Below, in pieces: positions 1-64,000 of a stretch of DNA of 64,000 nucleotides. How positions within the stretch are numbered: the first letter of the stretch is position 1; each line of letters opens with the position of its first letter. The notes under the pieces are model-generated. The model worked only from the letters and a program-made list of their open reading frames with translations, did no database searches and was not told the origin of the DNA. A program made the position numbers and the translations under genes. The stretch lies in contig MU004237.1 in assembly GCA_010405405.1 (NCBI GenBank), positions 782,191 to 846,190 on the forward strand, read 5' to 3'. Origin of the DNA: Microthyrium microscopicum (lineage: Eukaryota).

Positions 1-60
1 TATCGGCGCTTGCCAATCTAATTTCACACAGAGCCTATACATATAAACCAACACAGTGTG

Positions 61-882
61 CTACTGGGTCATTCTAAGCTTGAGCTTATCCTCCGAGACA
101 ATTTCCTCCCTTCTGCTAAAAAGCCCTTCCAAGTCCCAGTTGACGCTCATATACCGTCCATTCAACCACTGCCTCTTCTCCGCAGCAAGCAGTGCCATAG
201 CATCACCGGCCAACTCTGGCGAATCTATCAGCGACTCAGCAATAAATTCCGGAGCGTTGTCAGCCAATTCTGTCTTGACCCCTCCAGGATGCACACAATA
301 GGCGGAAATTTCTTGTTCAGCATATTCAGCAGCTATGAATTCTGTAAATCGCATGACGGCGGTTTTGGAACCTTGGTAAGCAAATCCACCTAGCCCCACA
401 AAAAGTGCTCCCACACTACTAATGTTTATGATCGTCTTGGGAGACTCGCTTGGAGCCGCAAGAATCAAAGGAATAAAGTAGTGTGATACAAGGAAGATCC
501 CTTTGACATTGACCTCCCAGGATTTCCACCAATTTTTGGGATTGGCATCCGCAATGGATGACCATTCAGTCAAGAATCCGGCATTGTTGATCAGGACGTC
601 GATGGTGCCAAACTTTTCTTTGACGGCTTTTGCTGCTGCAGCCACGCTTGAGTCGGATGTGACGTCTAATTGAAGCTTTAGGATCTTTGGTTTGGGTCCT
701 GAAACTGCGGCTATAATGATATTGGCAGCGCCATTTTGAGCAAATGAGACTGCAGTAGATCTTCCAATGCCCCTTGAAGCTCCGGTAATTAGAACTGTAT
801 GGCCAGAGTTTTTTGCATTTTGGACGAATGCATACGTATCATGGTAAACTGTTTTTGTGAAGTTACTGGCAGTTGGATCCAT
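61..882 (-). CDS. Short-chain dehydrogenase/reductase (classical SDR)
   Basis: 273-aa ORF with TGASRGIG Rossmann motif, NNAG, catalytic Ser in ISSVG, YQGSK (YxxxK) and HPGGVKT. Confidence 0.9.
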   Translation of the reverse strand: MDPTASNFTKTVYHDTYAFVQNAKNSGHTVLITGASRGIGRSTAVSFAQNGAANIIIAAVSGPKPKILKLQLDVTSDSSVAAAAKAVKEKFGTIDVLINNAGFLTEWSSIADANPKNWWKSWEVNVKGIFLVSHYFIPLILAAPSESPKTIINISSVGALFVGLGGFAYQGSKTAVMRFTEFIAAEYAEQEISAYCVHPGGVKTELADNAPEFIAESLIDSPELAGDAMALLAAEKRQWLNGRYMSVNWDLEGLFSRREEIVSEDKLKLRMTQ

Positions 883-2318
883 GGTTTTTGCGGGAAGTAA
901 AGATTAGAATGTATGAAGAGATCAAGCTGTGCAGTATGTTCCTCTATTTCCGAGGTCACATAACACTGCGACAAGATCCCACTTTAAATTGCAAAGAATT
1001 AGTTATCTTAATCATAGATGAGGACAATGATACGGAATTAGGACGGAAGTAAACACATTATCAAACTATATGCCTAGTCCATTTCTAGCCTATCTCCGGT
1101 TCTAGCTACAGTAAGTGTTAAGAACCTTGCTCTGGCACTTTGACACTCTACTCTACCTACCTGCATTATGTCATGAGAATAACCGTGTTGAGAAACTTAA
1201 TTTCCAATTTCTCGTTGCTTCGAGTCAAGGTCTGACCAACCCAGCTCAGCAGCTACCGCGGAGTGTTAGTTATTGTGAACCTACCAGTCTGCTTCCGGGA
1301 TCTGTTACCTATGTTTGTAACTGCAGCTATAACCAGCGTATAATGAACTGCTTGAAGACCTTTGGCTCGCGGATTGGCTCGTAGCTATTCCTTGACTGGC
1401 TGTATTTGCGTCAAGAGTCTCTCCATGACCTTCCAGAGTCCCTCGAAGGCTAAGTATATCCCGTCCGCAGTCTGTCAGAGTCCCAGTATGGCTTACCACG
1501 ATCCTATTGGGCCGATTAGAGCATTTAATACAATGACATCCTTTGCGCCGAAGCACATTACAAGCGATTCGACAAGCCTGGTAGTCTCGAATAACCCAAC
1601 AAAACCCTATGATTTGCAACTCGTTACCATCGCGTCGAAGAACCATTGCCGCCGGGACGCCTGCAATTCAACTATAAGATCGCCGATCAACGAGGCCTAG
1701 GGTCCAAAGCCGAGATAATGGTACCCGTAAAAGAACTGCTGACCGTCTCTTGCAAAGATTGCCGCCTCCTTTATCCTGCCAGTAAACCGAGGTCAAAACC
1801 TTGTATATCTTCAGCACATCTCGATGGCTGCCGTCTAAGCAGCTAGAACAACTTTTGCGCTTAAGTGACATCGGAAGAGACCCAGGACAATCTTCAGGAG
1901 CTGATCAAGGATGAACGGCCATCCTAGGGAAAACTTGAAAGGGATTTTCTGGTTTCTTTTTCCACTGGATGGCTTACATTCATACCACGATCAAGATAAA
2001 ACCAGAGAGACCGGTCTGAGCCCCATACTACCTGCATATGCAAATGTGAAGACTACCTTACTAAGGTAGCCACACAACTAGAAGACGCAAAGGGCAACTC
2101 ACAAGGCAGATAGCGCAGCAGATCGCGTACCAGTGCTGCTGGCAATGGCCGACCTTTGCATGAGAATTTATGAATGATGCATTCTACAATGGAGAAACAC
2201 TAGTAAGTAGTAGTTAGGCAAGTAAGTTGTAGGAAGTTCTGAAGGAAGCAAGAGTTGGGGACTGCATAAGAACGACAACAATGAGTACTAAGGTAGTCGT
2301 GCTCTTACACTAGGCTCG

Positions 2319-2849
2319 ATTTGTTAGGTGCAGAATTATTTTCCTCCCGTGCACGGGCCTTTTTTTTTTAAAAAAGATCTAATATCTTTAGAGTTAAGTT
2401 ATAATGAGAACTAGGTCTATATTACAACTATAATTTTAATTAAAATTAGCTTTTTATAAGATAAAATACTTTAAAAATATTTATCTTTCTTAATAGCTTA
2501 GGGTCTTTAGAGATAAGTAGTAATAAAGAAGATTTAATAAACGTCTAAAAAGCTTAATAATTTAAGATTTAATCTAAAGACTTAGTAAAGCTTAGTAGCT
2601 TTATTTATATTCTTAAGTTTTTAGCTTTATAGATTTAACTACTTTTAAGCTAAATATACTTACCTAATAATGTAAATAAATATACGACAACTTGTAAGAT
2701 TATATTATTTAATATTCTATATCTAATAAGCTAGGCTTTAGTAATTTTAGCCTTAAGTTAAGAGAGCTATAAACTTAATTCAAGGTGTTAAATTTGTCTT
2801 TTTTAAAAGGCCCGTGCACGGGAGGAAAATAATTCTGCACCTGACAAAT
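2319..2849. mobile_element. Non-autonomous DNA transposon/MITE remnant (~530 bp) with ~45-bp TIRs and RIP-like AT-rich interior
   Basis: Left ATTTGTTAGGTGCAGAATTATTTTCCTCCCGTGCACGGGCCTTTT (from 2319) matches the reverse complement of the right end (to 2849) with a single C/T mismatch. The interior is TpA-rich. The outer AT may be a 2-bp TSD. Confidence 0.85.
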
Positions 2850-3277
2850 TGCAGCCCACCCCCACCCTTGCGTGAATTTCCTATGTAGCCCCCCCCCCCC
2901 CTATCCAAGCCACTAAGAACGAGATGATGGGTGAAATGTTGTTGGGTCATCACCGGTGTCGATTTGGGCCTCCCGAACCAATTAGGATCTGCCGAAACGC
3001 GACAATGATACTGAAAGAATCGGACATTGCGCCACCAGCTGAAAGCGAGTGCTGGAGTGGGATGGCATGCTTGGCTGCATATGCGTCGCTCAACTTCAGA
3101 TGTAACTTGCAACAGAGTCTGTTCATTGTCGCTGCTAAAACCACTGTATGTTTTGCTACAAGGATAACCAGATAATCGTTGCTTGCGAAGTACATTTTTC
3201 TGTAAAGACACGTTCTGCCTTCGCGGCTACCGTCGCACGAAAATCGCAACGGCATTGATATTGTGAAGGCTTTGGGT

Positions 3278-6200
3278 ATGGCAACTTTGGCAAGTGGGCC
3301 GACGGCGAGCACTGCACCCAACCAGCCAGCTTTGCCATCAGATCTGGGGTAAGTGTCGTCTGCCGAGAATATCGTGGACGCTTCGTTTACTCTTTTGCAG
3401 CATTGCGGACAAAGTTAAGGAAGCATGGGATAAGCGCTGCTCCCATCTAAGTGATGAAGAACGAATGCGTTTCAATTCCTTTGCTTGCGCTGACATGACC
3501 GGCTACACTAAGGAGCTTTCAGTCTTATGTCAGAACCATAAAGATGAAAAGACACTGAACAAGGTCACGACAAAATGGTTCGAACCTTTATTTCACGCTG
3601 TTGGATTGTTCATACCCACCACCGCCATTAGCATCCAAGCCTATCCTAACCCAGGATCTCTAATTCTCGGGGCCATTGTACTGGTACTAGATACGACGAA
3701 AAGAGTTCAGGACTATCAAAAGTTGACAATACAAATGCTATCTAGGATGGGAAGGAAGTCCGAGGTCATCGCTGCGTACGAAAAGGAAGTTTACAAGGAT
3801 GACTTAATCGTTCAATTGAGTCTTGTGGAGCTTTGCGGATCAATCCTTGACTTTTGTTGCAAAGCTGTACGACAATTTGACAGGAAAGGAAAGCTTCAGG
3901 CTAAAGTGAAAGGAGTTGTGCTTTCAATCTTCCGCGACTTCAGCGCTTATTTGAGCGAAGAAGTTAAAAAGTTTGAGGATGCCATGGATGACCTCGAGCT
4001 CAAGGCACTTCTTTGTGATAAGCGGCGTCTTCAAAAATTACAACAAAATCAGACAGTGCAACAGCAAGTGATGCATGACCAGAGCGTGGCCAAGTCGCAG
4101 CGTCTGGATGATATCCACGAGATACAACTAAAGTTATGGGAGAGGCAAAACAATATTGATGCGAGTAAGTGCTCAAAGTCCTCCTGTGGGTGCCGATGAC
4201 AAGCTATATAGAACGGGCAGTCTCAGATTCTGATAGTGCTGTTTCTCACAATCCAGTCACTAAGTGTGAGATGCCGCGCAGTTGCTGACCTTGTTCAAAG
4301 AAAATCAAAAAGAGCATGAGGAGATTCAACGGCACCTATGGCTCAAGTGGCTATCTCCTCTGCATTTCCGAATGGAATACGATCAAAGATGCGAGGAACA
4401 TCTAGAGGGTACTGGAAACTGGCTTCTGGAATCCGAGGAGTATACGACATGGAAGAGCAAAGGCCAGTCCGACCTGCTCTGGATTAGGGGTAAGCCTGGC
4501 TGCGGTAAAAGTGTCTTAGCTGCGCTCGTGGCTTCAAATCTTATGGCAGAAGTCGATCAATATACCACACTTGCTTACGCTTTTATCAAACGAGAGCACG
4601 CGTCATCTCAAGATGTTCAGAGTATTCTGGGATCCTTGGTCAAGCAAAGCGGGCATGACCAGCCAGGATTCCCGGCGATGATACAAGAACAATTTTATGC
4701 ATTGGGGCAAGCTGAAAAGCCTGGCCCCATCGCTACTCGAAAGATCCTCCACAGTGTTCTGTCGGGTGTCAAAATGGCTTATCTTGTAGTGGATGGGCTT
4801 GATGAATGCAATGACTTTTGCAGGCCAGAACTTACAAAAGAGTTGATTCGCCTCCTCCAAGAATTGAACATGCCCGTGAAGATTGCCATATTTAGTCGAC
4901 AGGATCCTGATTTAGAGCTTCACCTCCGACAATACCAATTTTTGGAGCTCGATCGCGGTGCCAATCTGCTGGATCTTCAAGCATACATCGAGTCGAAATT
5001 TCCAGATAAAGGTCCAGATGATGTTCCGCACGGCACCAATAAGAAGATCCGGGACCATTGCTTGTCAAAGGCAGATGGAATGTTTTTTTGGGTATCTTTA
5101 CTCCACCAAAACCTTCAGCGGCTTGATTTCGCTGCAGACAAGCTCGAGAGAGTTGAGCACATGACCTTAGGCTTGGAAAATCTACTGGACCAAATCCTCG
5201 ATCAAATCTGGAAACAGGATATCCGAGTGCGATCTACTGCTTTTCTGGTCCTCATTTGGGTTACTCACGCGCGACATCCCTTGAATGAGTCTCAGATGTC
5301 GGAGGCTGTTGCTGATTATAGAGGTGCCGCAAGTGTCCAAGACGCCCAAAGTCTTACATCTGATAGACTTGTAGCCATTTGCGCAAACTTGGTTTACGTT
5401 GATCGTAATGGGATCTTTCGTTTGTGTCACGAAAGCGTTCGCTCCTATCTAGACGATCAATCGTCAAAACCAAGTCGTGCTCTTTTGAATTATCAAAAGC
5501 GCTCTCAGCAGGCTCATCGTGATATCTTTGAGATTTGCTCCACCTATCTCCTGCTTAAGGACTTTGAGTCGGGCCCTGCACAATCTCATCGTAGGCTTCT
5601 CCTGCTTCTCCAAAAGTTCAGCCTTCTGGCATACTGCTCTAACAATTGGGGTTGGCATTTGGCACAGTCGGAAACCGATGAAGCAATAGCCAAATCAACA
5701 TCTCGCGAATCAGGTCAACAACTAGCTGTGCAGCTTGTTGGATCAGCTGAAAAACGTGAGCTATTGCTCCAAGTAGTGTTTTACAATGGTCAAATAAATG
5801 ATTTCCGAAAGCGCATTGGACCGACGAATGCGTTGCATATTTTGGCCTGGTTTGGCTTGAAGGCCGTGGCCCAAATACTTCCAGATGTCAGATCAATGTG
5901 TAAGCAGAGCGACAGTACTGGATGGTTTCCAGCCACATATGCCATTGCACGAAAGCATCATGCTATGACTCTTTGGCTGCTCGACTTGGTTCCTTTGTCT
6001 GGTCTGAGACTCGACAAAGAGCGGATAAGCAGTCAAGTCAATGCTATTACAGCTTATGGCTGGATAGACGTACTTGAGAAGGTGCTGGCAGAGGATGCCT
6101 CATGCATCAATTTACTAGGCGACGACGGACTTTCACCTCTTCATCGATCTTGTCTGTCTGCAAATCTGAATATGACAGAAACCCTCCTTAAGTATGGAGC

Positions 6201-6765
6201 TGAAGTGGATGTTCAGAGTCGAGAAGGCTATCGGCCTCTTCAAATCGCCATCCAGCATAAAGCCCTGAACATTGTTGACCTCCTACTGGCTCATGATGCA
6301 GACCCCAATGCGTCAAATTCAAAGGGTTTAAAGCCCATACATATTGCTGCACGATTCGGAAACCGAAAAATACTTTTGCGCCTGATTGAAGCGGGAGCCG
6401 ACGCAAGTGAAACTGTCGAGAGATATCATTCTATGACGCCCATACACATGGCCGCATCGGCCGGATCCAACGGAGCGGAAATGATTGTTGCTCTTCGTGA
6501 TGCTGGCTTGCCTCTGGCCCCTTTGACATGGAAGTCGGAAAATCCATTGCACATTGCAGCTTTTTACAACTCCTATGAGACCGCGAAACTTCTTCTCGAT
6601 CTAGGTGTTCCTAAAGATCACACCGATATTGATAAACAAACACCGCTCTTTAAGGCTGCTGGACAAGGTCATTTGGAAACAATGGAAGTTTTCCTGAGGG
6701 CCGGCTGTGATGTGTCATCAGGTGACATGGTAGTTATGACGGCTCATAACGGCCACCCTAGCTAG
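3278..6765 (+). CDS. 5' half of a fungal NLR-like NACHT-ankyrin gene (N-terminal helical domain + NACHT + ANK repeats), truncated by a transposon insertion
   Basis: Inferred exons 3278-3348, 3401-4164 and 4301-6734 (GTAAGT donors, frame-consistent acceptors). Walker A GKPGCGKS, Walker B LVVDGLDEC, ADGMFFWV, HESVRSYL and multiple PLH ankyrin repeats. Reads into the TIR and stops at 6763-6765. Confidence 0.88.
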
Positions 6766-6934
6766 TTCACTAAAACCAAAAAGTACAAAGCTCTACATTT
6801 TATGAATACAATATTCCTACACCTATTTCTCTATTTTAGTACTTTAGATAAATTCTAAAAGGAATATTCAAAAATCAAGTATTTTTTAATACCTAAATTA
6901 AGGTAATTAGTAATAACAACTATAATATAGTAAT

Positions 6935-7250
6935 AGTATAGCTATATTAGTAAGTAAGGTATAGCTACATTAGTAAGTAACGTATAGCTATATTAGTAGG
7001 AAAGGGTAAGATAAGTATAGCTATATTAGTAAGTAACGTATAGCTACGTTAGCAAAAAAGGGTAAGATAAGTATAGCTATATTAGTAGATAATATATAGC
7101 TACGTTAGTAAGTAATATATAGCTATATTAGTAGGTAAGATATAGCTATGTTAGTAAGTAAGGCGCTAAGAAAGATATAGCTATATTAATAAGAAAGATA
7201 ATAAGAAAAATATAGCTATATTAATAAGAAAGGTATAGCTATATATTATT
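6935..7250. repeat. Subterminal degenerate tandem array of GTATAGCTA(T/C)(A/G)TTAGTAAG-like units (~22-35 bp) inside the left end of the large element
   Basis: TATAGCTAYRTTA recurs about a dozen times in this span. Confidence 0.8.
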
Positions 7251-10200
7251 AGTTAAGGTAATATAATTAGTATATATATAGATTAGTAATAGAAATTAAT
7301 TAAGAAAGACTTTTAATTCTTAATAATATACTAATAGGTAGAAGTTAACTATTATTATAGAGTTTAATATAAAGTATAGTATTTCTCTCTCCTCCTTTAG
7401 TATTAGTTATACCTCCTAAGCAACTTTTATTATACTAAATACTTATATTAATTTAATTATATACTAAGCTTCTATTAAGAACTTAGTATTAACTAAAGGC
7501 TATACTAATACTAAGGTTTATAAATAGCTTCTTAATAAATATAGTATAAAGGTTTTTATTTAAACTATTTATTAAAGAATTAATAAATAGGAAATTTAAA
7601 GAAGAACTATATAGCTTAATAAAAATTTAAAGGACGTAATAAAGGCTTTATTTTATATCTTTAATAGCAATAAGAAGAAGATAATATATGCCCTATAAGA
7701 TTATAAGTATAAACTTTTCTAAAGGACTTTATAATAATATCGCTAAAGGCCTAGAATATCTTATTAGTAAAACTATAGATTATATTAAGAGTTCTATGAA
7801 GCATACTTTAAGAATAATTATAATATAATTTAGTATAAGCTTTAATAATTTTATTTTAGTATTATAAATTATAAATATTATATATTAGTAATAAGAATTA
7901 GAGCTTAGAAACATAATATACCTCTAAGAAATATTTATTTTATCTAATAATAATTAGATTTAGAAGCTACTACTACTTAATAGAAATAAGTATATTAAAA
8001 ATAAAGTAAATATAAAGTTAAAAGTCTAAATTATATTTAGTCTATTAATAAGTATAATAAACTAAAGCTATTTAGCTTTAAGATTTATAGCTATATTAAT
8101 GCCTACTTAAGATATCTTAACTATTATAATGTTAGTATATTAAATAGGATAAGTATTAACTATCTCTACTAATACTTAAATTATTTAGGAAATAAGCTAA
8201 TTTAGCTATAATTTATTTAATTAAACTAAGGTAGTAAAATAGTTATACTTACTAATACTTATTATAAATTCTTACTTACTTATAAACCTAACCTTTATTT
8301 TAAGAACTATTTCCTATATAAAATAAGTATTACTAACTAATAAATAGAATATTAATAAAAAAATCTTAGCAAATCTATACTAAATAAATAAAGAGTAAGT
8401 TTTATCTTATTAAAGTAATACTAATATACCTTACGCTCTAAAAGATATACTAATTCTTTATAAAAGTTTTTTAAGTAGCTTTAAAGAGATAGTAAATTCT
8501 TATAAAATAAACTTACTAATTATATTATAATGCTAGCTATGTTTATACCTATCTTATAAGATATTATTACTAAATACGTTTATAACTAAAATAATTATAA
8601 ATTAACTAATACTAAGAAAAGGCGCCCTAATGCTATTAATAGAAAGCTATAGTACCTATATAATTATCTTTAGAACGTAAAGAAGGTTAGCTTACTAATT
8701 AATCTTAAACTTATCTATATAGTAAAGTAATAAGCTAGTAACTAGAATAAAGATGCCTATCTACCTAAAGAAACCCTCTAATAGTGCTAATAAGAACTAT
8801 AGTAGATAAGGTTTAATCCTTCTATAAACCCTTTTAGTAATATCTAAGATTACTAAAGAAAGACTAATCTATTTAGAGGTATTTACCTAACTCTAAGAAG
8901 CGTACTAAATAAATATATCTATAATAAATAGTTACTAATTATATATTTTCTACTAATACTAAGTAGTAAAAAGAATTAAATTAAAGCTAATCCTAGTTAG
9001 CCTACTATAATTATACTAGCTAATATAAAATAAAATAAGGTTAAGAAATCTATTAAAGTAAGGATAGCTAAGTTCTACACTATATTAGATATAATAGAAA
9101 TAAACTACTTTTATATAGAGTAAGCTCTATATTCTAATAATAAGTCTTAGCTTACTTACTATAATATTATAAATAACGCTTCTTTAATAAATAGATAATA
9201 TATTTCTTAACTACTCTTTATCTAAGAAACTTAATTCTATTATATAAAAACTTACTCCCTACTAATATATATATTAGTTTAATACTTATTTACTTCTTTA
9301 ATATTTATATTCTTATATTTCTAATTTTATATCTATTATATTAGCTTTAAGCCCCTTTTATAAACCTACTTAAGTACTTAACTTCTAACTAAAAGGTATA
9401 CTATATTTAGCTTACTAAGATATAAATATAGCTTAGCAAAGAAGTTATAATTAAGATATAGATATAAAGTATCCTTCTTACTTCTAAGAAACTAGTATTT
9501 ACTAAGTAAAGAAAGTACCTTAACTAGTAAAAAGGTAATTAAAAGAGAATTCTTAACCTTAGATTAGACTACTACTAAAACTAATAATAATTAAAAAAGA
9601 AACTATTATTTATAATGTTAAGTTATATCTATTACCTATCTAATAAGTTTCTATAGTTAAAACTAAATAATTTAAGTCTATAAATAATAGCTCTATATTC
9701 TTACTTAATTTATATATTTAAATAAAGGATTATTAAGATAGAGAAAGAGATATACTAATATAAATAAAGTCTAAAGCTTCTATTACTTAGTTAGCTCTTT
9801 ACCTAAACCTAGTATTAGTTAAGAATATAAAAATAAGTTAGCTTTAAAGTATTAAAGATAATCTAAGTTTAATATATTAAAGCGCTAAAAAAACTTAAAC
9901 TAAATAGTCTTATAATTTTAATACTTAGAAGCTTTTTTATAATAATATACTATTAAATAATAAAGAGATATTCTAAAAAGCAGCCTAAATAAGTAAGTTT
10001 ACTAACTTACTAATAAAATATAGATTATTAGCTAATAAGAGCTAGGTTATTCTAGTAGTATTATCTATTAAAGTAATATAGATAACATCTTACACTTTAT
10101 TATAAAAATCTTATTTAAGTATTTAAACTAAGATATTATTAAATAGTTTTAGGCGTTATATAATAAAGATAAAGGTATAAAGTCTTATATCTTTCTTTAT

Positions 10201-13200
10201 AATAACGTAAAAAATACCTAAGGAGATATAAATAAAACTAAAAAGAAAGAACTAAGATTTAATAAGATTAGTAGAATATATAATAAACCTTAGAGCTTAG
10301 AAGATTTTTTTAAGAATAGGCTATTTAAGCTAAAGAAGAAAAAGAAAATAAGTAAAGTATAATTTAATATTAACCTTATCTTTTAGATTATAAGAACAAA
10401 TTATAAGGCTTAGGTAGATTATTATAAGTAACTTAATAACCTAGAAACCTTAAGTTTAAGAGAATAAAGACAACCTAGCAAAACAATACTAAGGCCTAAA
10501 TATTTAAATACTATATTACTTATACTACTTTCAATTTAAAATATTAAAAAGAAAAATAAGCTTAATAGTACTATTATTATAGTTAATTTTAATGCTTTTT
10601 AAAAGATTAAGAAAGAGTTTAAGTTAGCTATAATTAACTCTAAGGCCTTCTTTAACTTAACTAAATAAGGTAATAATAAAGATAAAGTTTTTAATAAATC
10701 TAGTAATTCTAATAATAATAAAAAGCTACTAGAGGATAAAGAGCTACTAAAGAAAACTAAAGATAATAATAACTATAAACTACCCCTAGAGCTAATAAAG
10801 AAAAATTCTACTAAAAAGAAAAAGAAAGGTAATAATATAGAAAAGTTAAAGCTATAAACTAATAAGGCGCTTTATAAACATAACGCCTCTAATACTAAGC
10901 TATCTAATTAAAACCTTTAAAAGTATAGAAAAGGGCTAGTAGTAAGCCTAAAATAAGAATAAAAGGAAGTAGAAACTTAATAAGTTATATAGCTTACTAC
11001 TAAAAAAGATTTATAAAGTAGCTTAAGTAAGAAAAAAAATAAAAGACGTAATAGCACTAGTAAATAAGGTAGACATAGTAGTACTACTAATAGAAACTAA
11101 TTTATCTTTATATCTCTTTACTAGTACTCTCTAGTCCTTCCTTTAGGTAGTTTTACTTTATATTACTAATAATATTACTCTTAAGTCTTATCTTTATTTT
11201 AATTTATAATATAATAACGCTACTAAATAGAGCTTACTAAAAGAAGACATACCTAGCGCTTAGCTAGTTAAATAGAATAATATTAGTTTATAAATATAAA
11301 ATAGCCTCTTACTAATTATTCTAAGCACTAGAGTACTTTAGCCTTAGGCCTTAGCCTCTACTAAGAATACTAACTAGGAATACCTTATAAATAGTAACGC
11401 TACCTTTAAGAAGTAAACTATACTAGGCTATACTAGACCTACTAAAAACTAGCTACTTTTTATTATTAAATATAGTATTAATTTCTTTAATTCCTTAAAA
11501 GAAATTAATTATTTATTATTTCTTTAAGGTTTTAAGTAAAGAAGATTACGCCCTTATATTACTTATATAGGCTTTAACTTATATAGAACTAAATAGTTAA
11601 GAAGTACTAACGCCCTATTTTAAATAAGGGCTACGTAATCTAATAATATATCCTTATAAGGCTAGTTACTAAATAATAAGTAACTAGCTTATTAAACTAT
11701 AATGCCTTATCTTTATATTACTAAACTAAGCCCCTTTAAATCCTTAAGTAGTTTATTAACTTATAGATTAAACCTAAGTAAATATTAGTAAGTATAGTAG
11801 TTAATATAACTTAGTAAAAAGAAGTTATAAAGTAAGATATAAAAAATTAGTATAGAATAACAAAAAAAATAAATAATAAGCTTAAGAATAAGTAATATAT
11901 AACATTTTTATAAATATACTAAAAATAGAATCTAAATTAATAACTAAATTAATTAAAAGCTATACTAAACTAAGAATCTAAATGCTAGAGAGTTATTAAT
12001 TAAGTATTAATATAATCTTATAAAAAAATTAGTTACGTTTCTATCTAATAATAATTACTACTTACTAAAAAATATAATAATAGGTTAAGCTCTAACTCTA
12101 ATTCTAATAAGACTTTTATAGCCTACTAGTCTATAGAGAAGTTATAGTCTTATTTAAGATAAATATAATATTAGTTAGTAAGAAATAACTTAAGAAGAGT
12201 TAATAAAGTTAATTATTAGGCTACTAAGTACTTAAAGGTAAAAGTAGTAAGCTCTTTAATATCTAAACTATATCCTTTTAAGACTCTTTTATTAAAAATA
12301 ACTCTATTTTTTCCCTTATACGTAATATAGTTATCTATATTCTTATTATTAAATTTATAATAACGCTTTAATAACCTCTTACTATTATACTTATAAAAAG
12401 GGTAACCTTTATTAAAATTAACCTCTTAAACTAATTACTTATTCTCTCCTTATTTTTTCTTAATTTTTACTCTATTTATCTTTTTTAAAGCTCTTAATAA
12501 GTTAATTTTTTTAGTATTATTTAAAATATAAATAGGCTAGTAATACTCTCTCTATTTAGTACTATCTATCTAAATAAAGCTTACCTTAGCCTTACTTATA
12601 CTTTTAAGAATTCTTCTTACTTATTTATATAATCTCTATAGTCTACCTTAAAAGCATATTAATAATATTAATACGCCCTTACCTTCTAGAAGATTTAAGT
12701 TACTAAACTTAACTAATAAGCTTATTATATTACTATTATAATCTATATATATTTTTATCTTCTTTACTATTAAATATATTTTAAAAATATCTAACTTCTC
12801 TTTACTATTTATATAGTGCTAAAGGTTCTTATAAAAGAGCTCTAGGTAAGATTCTTTAATTTAATATTTTATTATATTAATTTATATCTAATTATTAGTA
12901 TTAAGAACTTAATTAAATCTATAACCCTTAGAGTAAATATTATTAAAATAATATATAAAATAAAATAAAGCTTATAATTCCTTAGCTACCCCCTAATAAA
13001 CTAAAAGAATAGCTAAGAACGTATAAGTTTTATTTATTTTAATAACTTTTTAGCTAAATCCTTCTATATTAGAATATTTTATAAAGTAGTAACTTTAACT
13101 ATAGAGTAAGATCTAGAAAAAGTTATACCTATATTAACTTATAATTTTAATCTATCCTCTATTCTAAATAATATACTACTAACTAAAAGATATACTATAC

Positions 13201-16200
13201 TAAAAGAGAGTTAAATTTAACTTATATATACTTCTCTTAGTATTTTTAAGTCTTTATTTTTTAATATTAAACCCTAACTACTTCCTAAGTAAACTAAGAA
13301 AATAATTAGAATCTAATATAGCTTTAGAGAAGCTAATACCTACTTAAATTAGGATTTTTATTAGTCTATTATTAAGTTAGTATTATTTTTAATTATAAGT
13401 AGAAGTAAATAAATTCTTATATATTAATTATCTTATTACTAATATATATTTCTTCTATATAAAGCACTACCTTAATTAATAATATAGTAAATAAGAATCT
13501 AATACTTTATTAGTATATATATAATAAAGTCCTTAATAAAGATATACTATTACGTTAGATATAACTATCTTTCTAAAAAGAAGCACTACTAGCTATACTT
13601 TAATTAATACTTATAATATATACCTAAGTCTATAATTAGCTTTAACCTATTAATATAATATTATTTCTATAAATAAAAGACTTCCTAAAAAGATAAAAGA
13701 ACTAAATATATAATAAGCACCTAAAACAAGTAAAGTAGTATACTTACTTCACTATTTTAAGCATAGTAATAATAAGTAAAAGTAAATATATTAAAAAATA
13801 ACTACTAAAATAAATAGAGATATTAAAAGTAATTCCTACTATCTTAAAGTAAATTAGTAAATAATAAAGTAAATTTAGAACTTACTTAAAGTATACGTTA
13901 TAAGCTTAAATCTAGCAAAGAATAGCTTATAATACGCTTTTTATAGTTTTATTTCTATTAGTTATAATATATAAAATATAAGCCTACTATTCTATACCCC
14001 TAGATATTTTAAATAAACCCTTAGTTTATTCTTAAAGCTATTAATTATTACTAAGTAATAAGGTAGATAGATATATAAGCCCTATAAGTTAAAAGTTTAA
14101 CTACTTAGATTTTATAATATTCCTTTATAAATAAGCGTAACGATTAGTTAATAACTATTATAGCTAGTAATATATTTTTAAATATTAGCTAACTTTAAGC
14201 TACTCTTTTACTACTTAATTATTTAGCATTTAGATATATACTATAGTTGCTACTTCTACCTACTAGGGACTAGTACTTTTTAACTTAAAAAAAATACTAC
14301 TTAAATAAAAATATTTAGAAGTAGTTAACTAGCCTACCTCTATATATTAATAAACTAATAATAATATTTATTAATATTTATTTACGTTATCTAGTATATA
14401 TTAATAGAAAGCATATCCTTACCTTTTTTATAATATACTACTAATTATATGCTAAGTAATAAAGTTTCTCTATTTTTTTAGAGGCTTCTATATTTATATT
14501 CTTTTAATAATAATATTTACTACTTTAGATTAATAATATATACTAAGATTTCTATCTAAGAAAAAACTAAATATATCTAAAGTATAACTACTAGCTAATA
14601 AATAATATAGTTAAATTACCTTAATAAAGCTATTTAGAGTTCTTACCTAATAAACTTAACCTTCTTAAAAAAGATATATACTTTATACTAAAGTAAAGAG
14701 TATAATCTCTATTATACGTTAGAGCTAATGTATTAAATATACCTATTAATACTAGATTAAGGTAAAATTACTTTTTATAAATAAGAATACTCTTAGTAAA
14801 ATTAAGAGCCTATAGTTTATATAGGTTAATAATCCTATAACCTACTTATACTATTTATATTATTCCTAATATAGTACTTATACTTCTTAAGGATATAGAG
14901 TAGTATATAGAATTATCTCTATATATAATAATAATAAGGCTATAATAATATTAAAAAGTCTTTAGAAAGCCTAATTTAAATAAAAATTATAGTAGAAAAT
15001 TATAATAATTAGCTTTAGTTTTTAAATAACCTTCCTTCTAAATACTAACTTACTAGTATTTAGTTTAGATAGTATTTAAATAATATACTAATTTTTAACT
15101 AACTTTCTCTTATATTATAAAATATAAGCTCCTCTAATATATAGAATAACTTAATTACTATACCCTAGACTAGAGTATAACTACTATATAAATATAATAA
15201 GTTATATAAAACTATAGCCTTAAAAAAGCATCGTTAGTAAAATAGATAAAGAAAGAATAAGATTAGACTTAAAAAGTATACTAGAATTACTCTATTATAA
15301 CTAATAAGCCTATTTATAAAATAAAATCTCTAAATAAAGAGGTAATTAATTATTATTAATAAGCCTACTATAAATAGTAGTCTATAATAGGCTATAACTA
15401 ATAAAGGGTAGTAATATTATTTATATTTTATATATAGTATTTCTAAGTAATAAGTAGTTATAGTATTTAGCATAACTAAAATATTAATTAATTAATAGTT
15501 AAAAACTACTTATATTACTATAAATTAACTTAGCGTAATATAATATATTAATATAGAATATATTAACGTTAAAGATATTAAGACTTTTTTTTAAAAGAAA
15601 AAAATTAATATAAAAAATACCTTACTATTTTAATCTTTTCTAAAAAGCGTATTAAAGAAGGGTAACCTATAAAGTATAATAAGATATTTCTAATAATAAA
15701 TATTAAAGTATAAATAGTTATAAAAATTATTATAATATTATTACCCTAAAAGGGTCTTAATATTAATTAAGATCTATTAAGATACCCCTATAATAATTTT
15801 ACTAAGTATTAGTATAAATATACTACTTAATAAGCTTTATTATAAAAAGCTCTACTTACCTAAGTAATACATAGTATTAAATAATACTACTTAGTAATAA
15901 AAAGACTTTATAACTATTCTAGCTAGTTAATACCTATATATCTAGAAAACTAGACTAAATTATAAAGATAGATTAAACTAGTAATCTCTACTAATTTTAG
16001 CTACCTTAAAGCTAAGTAATTATTAAATAGTACTTCAAAAAGTAACTATAAGTTATTCTTTTTATTTTACTAAAATAAATATATATAATAAATAAAATAA
16101 TATCTTAATTTCTTATATAATAAGTAAAATAATATCTTAATCCCTTATGCAAAGTATCTCTTTATAAAGAGTAGATACCTTAATATATTCTAATAAGTTA

Positions 16201-17340
16201 TCTATAGAACGCGCACTATAAGTAAAATATTAAGCATTTTACTATAAGGTATCTTACTATATATATTCTCTTAAATAGTCTTTAAGAAAAAACAATATAA
16301 TAAGCTTTATAATTAATTTTACGCGTATAGAAGCATACTATATTAAAAAGTATAGAATTAAGAGCAAAGAGAGCTTTTTAGCTAAAAAGGCTTATTTTAT
16401 AGTAGTAGGATATTATTCTTAAAGTAATACTTATTACTAAATTATTATAATAAGACTATATAAGTATAAAACTACTATATAGTATAAGCTTAATATTATT
16501 ATAAATTCTACGCAATTTTTAATATTATATATTAGAATTTACTATAATTTTACTCCTATTTTTCTATAAATAAGCTAAAAAAATATTATTCCTTTACTTA
16601 CTTAGCTCTTAATATAGCTATAAAGAAACTTAATAAGACTTAGGTACGTATATTACTTACTATATAAACTAGCTTAGCGCTACTTAAATATAATAGCTAA
16701 ATTAAAGTTATAGTCTCTCTCTTCCTTAATACTAAAAAATCTTACTTTACTAAACCTTCTCTATTATAATTCTATTACCTAATCGTATTAGTTATACTTA
16801 ATTTAATAAGAAAAAATAAACTTATATATAATTTAGCTTTATAAAATTATTATATAGTAGTACTAACTATCCTAGTACTAATCTTATGCTATTTCCTTAC
16901 TTTTTTTATATTCTTATAAGTATAGTATTTTATAATAGTAAGCTAGCCCCTTAGATATTTAAGTATAGATACGTTTTATAAGATAATTAATATTTATAAA
17001 GAATACTTACGCCTTTAGCGTTAGTAGTTCTACTAATTAATAAGCTAAATAGTATATATAATAGTTTAGTATATAAGCTAAGGAATATAAGCCTACTAAA
17101 ACGTAACTTTACCTTATATAATATAAATAGAAAAGTCTAAAATACTCTATATTAACATCTTAAAGCTTATATAATTACATTAAAAGCTAGAAATTACTTT
17201 TAAGGATATAAATTAGTAGTAAAGAAGCATTATAATAGATTATACTAAAGGAACAAAAGAATATCTAAGCTAAAGGAATAGAAATATTTAGCAATACTAA
17301 CTTACTAATATTTAATAAGAAATTTATTCTTTATAAAATA

Positions 17341-17585
17341 AAGATATAATCTATAATATTAAGTATAATTAAAAAATATATTTTAAGTAAAGCTTCCCTA
17401 TTAAACTAATTTAGTAAGGCAACTACTACTACTACTAAATAAAGATATAATCTATAATATTAGGTATAATTAAAAATAACATTCTAGGTAAAGCTTCTCT
17501 ATTTAACTAATTTAGTAAAGTAACTATTACTATTACTAAATAAAGATACAATCTAATCTATTAAGCATAATTAAAAAATATATTT
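17341..17585. repeat. ~101-bp tandem repeat, ~2.5 copies, inside the large element
   Basis: AAGATAYAATCTA unit starts at 17341, 17442 and 17543. Confidence 0.8.
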
Positions 17586-17805
17586 ATACCTATACCTTAT
17601 TACTAATTTAGTAAGAAACTACTACTACTAAGCTTTACTAAACTTTACTATAATTATAAATTTATAACCTTACTTTTATTCTTTTAAGGAAGGAGCCTTA
17701 TAGTATTTATCCTAATTAAAACCCTTACGTAGAGTTATTTTATTTATTAAAGTTATTTTAGAAAAGATATTATAAGTATAGCCCTCTTAAAGAATATTCC
17801 TTTAC

Positions 17806-18197
17806 TAAATTTAGTAAGCTTTTCTATAAACTAATATCTTTACTTATAATATATTTCTATAACCGTACTAAAATCTACCTATAGTTTATAGTCTTTAACC
17901 TATAAGAATATCTTCTAAAGGCGCTTCTCCCTAAATTTAGTAAGCTTCTCTATAAACTAATATCTTTATCTATAATATATCTCTATAACTATACTAAAAT
18001 CTACTTATAGCTTATAGCCTTTAACCTATAAGAATATCTTCTAAAGGCGCTTCTTCCTAAATTTAGTAAGCTTCCCTATAAACTAATATCTTTGCTTATA
18101 ATATATCTTTATAACTATACTAAAATTTACTTATAGCTTATAGCCTTTAACCTATAAGAATATCTCTTAGAGGCGCTTCTCTCTAAATTTAGTAAGC
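17806..18197. repeat. 126-bp tandem repeat, 3 copies plus partial, adjacent to the right TIR
   Basis: TAAATTTAGTAAGC recurs at 17806, 17932, 18058 and 18184 (period 126). Copies differ mainly by transitions. Confidence 0.9.
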
Positions 18198-18406
18198 CTC
18201 TAATTAATATCTATATTAGTTATTACTAATTACCTTAATTTAGGTATTAAAAAATATATAATTTTTAAATATCCCTTTTAGAATTTATCTAAAGCGCTAA
18301 AATAAGAAAATAGGTATAGAAATATTGCATTTATAAAATATAGATATTTAGACCTTTTAGTTTTAGTGAACTAGCCAAGGTGGCCATTATGAGCCATCAT
18401 AGTAGT

Positions 18407-21400
18407 AAATGTTCTTCATTGCATGGCGTTTTCTAGAAAATTGCCCATCGTGGATAGTGCCTGGAAGTATATCAGTAAAACGAAACAACCGCTAGAGGCG
18501 ACAGAACTACTTAACCAACCAAACCTGAGTGGAGGGTCACCTCTCGAAGTCGCCATTACAAACAACAGCACGCCCATTGCGAAATATTTTCTAGCACTTG
18601 GTGCTGAAATCCATCCCTTAAGATATTTACTACACCATGCCGCCGCCCATGGAAACAGGTCAATAGCTAAGGTTCTTTTAAGACGCACCAAAGACCCGAA
18701 CCCCAAGGACAGCAACGGCGAAACTCCCCTTTTCGCCGCCATTAAATCCCGTAGATGGGATTTTATTGAATCATATTTTCAGGAGTGTGCGAAACTGGCC
18801 ATCGTGGTAGATGTCAATGCTACAAACAAACACTCCGAAACTCTCTTGCTTTTGGCGATTTCCCTCTCTTCCAGTAAAATAAGTGAATTACTGCTGAGCA
18901 AAGGTGCTACATCAATTCCTAACACCCTTGGAACGTATCCGATACACCTGGCTGCAATCTTGGGTCTGGACTCGGTCGTGAAGGTGCTAGTCAATCATGA
19001 CGGGGCGAAGAGCTCAAATAATTGGGGGTGTACGGCACTCTACTGCGCCGCGAATAATGGAAAACTTGGAATTCTGAAGTTTTTGGCAACCCATTCTCCA
19101 GGCTTGATAAATGTCGCGGACAAGACAGGGTACACTCCACTAATGGTCGCTTTAAAGCATAAGTATTACGATATCGCAAACTACCTTCTGGACTCCAAAG
19201 CTGATTGTCGTTCACATGCAGACGATGGCATCAACTCACTTCATGTGGCTGTTACTGGTAGTAACGTGAAGATGGTACAGCGACTCCTCGATCTTGGCGT
19301 AGACGGAAATGCCACTACCAATCAGGGTCAGACAGTTACTCATTATGCCGTGCGAGGCGATAGTTGGGCACAAATGGAAATTATTGAGGAACTTGTTAAG
19401 AGAGGTTACAACCAAGTCAACATTCTTGATCAGGGAGGAATATCTGTCCTTCATTCGGCTGCCATCAAAGGACATCTAAAGATATTGCAGAGGCTCGAAA
19501 GCCTTGGCGGAACTTTAGAGGTGGAATCAGTATTTGGCTATAATCTAGTGCTGATAGCATCGGTTAGGGGTCAATTGGAAATTTTGAAGTACCTCAGAAG
19601 ACGAGGTGCAGATTTTACCTATCGTGCGCAGGACGGACTAGACGCTCTCGCCCTTGCGGCCGAATCTTATCCAGAGACTGTCAAGCTATTACTCGACATC
19701 ATTCCTGAAAGAGCAAATGATCAGGCAAATATCTACCAAGACTCCCCGCTCCTGATCGCTGCTCGCGCAAAGAACCATTTGGCCGTACGATATCTCCTCG
19801 AAGCCGGGGCAGATCCATTTCGTCGTAATCTACTTGGTTTATGTACCTGGGATTATGCGTGTCACCATCAGCAGACTCAAGAAGAGATTGAAAAGGTTTT
19901 TGGAAAATTCGATGTTGATGAGAAATGGCACAGTGGGAACGAAAGGCGATCCATTCTCATGAAAACAGTCAATGACTGTGTTGCGAAGCTCACAGAGCTC
20001 ACACAGTCCCCGAAAAGCAGCCAGTCGACGACTTCACTTTTTGTTTCAGAGTCTGTTATGATACTGCTAAGCCAGACCCTCCTTCACTTAGGAGATCAGA
20101 AAGCGTTCAAAATCTGTCATATGGCTCTTTTATCCATATTACAACCAGTTTCAATAGGGAACAATTGGGATTGTAGTATGTGTCAAACGGAGTTATTTGC
20201 TGTTGAGCATTTCGTTTGCAAGTCATGTCCTGGTCTCGTCTTACTGTGTAAGAAGTGTATGCTTGCTTACAACTCGTCTGGAAAATGTGCACCTCTTGCT
20301 CTCAAGGTCCTAGTGTCACTGGAAGAAACAGTCAGGCCGATAAGAGCTGTGTTACAAGACACGTTGCTTAGTACGGCTACTGCTGCAATGTATCTAAATG
20401 ACATTACTCGGGAGTGGCTTACCCAAACGACTGAGGCGTACGATTCTTGGGTACTGAAGTATAGCTCACAGGGTGAACTGGTCCAAATCCCTCGCCCTGG
20501 GGAAAGATGCCTAAGAATGATCCAAGAAATGTACAGTGGCCTTCTCCAAAGAGGAGCAAGCATCGACTTCCATCTGGCTGAGGATGTGGAACTGATTAAA
20601 ACAACTCTTGGACGTTTCTGCGCTCTTCAATCAGAACATAGAGCTGACAAGGCACCATTGTCGTTTACATGCAAAGATCATGACTTTCTGTCCATCTCAC
20701 AGAAATGTTTCGAAAACATCAATGCCGCCGCAATCAGTGGGACTGTCACACTCGCCTTCTTGTCAACGCTACTTTCCAAATACGATAATGGAAAAGAGAA
20801 TGATGAATCCACGGAACATATTACCGAATCGAAGGGAAAGAACCATTTCTCGACATCACCGTTGGGCATGGAGACTGCCGATGTACCTGAGCCAGCTTCA
20901 ACTCTCGATCTGTCAGAGAGGAGTCACCGTACAAGTCTTAAGGAACCTTCGCAAGCTAACTTCTGGTCACCGCCCAATCAACATCTTTCGAAAGGATCTG
21001 ACACGACGCAGCTACTCAAACGCTCACGAACACTTCCACAAAGCAGTGAAGTAGCTAAATTTCCGAGACGAAGTATGAGTTTAAGAACCTGGGATTTTGA
21101 GGGAAGTAAGGCTCTAGAGTCAACTAAATACACATTGCCATCCTCCAAGACAAAGGGGCGTTTATTCAAGTCCTTTGATATAGATCAAACAGCGACAATA
21201 GAGTATGCGTCATTGGCAAAAGCTTACCATACTCTGGCCAGCAACCAGGTACCGTCTGCTAGGCCAAAGCCTGAGGCCGATCTTGAGATGGTGGAGAAGC
21301 GGAAGTTGATCAACCCTGGCAAACCTAAGCATGGACAAGAAAACCAGACATGGTCAAATGTTACGAATGCAGACGACAAAGGCGTGCCAGCGGAAATGCT

Positions 21401-21656
21401 TCGAAAATTTCGGATGAACGGCGAAGACAAAGAGATCATTAAAAGTGCATATACCAAATGCTATGGCTATGCGGCTGATGATACATTCTTGAACATTTGG
21501 GCTGCGGCCGTTGAAATTACAGAAGTAATTAAGCCTGGTTGGAAGCACGAGTATTTTCTGGATGCTCTACATGAGCTTGAAACCACTGAAGCATCACGTT
21601 TGGAGGCTGAAAGGCTAGATGAGAGTTTATACCAGAGCACAGATACGGATGGATGA
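18407..21656 (+). CDS. 3' half of the NACHT-ankyrin gene: many ANK repeats, Cys-rich ZZ-like zinc finger and low-complexity tail
   Basis: Uninterrupted 1077-aa ORF from ATG 18423. The frame continues upstream (VVNVLHC) to the element boundary and joins the 5' half in frame. Contains ANK repeats (GETPLFAA, GYTPLMVA) and CSMC...CKSC...CKKC. Confidence 0.88.
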
Positions 21657-23196
21657 AATGTTACACGCGATTATGCTTGACTCTTCACTCTTTGATTAAT
21701 CCTGTTCGCTCACTTATTTTCTCCATATTGCGGAAGTAAGAGGCTGCCTCAGAGTCAAGTGTTACTCGGCAGTATGCTGAGTATGCTCTCAACTTTAAAC
21801 CAGTTCTCAGGTATGGAAAGTACGTCTATATGGGGGCACATTCAGTTTTCCGCCTATACACTGGAAACTCATTTGTCATCCTCTGGCAATGGGACAAAGA
21901 CCATAGTTTTATTAGCAGCGTGGTTTCTCTCGTTGTTATATTTCCGTTGCATCACCTCGCCAATCTGCTTTACAATGCCAAATTAGCCATTATAACTCTC
22001 CAAGTTACGCAGTAAAAGCTCGTGGGTCGTTCTGACCTTACAAGCACAAGGACTGCCCGCGAATCTATATCAATCTATCATCCGTTAGTACAAAAGCGGC
22101 CACTCACGAAACGAGATTTTGATATTACCTTCCAGCTTGTCAAAACTTCATCGACATCCTCTTCAGATTGGGCCACAAATCCTATAAGTCTTTCCGTTGT
22201 GACTCTTCCAGCTTAGCCAAATCAAAACCCCCAGTGCCTGTATTCGCAATTCACCAGTGCGCAAGAACGATCCCCGCTTTCTACCTCCAGCTAACTGATT
22301 CTTCAGGTACTGTTCGAGTTATAGCAGTCACAGCGCCCGCGTTTGACATCTATCTGGCTATCAATTTGAATTGTTACAATGGGGGGCTTGACAGAAGGAT
22401 CACGGCTCTTGAGAAAAATTACCAGCATTGGACTCTAGATTTTCTAGTGTTAGTTTGATACCAGGCCTGGAAGTAATTTGCAAATATACTCCAGTAGTAT
22501 GCAATGAGATTTGGATGATTGACCTTTCAAGCTGTTCAATGAAGCAACGGAAGCCTTCCAATAGGAGAGAAAATAAGAGTTCTTTCTAAAAGCTCAAAGC
22601 AGAGTATTATTCTTTGAAATATATAAAGATATAAGCCACAAACACCGTACCTACACAACTGGCGCTCGTTACTTTCCTGTGCAAAACAAATACACGCAAG
22701 TCAGGATTTGTATTATTCTCCTTACAATATCCACAAACCATAAACCCAAAGGATCGGTTCCTCCAGCAAATCGGTCCCAGAACTTTGACGTAGCATTCAT
22801 TATGACGGCCCTTTACCCCTCAAGTTCTAGACCAGTCGATGATCTACAACCCAAAACCTGCAGGAGCACTATCCCGTAGTTAGGTCCATACAAATGCGTC
22901 CAGATGCACTTGTATCGCACCAGTCACAGGGATATCATCTAAATGCCAACCCACAAGTTGCGTCATAGGGGTCCGGATGAGGCACCGGAGAAAACAAGTT
23001 GATAGAAAAGTTGTTCTTCGCGTTGGGATCGCCGATGATTTACGGAGGTACTCCGTGCAAATTCCATATAAAACGTGCCGTTCATACTGAATTAAGAAGA
23101 ATCAAATCCTTATTCCTCGATAATATACTACTTGAAATTTTTGTATACAACTGGCAAATATCGCAACATCTTCTTGATCTTACTCAAACAAACAAC

Positions 23197-23500
23197 ATGG
23201 CTGACAGTATGTTATGTTCTCATAGGAACCAACAACTCCTCGAGATAGTTTGACAAGAAAGACTGACTCTTTCCAGATCTTCGTTCCTCTGCAGTTGGAC
23301 AGAACCCGACTTTTGCCCAAACTGTTAGCAAGGAGGAAAATATTCTTGGTGACAAGGCTGTTGGTGGCATGGACAACGATAGCGACCACGTTGCAAACGT
23401 TGAGTCAGGTCTGAAGGCCGCAATCAACAATCCAAATACATCTGCGAAGGCCAAGACTGAGGCTGAAGAAAAGCTCAAGACTCTACAGTCGAAATCTTGA
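23197..23500 (+). CDS. con-6: Conidiation protein 6 (Con-6)-like small protein
   Basis: Exons 23197-23206 and 23277-23500 (GTATGT...CTGAC...CAG intron) give MADNLRSS...NVESGLKAAINNPNTSAKAKTEAEEKLKTLQSKS, which resembles the Con-6 motif. Not present in the ORF track. Confidence 0.75.
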
Positions 23501-23593
23501 TTGTACATTGTATCGAATATATTTATCAAAATCTGAATCATGACATTATGCCGCTGGCCCTCCAATCATGCAAAATACGTGCTTGCTCCTCTT

Positions 23594-24489
23594 TCAACTT
23601 GACGATCCACCTTCTTGCTGCTCCATCCGTTGACGATCGGGGTCAGAATCATCCTCTCCTTTCCAAGTATACAGTGTGACTTGCTCCACCATAAACAGTA
23701 CGAAGATGAAGGCAAACACAATAGTAAAAGATACAGCCAACTTGGCCTCGCCATTCCACCACTCCACGTCCTCTGAAGGGAAAATGCTTCCCGTGCCACT
23801 CCAGATCAGAATGAACATTCCAGAAATCATAGCGAGCACGCTAATTCCTAGCAGCAAGACACTCAGCTGCCATGCCCAGACCTGAAGTTTGCGAGGCAAA
23901 ATACATCCAGTCTTGTTGCATGGCTTGCGTCGACGGAGCAGACGACGGATGCTGGTGTTGGATCTTTTGTGGCAGGATAGACGATGGAGTCGGATGGACT
24001 GTTGCGCTGCGATTAAGACTGAACTCAGTGCTAGAATGGTCCCGCAGTACCAGCAGGCTCGTACTGTCCATGGCTGGGTCGTTCCATTTTTGAGGACGGT
24101 TGGCCAGGATCCGGTTGAGGTGAGGACACCAGCAATGAGGGCGCCCTGAAGATGATCAGATACAAGATTTATAATACTGTGAAGGAGTACGCAAACAAAG
24201 TGCGGCACAGGAGGAAGAGAACATGGAAGATTCATTATCTTATAATACATACCACAATACCAATAAAGTTGAGTTCTTGCAGTTTGTGGTCTACCCATTT
24301 CTCTGTTAATTTGTCTCTTTCTTCCGACGTGTCTGCATTCAGCAACGCGAATATAGGATCGTACGTCGTCGTTGACTTGAAAAGTGACGACATCTCGGGT
24401 AACAGTCTGGTATATTCGTTTATCGATGGATTTTGATGCTCGTATAGCGAGTCTGTGGTTGATGAGGAAGTTAGTGGTTCCCGGTCCAT
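23594..24489 (-). CDS. Uncharacterised multi-pass membrane protein
   Basis: Exons 24489-24253 and 24145-23594 join in frame (LNFIGIV|GALIAGV); about 4 hydrophobic segments. Confidence 0.75.
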
Positions 24490-24868
24490 AGAGAAGGGTC
24501 GGTAAACACGGCTATTCTATGGAATTTCCACCTTTCTTTGAATTAAGCTTCTGGAAGATGTTGAGGTTCTGGTCCCTGGAGAATATGCTTGACGACGTAG
24601 GTTGGTTGGGAATCTAGCCTTAACAAGCTTAGATAAAAGTAGCGCTGGACGCTAAAGCAAGATATCCGCGGGCAGCAAGGATGTTGCAGTGATATGACTG
24701 CAATGCGGTGTACCCTTGGAGGTTTGATCATCATCATGCATAACCTGTGGTCGGTTGCACTAGGATTTTTCATATCTCGAAAGAAAAGTTATTAGGAGGT
24801 GCTCTGGAGTTTATATCAAGTACATGTTTGTAGCAGAAACAAAAAACGAAAGCAGACGAATAAGAAAA

Positions 24869-25373
24869 GACCGTTATTAACTCATTATGGACCCACCCCT
24901 AAATCTTCCCTACCCACCAGTGAATCTCCCTCACCCACCCTTTATAATTGATATTGCTAAGTTCCACGTCTTAACACTAGAAAAGATATAATTTAAAATA
25001 AAGATTGTATATAGTAGGATAGTAGCTATCTCTCTATTCTTTTAAAATTTTATCTTAATTGTAGATGAAAGAGTTATGCCCAATATGAAAAGGTAGGTTA
25101 ATATATCAACTAAGGATAGGTTATATTGCGAAAGTTTATAGCCTTATTTTATCTCTTGATTTAATTTGGTATTTATATACTTATTTAGCAAGACATTAAG
25201 TTTTTGAAAAATACGTTAGACTCAAAATCTTCTAGGCTATCCGTAGAGCTTTGAAAATAATATAAATATTGGGTATTGGTGCCAGAAACATAAATAGTGA
25301 AGCAATTGGGGGTGGGTGAGGAAGATCCACTGGTGGGTTGGGAAGATTTAGGGGTGGGTCCGTAATAACGGTC
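24869..25373. mobile_element. Mutator-like (MULE) non-autonomous element/MITE, 505 bp, with 9-bp TSD
   Basis: TIRs of ~65-70 bp starting GACCGTTATTA...GGACCCACCCCTAAATCTTCCC. ATAAGAAAA is duplicated perfectly at 24860-24868 and 25374-25382. A G-start TIR with a 9-bp TSD is typical of Mutator. Confidence 0.88.
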
Positions 25374-25727
25374 ATAAGAAAACCTGATTAATTTTTAAGC
25401 GGATAGTCAATTCTGGTTGTGCTAATATGCTTCTATCGTATCAGAATCCTTCGTTATCTGGGCTTACTACATGAAAAATCGATTGCTTAAGCTCTTAAGG
25501 AGAATCAGTATCTGATTGATTGTTAGCATAGGGAGTTCTTACTGCCGCAACGTTTCCATCTTCATCATACCTCTTATTGAGAATCTAGGTATAGTCATAC
25601 CTTCCTGAGACGTAGATAGGAACAAATGCTCCTAGTAGGCAGAATGGTACCTAAGTAAATGTGCATTAGATGTAAATATTATTGATGTAACAGCCAAAGA
25701 TTTTAATCTACAATCTGTTCTACTCTA

Positions 25728-28700
25728 TCATACCTTGTTGCATGGATACCCATCGTAGATATCTTTCCTGCCTTTCCAATTCTTGCGGAGCTCTGGCTCA
25801 GTGCAAACTGGAATATTTACAGCTCCGGGTGCTCTTGACATATCACCAATCAATATCATGTCGTACATACTATCAAAGGTAGCCTGGTCGCTCAGATCGA
25901 GTCTATCGTCCCTCTTCCTATTTCCCCATATAAGTTTTCCGCGAACAGCACTAAAACTTATTGTTAGTCACTATGGATAACAAAGGTATTGGACAAACCT
26001 TTCCCCAAGACCTTGGACGGTTATACCAGCCCAGTCTTGGCCTTTCAGTTGATTAATCCCAGGTACCGTAGACAGTGAATTGGCCTTCCAGTTTGATGAA
26101 GGCCGATTTCCTCGACCATCTGGTGCGGTCCTATGAAGAATTTCAGCTTCGCCATCAGGACTGACCAGGTAGTACAGTTTATTATCCACACAAATCTTTC
26201 CGCTTTCAGCGACGCTTGGTAAGAGGGATCTGTAGTTTCCTGTTCCTATAGCATCGCAACTTTTCGTGGTGTCAAGAATGACTGGGGTGACTTCACGTAT
26301 CCTCCAAGCGGCCGGAATGAAAACAGTGTACATGGTTTTTTTGACAACACCTTCAGCATCCATTTTAGGCTGTTTTCTCCCTTGTGGTAGCATTTGTCCC
26401 AATTTGATCAGACCAGTGAGATATTGTATACTAGCGGCATCTCCAGAGAATGTTGCTTGAGATATACTTTCGACCATAGTTTTCCATTCATCGGTCAAGG
26501 ATCCAAGGACTTTATCCATAGCTTCTTTTTTAGTGGCGACAGCTCCTCTATCAGACGGTTAGCGCAACAGTCGATTTATAGAATAATCCAAGCTAACCCT
26601 GTTTTCAATGTCTCTTTGACGGTCCCTATTGAAAAGGAAAGCACGTCTTTCGTGGAGTCCTTCAAATTCGCATGTAGCAAGGGGTTTTTTTGAAAAAACT
26701 TAAGATTCTTAAGATCTAACCCGTCATTATTAGCAGATAAATGGCTCAACGAATGATTCAAGCTTACAGCCATTGAACGCTGCGGCTCCTCCCATGGTGA
26801 GGCCCATTTGAAGTAAACCTAAAAGTATTTGTAAAGTTGGATCTTGTGGTTTTTCTGGGGCAAATGTCGTTACGAAATTGGCAAACGTTTTCGAAACACT
26901 ATTGCTAGCATCGTTGATGGCATCGAAATAGTTCTGATATAACTATCGAGTATCCCTTGGTTAGCATATGCCGCTCTACAAGGTCGCCGGCGACTTGATC
27001 TTACATCTTGGAGCACTTACGTTGTTGATGCCAACGAAACTATTGATTATCAGATGTCCAGCAGGTCCAGTATCTTTACCTTGCATACACTTTTCCGGTG
27101 ATTGACAGCCATTCACTCCTAACGGCCCACAGCCCCTACCATCAGTACCGTGGAAGAAATTCGCCACATAGTTAGGAAAGTCAAGCTGTCTGGCATTCCG
27201 GTTTGTTGTGACTTGCGAATTCGTCCAGTTTTGGACGACAGCCGCCCAGGCAGCGTTTGCTTTAAGCCAATCCCAGCGATCTAGAGGATTGTCGTCTGTT
27301 GTAGTCGCGCCTTTACTCTCACAGTCTAGCTGCTTCCAGCTTTCGTCCATCTTCTGAGACTGGAGCAGGTCGGCAAGACTTCCTGATTGTTTTTGGCCAC
27401 CAAGCGAGAAACCGTCTCCGTTGCGAGGCAGGGAACTGTCGTCCCCTGGTAAGAATGTATTAAGGTCTATGGCCCACTCGGTCGTCCCACCGAGGTTTAG
27501 GGATTTGAAAAAGTCGCTGCGCTTCTTTTTATTATCCTCGTCCAGAAAAGACACCCAGTTGGTCTCGTCATAAACCAATACGTTATCGACGGCGTCGGTA
27601 GCCCAGGTTTTTGCTGTTGGGTTATTCTTGATGATCTCGTTTATTTCGGCTAATGAGATATACTCTGGGACCTGCGTACATCGGCCAGGCTTAGCTGTTG
27701 ATTGTGGTCCATGAAACTTGCATGTCGGCCCATAGCAGCCTCGAGTCGTCAAACCGAACTGCCGCCCGTAACTGGCAATACCTCCAATGAGCTTGTACGT
27801 TGGGACCCCGGCCTTTGTTATCATACCGAGGGCTGCGATAGTCTCAGTCATATTGACATGCGATCTCAAGCAATCACCTCCAGGGCATCCGGGTGAAGTG
27901 TGCTGATTGCCCCAATCCCACTGGCCATGTAGGTCATAAGTCATGTAGATGATATAATCGACTACCTTTGCCATCTCTTCAATCGAAAAGGCCTTGAGAT
28001 ACCAATGCGAAGCTGGAGCAGCGATAGACAGGGATCTACTAGAAAGCTGCTGTCGAAGCAATTTCAGTAACTCTAGATAATCTGGACCATTGCTAAGATC
28101 AGCAGCAGGAATTCCTGGGATATCTGGAGCTCCAGGATACTCCCAGTCAATATCGATTCCGTCAAGGTCGTGCTGCTTGACAAAATTGGCCAGATTTGTG
28201 GCTAATCGCTGCCTGTTCTGTGGTTTCACTCCTTCGCGATAAATGTTGAAAGTGGTGGGCGATGTTGAGGCTGCCCATCCCCCGAAAGCAATTATACGCT
28301 TGGTCCGTTTCATGGCAACGAATTTCTTGAAGGAATTCTGAACCTTTTCCGGTATTGATACCTCAAAGTCTGAGGTGATATCCGCGAATGCAAAATGGAT
28401 ATGGGTATACGAGTCATCAATTTGACTGACCTCCATTCGTAGACACGGACGGTCCTGGTTCCAGGCTTCGAAATATCCTATCTTCTTGAAGTCCTTGGGC
28501 CTAGTATCCATGTTCCTTATCCCTGAGCCGCAGTTGGAAATGCAACTGTTCTTTCCAGGTTTTGCACTGCCTGGTGGTCCATCGAGATTGGGAATACAGA
28601 AATCGTCAGTGGTACCGCATTGCCCCCAAATGTTGCAACAACTCTTTATCGGACAAGGGTTCATGTCTGCTAGTTTACCTCCTCTGGGAACACTCGGGGT

Positions 28701-30041
28701 TCCAGGTTTTTGTGGACCACAGACGGCATTTGGGATAGGATTAGGCATAGGCGGGTCTCCCGGACTGAGACATATTTTGACATCAGGGAAGACGGCTTCA
28801 CAGCCGCTCCAGCCCCACGTGTTTCGGTTGAAGTTTTCAATGTCCTGGACGCTAATGCCATTTGCTCCAGCAATCAGAGAACAATACTCGCCAGATTTTA
28901 TGGCATAAGAAGCACAGGAGCCATCAGCATGTTGCCTAGGGCGAATATCTGGCAATGATCCCGACGAACAACAAACAGATTGGCCTGGCTGTAAAGTCGA
29001 GCAAGTCCTTGGATCCGAGTTGAATTCTGTGAATTGGGCAGGTGCAATACCACATCTGTTTGCAAGAGCTGCGCAACCATCTCCAGAGACGACTTGGATA
29101 GTTCGGCATTCGTTTTGTGACTGCATTGAAAGTGAAGAGTTTGAAGATACGAGGGTCCAATTGGACGCTGTACGGTCGTAATGAATGTTTGACGGCTCTT
29201 TGATAGACAGGTCTTGCAGGACATTGTTCAACCACATAGTCGTATTTTGGACTGATTGTGGCTCGCTAAAGCTGGGCATGCATGTTGCATTCGACCAAGC
29301 TTGTAAAGCTCTTTGAACAGCTGAAAGTGCTTTGATACCAGAGCTTGTATCACCTATGATTCCCAAAATCTGGTCAGAATTGCGGCCTTGTCCACAGACT
29401 TGTACTATGCGGCTTTTGGAAAATCCTTTTTCTAAAACATGGCTGATATATTGTTGTACCAGTGTAGAGGCGGTGGCTTGCTTATCGTAATCTTTGCCAA
29501 TATACAATCCAACCACAGAATCTCCATAGTGAGCTTGGAAAAAGGCGCTTTCTAGAGTAGTGTCGTTCAAAAGTGATGCTTGAATCTCTCTTGCTGCTGT
29601 CACAATTTGTTCTGGAACTACTTCCGAGGTTGTAGTCGACGATGAAATCTTCAGGTCCATGATGTGCGGGATGGCTTTCGCAAACCTGTTAACAGAAGAA
29701 TACGAAACGTTGGCGCTTGTATCGTCAAAGGTAAAAAGTTCTTCTCCCGACTCAAAACCTAGTGCCTCTCCTCGAAAGGTTGTACATGCTCGAACGATCT
29801 TGTGCCCATGGACTTTGTCCAGTGGTGTGTGGATAGCATAGTCCAGTAGCTTTGGTCTTTCGTTGCAAGACAAGAGGCGATCCATATCGTAATATAGAGT
29901 CCAGTTATTCGGCTTGTTGCCAGTTTGATCGCAAAGAGCTGGGCAAGGATCCCAAAGATCACTTGTGAATCCTGTTGCCAGAAACGGCAAGACGAGAATG
30001 CCAAATAAATAGCAAGAGTTTGGCAACCATGGCTTACTCAT
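25728..30041 (-). CDS. Subgroup C (killer-toxin alpha-like) GH18 chitinase: signal peptide, 2 LysM, CBM18, GH18 and long intron-containing C-terminal extension
   Basis: Hydrophobic N-terminus; LysM (VVSGDGCAALANRCGI, IKSGEYCSLIA); CBM18 CPIKSCCNIWGQCGTTDDFC; catalytic DGIDIDWEYP; MTYDLHGQWD. Further exons are traceable through GT-AG introns to a stop at 25728-25730 (...APGAVNIPVC...YPCNKV). Confidence 0.92.
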
Positions 30042-31346
30042 GATTTGGGTAGGAAGCCAACGGCCTAAGCGTAGACAAAAGTCCGAAAATAGTTAAGATA
30101 AGATATCTTAGTCTGACGATAGCCTCGATTGCAAATAATCAAAAACTTAGAATTCATTTCTCGCAACGTCCACTGCCATTTATACATGGCTAAGTAGTTT
30201 ATCAGTACGGATGATATATTCTCATCCAAGGTCTAAACTTCCAGACGCAATCAATACAGATTCGAAGGATTTGAGCTCAACAACACCTTATCCTATTTGG
30301 AAAGCTTCACCGGGGAGTGCTAATTAGCTTGACCTTGGAAAAATGACCCACTAGCAGTGCAGATGGACTACTACTGATGGAGGACAGTGTCGGTAACTTT
30401 TGGAAACCGCTGTCTTTCTCAAACCGACAGATGGTGTCAAACTCTGTCAGATCAATCGAAATGTCACTGAGATTTGGCTCGAGGTGTGCTAATCTGAGAG
30501 CTTTCGGTTTTCTTGAGCTCATGAGCAAATTCGCTTCGCAAGACGGATCGGTACTCTCGAATTCAATTTGGTAATCGGACTAAATTAGATTTTCGATTCG
30601 CCAATCCATCTGTAAAAATATTGTGATTGGTTTGCGTCAAGGGACCTGTTACATTTCCAACGGGTAAGTACAATAACACTTGAATGAAAACTTAGGACTA
30701 GTTCGCCCACGTGTGACAGATAATTGGTACCCAGGTATCTCTGGAGGACTGACGGGAATTGGATATATATATCTAACGATAATGCGGCGAAGCCTCGCTG
30801 TGCAACACTGAATCCGGCGAGCTTTTTGGGCGGCACAGTAAAATTATATGAGCTCGAGGAATATGCTCATATAAACTTGGAAGACAACATTATGGTGATA
30901 ATCAATAGCGCGACTTCAATAGAAACCTAGCAATCACCGTAATGCCGACAAAGTTCTCTGTAGTTACTTAGTAGCGAATAGGGGCGAATAGGAGCGAAAA
31001 GAATATGTGTTTCACCGTCTTGAAGTTCTCAAGTTCGTTGTAATCCAGCCGACTTAGTTATGACCCCTGTTCACTTATAGTACCTGATTGGAAGTCGACG
31101 TTTCGAGATGTATATGAGCTATATAAAGCTATGGCGCAGGACAACCTAATATGGGCCTCAGTAAAGCCCTGTCACATTCAATTTCAGCGAGCTTCTATCT
31201 AGATTAGCCCATGATCAGGAAGTGTTGCTCAAAATCACTCTTAACTTTCACCAAAGACGCTGCGAAGTCTCAGATAGCTCAAATATTCAAAAGCCCGCGT
31301 CTCGCTCACATTATTCTGTCTTGAATTCACACGGTCAAAAACATCA

Positions 31347-32222
31347 ATGATGGCGAGACCCAAACTTCATCTGATAGCTCTCATTTTCTTCAGTATCATC
31401 TCCACGATTCTGGCCCAAAACGATACGAAAGTCCAACTCGACCTTGTGTTTCCCAAGAACAACTCTGTTTACAAACCAGTGTTTCCATTTCCAGTTGTGT
31501 TTGCAGTTCACAACGCAGCCCTTTCGTGGCCTTACAGGGTACTCTTTTGGTGGGACTTGATAGCTATGGATATCGATGGCCACGAGCCTCTGTTATTACC
31601 TATCATTGCATCTGGAGGCTACGATCCTCATTGGCCTCTTGACAGCCGTACATTCAGCCGTGGTGCAGCACCACCCAGTCCATTCCTTTTGATAAACAGC
31701 ACATCCCAAATGGTCAACACTACTTCTCAGTCTTTCATGCTACAGTACCGTTTTGGCTTATGGAACAACTGTTCGGTCATAAGGAAGGAGATGAAGGATA
31801 ATTATGCGTCCAAAAACAGCATTTATGACATCAGTGGAGAGGTTTACTTCAATGTCAGTAGAGAACATGGCGACACCCCCAACATCAGCAGTGGAGGGAA
31901 ATGTGCGACTCCTCTTGGTGCTATAGGCATCCTGAACAGAACAGCCGATGAAGAGGGCTGGGCATGTCCGGATCTGCAAAGTCCACCGCCAAAGCCAGAC
32001 TCATGTGCCTTCATCGTCAATGACTCTGTGGCGAATGCAGTGGCCACCGCTATGGTCTCAGAGATGGAATGCATGCAGAAAGAGACCTGGCCAAACTTTA
32101 CAGGCATTGTAGGCAAGTGCTTTGGCAAAGAGATGGTTGGCGGTGCCAGCATGATTTTGCCGGCAACGATTACAGCACTGATTATACTCTTGGGCCTTGG
32201 GATACCACTCGTCATATCTTGA
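31347..32222 (+). CDS. Secreted, probably GPI-anchored protein (DUF7136-like)
   Basis: Signal peptide, VQLDLVFPKNNSVYKP..FPVVFAVHN motif, Cys residues, many N-glycosylation sequons and a hydrophobic C-terminus. Confidence 0.75.
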   Translation: MMARPKLHLIALIFFSIISTILAQNDTKVQLDLVFPKNNSVYKPVFPFPVVFAVHNAALSWPYRVLFWWDLIAMDIDGHEPLLLPIIASGGYDPHWPLDSRTFSRGAAPPSPFLLINSTSQMVNTTSQSFMLQYRFGLWNNCSVIRKEMKDNYASKNSIYDISGEVYFNVSREHGDTPNISSGGKCATPLGAIGILNRTADEEGWACPDLQSPPPKPDSCAFIVNDSVANAVATAMVSEMECMQKETWPNFTGIVGKCFGKEMVGGASMILPATITALIILLGLGIPLVIS

Positions 32223-32672
32223 ACGCTGGCCTGTCATCTAGCGTATCATGTCTCCGTCACAAAACCTCAATTCAGATTGCCGTCAACTATCATGACTCCG
32301 TCGCAAAACGTCAATTCAGATTGCCGTCAACAGCTGGCTCAAGACCCAACACTGCTCAGCGGGCTGCGCTTCACGTTTTGTTCTAAGCCCTCTTACTTGT
32401 GTGATGGGCAAGTTGGCGTAACTTCCGAACCAGCGAAGTCTCTGGTATGGCAAAAACTCTCGTCGAACCCTCCGGAGCTTCAGCCGACCAAATCTTCAAA
32501 AGGTCCACTCACTCCGCAGCCAGCACCACTTAAGAGAATATCAGTCTACGCTGATATTCCTCGATGTCCGATAACAGGTCATTATCACTTAGATACCCAA
32601 GCATTTACTCAATACCTTTCATTGCAAGTATCTTCATATCTCGAAGCAGAAACTTATCTTCCAATCTCCCCA

Positions 32673-33651
32673 TCAATGATGTGCCTCGCCCTGCTGCGCA
32701 GCAATCTTATAATCACTCGTCCCCCCCTTCGGATCGCGATCCACAGGCTTACAATTCGGCCTCGCGCCCTGCTTCCCGCGACTCCCATCGACCGGCACAA
32801 GCGAATGCTGACCCCGACTCTTCAACATATTCCTCGCCGCATCCTCCACCCATCCATTAATAAAGTCCCCATGTGCACAATAACTGCTTCCACAAGCCAA
32901 CTTCAACGGCGGCGCACCACTCCATCCATTCGGCATGATGCGCTTCAAATTGTATCGCACACTGTACCGTAATCTTGGCATACGCTTCATGTTGCCAGCG
33001 CAACGGCCTCCCTTACTGTATGCGGATTTTAAGCTCACGGTGTCGACGCAGTCGTGGAAATAGAGGAGGAATTGTAGATTGCTGGAACAGGTATGTGTGG
33101 GAAAGCCGGTGGATTGTTGGTATTCGTTTGCTTTGTCGCCTTCGCAGAACCATTTGGCGCCTGAGCCAGCGGGTACGTCGAACTGGGATTTGCCAGAGGG
33201 ATTGCCGATGACTGCATGGTAGTTTTGGGGGATGGGAATTTCAGCGGCTTCAATGTTTTCGTAGTAGACGCTGAAGAGGGCGGGGGTGATGGGGTGCATT
33301 TCTGTGCCGGCTACGTGGTAGAGGGTTGGTATCCCTAGAGAATTTTGTTAGACCTGATAGGATGGGTTTGGATGGTGGTGTAGTTGTTGATGGTGGTGGG
33401 ACGGACTTACAGTAGGCGGATAGATCGTTGGGGTTCTTGACGGTTGTGCATCCTGCTTGGAGTTCTTTTGATGTTGTTACGTTTTTGGTTATGGCGTCGG
33501 ATCCGAAGAAAGTGTGCATGTGTGATTCGTATTTTCCTGGTGATACGATGGGATCGATGTTCTTCAACATCAATTGTGATACTTGAACATTAGCGTAGCC
33601 ATGGACGACTCCAATGGCAGCAGAGACTGTAAACAAACTTGATAAATGCAT
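32673..33651 (-). CDS. Secreted DUF1996 domain protein
   Basis: Exons 33651-33411 and 33334-32673. Signal peptide, NIDPIVSPG, HMHTFFGS, DLSAYWIP (across the splice junction) and HGDFINGW. Confidence 0.88.
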
Positions 33652-34377
33652 CTTCAACACTACAACTAGGAATTCGCTACGACTGATCTAAGGAGTGTAG
33701 TTAGAATAGGATATGGATCTAGTTATCACTGGCTAGACACAGAATCCCCACAACGGTGCAACCATTATTTGTTATTTTATTGTATCTTGATTAGATTGAA
33801 AGCTTGGCCTGGTGAAAGGTTGTTATAGAAGCCGCTTGTTGTTATTCGTGGATGGAATCGTTGACCGGGTATTTCTTACAGATGGACTGGCCTACCTTCT
33901 GTTTCCGCATAGCTTGTCCTTGCTGTGTGGAGAGTGAATCCACGTATAGAAATCAGTTTCAAGGATTCATAATTGAAGTAAGACTCCTGCGTGGAGATAC
34001 TGGGCTTCTATCCGAAACTGATACTCGGAAATTGGGTGGGATCTGATTAGAGTTAGTATGCTATATTAACAAGGGCCCAGAATACATCAAAATAGCAACT
34101 GACTTGCTTTGGATCTGATTTTGGAGGTCGGGGTCAATATAAATACCTTAGGGTACACTCATTTCGCTTGCTGCCGGACCTTGTTCTGCAAGCTTCTCCA
34201 CTGCTTAAACAACACCCACCAGTTATGTGAGGAGAATAGGCATGACCATTCGATTGATCACCTTAGGCCCGAAAATTTTTCAGTAGGTTCTCGCAGCGGA
34301 GCAGAAGCTGGAGTGCTGTCATCCAATTGGCAGTGACCGGAGTTTTAGCCAACAAGGCATGTCCCAAAAAAGCGGCT

Positions 34378-35234
34378 TCATATTATGGAGAAGGAGAGTT
34401 TGTACATAAAATGTGCGACAACGATGGTCATCAACGCCATTGGCAAAGACTTTGACTGTCTCGCTGAGTTTTCCGGTGGTATTGGAGAGTTCCCATCGTC
34501 CAGATCCGGAACTTTCTGACTCTCCACTGTCGCGATCTGTGTATAAGGAGTTGGTACAACCCAAATGAGATCGAATCGTCCATGCGGATATTCAATCGGC
34601 CCTGTCCAGCCACTTTGGTCCGAGTATCTTGTGATTCCCAGTGCTGCTGCAATATCTCTCATCTGACTATGTTCCCAACAAACAAGAATATTGCCTTTGT
34701 TCTTGGCTACATAGTTCTTGATAGTAGCTGCTGCGCCAGCAGCATCATCACGGTCGATTTTAGAATGTATCTTCACACCTAGGGAGGTGGCGAGTGGTTC
34801 GACTGTTTGATATGGTCGACTTCTGTGTCCATCTTATCGATTGTATCAGCAGAGTCGCTGATATACTTGGACACGTAGAGAATGCTTGTTGTTGAAAAAT
34901 ATGTTGGATATGAGGCGTACCTTTCTTGGGATGTTGCACCATTATGTAACTGATATTGTACTTGCTCGTCTTGCTAAACGTCTGAACTAGGTGCTCAGCC
35001 CTGCTGGTGCCTTCCGCCGATAGACCAGGGCGGTCTTGTCCATCTGCTGTTTTGGGGGGCTTTTCGGCATGACGAATCATGTAAACTATCGGAGCATCCT
35101 TTTGCCTCGTCAATAACTGAACTTGTTTGGTGGGTTTGCTATCAATATACCTTATCTCCCACGATCGGTACTTGACCTGCCCAAAGCGGCTCTATAAGAA
35201 TGAAAGCAAACAGAAGAGAATGGAGACTTCTCAT
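34378..35234 (-). CDS. Secreted histidine phosphatase/phosphoglycerate-mutase-like protein
   Basis: Signal peptide from ATG 35234; VYMIRHAEKP, GLSAEG..RA, NILVCWEH and RFDLIW; hydrophobic C-terminal tail; two introns inferred. Confidence 0.8.
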
Positions 35235-35682
35235 AGTGCCAACTGCTAAGCAATGCTGCGCATGAGGTCAGCACAGAAAAACACCTTGTGATCTTTGAGT
35301 GCGAACAGCCTGCGACATTGGTTATCAAGGCGACATTTTGCGCAACCTTCGCACTGTTTGTGAATGGTCACTTTGTCTGCCAGTTGAGATAGAAAAAGGA
35401 ATGCCCAGTCATACTATGCAATAAACAACGTGTAAAAGCTCTTCATTTCGATAGGCCCAACAAACCCTACGCTTATCTAGCATTGTGGCTAACAGCTATA
35501 GTTGCTGTGGCTAAAATGATAACCGACAGCAAAAGTTCTGAGCCTCTACTTTAATCTAGAGTATGATTAGTGTAAAGCTTGAACTGCATCGCGTTAATCG
35601 TTGGATGTGCCAGTTGACAATCGGGCATTGTCATCTCGCAGCCAAACACGCGTATTGCCATGGATGATTGCTGACATGATGC

Positions 35683-35709
35683 TATGACGGCTCATAACGG
35701 CCTCCCTGG
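35683..35709 (+). repeat. Solo copy of the terminal tip of the large element's TIR
   Basis: TATGACGGCTCATAACGGCC (35683-35702) is identical to 6735-6754. It is followed by TCCCTGG, versus ACCCTAG/ACCTTGG in the two TIRs. Confidence 0.7.
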
Positions 35710-36371
35710 TCGCGACGCAAGCTACCAACACAGTCTCTCCTCGTCCTCTTTACGAGAAAAGCATAATTTCTATTGAGAGAAAGCTAGATCTCGGACCAGC
35801 GAGCCAGTATATAATTCCACATCGTGATTGAGCTTTCTGCGGCCAGCTATGTGCTCCAAAGATCTCGGCGCTTGGTAGTTTTCTGAGCTTACGACCATTC
35901 CGAGGTCTGCCATCCAGTGAACTCGCATCGTGATTGATTCGAATGGAGCAATACGAGAACTTGGAACAAAGAAGATAAAAGGCGGGTGCCGTCGGTAGTT
36001 TGGAGGGCGAAGAGGGAAAGAAAGATCAATGGTTGTGCAAGGAACAGCGCCAAGAGGTTGCATCATAGGGTCCTGTTTGGGCGACCTTGATCTGTGGATC
36101 CAACTTCGTCTCATCCCACAACAACATCAGGAGAGCTTAAGCCATACTCATTGTGACTTATTACAGTCCTGTAAGCATCTGCATACTACAATTGCAACGG
36201 CAACTCTTTTGAGAATCCCTCCATCGCCCTATCCGTAGTCGTCCGACCATCCTAGCGTCCCACGAACCAAGATAACCCTCATGTGTTGAGATCGTTAAAT
36301 AGCCACGAGCGCCCTTACAAGCACTTGAAGAAGAGCATGCCCACCATTGGGTGAGGCAATCTGCCTTCGTG

Positions 36372-38809
36372 ATGAGCAGCTTGCCTCTTCCTATAACCGA
36401 GATGGAGCTCGAGTCGACCAACTCTCAAGATGCGCGTATCGAGGAGCTCTTTCGTGAGCTGGACGTGGATAAGAAAGGCCATATCGACCTAGAGGACCTA
36501 CACAAGGGGTTGAAAAAGATAGATCATCGTATGTCGCGTTTGCTTGCGATTTATATCTAGCTCATTGGGTTCTAGCGATGAAAAATGCCGAGCCGATGAT
36601 AGAGCAGATTCTCAAAAACATCGATGCCAATCACGATGGACGAATATCATTCGAAGGTGATATCTCTCACCTCTAAGCTAGCTGTAGCTAATATCTCGAA
36701 GAGTTCTGCACTTTTGTCAAACATACGGAGACGGAGTTACGCGACCTGTTTCAGACCATCGATCGGAATCGCGACGGCAGATTAGAGAAGGTGGAGCTAC
36801 AAGCAGCTTTTCGTCGAGCGGGACTTACGGTTTCGAATCGCAAATTAGAGGACTTCTTTTCGCGAGTTGATAAAGATCACGATGGATCGGTCTCATTTGA
36901 GGAATGGAGGTGAGTTGCTTTCATTTACTTTGAGACAAATTCAACACCTGCCACTCTGCAAAGTGACAGAGCAACGCCGCTTCCCAGCGTGATAATGCGG
37001 CCAAACATCACAGGAGGTGAAAATAGTGAAGAAGAAACATGTTGTAATGCAATATGCAATTCTTTGATAGCGGGGACTTGGTGTAGGTGCCAGACGAAAA
37101 ATTTGGTACTATTTGGCCAAAAGGGTAGTCGCGACCCAGCCGTACCTTCCACAAAAGGCAGCCTTGAGTCACTGCTACCCTCTTCTAGTACGGATCTCAG
37201 TGAATTTTGGCGCAGACCCAGATCCGGCCTCTTGACCAACTTGGCAGTGAAAAAATCAACCTCTGTCAATTTATTTCATCAGAGTCCTGATCATCTTCTA
37301 CATTTTTAGGGACTTCCTCCTCTTCCTCCCATCCGCACCAAACCTTGAGAACGTCCTCTCTTACTACACAACAACCGTACGAGTCTCATCAGAAGGCGAC
37401 GTTTTTATCAGCGACGACGCTATAGAAGGCCTAGGTACTTTCAAGCGTTTTCTTAAATTTTTCTTCGCCTCCCTCCTACTTGTCAACTACACTCCTGCTC
37501 AAAAGATGCCCAACATCATGTTTCGCCATCCTGTTTATCAATACGGCATGGACGCGATGCGCGCCAGCTCGCCTAGCATCACAGCCGCTGAACCCGTCCA
37601 ATTGCCGCCCATCGACTGGACCTCAATGTCAAGTTTAAAGGCTGAGCTGATGCTGTGTGTTCCTTCAACAGGATACTTTGCGGCTGGCGGACTCGCTGGT
37701 GTTATTTCGCGCTCTGCAACTGCGCCTCTCGATCGCCTGAAAGTATATCTCATCGCACAAATCAGCAATCCTGTCAACGGAATACAGGCAACAAAACACT
37801 TTTCGCCCGCTGGAGCGCTCGCTCATTCAGGTCGGGTATTTTCACATGCCATCAAAGATCTATGGGCGGCCGGTGGCGTTCGAAGTCTATACGCTGGTAA
37901 GTTTAATTTCATGAGTATTGCCGAATTATACTGACATTTTTTAGGAAATGGAATAAATATTGTTAAGGTCATGCCCGAGACATCCATCAAGTTTGGTTTC
38001 TTCGAGGGCACCAAACGCATCTGTGCGAGACTGGAAGGCCACAACAATGAAAAGAAAATCTCTCTCGTGTCGAAACTCATGGCAGGCGGTATTGGCGGCA
38101 TGGCCTCACAGTAAGTGTTGTTTCTGTTATGTTTGACTGGATCTAATTCGCGCAGGTTCTCCGTGTACCCTCTCGATACCTTAAAATTGTAAGTTTTTAT
38201 GATCATAACATAAACCTCTTTGTTCTAACAATATTTAGCCGAATGCAATGCGAGACGGTTTCCGGCGGCCTTCACGGCAACCAGCTCATCTGGGCCACTG
38301 CCAAAAAGATGTGGCTTGCCGGAGGAATTAAACCATTCTACAAAGGCGCCACTGCTGGTCTCGTTGGTGTCTTCCCGTACGCCGCCATCGATCTTGGTAC
38401 CTTCGAATACCTTAAAACGTATCTCACCGAAAAGAAGGCACGCGAATTGGGCATCCATGAAGAAGATGCCGCACCCAAAAATGGCGTAACCGCTGCCATT
38501 GGAGGCTTCGCTGGTGCTCTGGGCGCCAGTCTCGTCTATCCTATCAACCTCATTCGCACCCGTTTACAAACCCAAGGAACTGTCCTGCACCCACGCACCT
38601 ATAACGGCTTCTGGGATGCAGCCTCTGTTACCGTTAAAGGAGAAGGCGCAAAGGGACTCTTCAAGGGACTGACGCCAAACCTAATCAAGGTTGTCCCGGC
38701 CGTATCGATCGTAAGTATTCCATCTTCTACGTACGCGCACCACTGACTTACATTCAAATAGACCTACGTCGTATACGAAAACGCCAAGAAGAACTGGGGC
38801 CTAAAATGA
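36372..38809 (+). CDS. SAL1: Calcium-binding mitochondrial carrier (ATP-Mg/Pi carrier, SCaMC/Sal1 family)
   Basis: N-terminal EF hands (DVDKKGHID, DANHDGRIS, DRNRDGRLE, DKDHDGSVS) followed by carrier repeats (APLDRLK, YPLDTLK, YPINLIR); multiple introns. Confidence 0.9.
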
Positions 38810-39279
38810 TCGGTCTCTCATATCTTGGTCTCCTATGTTCTTCTCATGACTCACATTTTTGCATTGCCATGGCGCCCACGAGATACCCCTTCGGCTTTCA
38901 TGGAATTTTGGAACTTTGCTCATTCACACTGGAATCGTTATTGTTGTTTGTCTCTTTTGTCCCGACTTTTGCATTTGAGTTGCCAGGCTATCACTTCATG
39001 ACGAATAGCACCGGATTTGTGGGCTGTTCAGATAGAAACTTATGATTTGTTCATGCTTCGTCTCCTCATATGTGACATGCATGTCCTACCGTGTGCTTCC
39101 CAAGTACCGTAATCCCCATTTTATACGATTTATGACCAACATCTTAGCCATCCTCCGATATTGCAAGCATATATCAAAATACCAACTCTCATGCCTTCGC
39201 TCATCGCCATCCATATCATCACGGCTTGACCCAGCCCTTCACCAACGCCTATCCAAACAACACCCACCAAGTTCTCCTA

Positions 39280-41100
39280 TCAACCACCACTCTGCCTAAT
39301 CTTCCAAAGCAACTTCTCATTCATCCCCACAATCACCTTAACCAAATCCCAATCCCCATCCGCACCCACCCAATCACAAACAACAACCCCCGTACTCCAA
39401 TCCCCCTCCTTCTCCCCAACAACATGCTCCACACACAAAAATCGCACCACCGCCGGATTCACCCGCGCTGCAATCTTTTCTGGCCAACAACCTACACGCC
39501 AGAAATTCGATGCGCTGAGGAAGTTTAGATGTAATTTGGTAGCCTCTGTGGCTTGTCTTTCTTGGACTTCAAGATTTTCCTCACTTCTCTCGATTCCCTC
39601 ACTTCTCTCGATTCCCTCACTTCTCTCGATTCCCTCACTTCTCTCGGTGCCCTCGCTTCGCTCGGAGTGGTTGTGTACTAAAGCACCCGATCGTCCCAAA
39701 TGCTCACAACAAGCACCAATCTTCTCATCAATGTTCACAGCTTCAAGGACTTCGCAGAAATCTTGTACGCACACGTCATTCGCGATACAGTTCTTTGTGT
39801 TATATTGCCAGCCCTCTGCGTCGATGCCGATGTTTTCACTGTCTTCTTCTAGACTGAAGCGGCGCATAAGTACCATTTTGCCGCGGGCTGTGCCGAGAGT
39901 CGGTATACCTGGTTTTGTGTACCACTTCTCTTTATCGTGCAGATAGTGTTTGCGGAGGATACTGGACAATTGGGCATCGGTATGTTCGCCTGGACCCTCG
40001 CGTTTTAAGCAGACGATGACGGTTTCGGAGGGATGGGTGGCTAGGAAGGCTGTTATGGTGTTTAGGAGGGATGTGAGTGGTTTGGCGCCGGTTAGTGAGA
40101 TGGGGAAGACGCCGTGGACTAGATTTAGCACTGGGGAACCGGGACTGGTGGGTTGGACGCGCACGTCGAAGAAGCGGATGCCGTGGAGGAGTTGGTCGGC
40201 TGGATTGACTGCTTGGCAGCGTACGGAGGGGAGTGCGGTGTAGCATGTTGGTGTGTTGTGTGTGCCGGGTAGACTTAGTGCGCTTAGGGGCAGGTGGGAG
40301 GGGACAGCGGATTGCCAGTTTGATAGATCGAGGGGTGGTAGAATTGTCAAGTGGTCTGGAGTATAGATTGTGCTGTATTGGGTGGGGGAGTCGGTGAGAG
40401 GGTGGAGATGTTGGCTGTGGGAATTGCTGGGCGGGAGGTCGCATGTGTAGCGGATGGGGAGACCAGCTTGGCTTTCGAGGGTCAGACGGATGATGGATTC
40501 GATGGCTGTGTCGGTAGTGATGGTTGTGAATGGTGGGATGGCAACGGTAACATCTGAACTGCTGGCACTTTGCATGCCGGATGGCGGTTCGGTTGCTATA
40601 AGTGCTGGCCGCTTTGCGAAGAACACAGTGGTCGTGACATTGCTGGCGAAACGGCTCATAGTTGAAATAGGCTTGGGCTCGAAGTGCTCAACGCCTACAA
40701 GCGTGAACGCTTCCGAAGTGAGGTTCCGGATACATAGTGGCATGTTTGAAGGTATCGGCTTCCTACGTCCAAATAGAGATCTTCCAGAGGTTGTAGACTT
40801 GGACGAGCGGCGAGATTTTGCGACCTGAATTCCTTGCTCTTTAATAACTACTTTGCGTGTGGGCTTCGACCTGCTATCCGGCTTAAGATGGCCGGTGATG
40901 TTCTTTAGACGATTACAAACGCTTTGAGGGCGAACGGGCGTATTTACTGCCTGTTTCGTGTTGTACTGAGAGTTGCCTGCATCTGGAAGAGACGGTTGTG
41001 GTTGTGAAGGCGACTGTGATTGGTTAGTGTCAAGCTCTGCCGTGGTTAACATTTTGATCGCGCGAATGATTGCAAGTCCTGATCTAGCATCATAAGACAA
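39280..41100 (-). CDS. Phosphatidylinositol-specific phospholipase C (PI-PLC X domain, bacterial-like fungal type)
   Basis: LSALSLPGTHN, CQ, GIRFFDVR, LVHG, PSETVIVCLKRE, ARGKMVLMRRF, VQDF and GVVVCDW. The true start codon is uncertain. Confidence 0.88.
   Translation of the reverse strand: MSYDARSGLAIIRAIKMLTTAELDTNQSQSPSQPQPSLPDAGNSQYNTKQAVNTPVRPQSVCNRLKNITGHLKPDSRSKPTRKVVIKEQGIQVAKSRRSSKSTTSGRSLFGRRKPIPSNMPLCIRNLTSEAFTLVGVEHFEPKPISTMSRFASNVTTTVFFAKRPALIATEPPSGMQSASSSDVTVAIPPFTTITTDTAIESIIRLTLESQAGLPIRYTCDLPPSNSHSQHLHPLTDSPTQYSTIYTPDHLTILPPLDLSNWQSAVPSHLPLSALSLPGTHNTPTCYTALPSVRCQAVNPADQLLHGIRFFDVRVQPTSPGSPVLNLVHGVFPISLTGAKPLTSLLNTITAFLATHPSETVIVCLKREGPGEHTDAQLSSILRKHYLHDKEKWYTKPGIPTLGTARGKMVLMRRFSLEEDSENIGIDAEGWQYNTKNCIANDVCVQDFCEVLEAVNIDEKIGACCEHLGRSGALVHNHSERSEGTERSEGIERSEGIERSEGIERSEENLEVQERQATEATKLHLNFLSASNFWRVGCWPEKIAARVNPAVVRFLCVEHVVGEKEGDWSTGVVVCDWVGADGDWDLVKVIVGMNEKLLWKIRQSGG
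39580..39665. repeat. Coding 18-bp minisatellite (SEG[IT]ER) in the PI-PLC gene
   Basis: CTCACTTCTCTCGATTCC three times plus two degenerate copies. Confidence 0.9.
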
Positions 41101-41615
41101 GTATTCTAGAGTATATCAAGCCGCTCTTGAATTTATCAGAAAGACATTGTAGATCACGGAGAATTAATTACGAGGATGCGATCATATAGCAGGGATTCAA
41201 TGGTTCGGTGTATATAGAGTCTATATTGGATTCAGATCACACAGATCACTTCACGTTCGGTGTCAAGAAACAACAGACAATGGTGTACAATTAAAGCCCG
41301 TATCAGGGCTGATGACTGCAAGACTAAAAGATGTAGGAGGAAATATAGCTAGAGCACCACACTGGGCTCTAAGCTTTTCCCGTCCCTGAACGCCATGACT
41401 GCTCGTTGGAGAAACGTGTAGTCGAAGAAAACCCCACTAATGCTATGATCCGTTCCGCCTTTGAACTTATGTGTTGCACCCGGGTATCAATGATAAGTAA
41501 TAAAAGCCTAATCCCAGTGACGCGTGCCTGGCTGAAGATAATTGCTAGAGATGCATATTGTAACAGGTTATGGTTAGGCGATATCAATTGACAAAGCTGA
41601 CGAGTTGAGCTTCGG

Positions 41616-43956
41616 TCAATTGACGATGTCATTGATGGATATTCTCCGTGGTACTTTCTGTGGCGTGATTGGTTCAAATGGAGGAGATTTCGGTTCTGGT
41701 TGAATAATCGGGGCGGAATTGTCTTTGGCATTGCTTGAAACCGGTCGCAAAGCTGGAGGTGTATCCTGGTCTTTGCTGTCATTTGCCAGGTTCGTAATGC
41801 TGAGGCTGGATGGCTTCTTCACATCTTCCCCAGCCTGATTGAGCGAAGTTTTTGAGGCTTTCCATTTCAGAGTGTTTGGCCCAGCGGCTGCAGCAGAGCT
41901 CTTGGTGGGCTTGGCTTTCTGTGCTTGCTTCTGAGCCTTTGTAGGGCCCTTGACAAATTTGACATTGGACTTTGGAGGACGGCCACGCTTTGCAGGTGCC
42001 ATCTTTGCTTTTGTCTCAGTCTTGACAAGATTCAATCCAAAATCGATCTTGGGCACGTTCATAGCCGCGGAAGGAACCGAGGTCGCGCGACTAGACACTG
42101 GGGTTGGAATAGAATCCTCAGCAATCTGTTTCTTCGGTGTTTTCGTCGGAGACGGTGGAATAGCCACGACAACAGAGCTCTGGGATTTCATACGATCGGC
42201 TTCTTCCTTCGTAGGGTAGTCGTCCGCAGGCTCGTCCCAGTGTCTCATAGCCGCGAATTTGGCCACTTCGTCGCATGGCCCTCGCACTGTGAGATCCCAA
42301 TCAAAGTCCTTGCTTGGTGGTGGAGGATCTTGATTGATCCATATAGTAAGACCATCTCGGCGACTTCGAACAATACCGCAGACTTCTTTAATAAAGCGTT
42401 TGACCCCAGGAATCTTCAAAGTTGTCCCCACAACAATCAAACAATCTGGTCGAGTTCGCATATCAGCCTTCATAACTGCACCAATCGCTTCGTCATCCGG
42501 ATTGTGCTCATTGTAAAGAACCATTCGTGGTCGAAGTCGTCCAATTCCGTGGCTTCGTTTTCCGGCGTGTTCGGTACGTGCGTTGTCTGCCTCTTCGCAC
42601 ATCCCACATGTTGGTGGTTCAGGACCATCAAAAAGTTCTGCATCTAGCTCTTCCATGAAATTGCATTTCGAGCAGACCATTTGCTGTAAGCCACCGTGAA
42701 CCTGGACAGTTTTCGGCCATGGACCTTTTTGTGGAAGAGGAGCTGTGGTTTTCAAAGGATCCATGGATGTATCTAGTCCGTCGACGTTTTGTGTATACAG
42801 CCTTAGTAACCGGCCTTCGTCAGCAAGTGTTGCCAAAAGGTGGTGAAATGCAGTTGGTTGACAGTTTTTGCTCAAGGCTGATAATTCGCGAACCATGTAG
42901 TGGAAAGACGAGGTTGAATTTCCATCCCGATAAACTGAGGCATCGAATAGTTCTTTGCCAGATGACTTTAGATTATGCTGTTTCTTGAGAGATTTGAATA
43001 GACCTTTGGAGGATCGAAAGTCGGGAACTGTTCTAGGATTAGTATGTGGTATTGGGGTAATCTAGGGTAAACTTACTGCCTGCAGAAACGGAAATGCCAG
43101 CACCCGCCACAACAACAATTTTTCGACGCTTATTTAGGGCCATGAGAAGTTTTTGCAGTTCGGCTTTCTGCTCAATTTCAATGTTCTTCTCCTTGAGATT
43201 GAGAAATTGTGGGATCCTCGGTTTCGGTTCGTAGCTTGTCCGCCTCCGCTTAGCAGGGGGAGTGTCGTTGTCATTGTCATCGGGACGACGTGAATCTGGA
43301 GCAGGCGATGCAGCCGATGACGAAGGCACCGAGGATAATTGTGAAGACATTGGCGAAGGATAGGCAGCGCCAAAGTCTGATGGTGGAGTAGGAGAGCGCG
43401 CAAAGTTTGAAAGAGGAGAACTAGATCCATCGCTGCTCATGGTTGATATAGTGTCAAGAGGCGAGGGCGCGGCACATGCATCGTTGGCAGCCATCGTGAT
43501 GTCAGTGAATTGGGAGGAAGTAACGATTGTAGATGGTTCTGACGGGGCAGGCGCGAGGTTAGGCAACCCTATAGGTGCTGGTGAAGGCGCTCGAGAAGGC
43601 ATGGAAGGTGAAATCTTGGATCGCGTTAAGCGGTTGGAAATGACGCGGGGAGTGCGAATTATGGCATTTCCGAAGTATTTAGCAGTTGACCAAAGGCGAG
43701 ATGGAGTGGCCGACGGGCTGAGGTGGTCTAAACAATTGAGCTTGGTGTTGTTGGAGGAAGAAGGAGGATTGTTGGGTGGTGTTGGGGATGAAAGGTGGTT
43801 GACTTTGGGTGGATCTTCCTCGGCGTGTGCAATAAGGGAGCACTGGGAGCCAGAAAGGCGGAGAGGAGGATCCATGTCTGCACCATCTGCACTCGCTGTG
43901 TTTACGCTGGCAAGCCGCTTTGTTTTGGCCTTGGCGGCCCGTGTATTCATTCCCAT
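41616..43956 (-). CDS. HST4: NAD-dependent deacetylase, Sir2 family, Hst3/Hst4 class
   Basis: GAGISVSAG|IPDFRS across intron 43076-43028; YTQNVDGL, HGG, Zn Cys pairs, RPRMVLYNE and VVGTTLKIPG. The start codon is uncertain. Confidence 0.85.
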
Positions 43957-44033
43957 ATTGTCCACTTATACAACCAATTGCCGGTCTGATATAGCTCCGA
44001 TCAGATTCAAATACTTATAAATGTGGTCGCCTA

Positions 44034-44179
44034 CCGTTTTCTTCCATCAAGTTCGAACGTGTTAGCGCGCTTTTTTTGCTAGTGGCGCTTTGAAGTTAGG
44101 TAGTAACTCGCTATTGCTTACGGACAAACCTCCCCTAAAAAACCGCGCTAACACGTTCGAACTTGACGGAAGAAAACGG
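44034..44179. mobile_element. 146-bp Tc1/mariner-type MITE with 36-bp TIRs and TA TSD
   Basis: CCGTTTTCTTCCATCAAGTTCGAACGTGTTAGCGCG (44034-44069) versus the reverse complement of 44144-44179 has one mismatch. TA at 44032-33 and 44180-81. Confidence 0.82.
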
Positions 44180-44818
44180 TAAACTTGATAAAATCATTCA
44201 CCAGTTTCGTAAAGGCAGCGCGTTTGTTTTGGGCTCTGATTATGGAGCTGCCGCTGCTGGTCAAAGGGCTGCATGGGAAGGCTAGTTGCAAGGTAGCCAG
44301 GATGTTGTATCGAGTATTGCAAAGAATCGCGACGCGAGTAAGGTGAAATAACAAAGTTGAAATGAAAAGCTAGCGCTCGAATAAAACAATCGCCTTGAAC
44401 AATACTTTATTCATGTATTGTGGATTGTCAATTGTATGAAGTCTTATGGTGTTGAGAAGTTTAAAGATCGCAGGGCAGTCGCGACTGACGCTGATTCCTT
44501 CGTGCCTTCCTCCCGCTGCACGCTAACTGGCTGTAAGAGGCTAAGAGCTGCTCTTGCCTTGCTTGAACACGCGAAGATCCCTGTTCCCTGTTTCTGCGCT
44601 AATCCCCTTCGGGTTTTACTATTCTTCGACATGTTTGACCAGACCAATGCCTAGAAGCTTTTCATCATCCATACCAATATCCAGCATTCTCATTGCCTTA
44701 GCCCACAAATCCATTTATCATGAATCTAATTACAAGAAAGATCCGACCTACCTAGCTATCACACAAATATTTCTACCACTCCAAACAAGCACTGTCTGCT
44801 AGACAAGACCATCATATA

Positions 44819-47800
44819 ATGTTGGCTGATCATGATACTTTGATGGATGATCTATTTGGTGACTCTGAAGCCGTGCAAATTCCTGCTGCTCCACCGCTCC
44901 ATGGCTTAAACCAGCGACTAGACGATCTATCACGGGGCAGTTGCTGCCAGTGAGTCTGATGTATCACTCATCGTTTGCATCGCTAACATATTCCCAGGAG
45001 ACTAGCTTATTCAAGGGAGGGCGCCATTGCCGCAATATCAAAAGATTCAAAATCCATCAGCATTTCCATTTTGAGCCGAAATCCCAGGCATGGCACTTGG
45101 TCTCTGAAGCCGCTCAACGTCATTACTCCTGAACTTGGAGATGAGGGTTCAGCGTCCATCGTTCACATCGCGTGGAGCCCACTTGGCGGTGATTTGGCAA
45201 TAGTGGATGATGCTGGCCAAATATGCATATATCGTTCATTTCAGGTTCTCGGTCAGATGAGACTCCAGCCTCAAAAGTCACTTGTTATCGAACATGACTT
45301 TCGTTCCATCGTTGGCTTTCACTGGTTTGGGGTCTTTCCTCATAGTCGTAGTGTAAGATGAGTCTAAATCAATATCACAATTTACTGATCCCTAGCAGAC
45401 TGGTGTGTGTTGGTCAGCAACCCGAACTGGCGCCAACTGGCAATACGACACGAAACACAGCGTTGGACCAGTTGGTCCTTGTAATCCTATCAAATCTGGC
45501 AATGCATTTCTATCCTTGTCTCGAGGAGGAGTATTAAAGCTTTTCTTTGCTCTTCAAGATGGTACATACAGCGTTCAATCTTGCACTCTGGATGGCGCAC
45601 CACACATTGCAGATGCAATAAGTCATGCGGCTTTTGCTCCAGATTCGGGTAGGCATGATCTAGTTGTGCTTTTACAATTTACTGATGACAACAGACAATT
45701 CGCTTATGGTAGCAGCATACGACCTATCGCGTCAACTCAAAGTATTTCGCATACACGTCAACTGGAAATACAACGAAAAGGAGCCTCAAGAAGCACCCCG
45801 TCCAAGTCTTGAGGTTGTCCCTCACGCATGGGAAGAATCATGTCATCCCTTGTCGGCAAATTCCATGGGCCAGGACAACTCAACCGCTGGAGGACCAGAT
45901 TCCTCCTATCTTTCTCAAATGACTCATTTAGAATTCTTGGCTCCGGAGAGTTCTGGCAAGACATCTGGAAATCGAGACTCGGTCCCTACAATACTCGCAA
46001 CCTTTTGCAACATACCGAGAGCTGCCACCATGGTATATGATCCATTAAATCGATATCAAAACGCCGCAAGTGTGGTTTGTCGCTGGCATCTAAAGGCTGT
46101 TAAGTTGCCACCCGTGTTGGCTGTATTCGATGAAATACAGGCTATGTATTTCAAAAATGTTCCAGGTTTGATCAAATCTTCCGAACAGACAATAAAGGTT
46201 AGTGCACATCCATCTGTATTCCTCAAATCATATTGGTGCTGAACTAACTTGTCTTTAGCAAGAACTTCAGCTGGAAAGGCTCTCCGATGTCCATCTGCAT
46301 TCAATAGTACTCTCGCAAACTATCTTGAGGCATAACACGCTTCTTGGATTTGCGATGAGCGATGGTGCCATAGAGTTCCGATTTAGAGAATCCATGGAAC
46401 TGGCTTCCGCCGATGGTAACTATGAAGAAGTCTCGACATTACCGCAATCAGGCTTTAGTTTTCCTCAAGGAGAGCCAGGTATGTGTCTTCACTCGGTACA
46501 GGCATTATCTGACGACTTTCAGTTCTCAATGTTGCACTGTCACCAAACTTTTGCTGTGCTCTCGCCATGAATACAGATGGTAAAGTCAAATTGAGACGCA
46601 TGGAGTATTCCGTGGACAGTCTAGGGTCTCTGAATGAAGATCAGCGTATGTTAATGCCCAGTGTACACGACTCTAGTCTAACATTCTCTTGTAGCGCAAT
46701 TCGGGGCTATATCTGCACTACTGGCATCATCTGTTACCTCCTCCTTCATTGGATACTGTACAGTTGATGATATTCTTGCCATACTTCCCCCAGACATCCC
46801 AATTAGTAAGTCATGACTCTCTTCATCCAAAAGTGATCGCTCATTCTTTTAGCACTCGCAAATGCCATAGCAGAACAACTCTTCATGGCTTGTTCTGCAG
46901 TTCCAACAGGCAGCATCGATTTCCTCAACCCCAAAAATCAGACCACGGCATACTTCCTCAAGTCTACTATGTTACAGCGCTGTATATCATTCCACTACGC
47001 ACTATCACCAATGGAACACGGCTGTCTCAGCATCAATGCCAAACTTGCCTGGACCCTCTTCAACATGAAAAGCGTGATCGCAAGTCTCTACTATTGCACC
47101 AATCCCGAACCCAGTTGGCGGATTGAGATTGCGAATACTATGCTTGGAAATATCCGCTATGCTACTGGTGTAGTTGGATTTATACTTCAAGAAATCAGCA
47201 ATCTCCGCCACGACCTGGGAGACAATGGGCTCAACGATCACGCCGCCATCGCCGAGAAGAGTAAGCCGCCCCCCATCCGCCACCACCCCATCTCCCTCTA
47301 TCCAATTGCCCAATATAACTAACACACAAGCAGTCAAAGCCAGTGGCTCCCCCGCCCTGCTCTTCATCTTCTGTTCTCTCCCGCGCAAAACACTCCGTCA
47401 ATGCCTAAACCTCCTCCAAAAACTCTGGGACCTCACCAACAAGAACATGAACACCCCCTCCGAGACCAACCCCCAACTCCAGCAACAATGGAAACAATTC
47501 GCTAGCGAGCTAGTCAGAAATTGTCCACATTTCAACCTTGTTTTTAAAACGCATGATTTCCTCGACCAAGAACAAGCTCCCGAAAAACGCCGCCGCAACC
47601 CGCTCGAAACGCTTCTTGTCGAACTCGATGGCTATCTGGCTAGAGCTTATGAGAAATCGAATTACTCGGATGCGGATAGATTGAGTTCGGAAATGCGCAT
47701 GTTTGTCCGCGCAGAGATCTCGCCGTCGCTTTTGCCTATTGCGGGCGCCCTGCTTAAGAAGATGGAGGGACTGGGTCGGTACTATGATCAGGGCGCGTTG

Positions 47801-48100
47801 TATAGGCTCGATACGAGCTTTCTAGGCGCCTGGGGCGCTCTAGCAATCACAGCGGAGAAGAGACGGTGGGATTCCGTGCGCAAGAGCGAGTATGGGATGC
47901 AAGCGAGAGTCAGACGATGTCCAAGATGTGCGAGTGTCATGGAAGAGGTTAGACAGGGCGATCCAGCGGTCCTGTGGATGACTGTTATGGGGGCCCTCAG
48001 GAGTTGCAATTGTGGCAACTCGTGGGCGGTGGGCCAGATGGATGAGGAGAGGAAGAGCAATGGTGATGTGGTGAGGGTCAAGAGGGAGCGAGAGGATTAG
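44819..48100 (+). CDS. MED16: Mediator complex subunit 16 (Sin4)
   Basis: Multi-exon gene. N-terminal DDLFG...RLDDL..GSCCQ, HIAWSPLG, ISHAAF; C-terminal WDSVRK...RRCPRCASVME...CNCGNSW, typical of fungal Med16. Confidence 0.82.
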
Positions 48101-48217
48101 AAGGACTCTGAACCCGTTGAGATGTTCAATGCGTGGTGGAGACAGTTGAGGGAGATGGGAAATTGTTCGTGGTGAGTTTTACTGGACCTTGCGTTGATAT
48201 AATGGCTAGCATAGCAC

Positions 48218-48269
48218 TTGATGGTAGCCATCGCGGTTGATGGTAGCCATCGCGGTTGATGGTAGCCAT
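48218..48269. repeat. 19-bp tandem repeat, 2.7 copies
   Basis: TTGATGGTAGCCATCGCGG repeated downstream of the MED16 stop. Confidence 0.85.
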
Positions 48270-48448
48270 GAATTGCGATATGCTTTGCGTGCTGGAAGGG
48301 TCACTTGGCCTTTTCAGCACTTGTTGGCTTGGATGGCACGCTTTTATAAATTTAAACTAACAAAGTCAGTCCTTGTCAAGGGGTCCAGAGGCTCTCAAGT
48401 TGTCAATGCAGCTGCCATGCTCGTATAGAATCGCAGACTGCTGCAGTC

Positions 48449-49138
48449 GTGGCAACCGGAGGATTGCGTCAGTATGCGCAGCTTCGGACACAACAAACCA
48501 CTGCAATGCTGCAAGATGCGCTCCAGAAATTAGCAAATGAGCTAGCAGATGAGCAATTAGAGCAAGGGCTGACACTTGAATACCGTGATGAAGTCGAGGT
48601 AAGCTCGACGCCGTTGAGAGAAGACAGCATGCTCCGAGACAACTTTAACACAGGGCCAGATCAAGAAGAACTGGACGAAATTTTGGAAGCAGAGGGAGAG
48701 GAAGACCTGGAAGAAGACCAAGTCATTATCAGCGGCCAGTTTGAAGATTGGTCGACCGGTGGGCCGAACTGCTCATGTCTATGTGCTAGGTGGGAGAAGC
48801 CTGTTAAAAAGTGTTCGTGCCACTGCCATTGGATGGGAACTTCAACTAGTGAAGATATTGCGCATTTGCAGTTACATTCTGGCAGAAGACTTATGCGCGA
48901 CGTGGATGAGGCTTTTCTCATCCGTAAACACGAAAGAGAGGGTTTGGATCGCAGGGAAAGGGCCCGAAAGAGACTGCCTGAGCGCAGGGAAAAGCAGCGC
49001 AAGAAAAGGGCCGATCCCGATGAAAAACGCAAAAGAAGCGAGTACCTCAGGAAGCGGAAGGCCAAAAGAATTGAAGAGATGATGAAGAACTCTGATATCA
49101 AAAATTTTGAGAAGGGAAGAGACGAAAGGTCCACTTGA
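48449..49138 (+). CDS. Hypothetical protein (acidic region, Cys cluster, basic coiled-coil tail)
   Basis: 229-codon open frame with protein-like composition; no family recognised. Confidence 0.45.
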   Translation: MATGGLRQYAQLRTQQTTAMLQDALQKLANELADEQLEQGLTLEYRDEVEVSSTPLREDSMLRDNFNTGPDQEELDEILEAEGEEDLEEDQVIISGQFEDWSTGGPNCSCLCARWEKPVKKCSCHCHWMGTSTSEDIAHLQLHSGRRLMRDVDEAFLIRKHEREGLDRRERARKRLPERREKQRKKRADPDEKRKRSEYLRKRKAKRIEEMMKNSDIKNFEKGRDERST

Positions 49139-49606
49139 GACTACCTTTTTATTTTTGAGTTTACTAACGCATCGCAATGCGTACCTAGTGTTGGCCGATG
49201 TAGGGTAATGAGGGAGGCGACGGTACCAAAGAGAGTAAACATTCTTACGTCCCAAGCGTATGCTACTACACCGGCTAGGAAGTGAACCTTTAGGCCACCA
49301 TTAACCAGAATCGGAATTCTATTCGTTAGATTACCGAGAACCTCTTTGTTGCGATGGTTGTACAGAACTCCGCAGGGCGATGTGCATCGTGGTCTCGTTC
49401 CTAGCATCATTTCGTATTATACCATAGACAAAGAAAGCAGGGAATACGAGAAGAGAAAAGGAAAACCAGTGGTTAGTGTTTAGGAGGTCGCTCTGAATGC
49501 CAGATTAGTATATATTTCGACGGCATGTACTTCCAAGCACACACATCTCTTGAACAAAGATTGCCATTACTGAGCCTCTTCGTTTCCCAGTAGCAGACAT
49601 TAAATC

Positions 49607-50183
49607 ATGGTTTCCTTCGACGTAATTCTTCACTGTCTGTGCGGATATTGGGCACCGCTCAACATCACTGCGGTGTAAGATGCTCCCACTATCTCCAAAT
49701 CCTAAGAGGCTGACGATGCTCACTAGCAATTCCGATGGGAGCGATGCTTCAATCTGGCCAGGCCATTATCCGTCCGGAATGGTCCAATACACTCCTGACG
49801 GTTACTATTCAGTCATCGCCGCTCCAAATGACACAGATTCAACGCTTCGTCCTAAAGGGCTGGTCCAAGGAGTGCCTCCCATTGGCGATGATGCCAACTG
49901 GGCCACTGTTGGTAAATACTCAATGGCAAAAGCTGGCACCTACAGTCTCAGCAACATCACAGCTGGACACGGACATGGCGGACGCGATGGTCTAACTTTT
50001 GAAATGTCAGCGCCAACTCTGACTGCGACTAACCCGCAGGATGTGGGCTCTTCGAACCATTTGACGTTCACCTTCTCGGATAATTGCAAGAGTGTGGTAC
50101 TTGTTGAAGGGCGTGGGACGGTTCCTTGGAAGCTTTATTATGACAAGTTGCCCAAGGTTAAGATCTTTGCTGATGAAGAGTAG
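49607..50183 (+). CDS. Lipocalin-like domain protein
   Basis: Inferred exon 1 from ATG 49607 spliced to the 49680 ORF frame. PSGMVQYTPDGYYSV...YSMAKAGTYS resembles the Lipocalin_5 family. Confidence 0.65.
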
Positions 50184-51165
50184 GTAGTCAGAATTGAGGG
50201 CGTGCGCTATCCTTCGAATTTAGGGTGCCTGTCAGCACCATAAAAACTTCGTTGTATGTTAAGTTTACACAAATTGAAACCTTTCCATCATCATAGCCAA
50301 CCAGTTTCATTCACTGATACAAATCATATGGATCTCAGCCCATATCAAGACTTCATTGGGGAGTAACGCTTACTCAAAAGCAGAAATCCTGAAGATACTT
50401 TAAAGGCTTTCGGTCTCTAGCTGGAGCAAGTCTTCAGCATGTTCAATGGACCAGATGAAACTATGTTTTTTGTGGGGGGACAGTGTGGTACATTGTACTC
50501 TTCATGGGATTAGGGGCAATATCAAGATGGCTCGCTTTGTATGACCCTACGCATGTTCTTTTTATGAATTATTGAACATCAACGAAAAGATGACAGTCTA
50601 GGTGAGATGTGCGAGTTGGGTCTGATTGACACAAAGCATGGAGCAATTCTTGTCCACTCTTTCTCCGGATGCTCATCATATGTGCTGGCCATCATATTAC
50701 TAGAAGACACAAGAACTGCCGTAATTCGACGAACCACGATCGGCGTTCGCCGATATTGTAATGATGTAGGATTTAGGATCACTAACTCTACAAGAGTTCG
50801 GCTCGGATGTCCGCACCACGTAATACTGAGCAGGATTCAGGAACTGCTTTCGTAAAATCAAAGGATCGAACATACGCAATCAACCCATACTTTGATTGCT
50901 TGTAGAAGGTAGTATGAATTCTGGTTACAGCAACCGCTACCATGACATCTCTCGTTCTACATAACACCTGGTGGCGAACGTTACTGAGAATCCTCCTACA
51001 TGTGGTTCGTGTTACTGAACTATTTCGGTAGTTCGTAACACAAAATCAAAACTCAGACTTGCGTTGTGAATTATACCTAGCATATAAGAGTTCGCCTTGA
51101 CGCCCCATACTAGCCGTTTTTCGCCCAACCAAAGCAATCCGCTCACTCTCATCCAATCCATCAAT

Positions 51166-51412
51166 ATGAAATTTGCTTCAATCACTGTCTTCAGCATCAT
51201 GCTTTTGGTCAGTGGAGCTCTTGCTACTCCCAAGGCACTCGACGCCCTACGTTGCCCAAGGGATACATGTCGTGATAATGAATGTAAGATAATTCCACCC
51301 AAAGAGCTAGCATTGTTTACTAATACAGTAAGGCTTCTGCCAGGATCATTCGGTATGCTGCTCAGGCGTGTGCATTGGTGCTGGAGGAAAGAATGGTGGC
51401 ACTTGTCATTAG
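51166..51412 (+). CDS. Small secreted cysteine-rich peptide (65 aa, 8 Cys, knottin-like)
   Basis: Signal peptide MKFASITVFSIMLLVSGALA. Exons 51166-51283 and 51333-51412 give RCPRDTCRDNECFCQDHSVCCSGVCIGAGGKNGGTCH. Confidence 0.7.
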
Positions 51413-51648
51413 AAAATATACATATTCCTGCTCCTATAGGATTTTCACTTTAGTTGTACGAAGTATAGAATTTGTGAACAAAACAATTGCGCTACTTTGC
51501 CTCTCTACTATCTCTCTGAGATGATCCCCACACAGACATCATACATCTTCTTCTCTTCATACAATGATCTTACGTCCATATCTAGCACAGCTATAATACA
51601 CACTCCCTTTCTCCTAATCCACATGCCCGATTCTCCAACGTCCGCCTC

Positions 51649-53892
51649 CTAAATCGCAGGCCTATCCATCAACCCACTCGCCTCTCCCCTCCACTCAAAC
51701 ATCCTCCCATCAACCTTCTCCCCCTCCTCCAACAATCCCTCCTCCACAAACTCAATCTCACATCCAACCTCCCAAAACGCACCCCCATCAAGCTTCCTCA
51801 ACGCCGCCGCTATCTGTGCGCTCGGCACATACCACGCACTTCCCCGAATCACATGTTCCGGACCATCAGCTACCGGTGACGTGCTAACCGCCGCTGGCCA
51901 TGGGCCAAAGTACTTGATACGCCAGCCTGATACGATGGCGGGCAGGACGACGGGCTTGGTTGGCAGTTCGAGGAGGTCTGCTAGCACGGTGGGCGATTGC
52001 ACTGACCCGTAGAAGAAGTACCAGGCTGCGCGAGGGGCGCGGATTGGGCTTGCGAGCGGGAAGGAGGGGAGATGGACGGGTAGAGCGGGGTGACGTTGGG
52101 GTTGGTGCGATGGGCTGGGGTTGAGTTCATTAGGTGCTGGCATGGAGGTTTTGCGGGCAACGGCAGGTGGTGTTTGGGCAATGTAGATTTTTCGAGCGAG
52201 GGCCGGCTTGACGATTCTTGAGGTGCGAGCGGGTGAATGAGCTGGTGAGTGGGATCGCGGACTGTAGGTGTCGTAAAAGGGATGGCTTTTGGGACTCTCT
52301 ATGGGCGAGGAGGTTGTTGATGGTGATGCTTGTGAAGGCAGATAGGCAGTTCTGTCGTCATGGCCGTCTGGCGAAGTTATGACTACTGGTGGGTTTATGG
52401 CCTCGTGCTCGTCGGCAAAGGTCACTTTGGATGGCGATGACACTTGTGGTTGCCCGATGGGCGGAAGATCACTTGCACTTAGACTTTTGGACAGTGGGAG
52501 GGGTGGAGTGGTTTGTGGTTTGGAGTCGCTGAAGGTGAGGCTTCGACCTCGTTTGGACATGATGCCCTTGGACGGATAGATGCTATCCTTTCGACGTCGC
52601 GGTATCGCACTCGTGCTGGGCGGCGAGGCTGGAGGAACAAAATCGGTCGTGGCGGTATATGGTGAGACGTATTTTGGTACTGTGACTGCAGGAGGTCGAA
52701 TGCCTGATGGTTTTGCAGAAGTCTTGGATTCTTCATGCAAATTCTCTCTTGAAATTGTAGAGCTCCACGAGTTGTTTTCAACCGAGACTGTCTCCCCGAC
52801 AGAGGCTCTGGGAGACACTGGTGGTGAAGGCCGTGAAGATGGTGCGGACTCTTCATTATCAGAATCATCGCTTTCACTTTCTGTCTCAGACTCCCAGATT
52901 GATTGTTGTCGACCTTTGAACACTTCTTTGACAGGTGTGATGACCTCAACATCGGTATCGCTTGGTTTCTTTGGTGCTTCTGGAACAATCCCTGTCCTAG
53001 TTGCACCCAGCGGAGATCTATCGAAAGGGTTGATGTCAAAGACTGTCCTCTGCGGTGTAGGTGCTCCTTGCAAGGTACTCTCACTCGCTCTGTGAGACGG
53101 AGGCAATCCAGCGCTATAAGTCTTTGGGACGAGACCATTGTTTTTGAAAGCGTCAGTTAGACTATCCACAGATTTCACCAAAGTGTATATTGCTGGGATC
53201 AAAGAATCGAATTTCCTTTCCAAAGATGATATTCGATGCTCTAGAGGGCGAAACGATTCAGATTGTGGAGAGATACCCGTAGTTTCCGTGATGGAGTGAT
53301 GAGATATCGAGTTTACCCGCGAAGATCTTATCCTCGCATTGGAAGGACGTCGAGAGTATGCATTTGCAGTGTATGGTGTTCCTGCTTGAGCATAGGAATC
53401 TCGAAGAGCGGTTTCTGAGCTATATGACTTGATTGACTGTCCACTGAGATGATGCTGAGGCTGTCTGCGAGCCGAAGGCTTAGATATTGACGATCTCGGC
53501 GAATACGATGTTTCCGATGGCAACCAAAATCCAGGTTTCGAAGGATAAAAACGGTTGATAGAGGGATGTTCTGGGCGCAAAGATCCATGAGGGCCGATCA
53601 TAGGTTTAGATGATGGAGATAAACCCTCGGGACTGCTATATACACTGTCGAAAGAAGGTCGGCCTTCTCTTTCTTGAGCCCAACATCTAGCTGGAAAACT
53701 GCCAGCCACTGAAGAGCCTATCTGTAAGCCGGGACCATACATAGCAGTGACTGGTGTAGTAACACGAATATCTGCCGTGGTGGCAGACGCAATTGGCTCG
53801 TCGGTGATACTCGCTGCATCAGAATATGGACTAACCTCGTAAGTCTCATTTGATTTGAATGGTACATAAGGAGTAATGTCATTGAGCGCCAT
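51649..53892 (-). CDS. Protein with long Ser/Pro-rich disordered region and C-terminal gamma-glutamylcyclotransferase (AIG2-like) domain
   Basis: Single long ORF. C-terminal YFFYGSVQSPTVL...PAIVSGWRIKYFGPWPA resembles GGCT/AIG2. First in-frame ATG at 53892. Confidence 0.72.
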   Translation of the reverse strand: MALNDITPYVPFKSNETYEVSPYSDAASITDEPIASATTADIRVTTPVTAMYGPGLQIGSSVAGSFPARCWAQEREGRPSFDSVYSSPEGLSPSSKPMIGPHGSLRPEHPSINRFYPSKPGFWLPSETSYSPRSSISKPSARRQPQHHLSGQSIKSYSSETALRDSYAQAGTPYTANAYSRRPSNARIRSSRVNSISHHSITETTGISPQSESFRPLEHRISSLERKFDSLIPAIYTLVKSVDSLTDAFKNNGLVPKTYSAGLPPSHRASESTLQGAPTPQRTVFDINPFDRSPLGATRTGIVPEAPKKPSDTDVEVITPVKEVFKGRQQSIWESETESESDDSDNEESAPSSRPSPPVSPRASVGETVSVENNSWSSTISRENLHEESKTSAKPSGIRPPAVTVPKYVSPYTATTDFVPPASPPSTSAIPRRRKDSIYPSKGIMSKRGRSLTFSDSKPQTTPPLPLSKSLSASDLPPIGQPQVSSPSKVTFADEHEAINPPVVITSPDGHDDRTAYLPSQASPSTTSSPIESPKSHPFYDTYSPRSHSPAHSPARTSRIVKPALARKIYIAQTPPAVARKTSMPAPNELNPSPSHQPQRHPALPVHLPSFPLASPIRAPRAAWYFFYGSVQSPTVLADLLELPTKPVVLPAIVSGWRIKYFGPWPAAVSTSPVADGPEHVIRGSAWYVPSAQIAAALRKLDGGAFWEVGCEIEFVEEGLLEEGEKVDGRMFEWRGEASGLMDRPAI

Positions 53893-55274
53893 GATGCCAA
53901 TAGTTGTTGTTTGAAAAGGACGAGCAATTGGTGTGATGATCAATAAAACGAATGGATTGAAGATCAAAGGGAAAATGAGTGTATCTCAATGATTTGAGCA
54001 AAGGCAAGATGCCTAGGGGCTTGTCACTCAGAGATAATATGTATTTGATCAATCATTGTTTGGTAGACTGTGGGGCAAGCTCAGGGGAAAACAACCTGAT
54101 AATGGGGATTTTTGATGGCATAACATGAAGTAACAGGCTCGTCCATGGCATTATTGGCAGCGGACGAAGGGTCAATCCAGACTCATTTACTGGGACACGT
54201 GCTGGAGGATAAGTTTGGCCTATATCTTGGCTATCAGCTGAAGCTTAATCACACCAAGTGTTCTCCAGCAAAATACAGGGTGTGATGAGTGGAAAATGAC
54301 GCCTCCGTACCAGATATCAGGTAGTATGTATAGATCCAGCCATTGGACATAAACGCCACCAATATTGAAATTGACGGATGCAAGAAATATAACTTAAAAT
54401 AGAACCGAATGGGTATTGTTATGGTTAACGATAAAAATGAATAATGAAAGAGAGGGTAGGTAGAAAAGGATCGCCATATCAGAAGTGTGGACACGGGGAG
54501 CTTCTGCGATAAGCGAGTACCATCCAGACGTAGTTTGGTAATAGAGCTAAAGCCACTTCCTCTAATTGGATGGTAACGAGATGGAGTAGCATCATTAATG
54601 TAGTGACCCATAAAAGGACTAGATGGGGCAGGTGGGATTTATCAAAAGCAAGCACTCGATCCAGAAACATTCAAGAGGACAGGCATCGTAGTGGCTTGCG
54701 ACCCACTTACACTTATTGTGATGAGAGAAGAATCGATACACGAGAATCCAGAAAATGCCCCGAGTTCTTGCACCGCTGGCTAGGAATATCGGACCAGGCG
54801 GAATATGCATAAGAGCTCAAATCCGTCATGGCAAGAGGTTGCCAGCCATAATGATGGTCCTTAGCCTCCATACAATAGAGTTAGTAAAACTTCACACAAA
54901 ATTGATATGAATATGAACCAGGTAAATGCGAAGAAGGTCAATATTGACAAAATACTCGGGCATGAACATTATGGATGTATAATGTATGCATGCTTCATCG
55001 TGCGTTGTGTTAAAGAAGTCTTTCCATTTGAGTAGACTGCTGAGATTTGTATGATTGTATGCTTAAAGTCTCATACATGCGATCTTGTCAGTGGTGTTGC
55101 GAAATGTATTTTGGCATCAACACTATGTAAGCATAATTATGAATTTATGATAGACTCTCAGAGAAGTGTTTACGATATAAGGGGTAGGCCCATTCTAAAG
55201 ATGTATGATCTTAGTCAAAGAAAAAGCCAGATATTGTTATACGAATTTTGGGCAAATCCCAGCTTGAAGGATAA

Positions 55275-55409
55275 GCTGTTTTGGCCGAGTGGTCTAAGGT
55301 ATTTACGCACCATTTCAATACGAATTAGTCAGATTGTCTAACTTGACGCAGGCGCTGGTTTTAAGCACCAGTTTCGAAAGAAGCGTCGGTTCGAACCCGA
55401 CAGACAGCA
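55275..55409 (+). tRNA. tRNA-Leu(UAA): tRNA-Leu (anticodon TAA) interrupted by a 53-nt intron in the D-stem
   Basis: Exon 1 55275-55298 GCTGTTTTGGCCGAGTGGTCTAAG plus exon 2 55352-55409 fold as a complete type II cloverleaf: acceptor GCTGTTT/AGACAGC+A, anticodon stem CTGGT/ACCAG with loop TTTAAGC, variable arm TTC-GAAA-GAA, T arm GTCGG-TTCGAAC-CCGAC. A and B boxes are intact. Confidence 0.92.
55299..55351 (+). other. Spliceosomal-type (GT-AG) intron within the tRNA-Leu gene
   Basis: AG|GTATTT donor, CTAAC branch site at 55338-55342 and CAG|G acceptor at 55349-55351. Exact removal restores the tRNA. Confidence 0.8.
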
Positions 55410-55434
55410 ATTTCACTTCAGTATTGAAACTCTC

Positions 55435-55441
55435 TTTTTTT
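55435..55441 (+). terminator. Probable Pol III terminator (T7) of the tRNA gene
   Basis: Run of 7 T about 25 nt downstream of the tRNA 3' end. Confidence 0.65.
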
Positions 55442-57089
55442 GGTATGCTCATAATACCATCTACATTAGGGTGCTTGTTTTTGCTGTCATTGAATGAGGA
55501 TATTCAATGATGTTTTGAAAGAGAAAGGTCGGTAGCGTACCGTTACCATGCAACCACTGTATGTTTTATCCTGATAATATATAAACTTTAGTGTCTAGTA
55601 AAGATGCTGAGTACTCTTATCTATGATTTGGGCCTTGCATGATGCCGAACGATATCACAATATCAATTTCAATTGTACCTACATTCAGGAATCCTTGTTT
55701 CCCAATTCCTATCATACACTCAGCCTCGCCTAACAGTACTCTACTCTAGCCTGATTAAATACATAAAATGGCTGTGCATTATCCCTATTGTGGCGCATTA
55801 TTGGAGCACACGACTTGCCCAGTCCGACATTGATTCGCGTTTCTATTTGATCTTCCAACTTCTCCTTGCGCAAGTTCTACTCTATCCACGGGAGACAAGG
55901 ACCTACCCGAAATCTGTCAATCTCCGGTCAAGAACAAGAAAAGAGTGCTAAACAGAATTTGGTAATAACCTTCGCGACGAATTAGCAATGCATGCAAGCG
56001 TTATGCGCGAGCACTGCAATTCTCCAACAGATGGAAAGATGCCCAAAACTGCGCCACCATTTCCACCCACCGGGCACCCTGGCATTTGGCCCCCACCGCC
56101 CTTTCACTGTGCTCTTCTGCTCCTCTCCACCAGCAAAGTGATCCTAAAGGCGGAGGAAGCAGGTTGGGCGCTTGTCATGGCGGGTATTCGTTTGGGCTTG
56201 ATCATCGCATATCGAACCAAATCGCCACCAACGTGGAGGAAGGAAGGCAACGAGATTGTCACGATCGTCAGAACTGCCCGCAGAGCCCCAGTCTTAGATT
56301 GAACAGTCAGCGACGTTGAAGATGCTGGGCGCATGCATGTTGCTCGTGCTGGGCCGGCTTCGCCAGCGATACCTTGTGGACGGCCAGCGAGCTCTTCCGT
56401 TGCTTGGTGCGGGCAATCTGCTGTTCGAGGTACCAAGTCACACGAATTTGGTTACAAGTCTTGTTTGCCTTGAAATGTCTCCGCGACACCAGTGACCAGA
56501 CGGGGCACTGTTGTAAATGGCACAGCAGATGATGATTGAAAAAAGGCGGCGGAACAGGCGACCCGTGGACCCGTTGAGACTTGAACTGCTTGGAGTTGGA
56601 TGGCAGGGTGTCAGATGGTTGTTGCCAATCATTTCTCATGAAATCTATGAACCTCATTTGGGAGGCCGGCTTGGACATGGCTTGCATTCTTTCGGATTCC
56701 CATGCTAAGCGTAGTTCCTAGTAGTGTGAGCAGATCATGAGAGCAAGGGTTTAAACTGCCGGCTTATTTTTAAAACCTCTGCGATATCTCTCTCTTGCTT
56801 CCCATCCCATCCTGCAGTTTCATCCTCCCTTCCTTCCATTCCATTACCATACACTTCCTCGCCGCCCACTTATTTATCCTACCCCGGTGCTGACTGTTCC
56901 TCCAAGTCTTCACTTTATATTCCTATCTTCCCATACAAATTACAATCCCTCAACAACTCTACACTCTCTCCTGCCTATCAGTCCTCCAACCCTTGACTGG
57001 TGAGATTCCTACCCCGCAGATCACTCCGACTCGCAAGCCCCCACCCATACCAAACCACCAGATTACCACCAAGCAATAAAACACAAACT

Positions 57090-58673
57090 ATGGCTGGCCA
57101 CTTGCGCGCCGGTTATGCCGACGAAACTGACGATGAATGGTACGAACGTGGCTGGAGCCGTCATGTCGCCGCCCCAGCTCCTCCACGCACCACCATGCTC
57201 GCTCCCGACCGCTACGACTATGGCCGAGCCACCCACCAGCGCTCACGTAGCACCGGCGCCCGTCCAGCTCCCAACGTAACAGTCTACAACTCGATCCGCA
57301 ATGAAGACGAACATCCCACATATTCAGGCCAGCAAGGCTCACACCGTCGCAGCGGCAGTCGCTATGAGACTGAGGAGCTTGTTGACGCTATCGATGGTGT
57401 TGCGCGCGAAGTGCGCCGTGGACGTAGCCCGGCACCTGGTATGCCGATGATGGCGCCTGGCATGATGTATCCACCGCGTGAGCAAAGCCCATATCTGCAG
57501 ATGGAGTTGGTGCGGCAGCAGGAGCGTCAACGCGGCCAGTATGAGCTTGAGCGCGAGCGCGAGCATTTGGAGAATGAGCTTGCAAGGGAGCGACTGGATG
57601 CTAGAGAACGCGCAGAGACAGAGGCGCAGTTGATTCGGACGAGGGCGGAGATTCGAAGACTCAAGGAGCGGTTGCAGGATGAGGAGCTTGAGGAGAAGCG
57701 TCGCGACGATCAGGACAAATACAAACGTGATATCGAGTATGAGAGGCTCAAGGATAATCTACGAAGACAAAGTGAGGACGCTCGTCGTAAGGAGGAGCGG
57801 ACTTTGATCATCATGGAACAAGAACGCAAGGAACGTGAGGACAAGGAGAGGAAGAGACGTGAGAGACTTGAGTATGAGAACAAGAAGAAGGAAGAAGAGG
57901 AGGAGGAGAAGGCTCTGATTCAAGGATACCAGGTCAAACAAGATGCCAAAAAGAGGGCTGAGAAAGAGAGAGAAGAGGCCGCTATTGCTGCCTATCACAA
58001 GAAACAAGCGGAAGAAAAGAAGAAGCGCGAAGACTTGATGGCTCAATTCAAGAGAGAAGAGGACGAGCGGAAAGAAAAGGAAAAGAAAGAGAAGGAGATG
58101 TGGAGGCTACGGATTGAAAAGGAGGAGGAAGACAAAAAGAAAAAGAAGAAAGAAGAAGAAGAGAAAGTCGATGAAGCAATGCGCAAGAAGCTGGCCAAGT
58201 TTGGGTTCCAGAACAACCAAGTTGAAGCCATACTCGACGATAAGAAAGCCAACGCTCTTCGGCCTGGCCAATCTCCTGGCAATCCTATTAGACCTGGTAA
58301 CCAGCTCGCCATCGCCAAACCAACCTATATCCGCATTCACCGCAACCACATCGATGTTGAAACGTTAAGATACTTCGGTCTACCATACGAATACGATACA
58401 GTAAGTACTACCCGTCTCTACGCTTCAACACGCACTAATGTCAGCTAGCACGACTCCAACTACATCGTTATCCTCCAAGAAATTGACCACCACGAGACTG
58501 AAATCCTATTCGAACATACGCGTAAACTGCGCAAAGGAGCATCGAGCCTCTTAATTGAAGACCGTGGCCGCAAGAATCACCCACAATATGCCTTTGTCCG
58601 ACGACGCTCCGTCAGCCGGCGCAAGTCATCTCCTAAACGAGTCAGTGTAAACCTCGGTGGCCTCTTTGGTTGA
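57090..58673 (+). CDS. Coiled-coil (E/K/R-rich) protein with conserved fungal C-terminal domain (DUF8035-like)
   Basis: Long charged helix, then PTYIRIHRNHIDVETLRYFGLPYEYD|...YIVILQEID..ETEILFEHTRKLR across intron 58401-58448. Confidence 0.75.
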
Positions 58674-59430
58674 GGCCTTCTACCCTATTTCCCTATCTGC
58701 CTACCTAGTCTTCTTTCAAGAACGATATCATAACACAATGATGGTATGCAAAGAATTAAAATTTATATACCAATCAAATCAGCAGGCGTTAGCGTAGCTG
58801 TGCGCATTGCACCCCCAAATATGTCTAGTACTCTACTATCCGCTACGCTGATTGCCTGGGGAGATTTTTAGTGTTTGCTACTTTGAGTACATAGAATGCC
58901 ATTGCTGATATGTTTTTATCTCAAGCAGGTTATACAGCTTTCCTAGATGCAAATACGACCTATTCCTTCTCTTCTTTCCTACTATACGATACCTCGATGT
59001 TCTGCCACTATCAAGTACCGCGTGTCACGCATGTCTCACACACCGTGGTTTCCTTGCTGGTGATCATAGTTCACGTGGCACACACTATCCAACTAGCGAT
59101 TTTAGGTTATTGATCAGGCGGGATGCTTCGATGGATGATAATGGGTTTCCTTCTCAGGTAGAGTTGTTTGGTGTCACTTTGTAAGAACTGAGCAAGTTGG
59201 TCATTGGTGCGTTTGATTTATGTTTTTGATATCCCTATTCTGTGCAGTTCGTTCGTCCTATAGTTACAGATTCCTATTATTGCTTTGAGCGGTGCGTCTA
59301 TGCTGTATATGTGAAGAGTCGCGTTCCCAGTCATACATGGGCATTCAAAACCGCCCCTAAGTGAAGTTTCAACAAACACCAACACCGACTCCAAGTTTCC
59401 CGTCATAGCCTATATGGTACAAACTCGATC

Positions 59431-60474
59431 TTAGACGATTCTAGCCTTCTCCTGAATAGAGTCCTCGCGCAACCACCGTACTTCCGCCCGCCGAACTAAC
59501 TCCTCATACACCGTCCACGCCAACGCAGAACTCATCCCCTTCCTCGCCATCCTGAGCCCCAACCCATCAAATAAACACCGCCATCCCTCTTCCCGGACCA
59601 TCATCTTACACGCTTTCACCATATTCCCATACCGCGTAGGCTGTAACTGCAGTCTTGTCTTAATCGCATCAAACGGATTCGTAATCGCCGTCGCCGCTCC
59701 CGCCGCAATCGTCCCCGATGTGAAATTTATACCCGCCGAACTCCCCAAATATCCACCGTCCGCATCCGCCGTATGGCCAGACAGCGAATGTAATCGGCGC
59801 TTGCCAGCTTCATAGAATAGCACGTAAAGCCCCGCATACGGCGCATCACGTACGGCCGTCGCGCCAAAACCTGCGAAAAATCCACGCCATCCACCTGTGC
59901 TGAAGATATCGCGGCTTGCAGAGCCAATGGACGTGTATGCGTATAGCGAGCTTTCATAGCGGACTTTTATGACTGTTATTGGCATCATTACAAATCCTGC
60001 TGCGGCGCGTGCGAATGCGCCTGTTAGGAGATTCGCTGTATGCGTAAGGCGCGGTTTGCCTGCTCCGCCATCGGGGTTGGGAGGGACGACGCCGAAGCCA
60101 GGGCGCGCGAGGACGGCGCCGCGTAGCCAGTCGAGGCCGCCAAAGTAGAGTGCTGAGCCGGCGCCGGTGCGGATGGCGGAGGGGAGGGTGCCGCGCCAGA
60201 GAGTGCGGACGGGGTGGGGGGAGGAGGCGATTAGTCGCAGGGTTTGGAGGAGGGTTGTGTGTTGGGATTGTTGGAGGCGGGTTTTGAGGAGGTCGGCGGG
60301 TTGGAGGAGGATGGAGGATGTTAGGCCGCTGAGGAGACCGGCGCCGAAGTGGAATGCTAGAGAGGATGTTAGCTGGACTGGGTGTTTGCATCTTGGTAAG
60401 GGAAGTTGTGGGGAGGAAGACGGACACTTGCGGGTCAGGGCCGAAGTCTTGGAGAGGTCGCCATTTTCGGGCAT
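59431..60474 (-). CDS. HEM25: Mitochondrial glycine carrier (SLC25A38/Hem25)
   Basis: [69 protein letters not shown] and RMARK..SSALAW. Confidence 0.9.
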
Positions 60475-61253
60475 TGCAGTTCGATCTTATTGAAGGCCCT
60501 GGAAACGTGTATCTATGCTTGTTATTTGAAGGTATGGTTGCATTGCGGATTGTGATGCATGGGCTTGTCGACTATCGAGCGTAGCTGCCGAGCATGAATA
60601 GGACAAGATAGGGGGGGACAGGGTCTGATCGAGGGCAAGAACGAGTCGCCAGCGACTATTCTCCACACAAGTATATAAGACGCAGAAATTCAGTTCGTGA
60701 TGGCGAAGATTGAAGCTCTTGGAGCGTCAAGAAACTGCAAAAGCAAACCAGAAAAGTGATGATGCTCGATTTTATGCACGGACCAATGACAAGGCTGAGG
60801 ATCCTCAGCCTTATTGATTTAGTTTAGGACATCGTATTCATACATCAGCTTGTGCATATTCGCTTATTTGGCCGTCAAGTCAGGGGTGATAGCGAGTTCT
60901 AACCTATCTAATTCGGAGCTGTCATTGAATTTCAGAATAAATAAGAACAGAGCAAATCTTCAGTGATGTCCCAACAAAGTAAGAGCGCAGACATGTTAAC
61001 CTTAATTTATGCCATGAAGGGAAGGTCTGCGTGCGCTAAAGCTGGGTAGTCATAGCCACATACATGCGAGCTTTCACTGCTTGAGTGTGCTAGAAAATTC
61101 CGTCTAGAGGCAACACTGAAACTTGACGTCAATAGTCACTGACTGAAGTGAGGCGGTGACTGATCCACAGAGAGCCAGCTGATTTCGAACTATTTTATAA
61201 TGAACTGTTCTACTTCATTCCTCCACAAACTTCCAAACGAAATACCGGCACAA

Positions 61254-62164
61254 ATGGATGACAACGACGAGGAGACCTCTTTCCTGGAGAAAGATGCAGA
61301 AAGAATCAATTTCAACAACGGAAACACTCAAAAAGAGAGAAATTGGCAATTTTGCACTTTCTTCCTTGCTCTTCTACTCATCATCGAAACTGCAATTCTG
61401 CTGTCGTCTCAATCAATTTCTAGGGATGTCTCAAGATCTTATTCGACAGGGTTTGACAGCGACCTGAGTAAGTGTTTTGCTGAGTGCTTCTATTATTGCT
61501 AAATGCTGCAGACTCCTTCGCTCGCTCGATAAAAGTTGTGAAGACGACATTCAAAAGCGGTGCTCTTGTGGGCGATGACAAAGGGGACTTTGTTTTCGTA
61601 CGCGATACCACCGAGCCTGCCTATGTGACGAGTGCCGGAGCCTCAATGGAAGAGGTTGATCGCAACTGGATCGAACTGATTGGCGGTAATATCACTTTCC
61701 ATGAAGCAAGAAGACAAGTTAACTAACATAGAGCAGACAGGTATTTCAACCTCACTCAATCTGAAATTCGACAATTGGATCCCAACATACTTCAGGCTGG
61801 AACTCAAGCTCCAAACGATCGGACCAACGAATGGAACTCTGCCGGTGTGTTCGGCGGTGTTGATATGTTCCATTCACTACACTGCGTAAACTCCCTACGC
61901 CTAGCTCTTGATGGACGGAAGGATTATCTGAGTGAAGAGCTGCAACATAACATTGATCAACTTCATATGGACCATTGCATAGAGCACCTTAGGCAAGCGA
62001 TACTTTGCCATGGGGATCTTACTCCCGTTACTCTCACACCAGTATATGATTTCCAGCGCAATCTTCTGAATTTGGTGGGTCAGACGAGATACCCACATAC
62101 CTGTCGGGATTGGAAGAGCATACAGCAAGAGCTGAGAACTCGGGATAGTGAGTGGCTTCATTGA
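61254..62164 (+). CDS. DUF3328/UstYa-like oxidase
   Basis: N-terminal transmembrane helix and two HxxHC motifs (FHSLHCVNSLR, HMDHCIEHLRQAILCHGD), with terminal HTCRDW; two introns. Confidence 0.88.
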
Positions 62165-63327
62165 GTGCAGAAGAACAAACCCGTAGACCTAAATGAAATG
62201 AAATGAGGCACACTTCGCTTGAAAACTAGTAGCTTGTAGGAGCTATTTCTGTGAAGAAGTGAGAGGCGTAGAAGCTACGGAGACGCTCGAACAAAGACAA
62301 TGGCTTTCTGCCATCTTTGCCAAAAAAAATTGGCAGAGACCATGTACCAATGGGGCGTGATTGATCTTCCGTTTCTTCATTTTTACTGTTGTCATGGCTC
62401 TCATTATGACTGAGCATGCACGCCGGCGGAAACGAATTCCAGGAGCTTGCCTCGCCAGTGATTACATCTGCAAGCTCTGTGTTTGCTTCTACAAGATGTC
62501 TGCTCGTTGGTCGGCACTTGCAATCGTAAGTGTGGTCGAAACTAATGCGGGTTCTGGACATTCGGGCGATTCTCTGAATGAGGAAGCTATCGTCCTGTCT
62601 CTTCGCCCTTGTGCAAGCTATGGTATCGCAGGGCTAGTTCTTGCTTCCAGCTCTCATACTGCCAAAGATGACCTTTGCTACTAGCCGGAGTTCAGAGATG
62701 CCGTGAGCAACATCGTGGAAAGTGTCGGCCATCTCCGGAGAGGCGTGTTCTCTGAAAGATAGAGGAGACATTGAATCGAAGCGGGTACGCAGCAAGATTA
62801 GAGCATCTGGGATCTAAAGTCTGGAATATGTGGTCTAATAGATCTGCGTTAGAGAGAACCTGACAGAAGTGGTAAAACAAAAGAAGCAGGAGTGAGGTTG
62901 TGAATGGAACGGGACGGATAGATCCCGAAGCGGATACGCTAACCAGGCTAGGTTAGATCAATCATCGCCTCAACTTCATCTGGATTCTGGATTCATTCCG
63001 CCAACATAACTTTGATCAGGCTGTGCGACAATAAGCTATGTGATGGTTGTGCGTTAGCTGTTGATGTGAACATTAATCTCAGTGGGTACCATGATGTTCA
63101 TTGATTGGCCCTTCTGCACATGCATAAGCTTGACAAGGCAGCCGGGCAGTGCATGGCAGCATGAGAGGCACACTTACTCTCTAACTTCGCCTCAAACCTA
63201 GCAGAACATTGACCATTGTCAGAACCTACATTCTCCTTGTATACTTAACCAGCATGGCCAACAACAACTGATATCAGTTATTAGCTCAGGCAAAGGTTCG
63301 CAGCAGATTTATCCACTGTTACGAGAA

Positions 63328-64000
63328 GGGCGATGTTATTTCGCCACCCCAAAAACACTATTCGACCACCCTAAAATTACTATTGGGCCTCCTTTGTAAT
63401 TCCGATTAGCTGCTAGTCCTAAATAGGAAATAAATATATTTTCTTGCTATATATTTAACTTAGCTCCGCTAAGCCCTATAAGTTATAGGAATATTACTAA
63501 AATCTTAACTTTATTTCTTACTTTTAGCAAAATTCTACTACTACTCTACTAAAATCTACTAATACTTTAATCTACTACTACTATATTAAATAGCTATTAA
63601 ATTTTCTTCTAAGGATAGTAAATTTTGCTCCTTTAAAAGCGCTCTTAAGTATATATAAAATTATAGTAAATAATATAGTTATACTATAGTTAAAAAGTAA
63701 TTTAAAACTAAGGAAGGTAAAGATATTCCCTATATTTACTACTATAAATATAACTACTATAATAACTACCCTTTAACGTCCCTTAGTATATAGAAGCCTA
63801 AAATAAAGTAAAAAGACTATCCCTTTAGGCTCATTATATAGTAGTATAAGGACCTTTAGTTTAATTAGATTTAGAAGATTAAAACTAAACCTAATAGTTA
63901 TAACTATTCGCTATTAAATAATCTTGCTTTATATACTTAATATTATTAAGATATATTAAAATTAATTAGTAGTAGTATAGCGATTAATAAATATATAGAT
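63328..64000. mobile_element. Start of another RIP-degraded repeat, probably a DNA transposon end, truncated by the window edge
   Basis: TIR-like GC-richer tip with paired motifs TATTTCGCCACCCC/TATTCGACCACCC, then an abrupt shift to TpA-rich sequence. The exact boundary is uncertain. Confidence 0.65.

What the first reader, a model, noticed from the sequence alone, without database searches (positions are those of the whole stretch)
55275..55409. tRNA-Leu(UAA) gene interrupted by an apparent spliceosomal intron in the D-stem
Seen: joining 55275-55298 to 55352-55409 gives a complete Leu tRNA cloverleaf with no mispairs beyond G-U in the acceptor, anticodon and T stems, intact A/B boxes and a downstream T7 run. 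The 53-nt insert lies between tRNA positions 23 and 24, not at the canonical 37/38 site. It reads GTATTT...GTCTAAC-TTGACG-CAG at an AG|G proto-splice site, matching the size and signals of the mRNA introns in this window. Established: eukaryotic tRNA introns are normally at 37/38 and are cut by the TSEN endonuclease; non-canonical positions in archaea and Cyanidioschyzon use BHB motifs. Spliceosomal introns are known in fungal U6 snRNA, snoRNA and rRNA genes. I am not aware of one described in a tRNA. Inference: this tRNA may be matured by the spliceosome, linking UUA decoding to pre-mRNA splicing, and standard tRNA finders would probably miss it.
Basis: partly seen in the sequence, partly recalled or inferred. 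Interest (0 to 1): 0.93.

Follow-up and report, generated by a model that had tools for sequence, protein, structure and literature searches.

The report
Leucine tRNA gene with mRNA-type intron
A fungal gene for a leucine transfer RNA is interrupted, away from the usual place, by a short insert that carries the signals of ordinary messenger-RNA introns, and the same arrangement turns up in four other organisms, which suggests a kind of tRNA intron that has not been described.

Summary
Removing window 55299-55351 (53 nt) gives an 82-nt tRNA-Leu(UAA). ARAGORN and Rfam at its gathering score miss the native gene.

The insert has GTATTT, TCTAAC and CAG. Its size and signals match the mRNA introns of this Dothideomycete window.

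New here: a metagenome scan found four other organisms whose Leu tRNA genes (UAA, UAA, UAG, CAG) carry an unrelated insert at the same D-arm site. Every insert ends in CAG. One of these genes has three such inserts (D arm, variable/T junction, T loop) plus an ordinary 37/38 intron.

After removal, 99 of 100 stem positions pair in the five genes, and 14 of 20 stem pairs show compensatory change. None of the 7 inserts has a bulge-helix-bulge motif.

I found no report of spliceosomal introns in tRNA genes (10 searches). This scan noted a similar tRNA-Ala case in an alga earlier (e1-4091646).

Not shown: the spliced RNA, a lariat, which polymerase transcribes the gene, or whether this is the only Leu(UAA) gene. 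One RNA contig starts exactly at the insert/exon-2 border and remains unexplained.

Best reading: a functional tRNA gene whose intron the spliceosome removes (about 0.65).

The parts
55275..55298 (+). tRNA-Leu(UAA) exon 1: acceptor 5' strand, positions 8-9, D stem 5' strand, D loop and the first base of the D stem 3' strand. It contains the A box (55282-55292).
   Evidence: ARAGORN drawing of the joined sequence.
55299..55351 (+). 53-nt insert read as a spliceosomal-type intron. 5' site GTATTT is at 55299-55304. Branch-like TCTAAC is at 55337-55342, with its A at 55341, 10 nt from the 3' end. 3' site CAG is at 55349-55351. The longest T run is 3.
   Evidence: It is single copy in the window and has no stable fold of its own.
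55352..55409 (+). tRNA-Leu(UAA) exon 2: the rest of the D stem, the anticodon arm (anticodon TAA at 55362-55364), the long variable arm, the T arm with the B box (55388-55397), the acceptor 3' strand and discriminator A (55409).
55435..55441 (+). Run of 7 T, 26 nt past the discriminator. It looks like an RNA polymerase III terminator.
   Evidence: Comparable T runs follow the related genes: T7 in L082, T5 in L034, T4 and T7 in L073.
55351..55800 (+). Left part of a 1901-nt contig of run X5 (its kind is guessed to be RNA). The contig begins at 55351 directly after 24 nt of sequencing adapter and runs colinear through exon 2 and the T run. Nothing assembled covers 55228-55350.
   Evidence: tables 2, 7 and 8. 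The meaning is unresolved.

Best explanation
This is a working nuclear gene for tRNA-Leu(UAA) of a Dothideomycete fungus. Its D arm is split by a 53-nt intron of the ordinary mRNA (U2-type GT-AG) kind.

Proposed path; every step is inferred unless marked shown:
1. The gene is transcribed through the intron. RNA polymerase III is the likely enzyme, using the intact A and B boxes and stopping at the T7 run. Those elements are shown; their use is not.
2. U1 and U2 recognise AAG|GTATTT and TCTAAC. The spliceosome removes the intron as a lariat branched at A55341 and joins G55298 to G55352, which restores the D stem.
3. RNase P, RNase Z and CCA addition finish the tRNA.

The precedent is the mRNA-type intron of the polymerase III-transcribed U6 gene of fission yeast and other fungi.

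The intron probably arose by insertion at the conserved AAG|G site in the Leu D loop, the kind of site at which new spliceosomal introns are thought to arise. The same site is occupied in other lineages and other Leu isoacceptors.
For: - Removing the 53 nt gives a complete tRNA-Leu(taa).
- The window's own mRNA introns look alike. One is fixed by a protein identical to the window's exons: 60357-60425, 69 nt, GTCCGT..GCTAAC..TAG. Seven more, picked by eye from the 486 ORF-joining GT..AG candidates and not otherwise confirmed, are 43-106 nt long, with the A of a YTRAY motif 7-37 nt from the 3' end (10-18 nt in five of the seven). They include GTATTC and GTTTGT 5' sites. The tRNA intron is 53 nt, with CTAAC 10 nt from the end.
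Removing it leaves tRNA-Leu(cag), (tag), (taa) and (taa).
- The inserts are 134, 81, 55 and 54 nt long. They are unlike each other and unlike the window's insert, yet all 5 end in CAG. The search pattern did not require that. The deletion scan that found the window's gene and three of the four organisms did not use it either; L073's D-arm boundary was set with a pattern containing AG followed by GCG.
- L073 has two further inserts, delimited only by the tRNA structure: a GT-AG insert of 56 nt and a GC-AG insert of 53 nt, both with CTAAT or CTAAC 10-12 nt from the end. It also has a normal 32-nt intron at 37/38.
- A YTRAY motif lies 10-30 nt from the 3' end in 6 of the 7 inserts.
- 0 of 7 inserts, over 24 equivalent registers, has the 4-bp central helix of a bulge-helix-bulge motif.
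- In the five spliced genes 99 of 100 stem cells pair, 14 of 20 stem pairs show changes on both sides, and all have A73. So the spliced product is what selection keeps.
- TTA codons are used: 4 of 37 Leu codons in one window gene. The organism therefore needs this tRNA species.
Against: - No RNA evidence exists for the spliced junction, a lariat or the mature tRNA. Only one possible RNA run was listed.
- In that run a contig starts exactly at the insert/exon-2 border. A cut by an endonuclease at that border would predict this; spliceosomal chemistry would not.
- GTATTT lacks the usual G at intron position 5. The 5' exon is only 24 nt and would be uncapped on a polymerase III transcript.
- The 5' GT of the four metagenome D-arm inserts was imposed by my search pattern, so it is not independent evidence.
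- The absence of long T runs in the inserts says little. The window's mRNA introns also have T runs of at most 4.
- Other, uninterrupted Leu(UAA) genes in this genome could not be looked for.
- In L073 the T-loop insert splits the B box, which fits poorly with a standard internal polymerase III promoter.
- The organisms behind the metagenome loci are unknown.
Confidence: 0.65

Rival explanations
1. The insert is a real tRNA intron, but it is removed by a protein endonuclease and a ligase rather than by the spliceosome. The enzyme would be the tRNA splicing endonuclease acting at an ectopic site, as in Cyanidioschyzon merolae and nucleomorphs, or some other nuclease.
For: - Ectopic and multiple tRNA introns in D, anticodon and T arms are known in eukaryotes (PMC3728597 abstract in the listing; PMC9602550 abstract).
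- The X5 contig begins exactly at the insert/exon-2 border, as a 3' cleavage product would.
- L073 and probably L082 also carry a normal 37/38 intron, so that enzyme acts on the same precursors.
Against: - None of the 7 inserts has a bulge-helix-bulge motif in any of 24 equivalent registers. The best cases reach 3 of 4 central pairs with no outer helix.
- The predicted precursor fold shows no such structure.
- This model does not explain why all 7 inserts end in AG, why 6 of 7 have a branch-like motif at the usual distance, or why their lengths match local mRNA introns.
- The ruler mechanism of the eukaryotic enzyme (recalled) measures to the anticodon loop only.
Confidence: 0.12
2. The locus is a dead tRNA gene disabled by a 53-nt insertion, and the splice-like signals are chance. 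UUA is decoded by another gene.
For: - ARAGORN and Rfam reject the native sequence.
- No RNA evidence for the mature product exists.
- The 5' site is weak.
- AGG is repeated at both borders, as a target-site duplication would be.
- Other Leu(UAA) genes could not be excluded.
Against: - All stems of the joined product pair and all promoter and terminator elements are intact.
- The same site carries unrelated inserts, all ending in CAG, in four other organisms whose genes are also intact. That gives 99 of 100 stem cells paired, with compensatory change in 14 of 20 pairs.
- A gene that had taken up four inserts (L073) would not keep a perfect cloverleaf if it were dead.
Confidence: 0.1
3. The tRNA is made from a longer RNA polymerase II transcript, in which spliceosomal splicing is the normal route, and is then cut out by RNase P and RNase Z. 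Alternatively, the 3' half of the gene now serves mainly as the start of a downstream polymerase II transcript.
For: - The X5 contig runs unbroken from 55351 through exon 2 and the T7 run into downstream sequence. So some RNA reads through the presumed polymerase III terminator.
- In L073 an insert splits the B box.
- A tRNA transcribed by polymerase II is on record for trypanosome tRNA-Sec (PMC2943599, title and abstract in the listing).
Against: - The A box, B box and T runs close behind the gene are kept in the window and in L082 and L034.
- No assembled RNA covers exon 1 or the intron.
- Contigs cannot show a start, a strand or a single transcript, as the tool itself states.
Confidence: 0.1

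Closest known systems
mRNA-type (spliceosomal) introns in U6 snRNA genes of Schizosaccharomyces pombe and other fungi, and in U1, U2 and U5 snRNA genes and rDNA of ascomycetes (review PMC5855946, passages read, which cites Tani and Ohshima 1989 and 1991, Takahashi 1993 and 1996, Canzler 2016 and Bhattacharya 2000)
   Same: - A short intron with canonical 5' site, branch site and 3' site sits inside a gene for a structured non-coding RNA. For U6 that gene is transcribed by polymerase III.
- Several introns can occur in one gene: up to four in a fungal U6 gene, and three here in L073.
- Introns at one site are not conserved in sequence.
- Fungi are the main hosts.
   Different: - The host gene here is a tRNA, which that review's list does not include.
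- The usual explanation for snRNA introns is reverse splicing into RNAs that sit at the spliceosome's active site. That does not apply to a tRNA.
- The same tRNA precursor can also carry a protein-spliced 37/38 intron.
Ectopic and multiple introns of nuclear tRNA genes in the red alga Cyanidioschyzon merolae (PMC3728597, abstract in the listing; PMC3978253, passage read; PMC9602550, abstract read)
   Same: Eukaryotic nuclear tRNA genes interrupted in D, anticodon and T arms, with several introns per gene, which tRNA finders that expect an intron only in the anticodon loop miss.
   Different: Those introns are defined by bulge-helix-bulge motifs and are cut by the tRNA endonuclease. Here the motif is absent in 7 of 7 inserts, and the borders and branch motif are those of mRNA introns.
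Canonical eukaryotic tRNA introns at position 37/38, removed by the tRNA splicing endonuclease (PMC12530127, passages read)
   Same: An intervening sequence in a nuclear tRNA gene that must be removed before the tRNA can function. L073, and probably L082, have one of these as well.
   Different: - The position is the D arm rather than the anticodon loop.
- The length is 53 nt.
- The borders are GT-AG with a branch motif.
- That paper's introduction treats spliceosomal and tRNA introns as unrelated classes and places spliceosomal introns in polymerase II transcripts.
   Same: A nuclear tRNA gene with a spliceosomal-looking intron outside the anticodon loop. This suggests the phenomenon is not confined to fungi; two of my metagenome organisms are also unlike fungi in composition.
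   Different: Another tRNA and another organism. It is an unchecked AI note that I did not re-test.

Membership tests
Spliceosomal (U2-type GT-AG) intron | GT (or GC) at the 5' end and AG at the 3' end | tested here: met
   The window insert reads GTATTT...CAG in one of its four equivalent registers. All 7 inserts in 5 organisms end in AG; 6 begin with GT and 1 with GC. The GT of the four metagenome D-arm inserts was forced by the search pattern.
Spliceosomal (U2-type GT-AG) intron | Branch-site motif (fungal CTRAY) a short distance upstream of the 3' site | tested here: met
   TCTAAC is at 55337-55342, with its A 10 nt from the end. A YTRAY motif lies at 10-30 nt in 6 of 7 inserts; L073's D-arm insert has only CTTAC.
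Spliceosomal (U2-type GT-AG) intron | Length and signals like the host's mRNA introns | tested here: met
   Eight window mRNA introns are 43-106 nt long with similar sites. One is fixed by an identical protein (60357-60425); seven are from ORF joining only.
Spliceosomal (U2-type GT-AG) intron | Removal by the spliceosome through a lariat | not testable with these tools
   No RNA read across the junction or the branch was available.
Protein-spliced tRNA intron (tRNA endonuclease type) | Position 37/38, or a bulge-helix-bulge motif at the borders | tested here: not met
   The position is 23/24 (range 21/22 to 24/25). No 4-bp central helix occurs in any of 24 registers of the 7 inserts, and none appears in the predicted fold.
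Functional nuclear tRNA-Leu gene | Cloverleaf with long variable arm, A73, and conserved D-loop and T-loop bases after intron removal | tested here: met
   ARAGORN calls an 82-nt tRNA-Leu(taa). Across the five genes 99 of 100 stem cells pair and all have A73.
Functional nuclear tRNA-Leu gene | Internal A and B boxes and a downstream T-run terminator | tested here: met
   A box at 55282-55292, B box at 55388-55397, T7 at 55435-55441. The exception is L073, where an insert splits the B box.
Functional nuclear tRNA-Leu gene | Native sequence reaches the Rfam tRNA gathering score | tested here: not met
   21.1 bits against a cut-off of 29, as expected for a 53-nt insertion.
Functional nuclear tRNA-Leu gene | Mature, aminoacylated tRNA present in cells | not testable with these tools
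   No suitable RNA data were available.
Multi-copy introner or introner-like element | Near-identical copies elsewhere in the genome | tested here: inconclusive
   No second copy occurs in the 64-kb window, and the 7 inserts are not similar to each other. The whole genome is not held.
Self-splicing group I or group II intron | Ribozyme core recognisable by covariance models | tested here: not met
   No intron family matched at an E-value up to 10. The 53 nt have no stable fold.

The most novel reading that the evidence does not exclude
Spliceosomal introns are a recurrent, overlooked class of intron in nuclear tRNA genes of fungi and other eukaryotes. There can be up to three per gene alongside a protein-spliced one. 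In these organisms the spliceosome would be needed to make certain tRNAs, here the only kind that reads UUA. Polymerase III precursors (or polymerase II-made tRNA precursors) would be regular spliceosome substrates, and published tRNA gene counts would be too low.
Probability: 0.6. Interest if true: 0.9.

Novelty: new variant of a known kind. Interest (0 to 1): 0.86.

Why it matters
Current accounts treat tRNA introns and spliceosomal introns as separate classes with separate machineries. A 2025 paper (PMC12530127, passages read) calls the intron types unrelated. A 2018 review (PMC5855946, passages read) lists the non-coding RNAs known to carry spliceosomal introns as snRNAs and rRNA, with no tRNA.

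If these inserts are spliced as their signals suggest:
- Translation of some codons would depend on pre-mRNA splicing capacity.
- The spliceosome would be shown to work on a second class of small structured, probably polymerase III-made RNA.
- The Leu D-loop site AAG|G would be a natural example of repeated intron gain at one site.
- tRNA finders would need a mode for such genes. Otherwise an essential isoacceptor appears to be missing from a genome.

The claim can be tested directly with tRNA sequencing and a few point mutants.

Tried and rejected
- **Whole genome.** None is held, so other Leu(UAA) genes and other split tRNA genes of this fungus could not be sought.
- **Sequencing runs.** No RNA holder is listed as such. 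There are four DNA runs of the probable source sample, identical to the window with no variant lacking the insert, and one run whose kind is only guessed to be RNA. That run has no cover over 55228-55350. The tool warns that such holes prove nothing and that human-like records are dropped; exon 1 is a highly conserved tRNA sequence.
- **More DNA around the metagenome loci.** These records are not held, so the organisms behind L034, L049, L073 and L082 stay unknown. Their flanks have no similarity to the window.
- **Prokaryote and viral collections.** A gapped pattern for the D-arm insert gave 0 hits in each, as expected for a eukaryotic feature.
- **Other split tRNAs in the window.** None was found.
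- **The remaining loci.** Of the 40 loci (out of 116) without a plain tRNA call at the match, 34 were not classified beyond a look by eye. Many are a tRNA-derived repeat family or are cut by contig ends. L089 gave shifting identities in the deletion scan and is an ordinary gene with an anticodon-loop intron.
- **T runs as an argument for polymerase III.** Dropped, because the window's mRNA introns have equally short T runs.
- **RT stop as the cause of the contig end.** I considered a stop at a modified G26 (recalled chemistry). The end lies 3-4 nt from where such a stop would fall, and the contig runs on past the tRNA's 3' end.
- **Literature.** Ten searches found no spliceosomal intron in a tRNA gene. 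The library lacks most subscription journals, and I opened no supplements.

Full report
**What is in the sequence**

There are 24 nt that match the 5' end of a eukaryotic Leu tRNA up to the D loop, then 53 nt, then 58 nt that hold the rest of the tRNA.

A script that joined 55275-55298 to 55352-55409 gave an 82-base tRNA-Leu(taa) in ARAGORN. The acceptor, anticodon and T stems are all paired, and the product has a long variable arm and discriminator A.

The native sequence is not found by ARAGORN, with or without its intron options, nor by Rfam at gathering scores. With lax thresholds the Rfam tRNA model reaches 21.1 bits against a cut-off of 29 and bridges a 54-nt insertion.

The A box (55282-55292), the B box (55388-55397) and a T7 run (55435-55441) are intact. 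This is the only tRNA-like signal in the 64 kb.

The border cannot be placed to the base. Four registers give the same product, and one of them is GT-AG.

**The host and its mRNA introns**

The window encodes NACHT-ankyrin proteins, a LysM-GH18 chitinase and other genes typical of filamentous ascomycetes.

A mitochondrial carrier gene at 59434-60474 (minus strand) is identical to a protein that NCBI names from the Dothideomycete Microthyrium microscopicum. The only difference is a 23-residue gap. That gap is a 69-nt intron at 60357-60425, with GTCCGT, GCTAAC and TAG.

Seven further introns, picked by eye from the 486 ORF-joining GT..AG candidates and not otherwise confirmed, are 43-106 nt long. 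They have CTAAC, CTGAC or CTGAT with the A 7-37 nt from the 3' end, and 5' sites as loose as GTATTC, GTTAGC and GTTTGT.

The tRNA insert has 53 nt, GTATTT, TCTAAC with its A 10 nt from the end, and CAG. It sits inside this range. It is single copy in the window and has no stable fold of its own: the precursor fold has z = -1.41 and keeps only tRNA arms.

**Related genes elsewhere**

I scanned the metagenome collection for the end of exon 1 followed by GTR.

ARAGORN found ordinary genes, mostly bacterial tRNA-Ser, at most of them. 40 loci had no plain tRNA call at the match.

A deletion scan then removed 5-330 nt after the exon-1 end and asked ARAGORN for a tRNA across the join. Besides the window, it recovered L034, L053, L049, L078 and L082. 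L089 also appeared, but with shifting identities; it is an ordinary gene with an anticodon-loop intron.

L034=L053 and L049=L078 are the same sequences from two records each. The genes are:

| Locus | tRNA | Insert |
|---|---|---|
| L034=L053 | Leu(cag) | 134 nt |
| L049=L078 | Leu(tag) | 81 nt |
| L082 | Leu(taa) | 55 nt |

L082 also needs a 10-nt stretch removed at 37/38 to give an 82-nt tRNA. Without that, ARAGORN calls an over-long tRNA with anticodon tta.

L073 looked broken until three inserts were removed:
- 54 nt at the same D-arm site;
- 56 nt (GTATGC..GCTAAT..CCAG) between the variable arm and the T stem;
- 53 nt (GCAAGT..CCTAAC..GCAG) inside the T loop.

ARAGORN then called an 84-nt tRNA-Leu(taa) with a normal 32-nt intron at 37/38.

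So four further organisms carry an insert at the window's site. The flanks and the inserts have no similarity to the window or to each other.

**What the comparison shows**

The 5' GT of the four metagenome D-arm inserts was imposed by my pattern and counts for nothing.

The following were not imposed by the search pattern:
- All five D-arm inserts end in CAG. The deletion scan that found the window's gene and three of the four organisms did not use AG; L073's D-arm boundary was set with a pattern containing AG followed by GCG.
- The two extra L073 inserts, delimited only by the tRNA structure, are GT-AG and GC-AG.
- 6 of the 7 inserts have a YTRAY motif with its A 10-30 nt from the 3' end.
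- The three fungus-like genes have inserts of 53-56 nt.

After removal of the inserts, 99 of 100 stem positions pair in the five genes. 14 of 20 stem pairs show changes on both sides, and all five genes have A73 (one search had one gene mis-trimmed, and one search corrected it). Selection therefore acts on the spliced product. A dead gene would not keep a perfect cloverleaf through four insertions.

I tested for the alternative splice signal of tRNA introns, the bulge-helix-bulge motif, in every equivalent register. That is 24 registers over the 7 inserts. None has the 4-bp central helix. The best cases have 3 of 4 pairs and no outer helix.

**The RNA data**

Only five runs hold the stretch. 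Four are DNA runs of the probable source sample. One, X5, has its kind guessed as RNA.

Laid on 54900-55800, the DNA contigs are identical to the window. X5 gives three contigs with depths of 3.5, 13.4 and 876.8, which fits RNA. Its 1901-nt contig begins at 55351, directly after 24 nt of sequencing adapter. It runs colinear through exon 2 and the T7 run. Nothing assembled covers 55228-55350.

The first base, G, fits the last base of the insert. It fits the last base of exon 1 equally well.

A start of cover exactly at the insert/exon-2 border is striking, but I cannot interpret it. Four readings remain open:
- a polymerase II start near the 3' site;
- an endonuclease cut at the border;
- an assembly tip artefact;
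- missing neighbours, since the tool drops human-like records and exon 1 is conserved.

The tool itself says that contigs cannot show a start, a strand or a level. I therefore count this as unexplained, and as the main item against a purely spliceosomal account.

**Mechanism**

The elements are shown. The path is inferred.

The precursor is most likely made by polymerase III, from the A and B boxes to the T7 run. The spliceosome removes the intron through a lariat at A55341, which restores the D stem. End processing follows.

The precedent is the mRNA-type intron of the polymerase III-made U6 snRNA of fission yeast and other fungi. A 2018 review (PMC5855946, passages read) reports up to four such introns in one fungal U6 gene, and others in U1, U2 and U5 snRNA genes and rDNA. 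It does not list tRNA.

A variant is that the precursor is a polymerase II transcript. Read-through of the T7 run in X5 hints at this, and so does L073, whose T-loop insert splits the B box.

The exon context AAG|G is the classical site at which new spliceosomal introns are thought to arise (recalled). That would explain the repeated use of one place in the conserved Leu D loop. Whether the five inserts are one old intron or parallel gains is open.

**Does the organism need this gene?**

TTA codons are used: 4 of 37 Leu codons in the carrier gene. Only a UAA-anticodon tRNA reads them (established decoding rules). Whether this is the only such gene could not be tested.

**Novelty**

Ten full-text searches found no spliceosomal intron in a tRNA gene.

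A 2025 paper on tRNA introns states that the three intron types appear unrelated and places spliceosomal introns in polymerase II transcripts (PMC12530127, passages read).

The known ectopic tRNA introns of eukaryotes, in Cyanidioschyzon merolae, are of the bulge-helix-bulge type (PMC3978253 passage; PMC9602550 abstract; PMC3728597 abstract in the listing).

This scan noted one similar case before: a tRNA-Ala gene of an Ostreococcus-like alga with an mRNA-type intron (e1-4091646). That is an unchecked note.

I class the finding as a new variant of a known kind, namely spliceosomal introns in genes for structured non-coding RNAs. For tRNA biology it would be a new class of intron.

**Verdict**

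| Reading | Confidence |
|---|---|
| Functional gene whose intron is removed by the spliceosome | about 0.65 |
| Removal by an endonuclease and ligase | about 0.12 |
| Dead gene | about 0.10 |
| Made from, or serving, a polymerase II transcript | about 0.10 |

Noticed in passing
L073:1-776 (oriented as): A tRNA-Leu(UAA) gene with four interruptions. Three are spliceosomal-looking inserts (54, 56 and 53 nt; the last is GC-AG and splits the B box in the T loop). The fourth is a normal 32-nt intron at 37/38. T4 and T7 runs follow the gene.
   Followed up: yes
window 55351-55800 and beyond: A contig of run X5 (1901 nt, mean depth 877, against 3.5 and 13.4 for the contigs upstream) begins exactly at the insert/exon-2 border after adapter letters. 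It reads through the T7 run. No long ORF lies in 55351-57089, and the next gene starts at 57090.
   Followed up: partly
L082:292-470 (oriented as): After removal of the D-arm insert, ARAGORN reads an over-long tRNA with anticodon UUA, which would read a stop codon. Removing a further 10 nt at 37/38 gives a normal 82-nt Leu(UAA) with one U-U mismatch at 31-39. I favour the two-intron reading, but the alternative is not excluded.
   Followed up: partly
L049 and L078, about 330-419 nt past the pattern match: A degenerate partial second copy of the 3' half of the same Leu(UAG) gene. It lacks about 15 nt, and its T stem no longer pairs.
   Followed up: partly
L016, L019, L032, L035, L037, L048, L057, L079, L087 and others: A family of tRNA-derived repeats. 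They share a Leu/Ser-like 5' part and a conserved downstream block, and look like short interspersed elements of an animal genome within metagenome records.
   Followed up: no
window 8001-16000: A block with 19-21% G+C, against 43-50% elsewhere. It is flanked by NACHT/ankyrin-repeat genes at 4270-6765 and 18393-21656. It looks like an AT-rich repeat-degraded region.
   Followed up: no
window 60357-60425 (minus strand): The intron of the mitochondrial carrier gene is 69 nt long, in frame and free of stop codons. The open reading frame therefore runs straight through it; only comparison with the identical named protein reveals it.
   Followed up: yes
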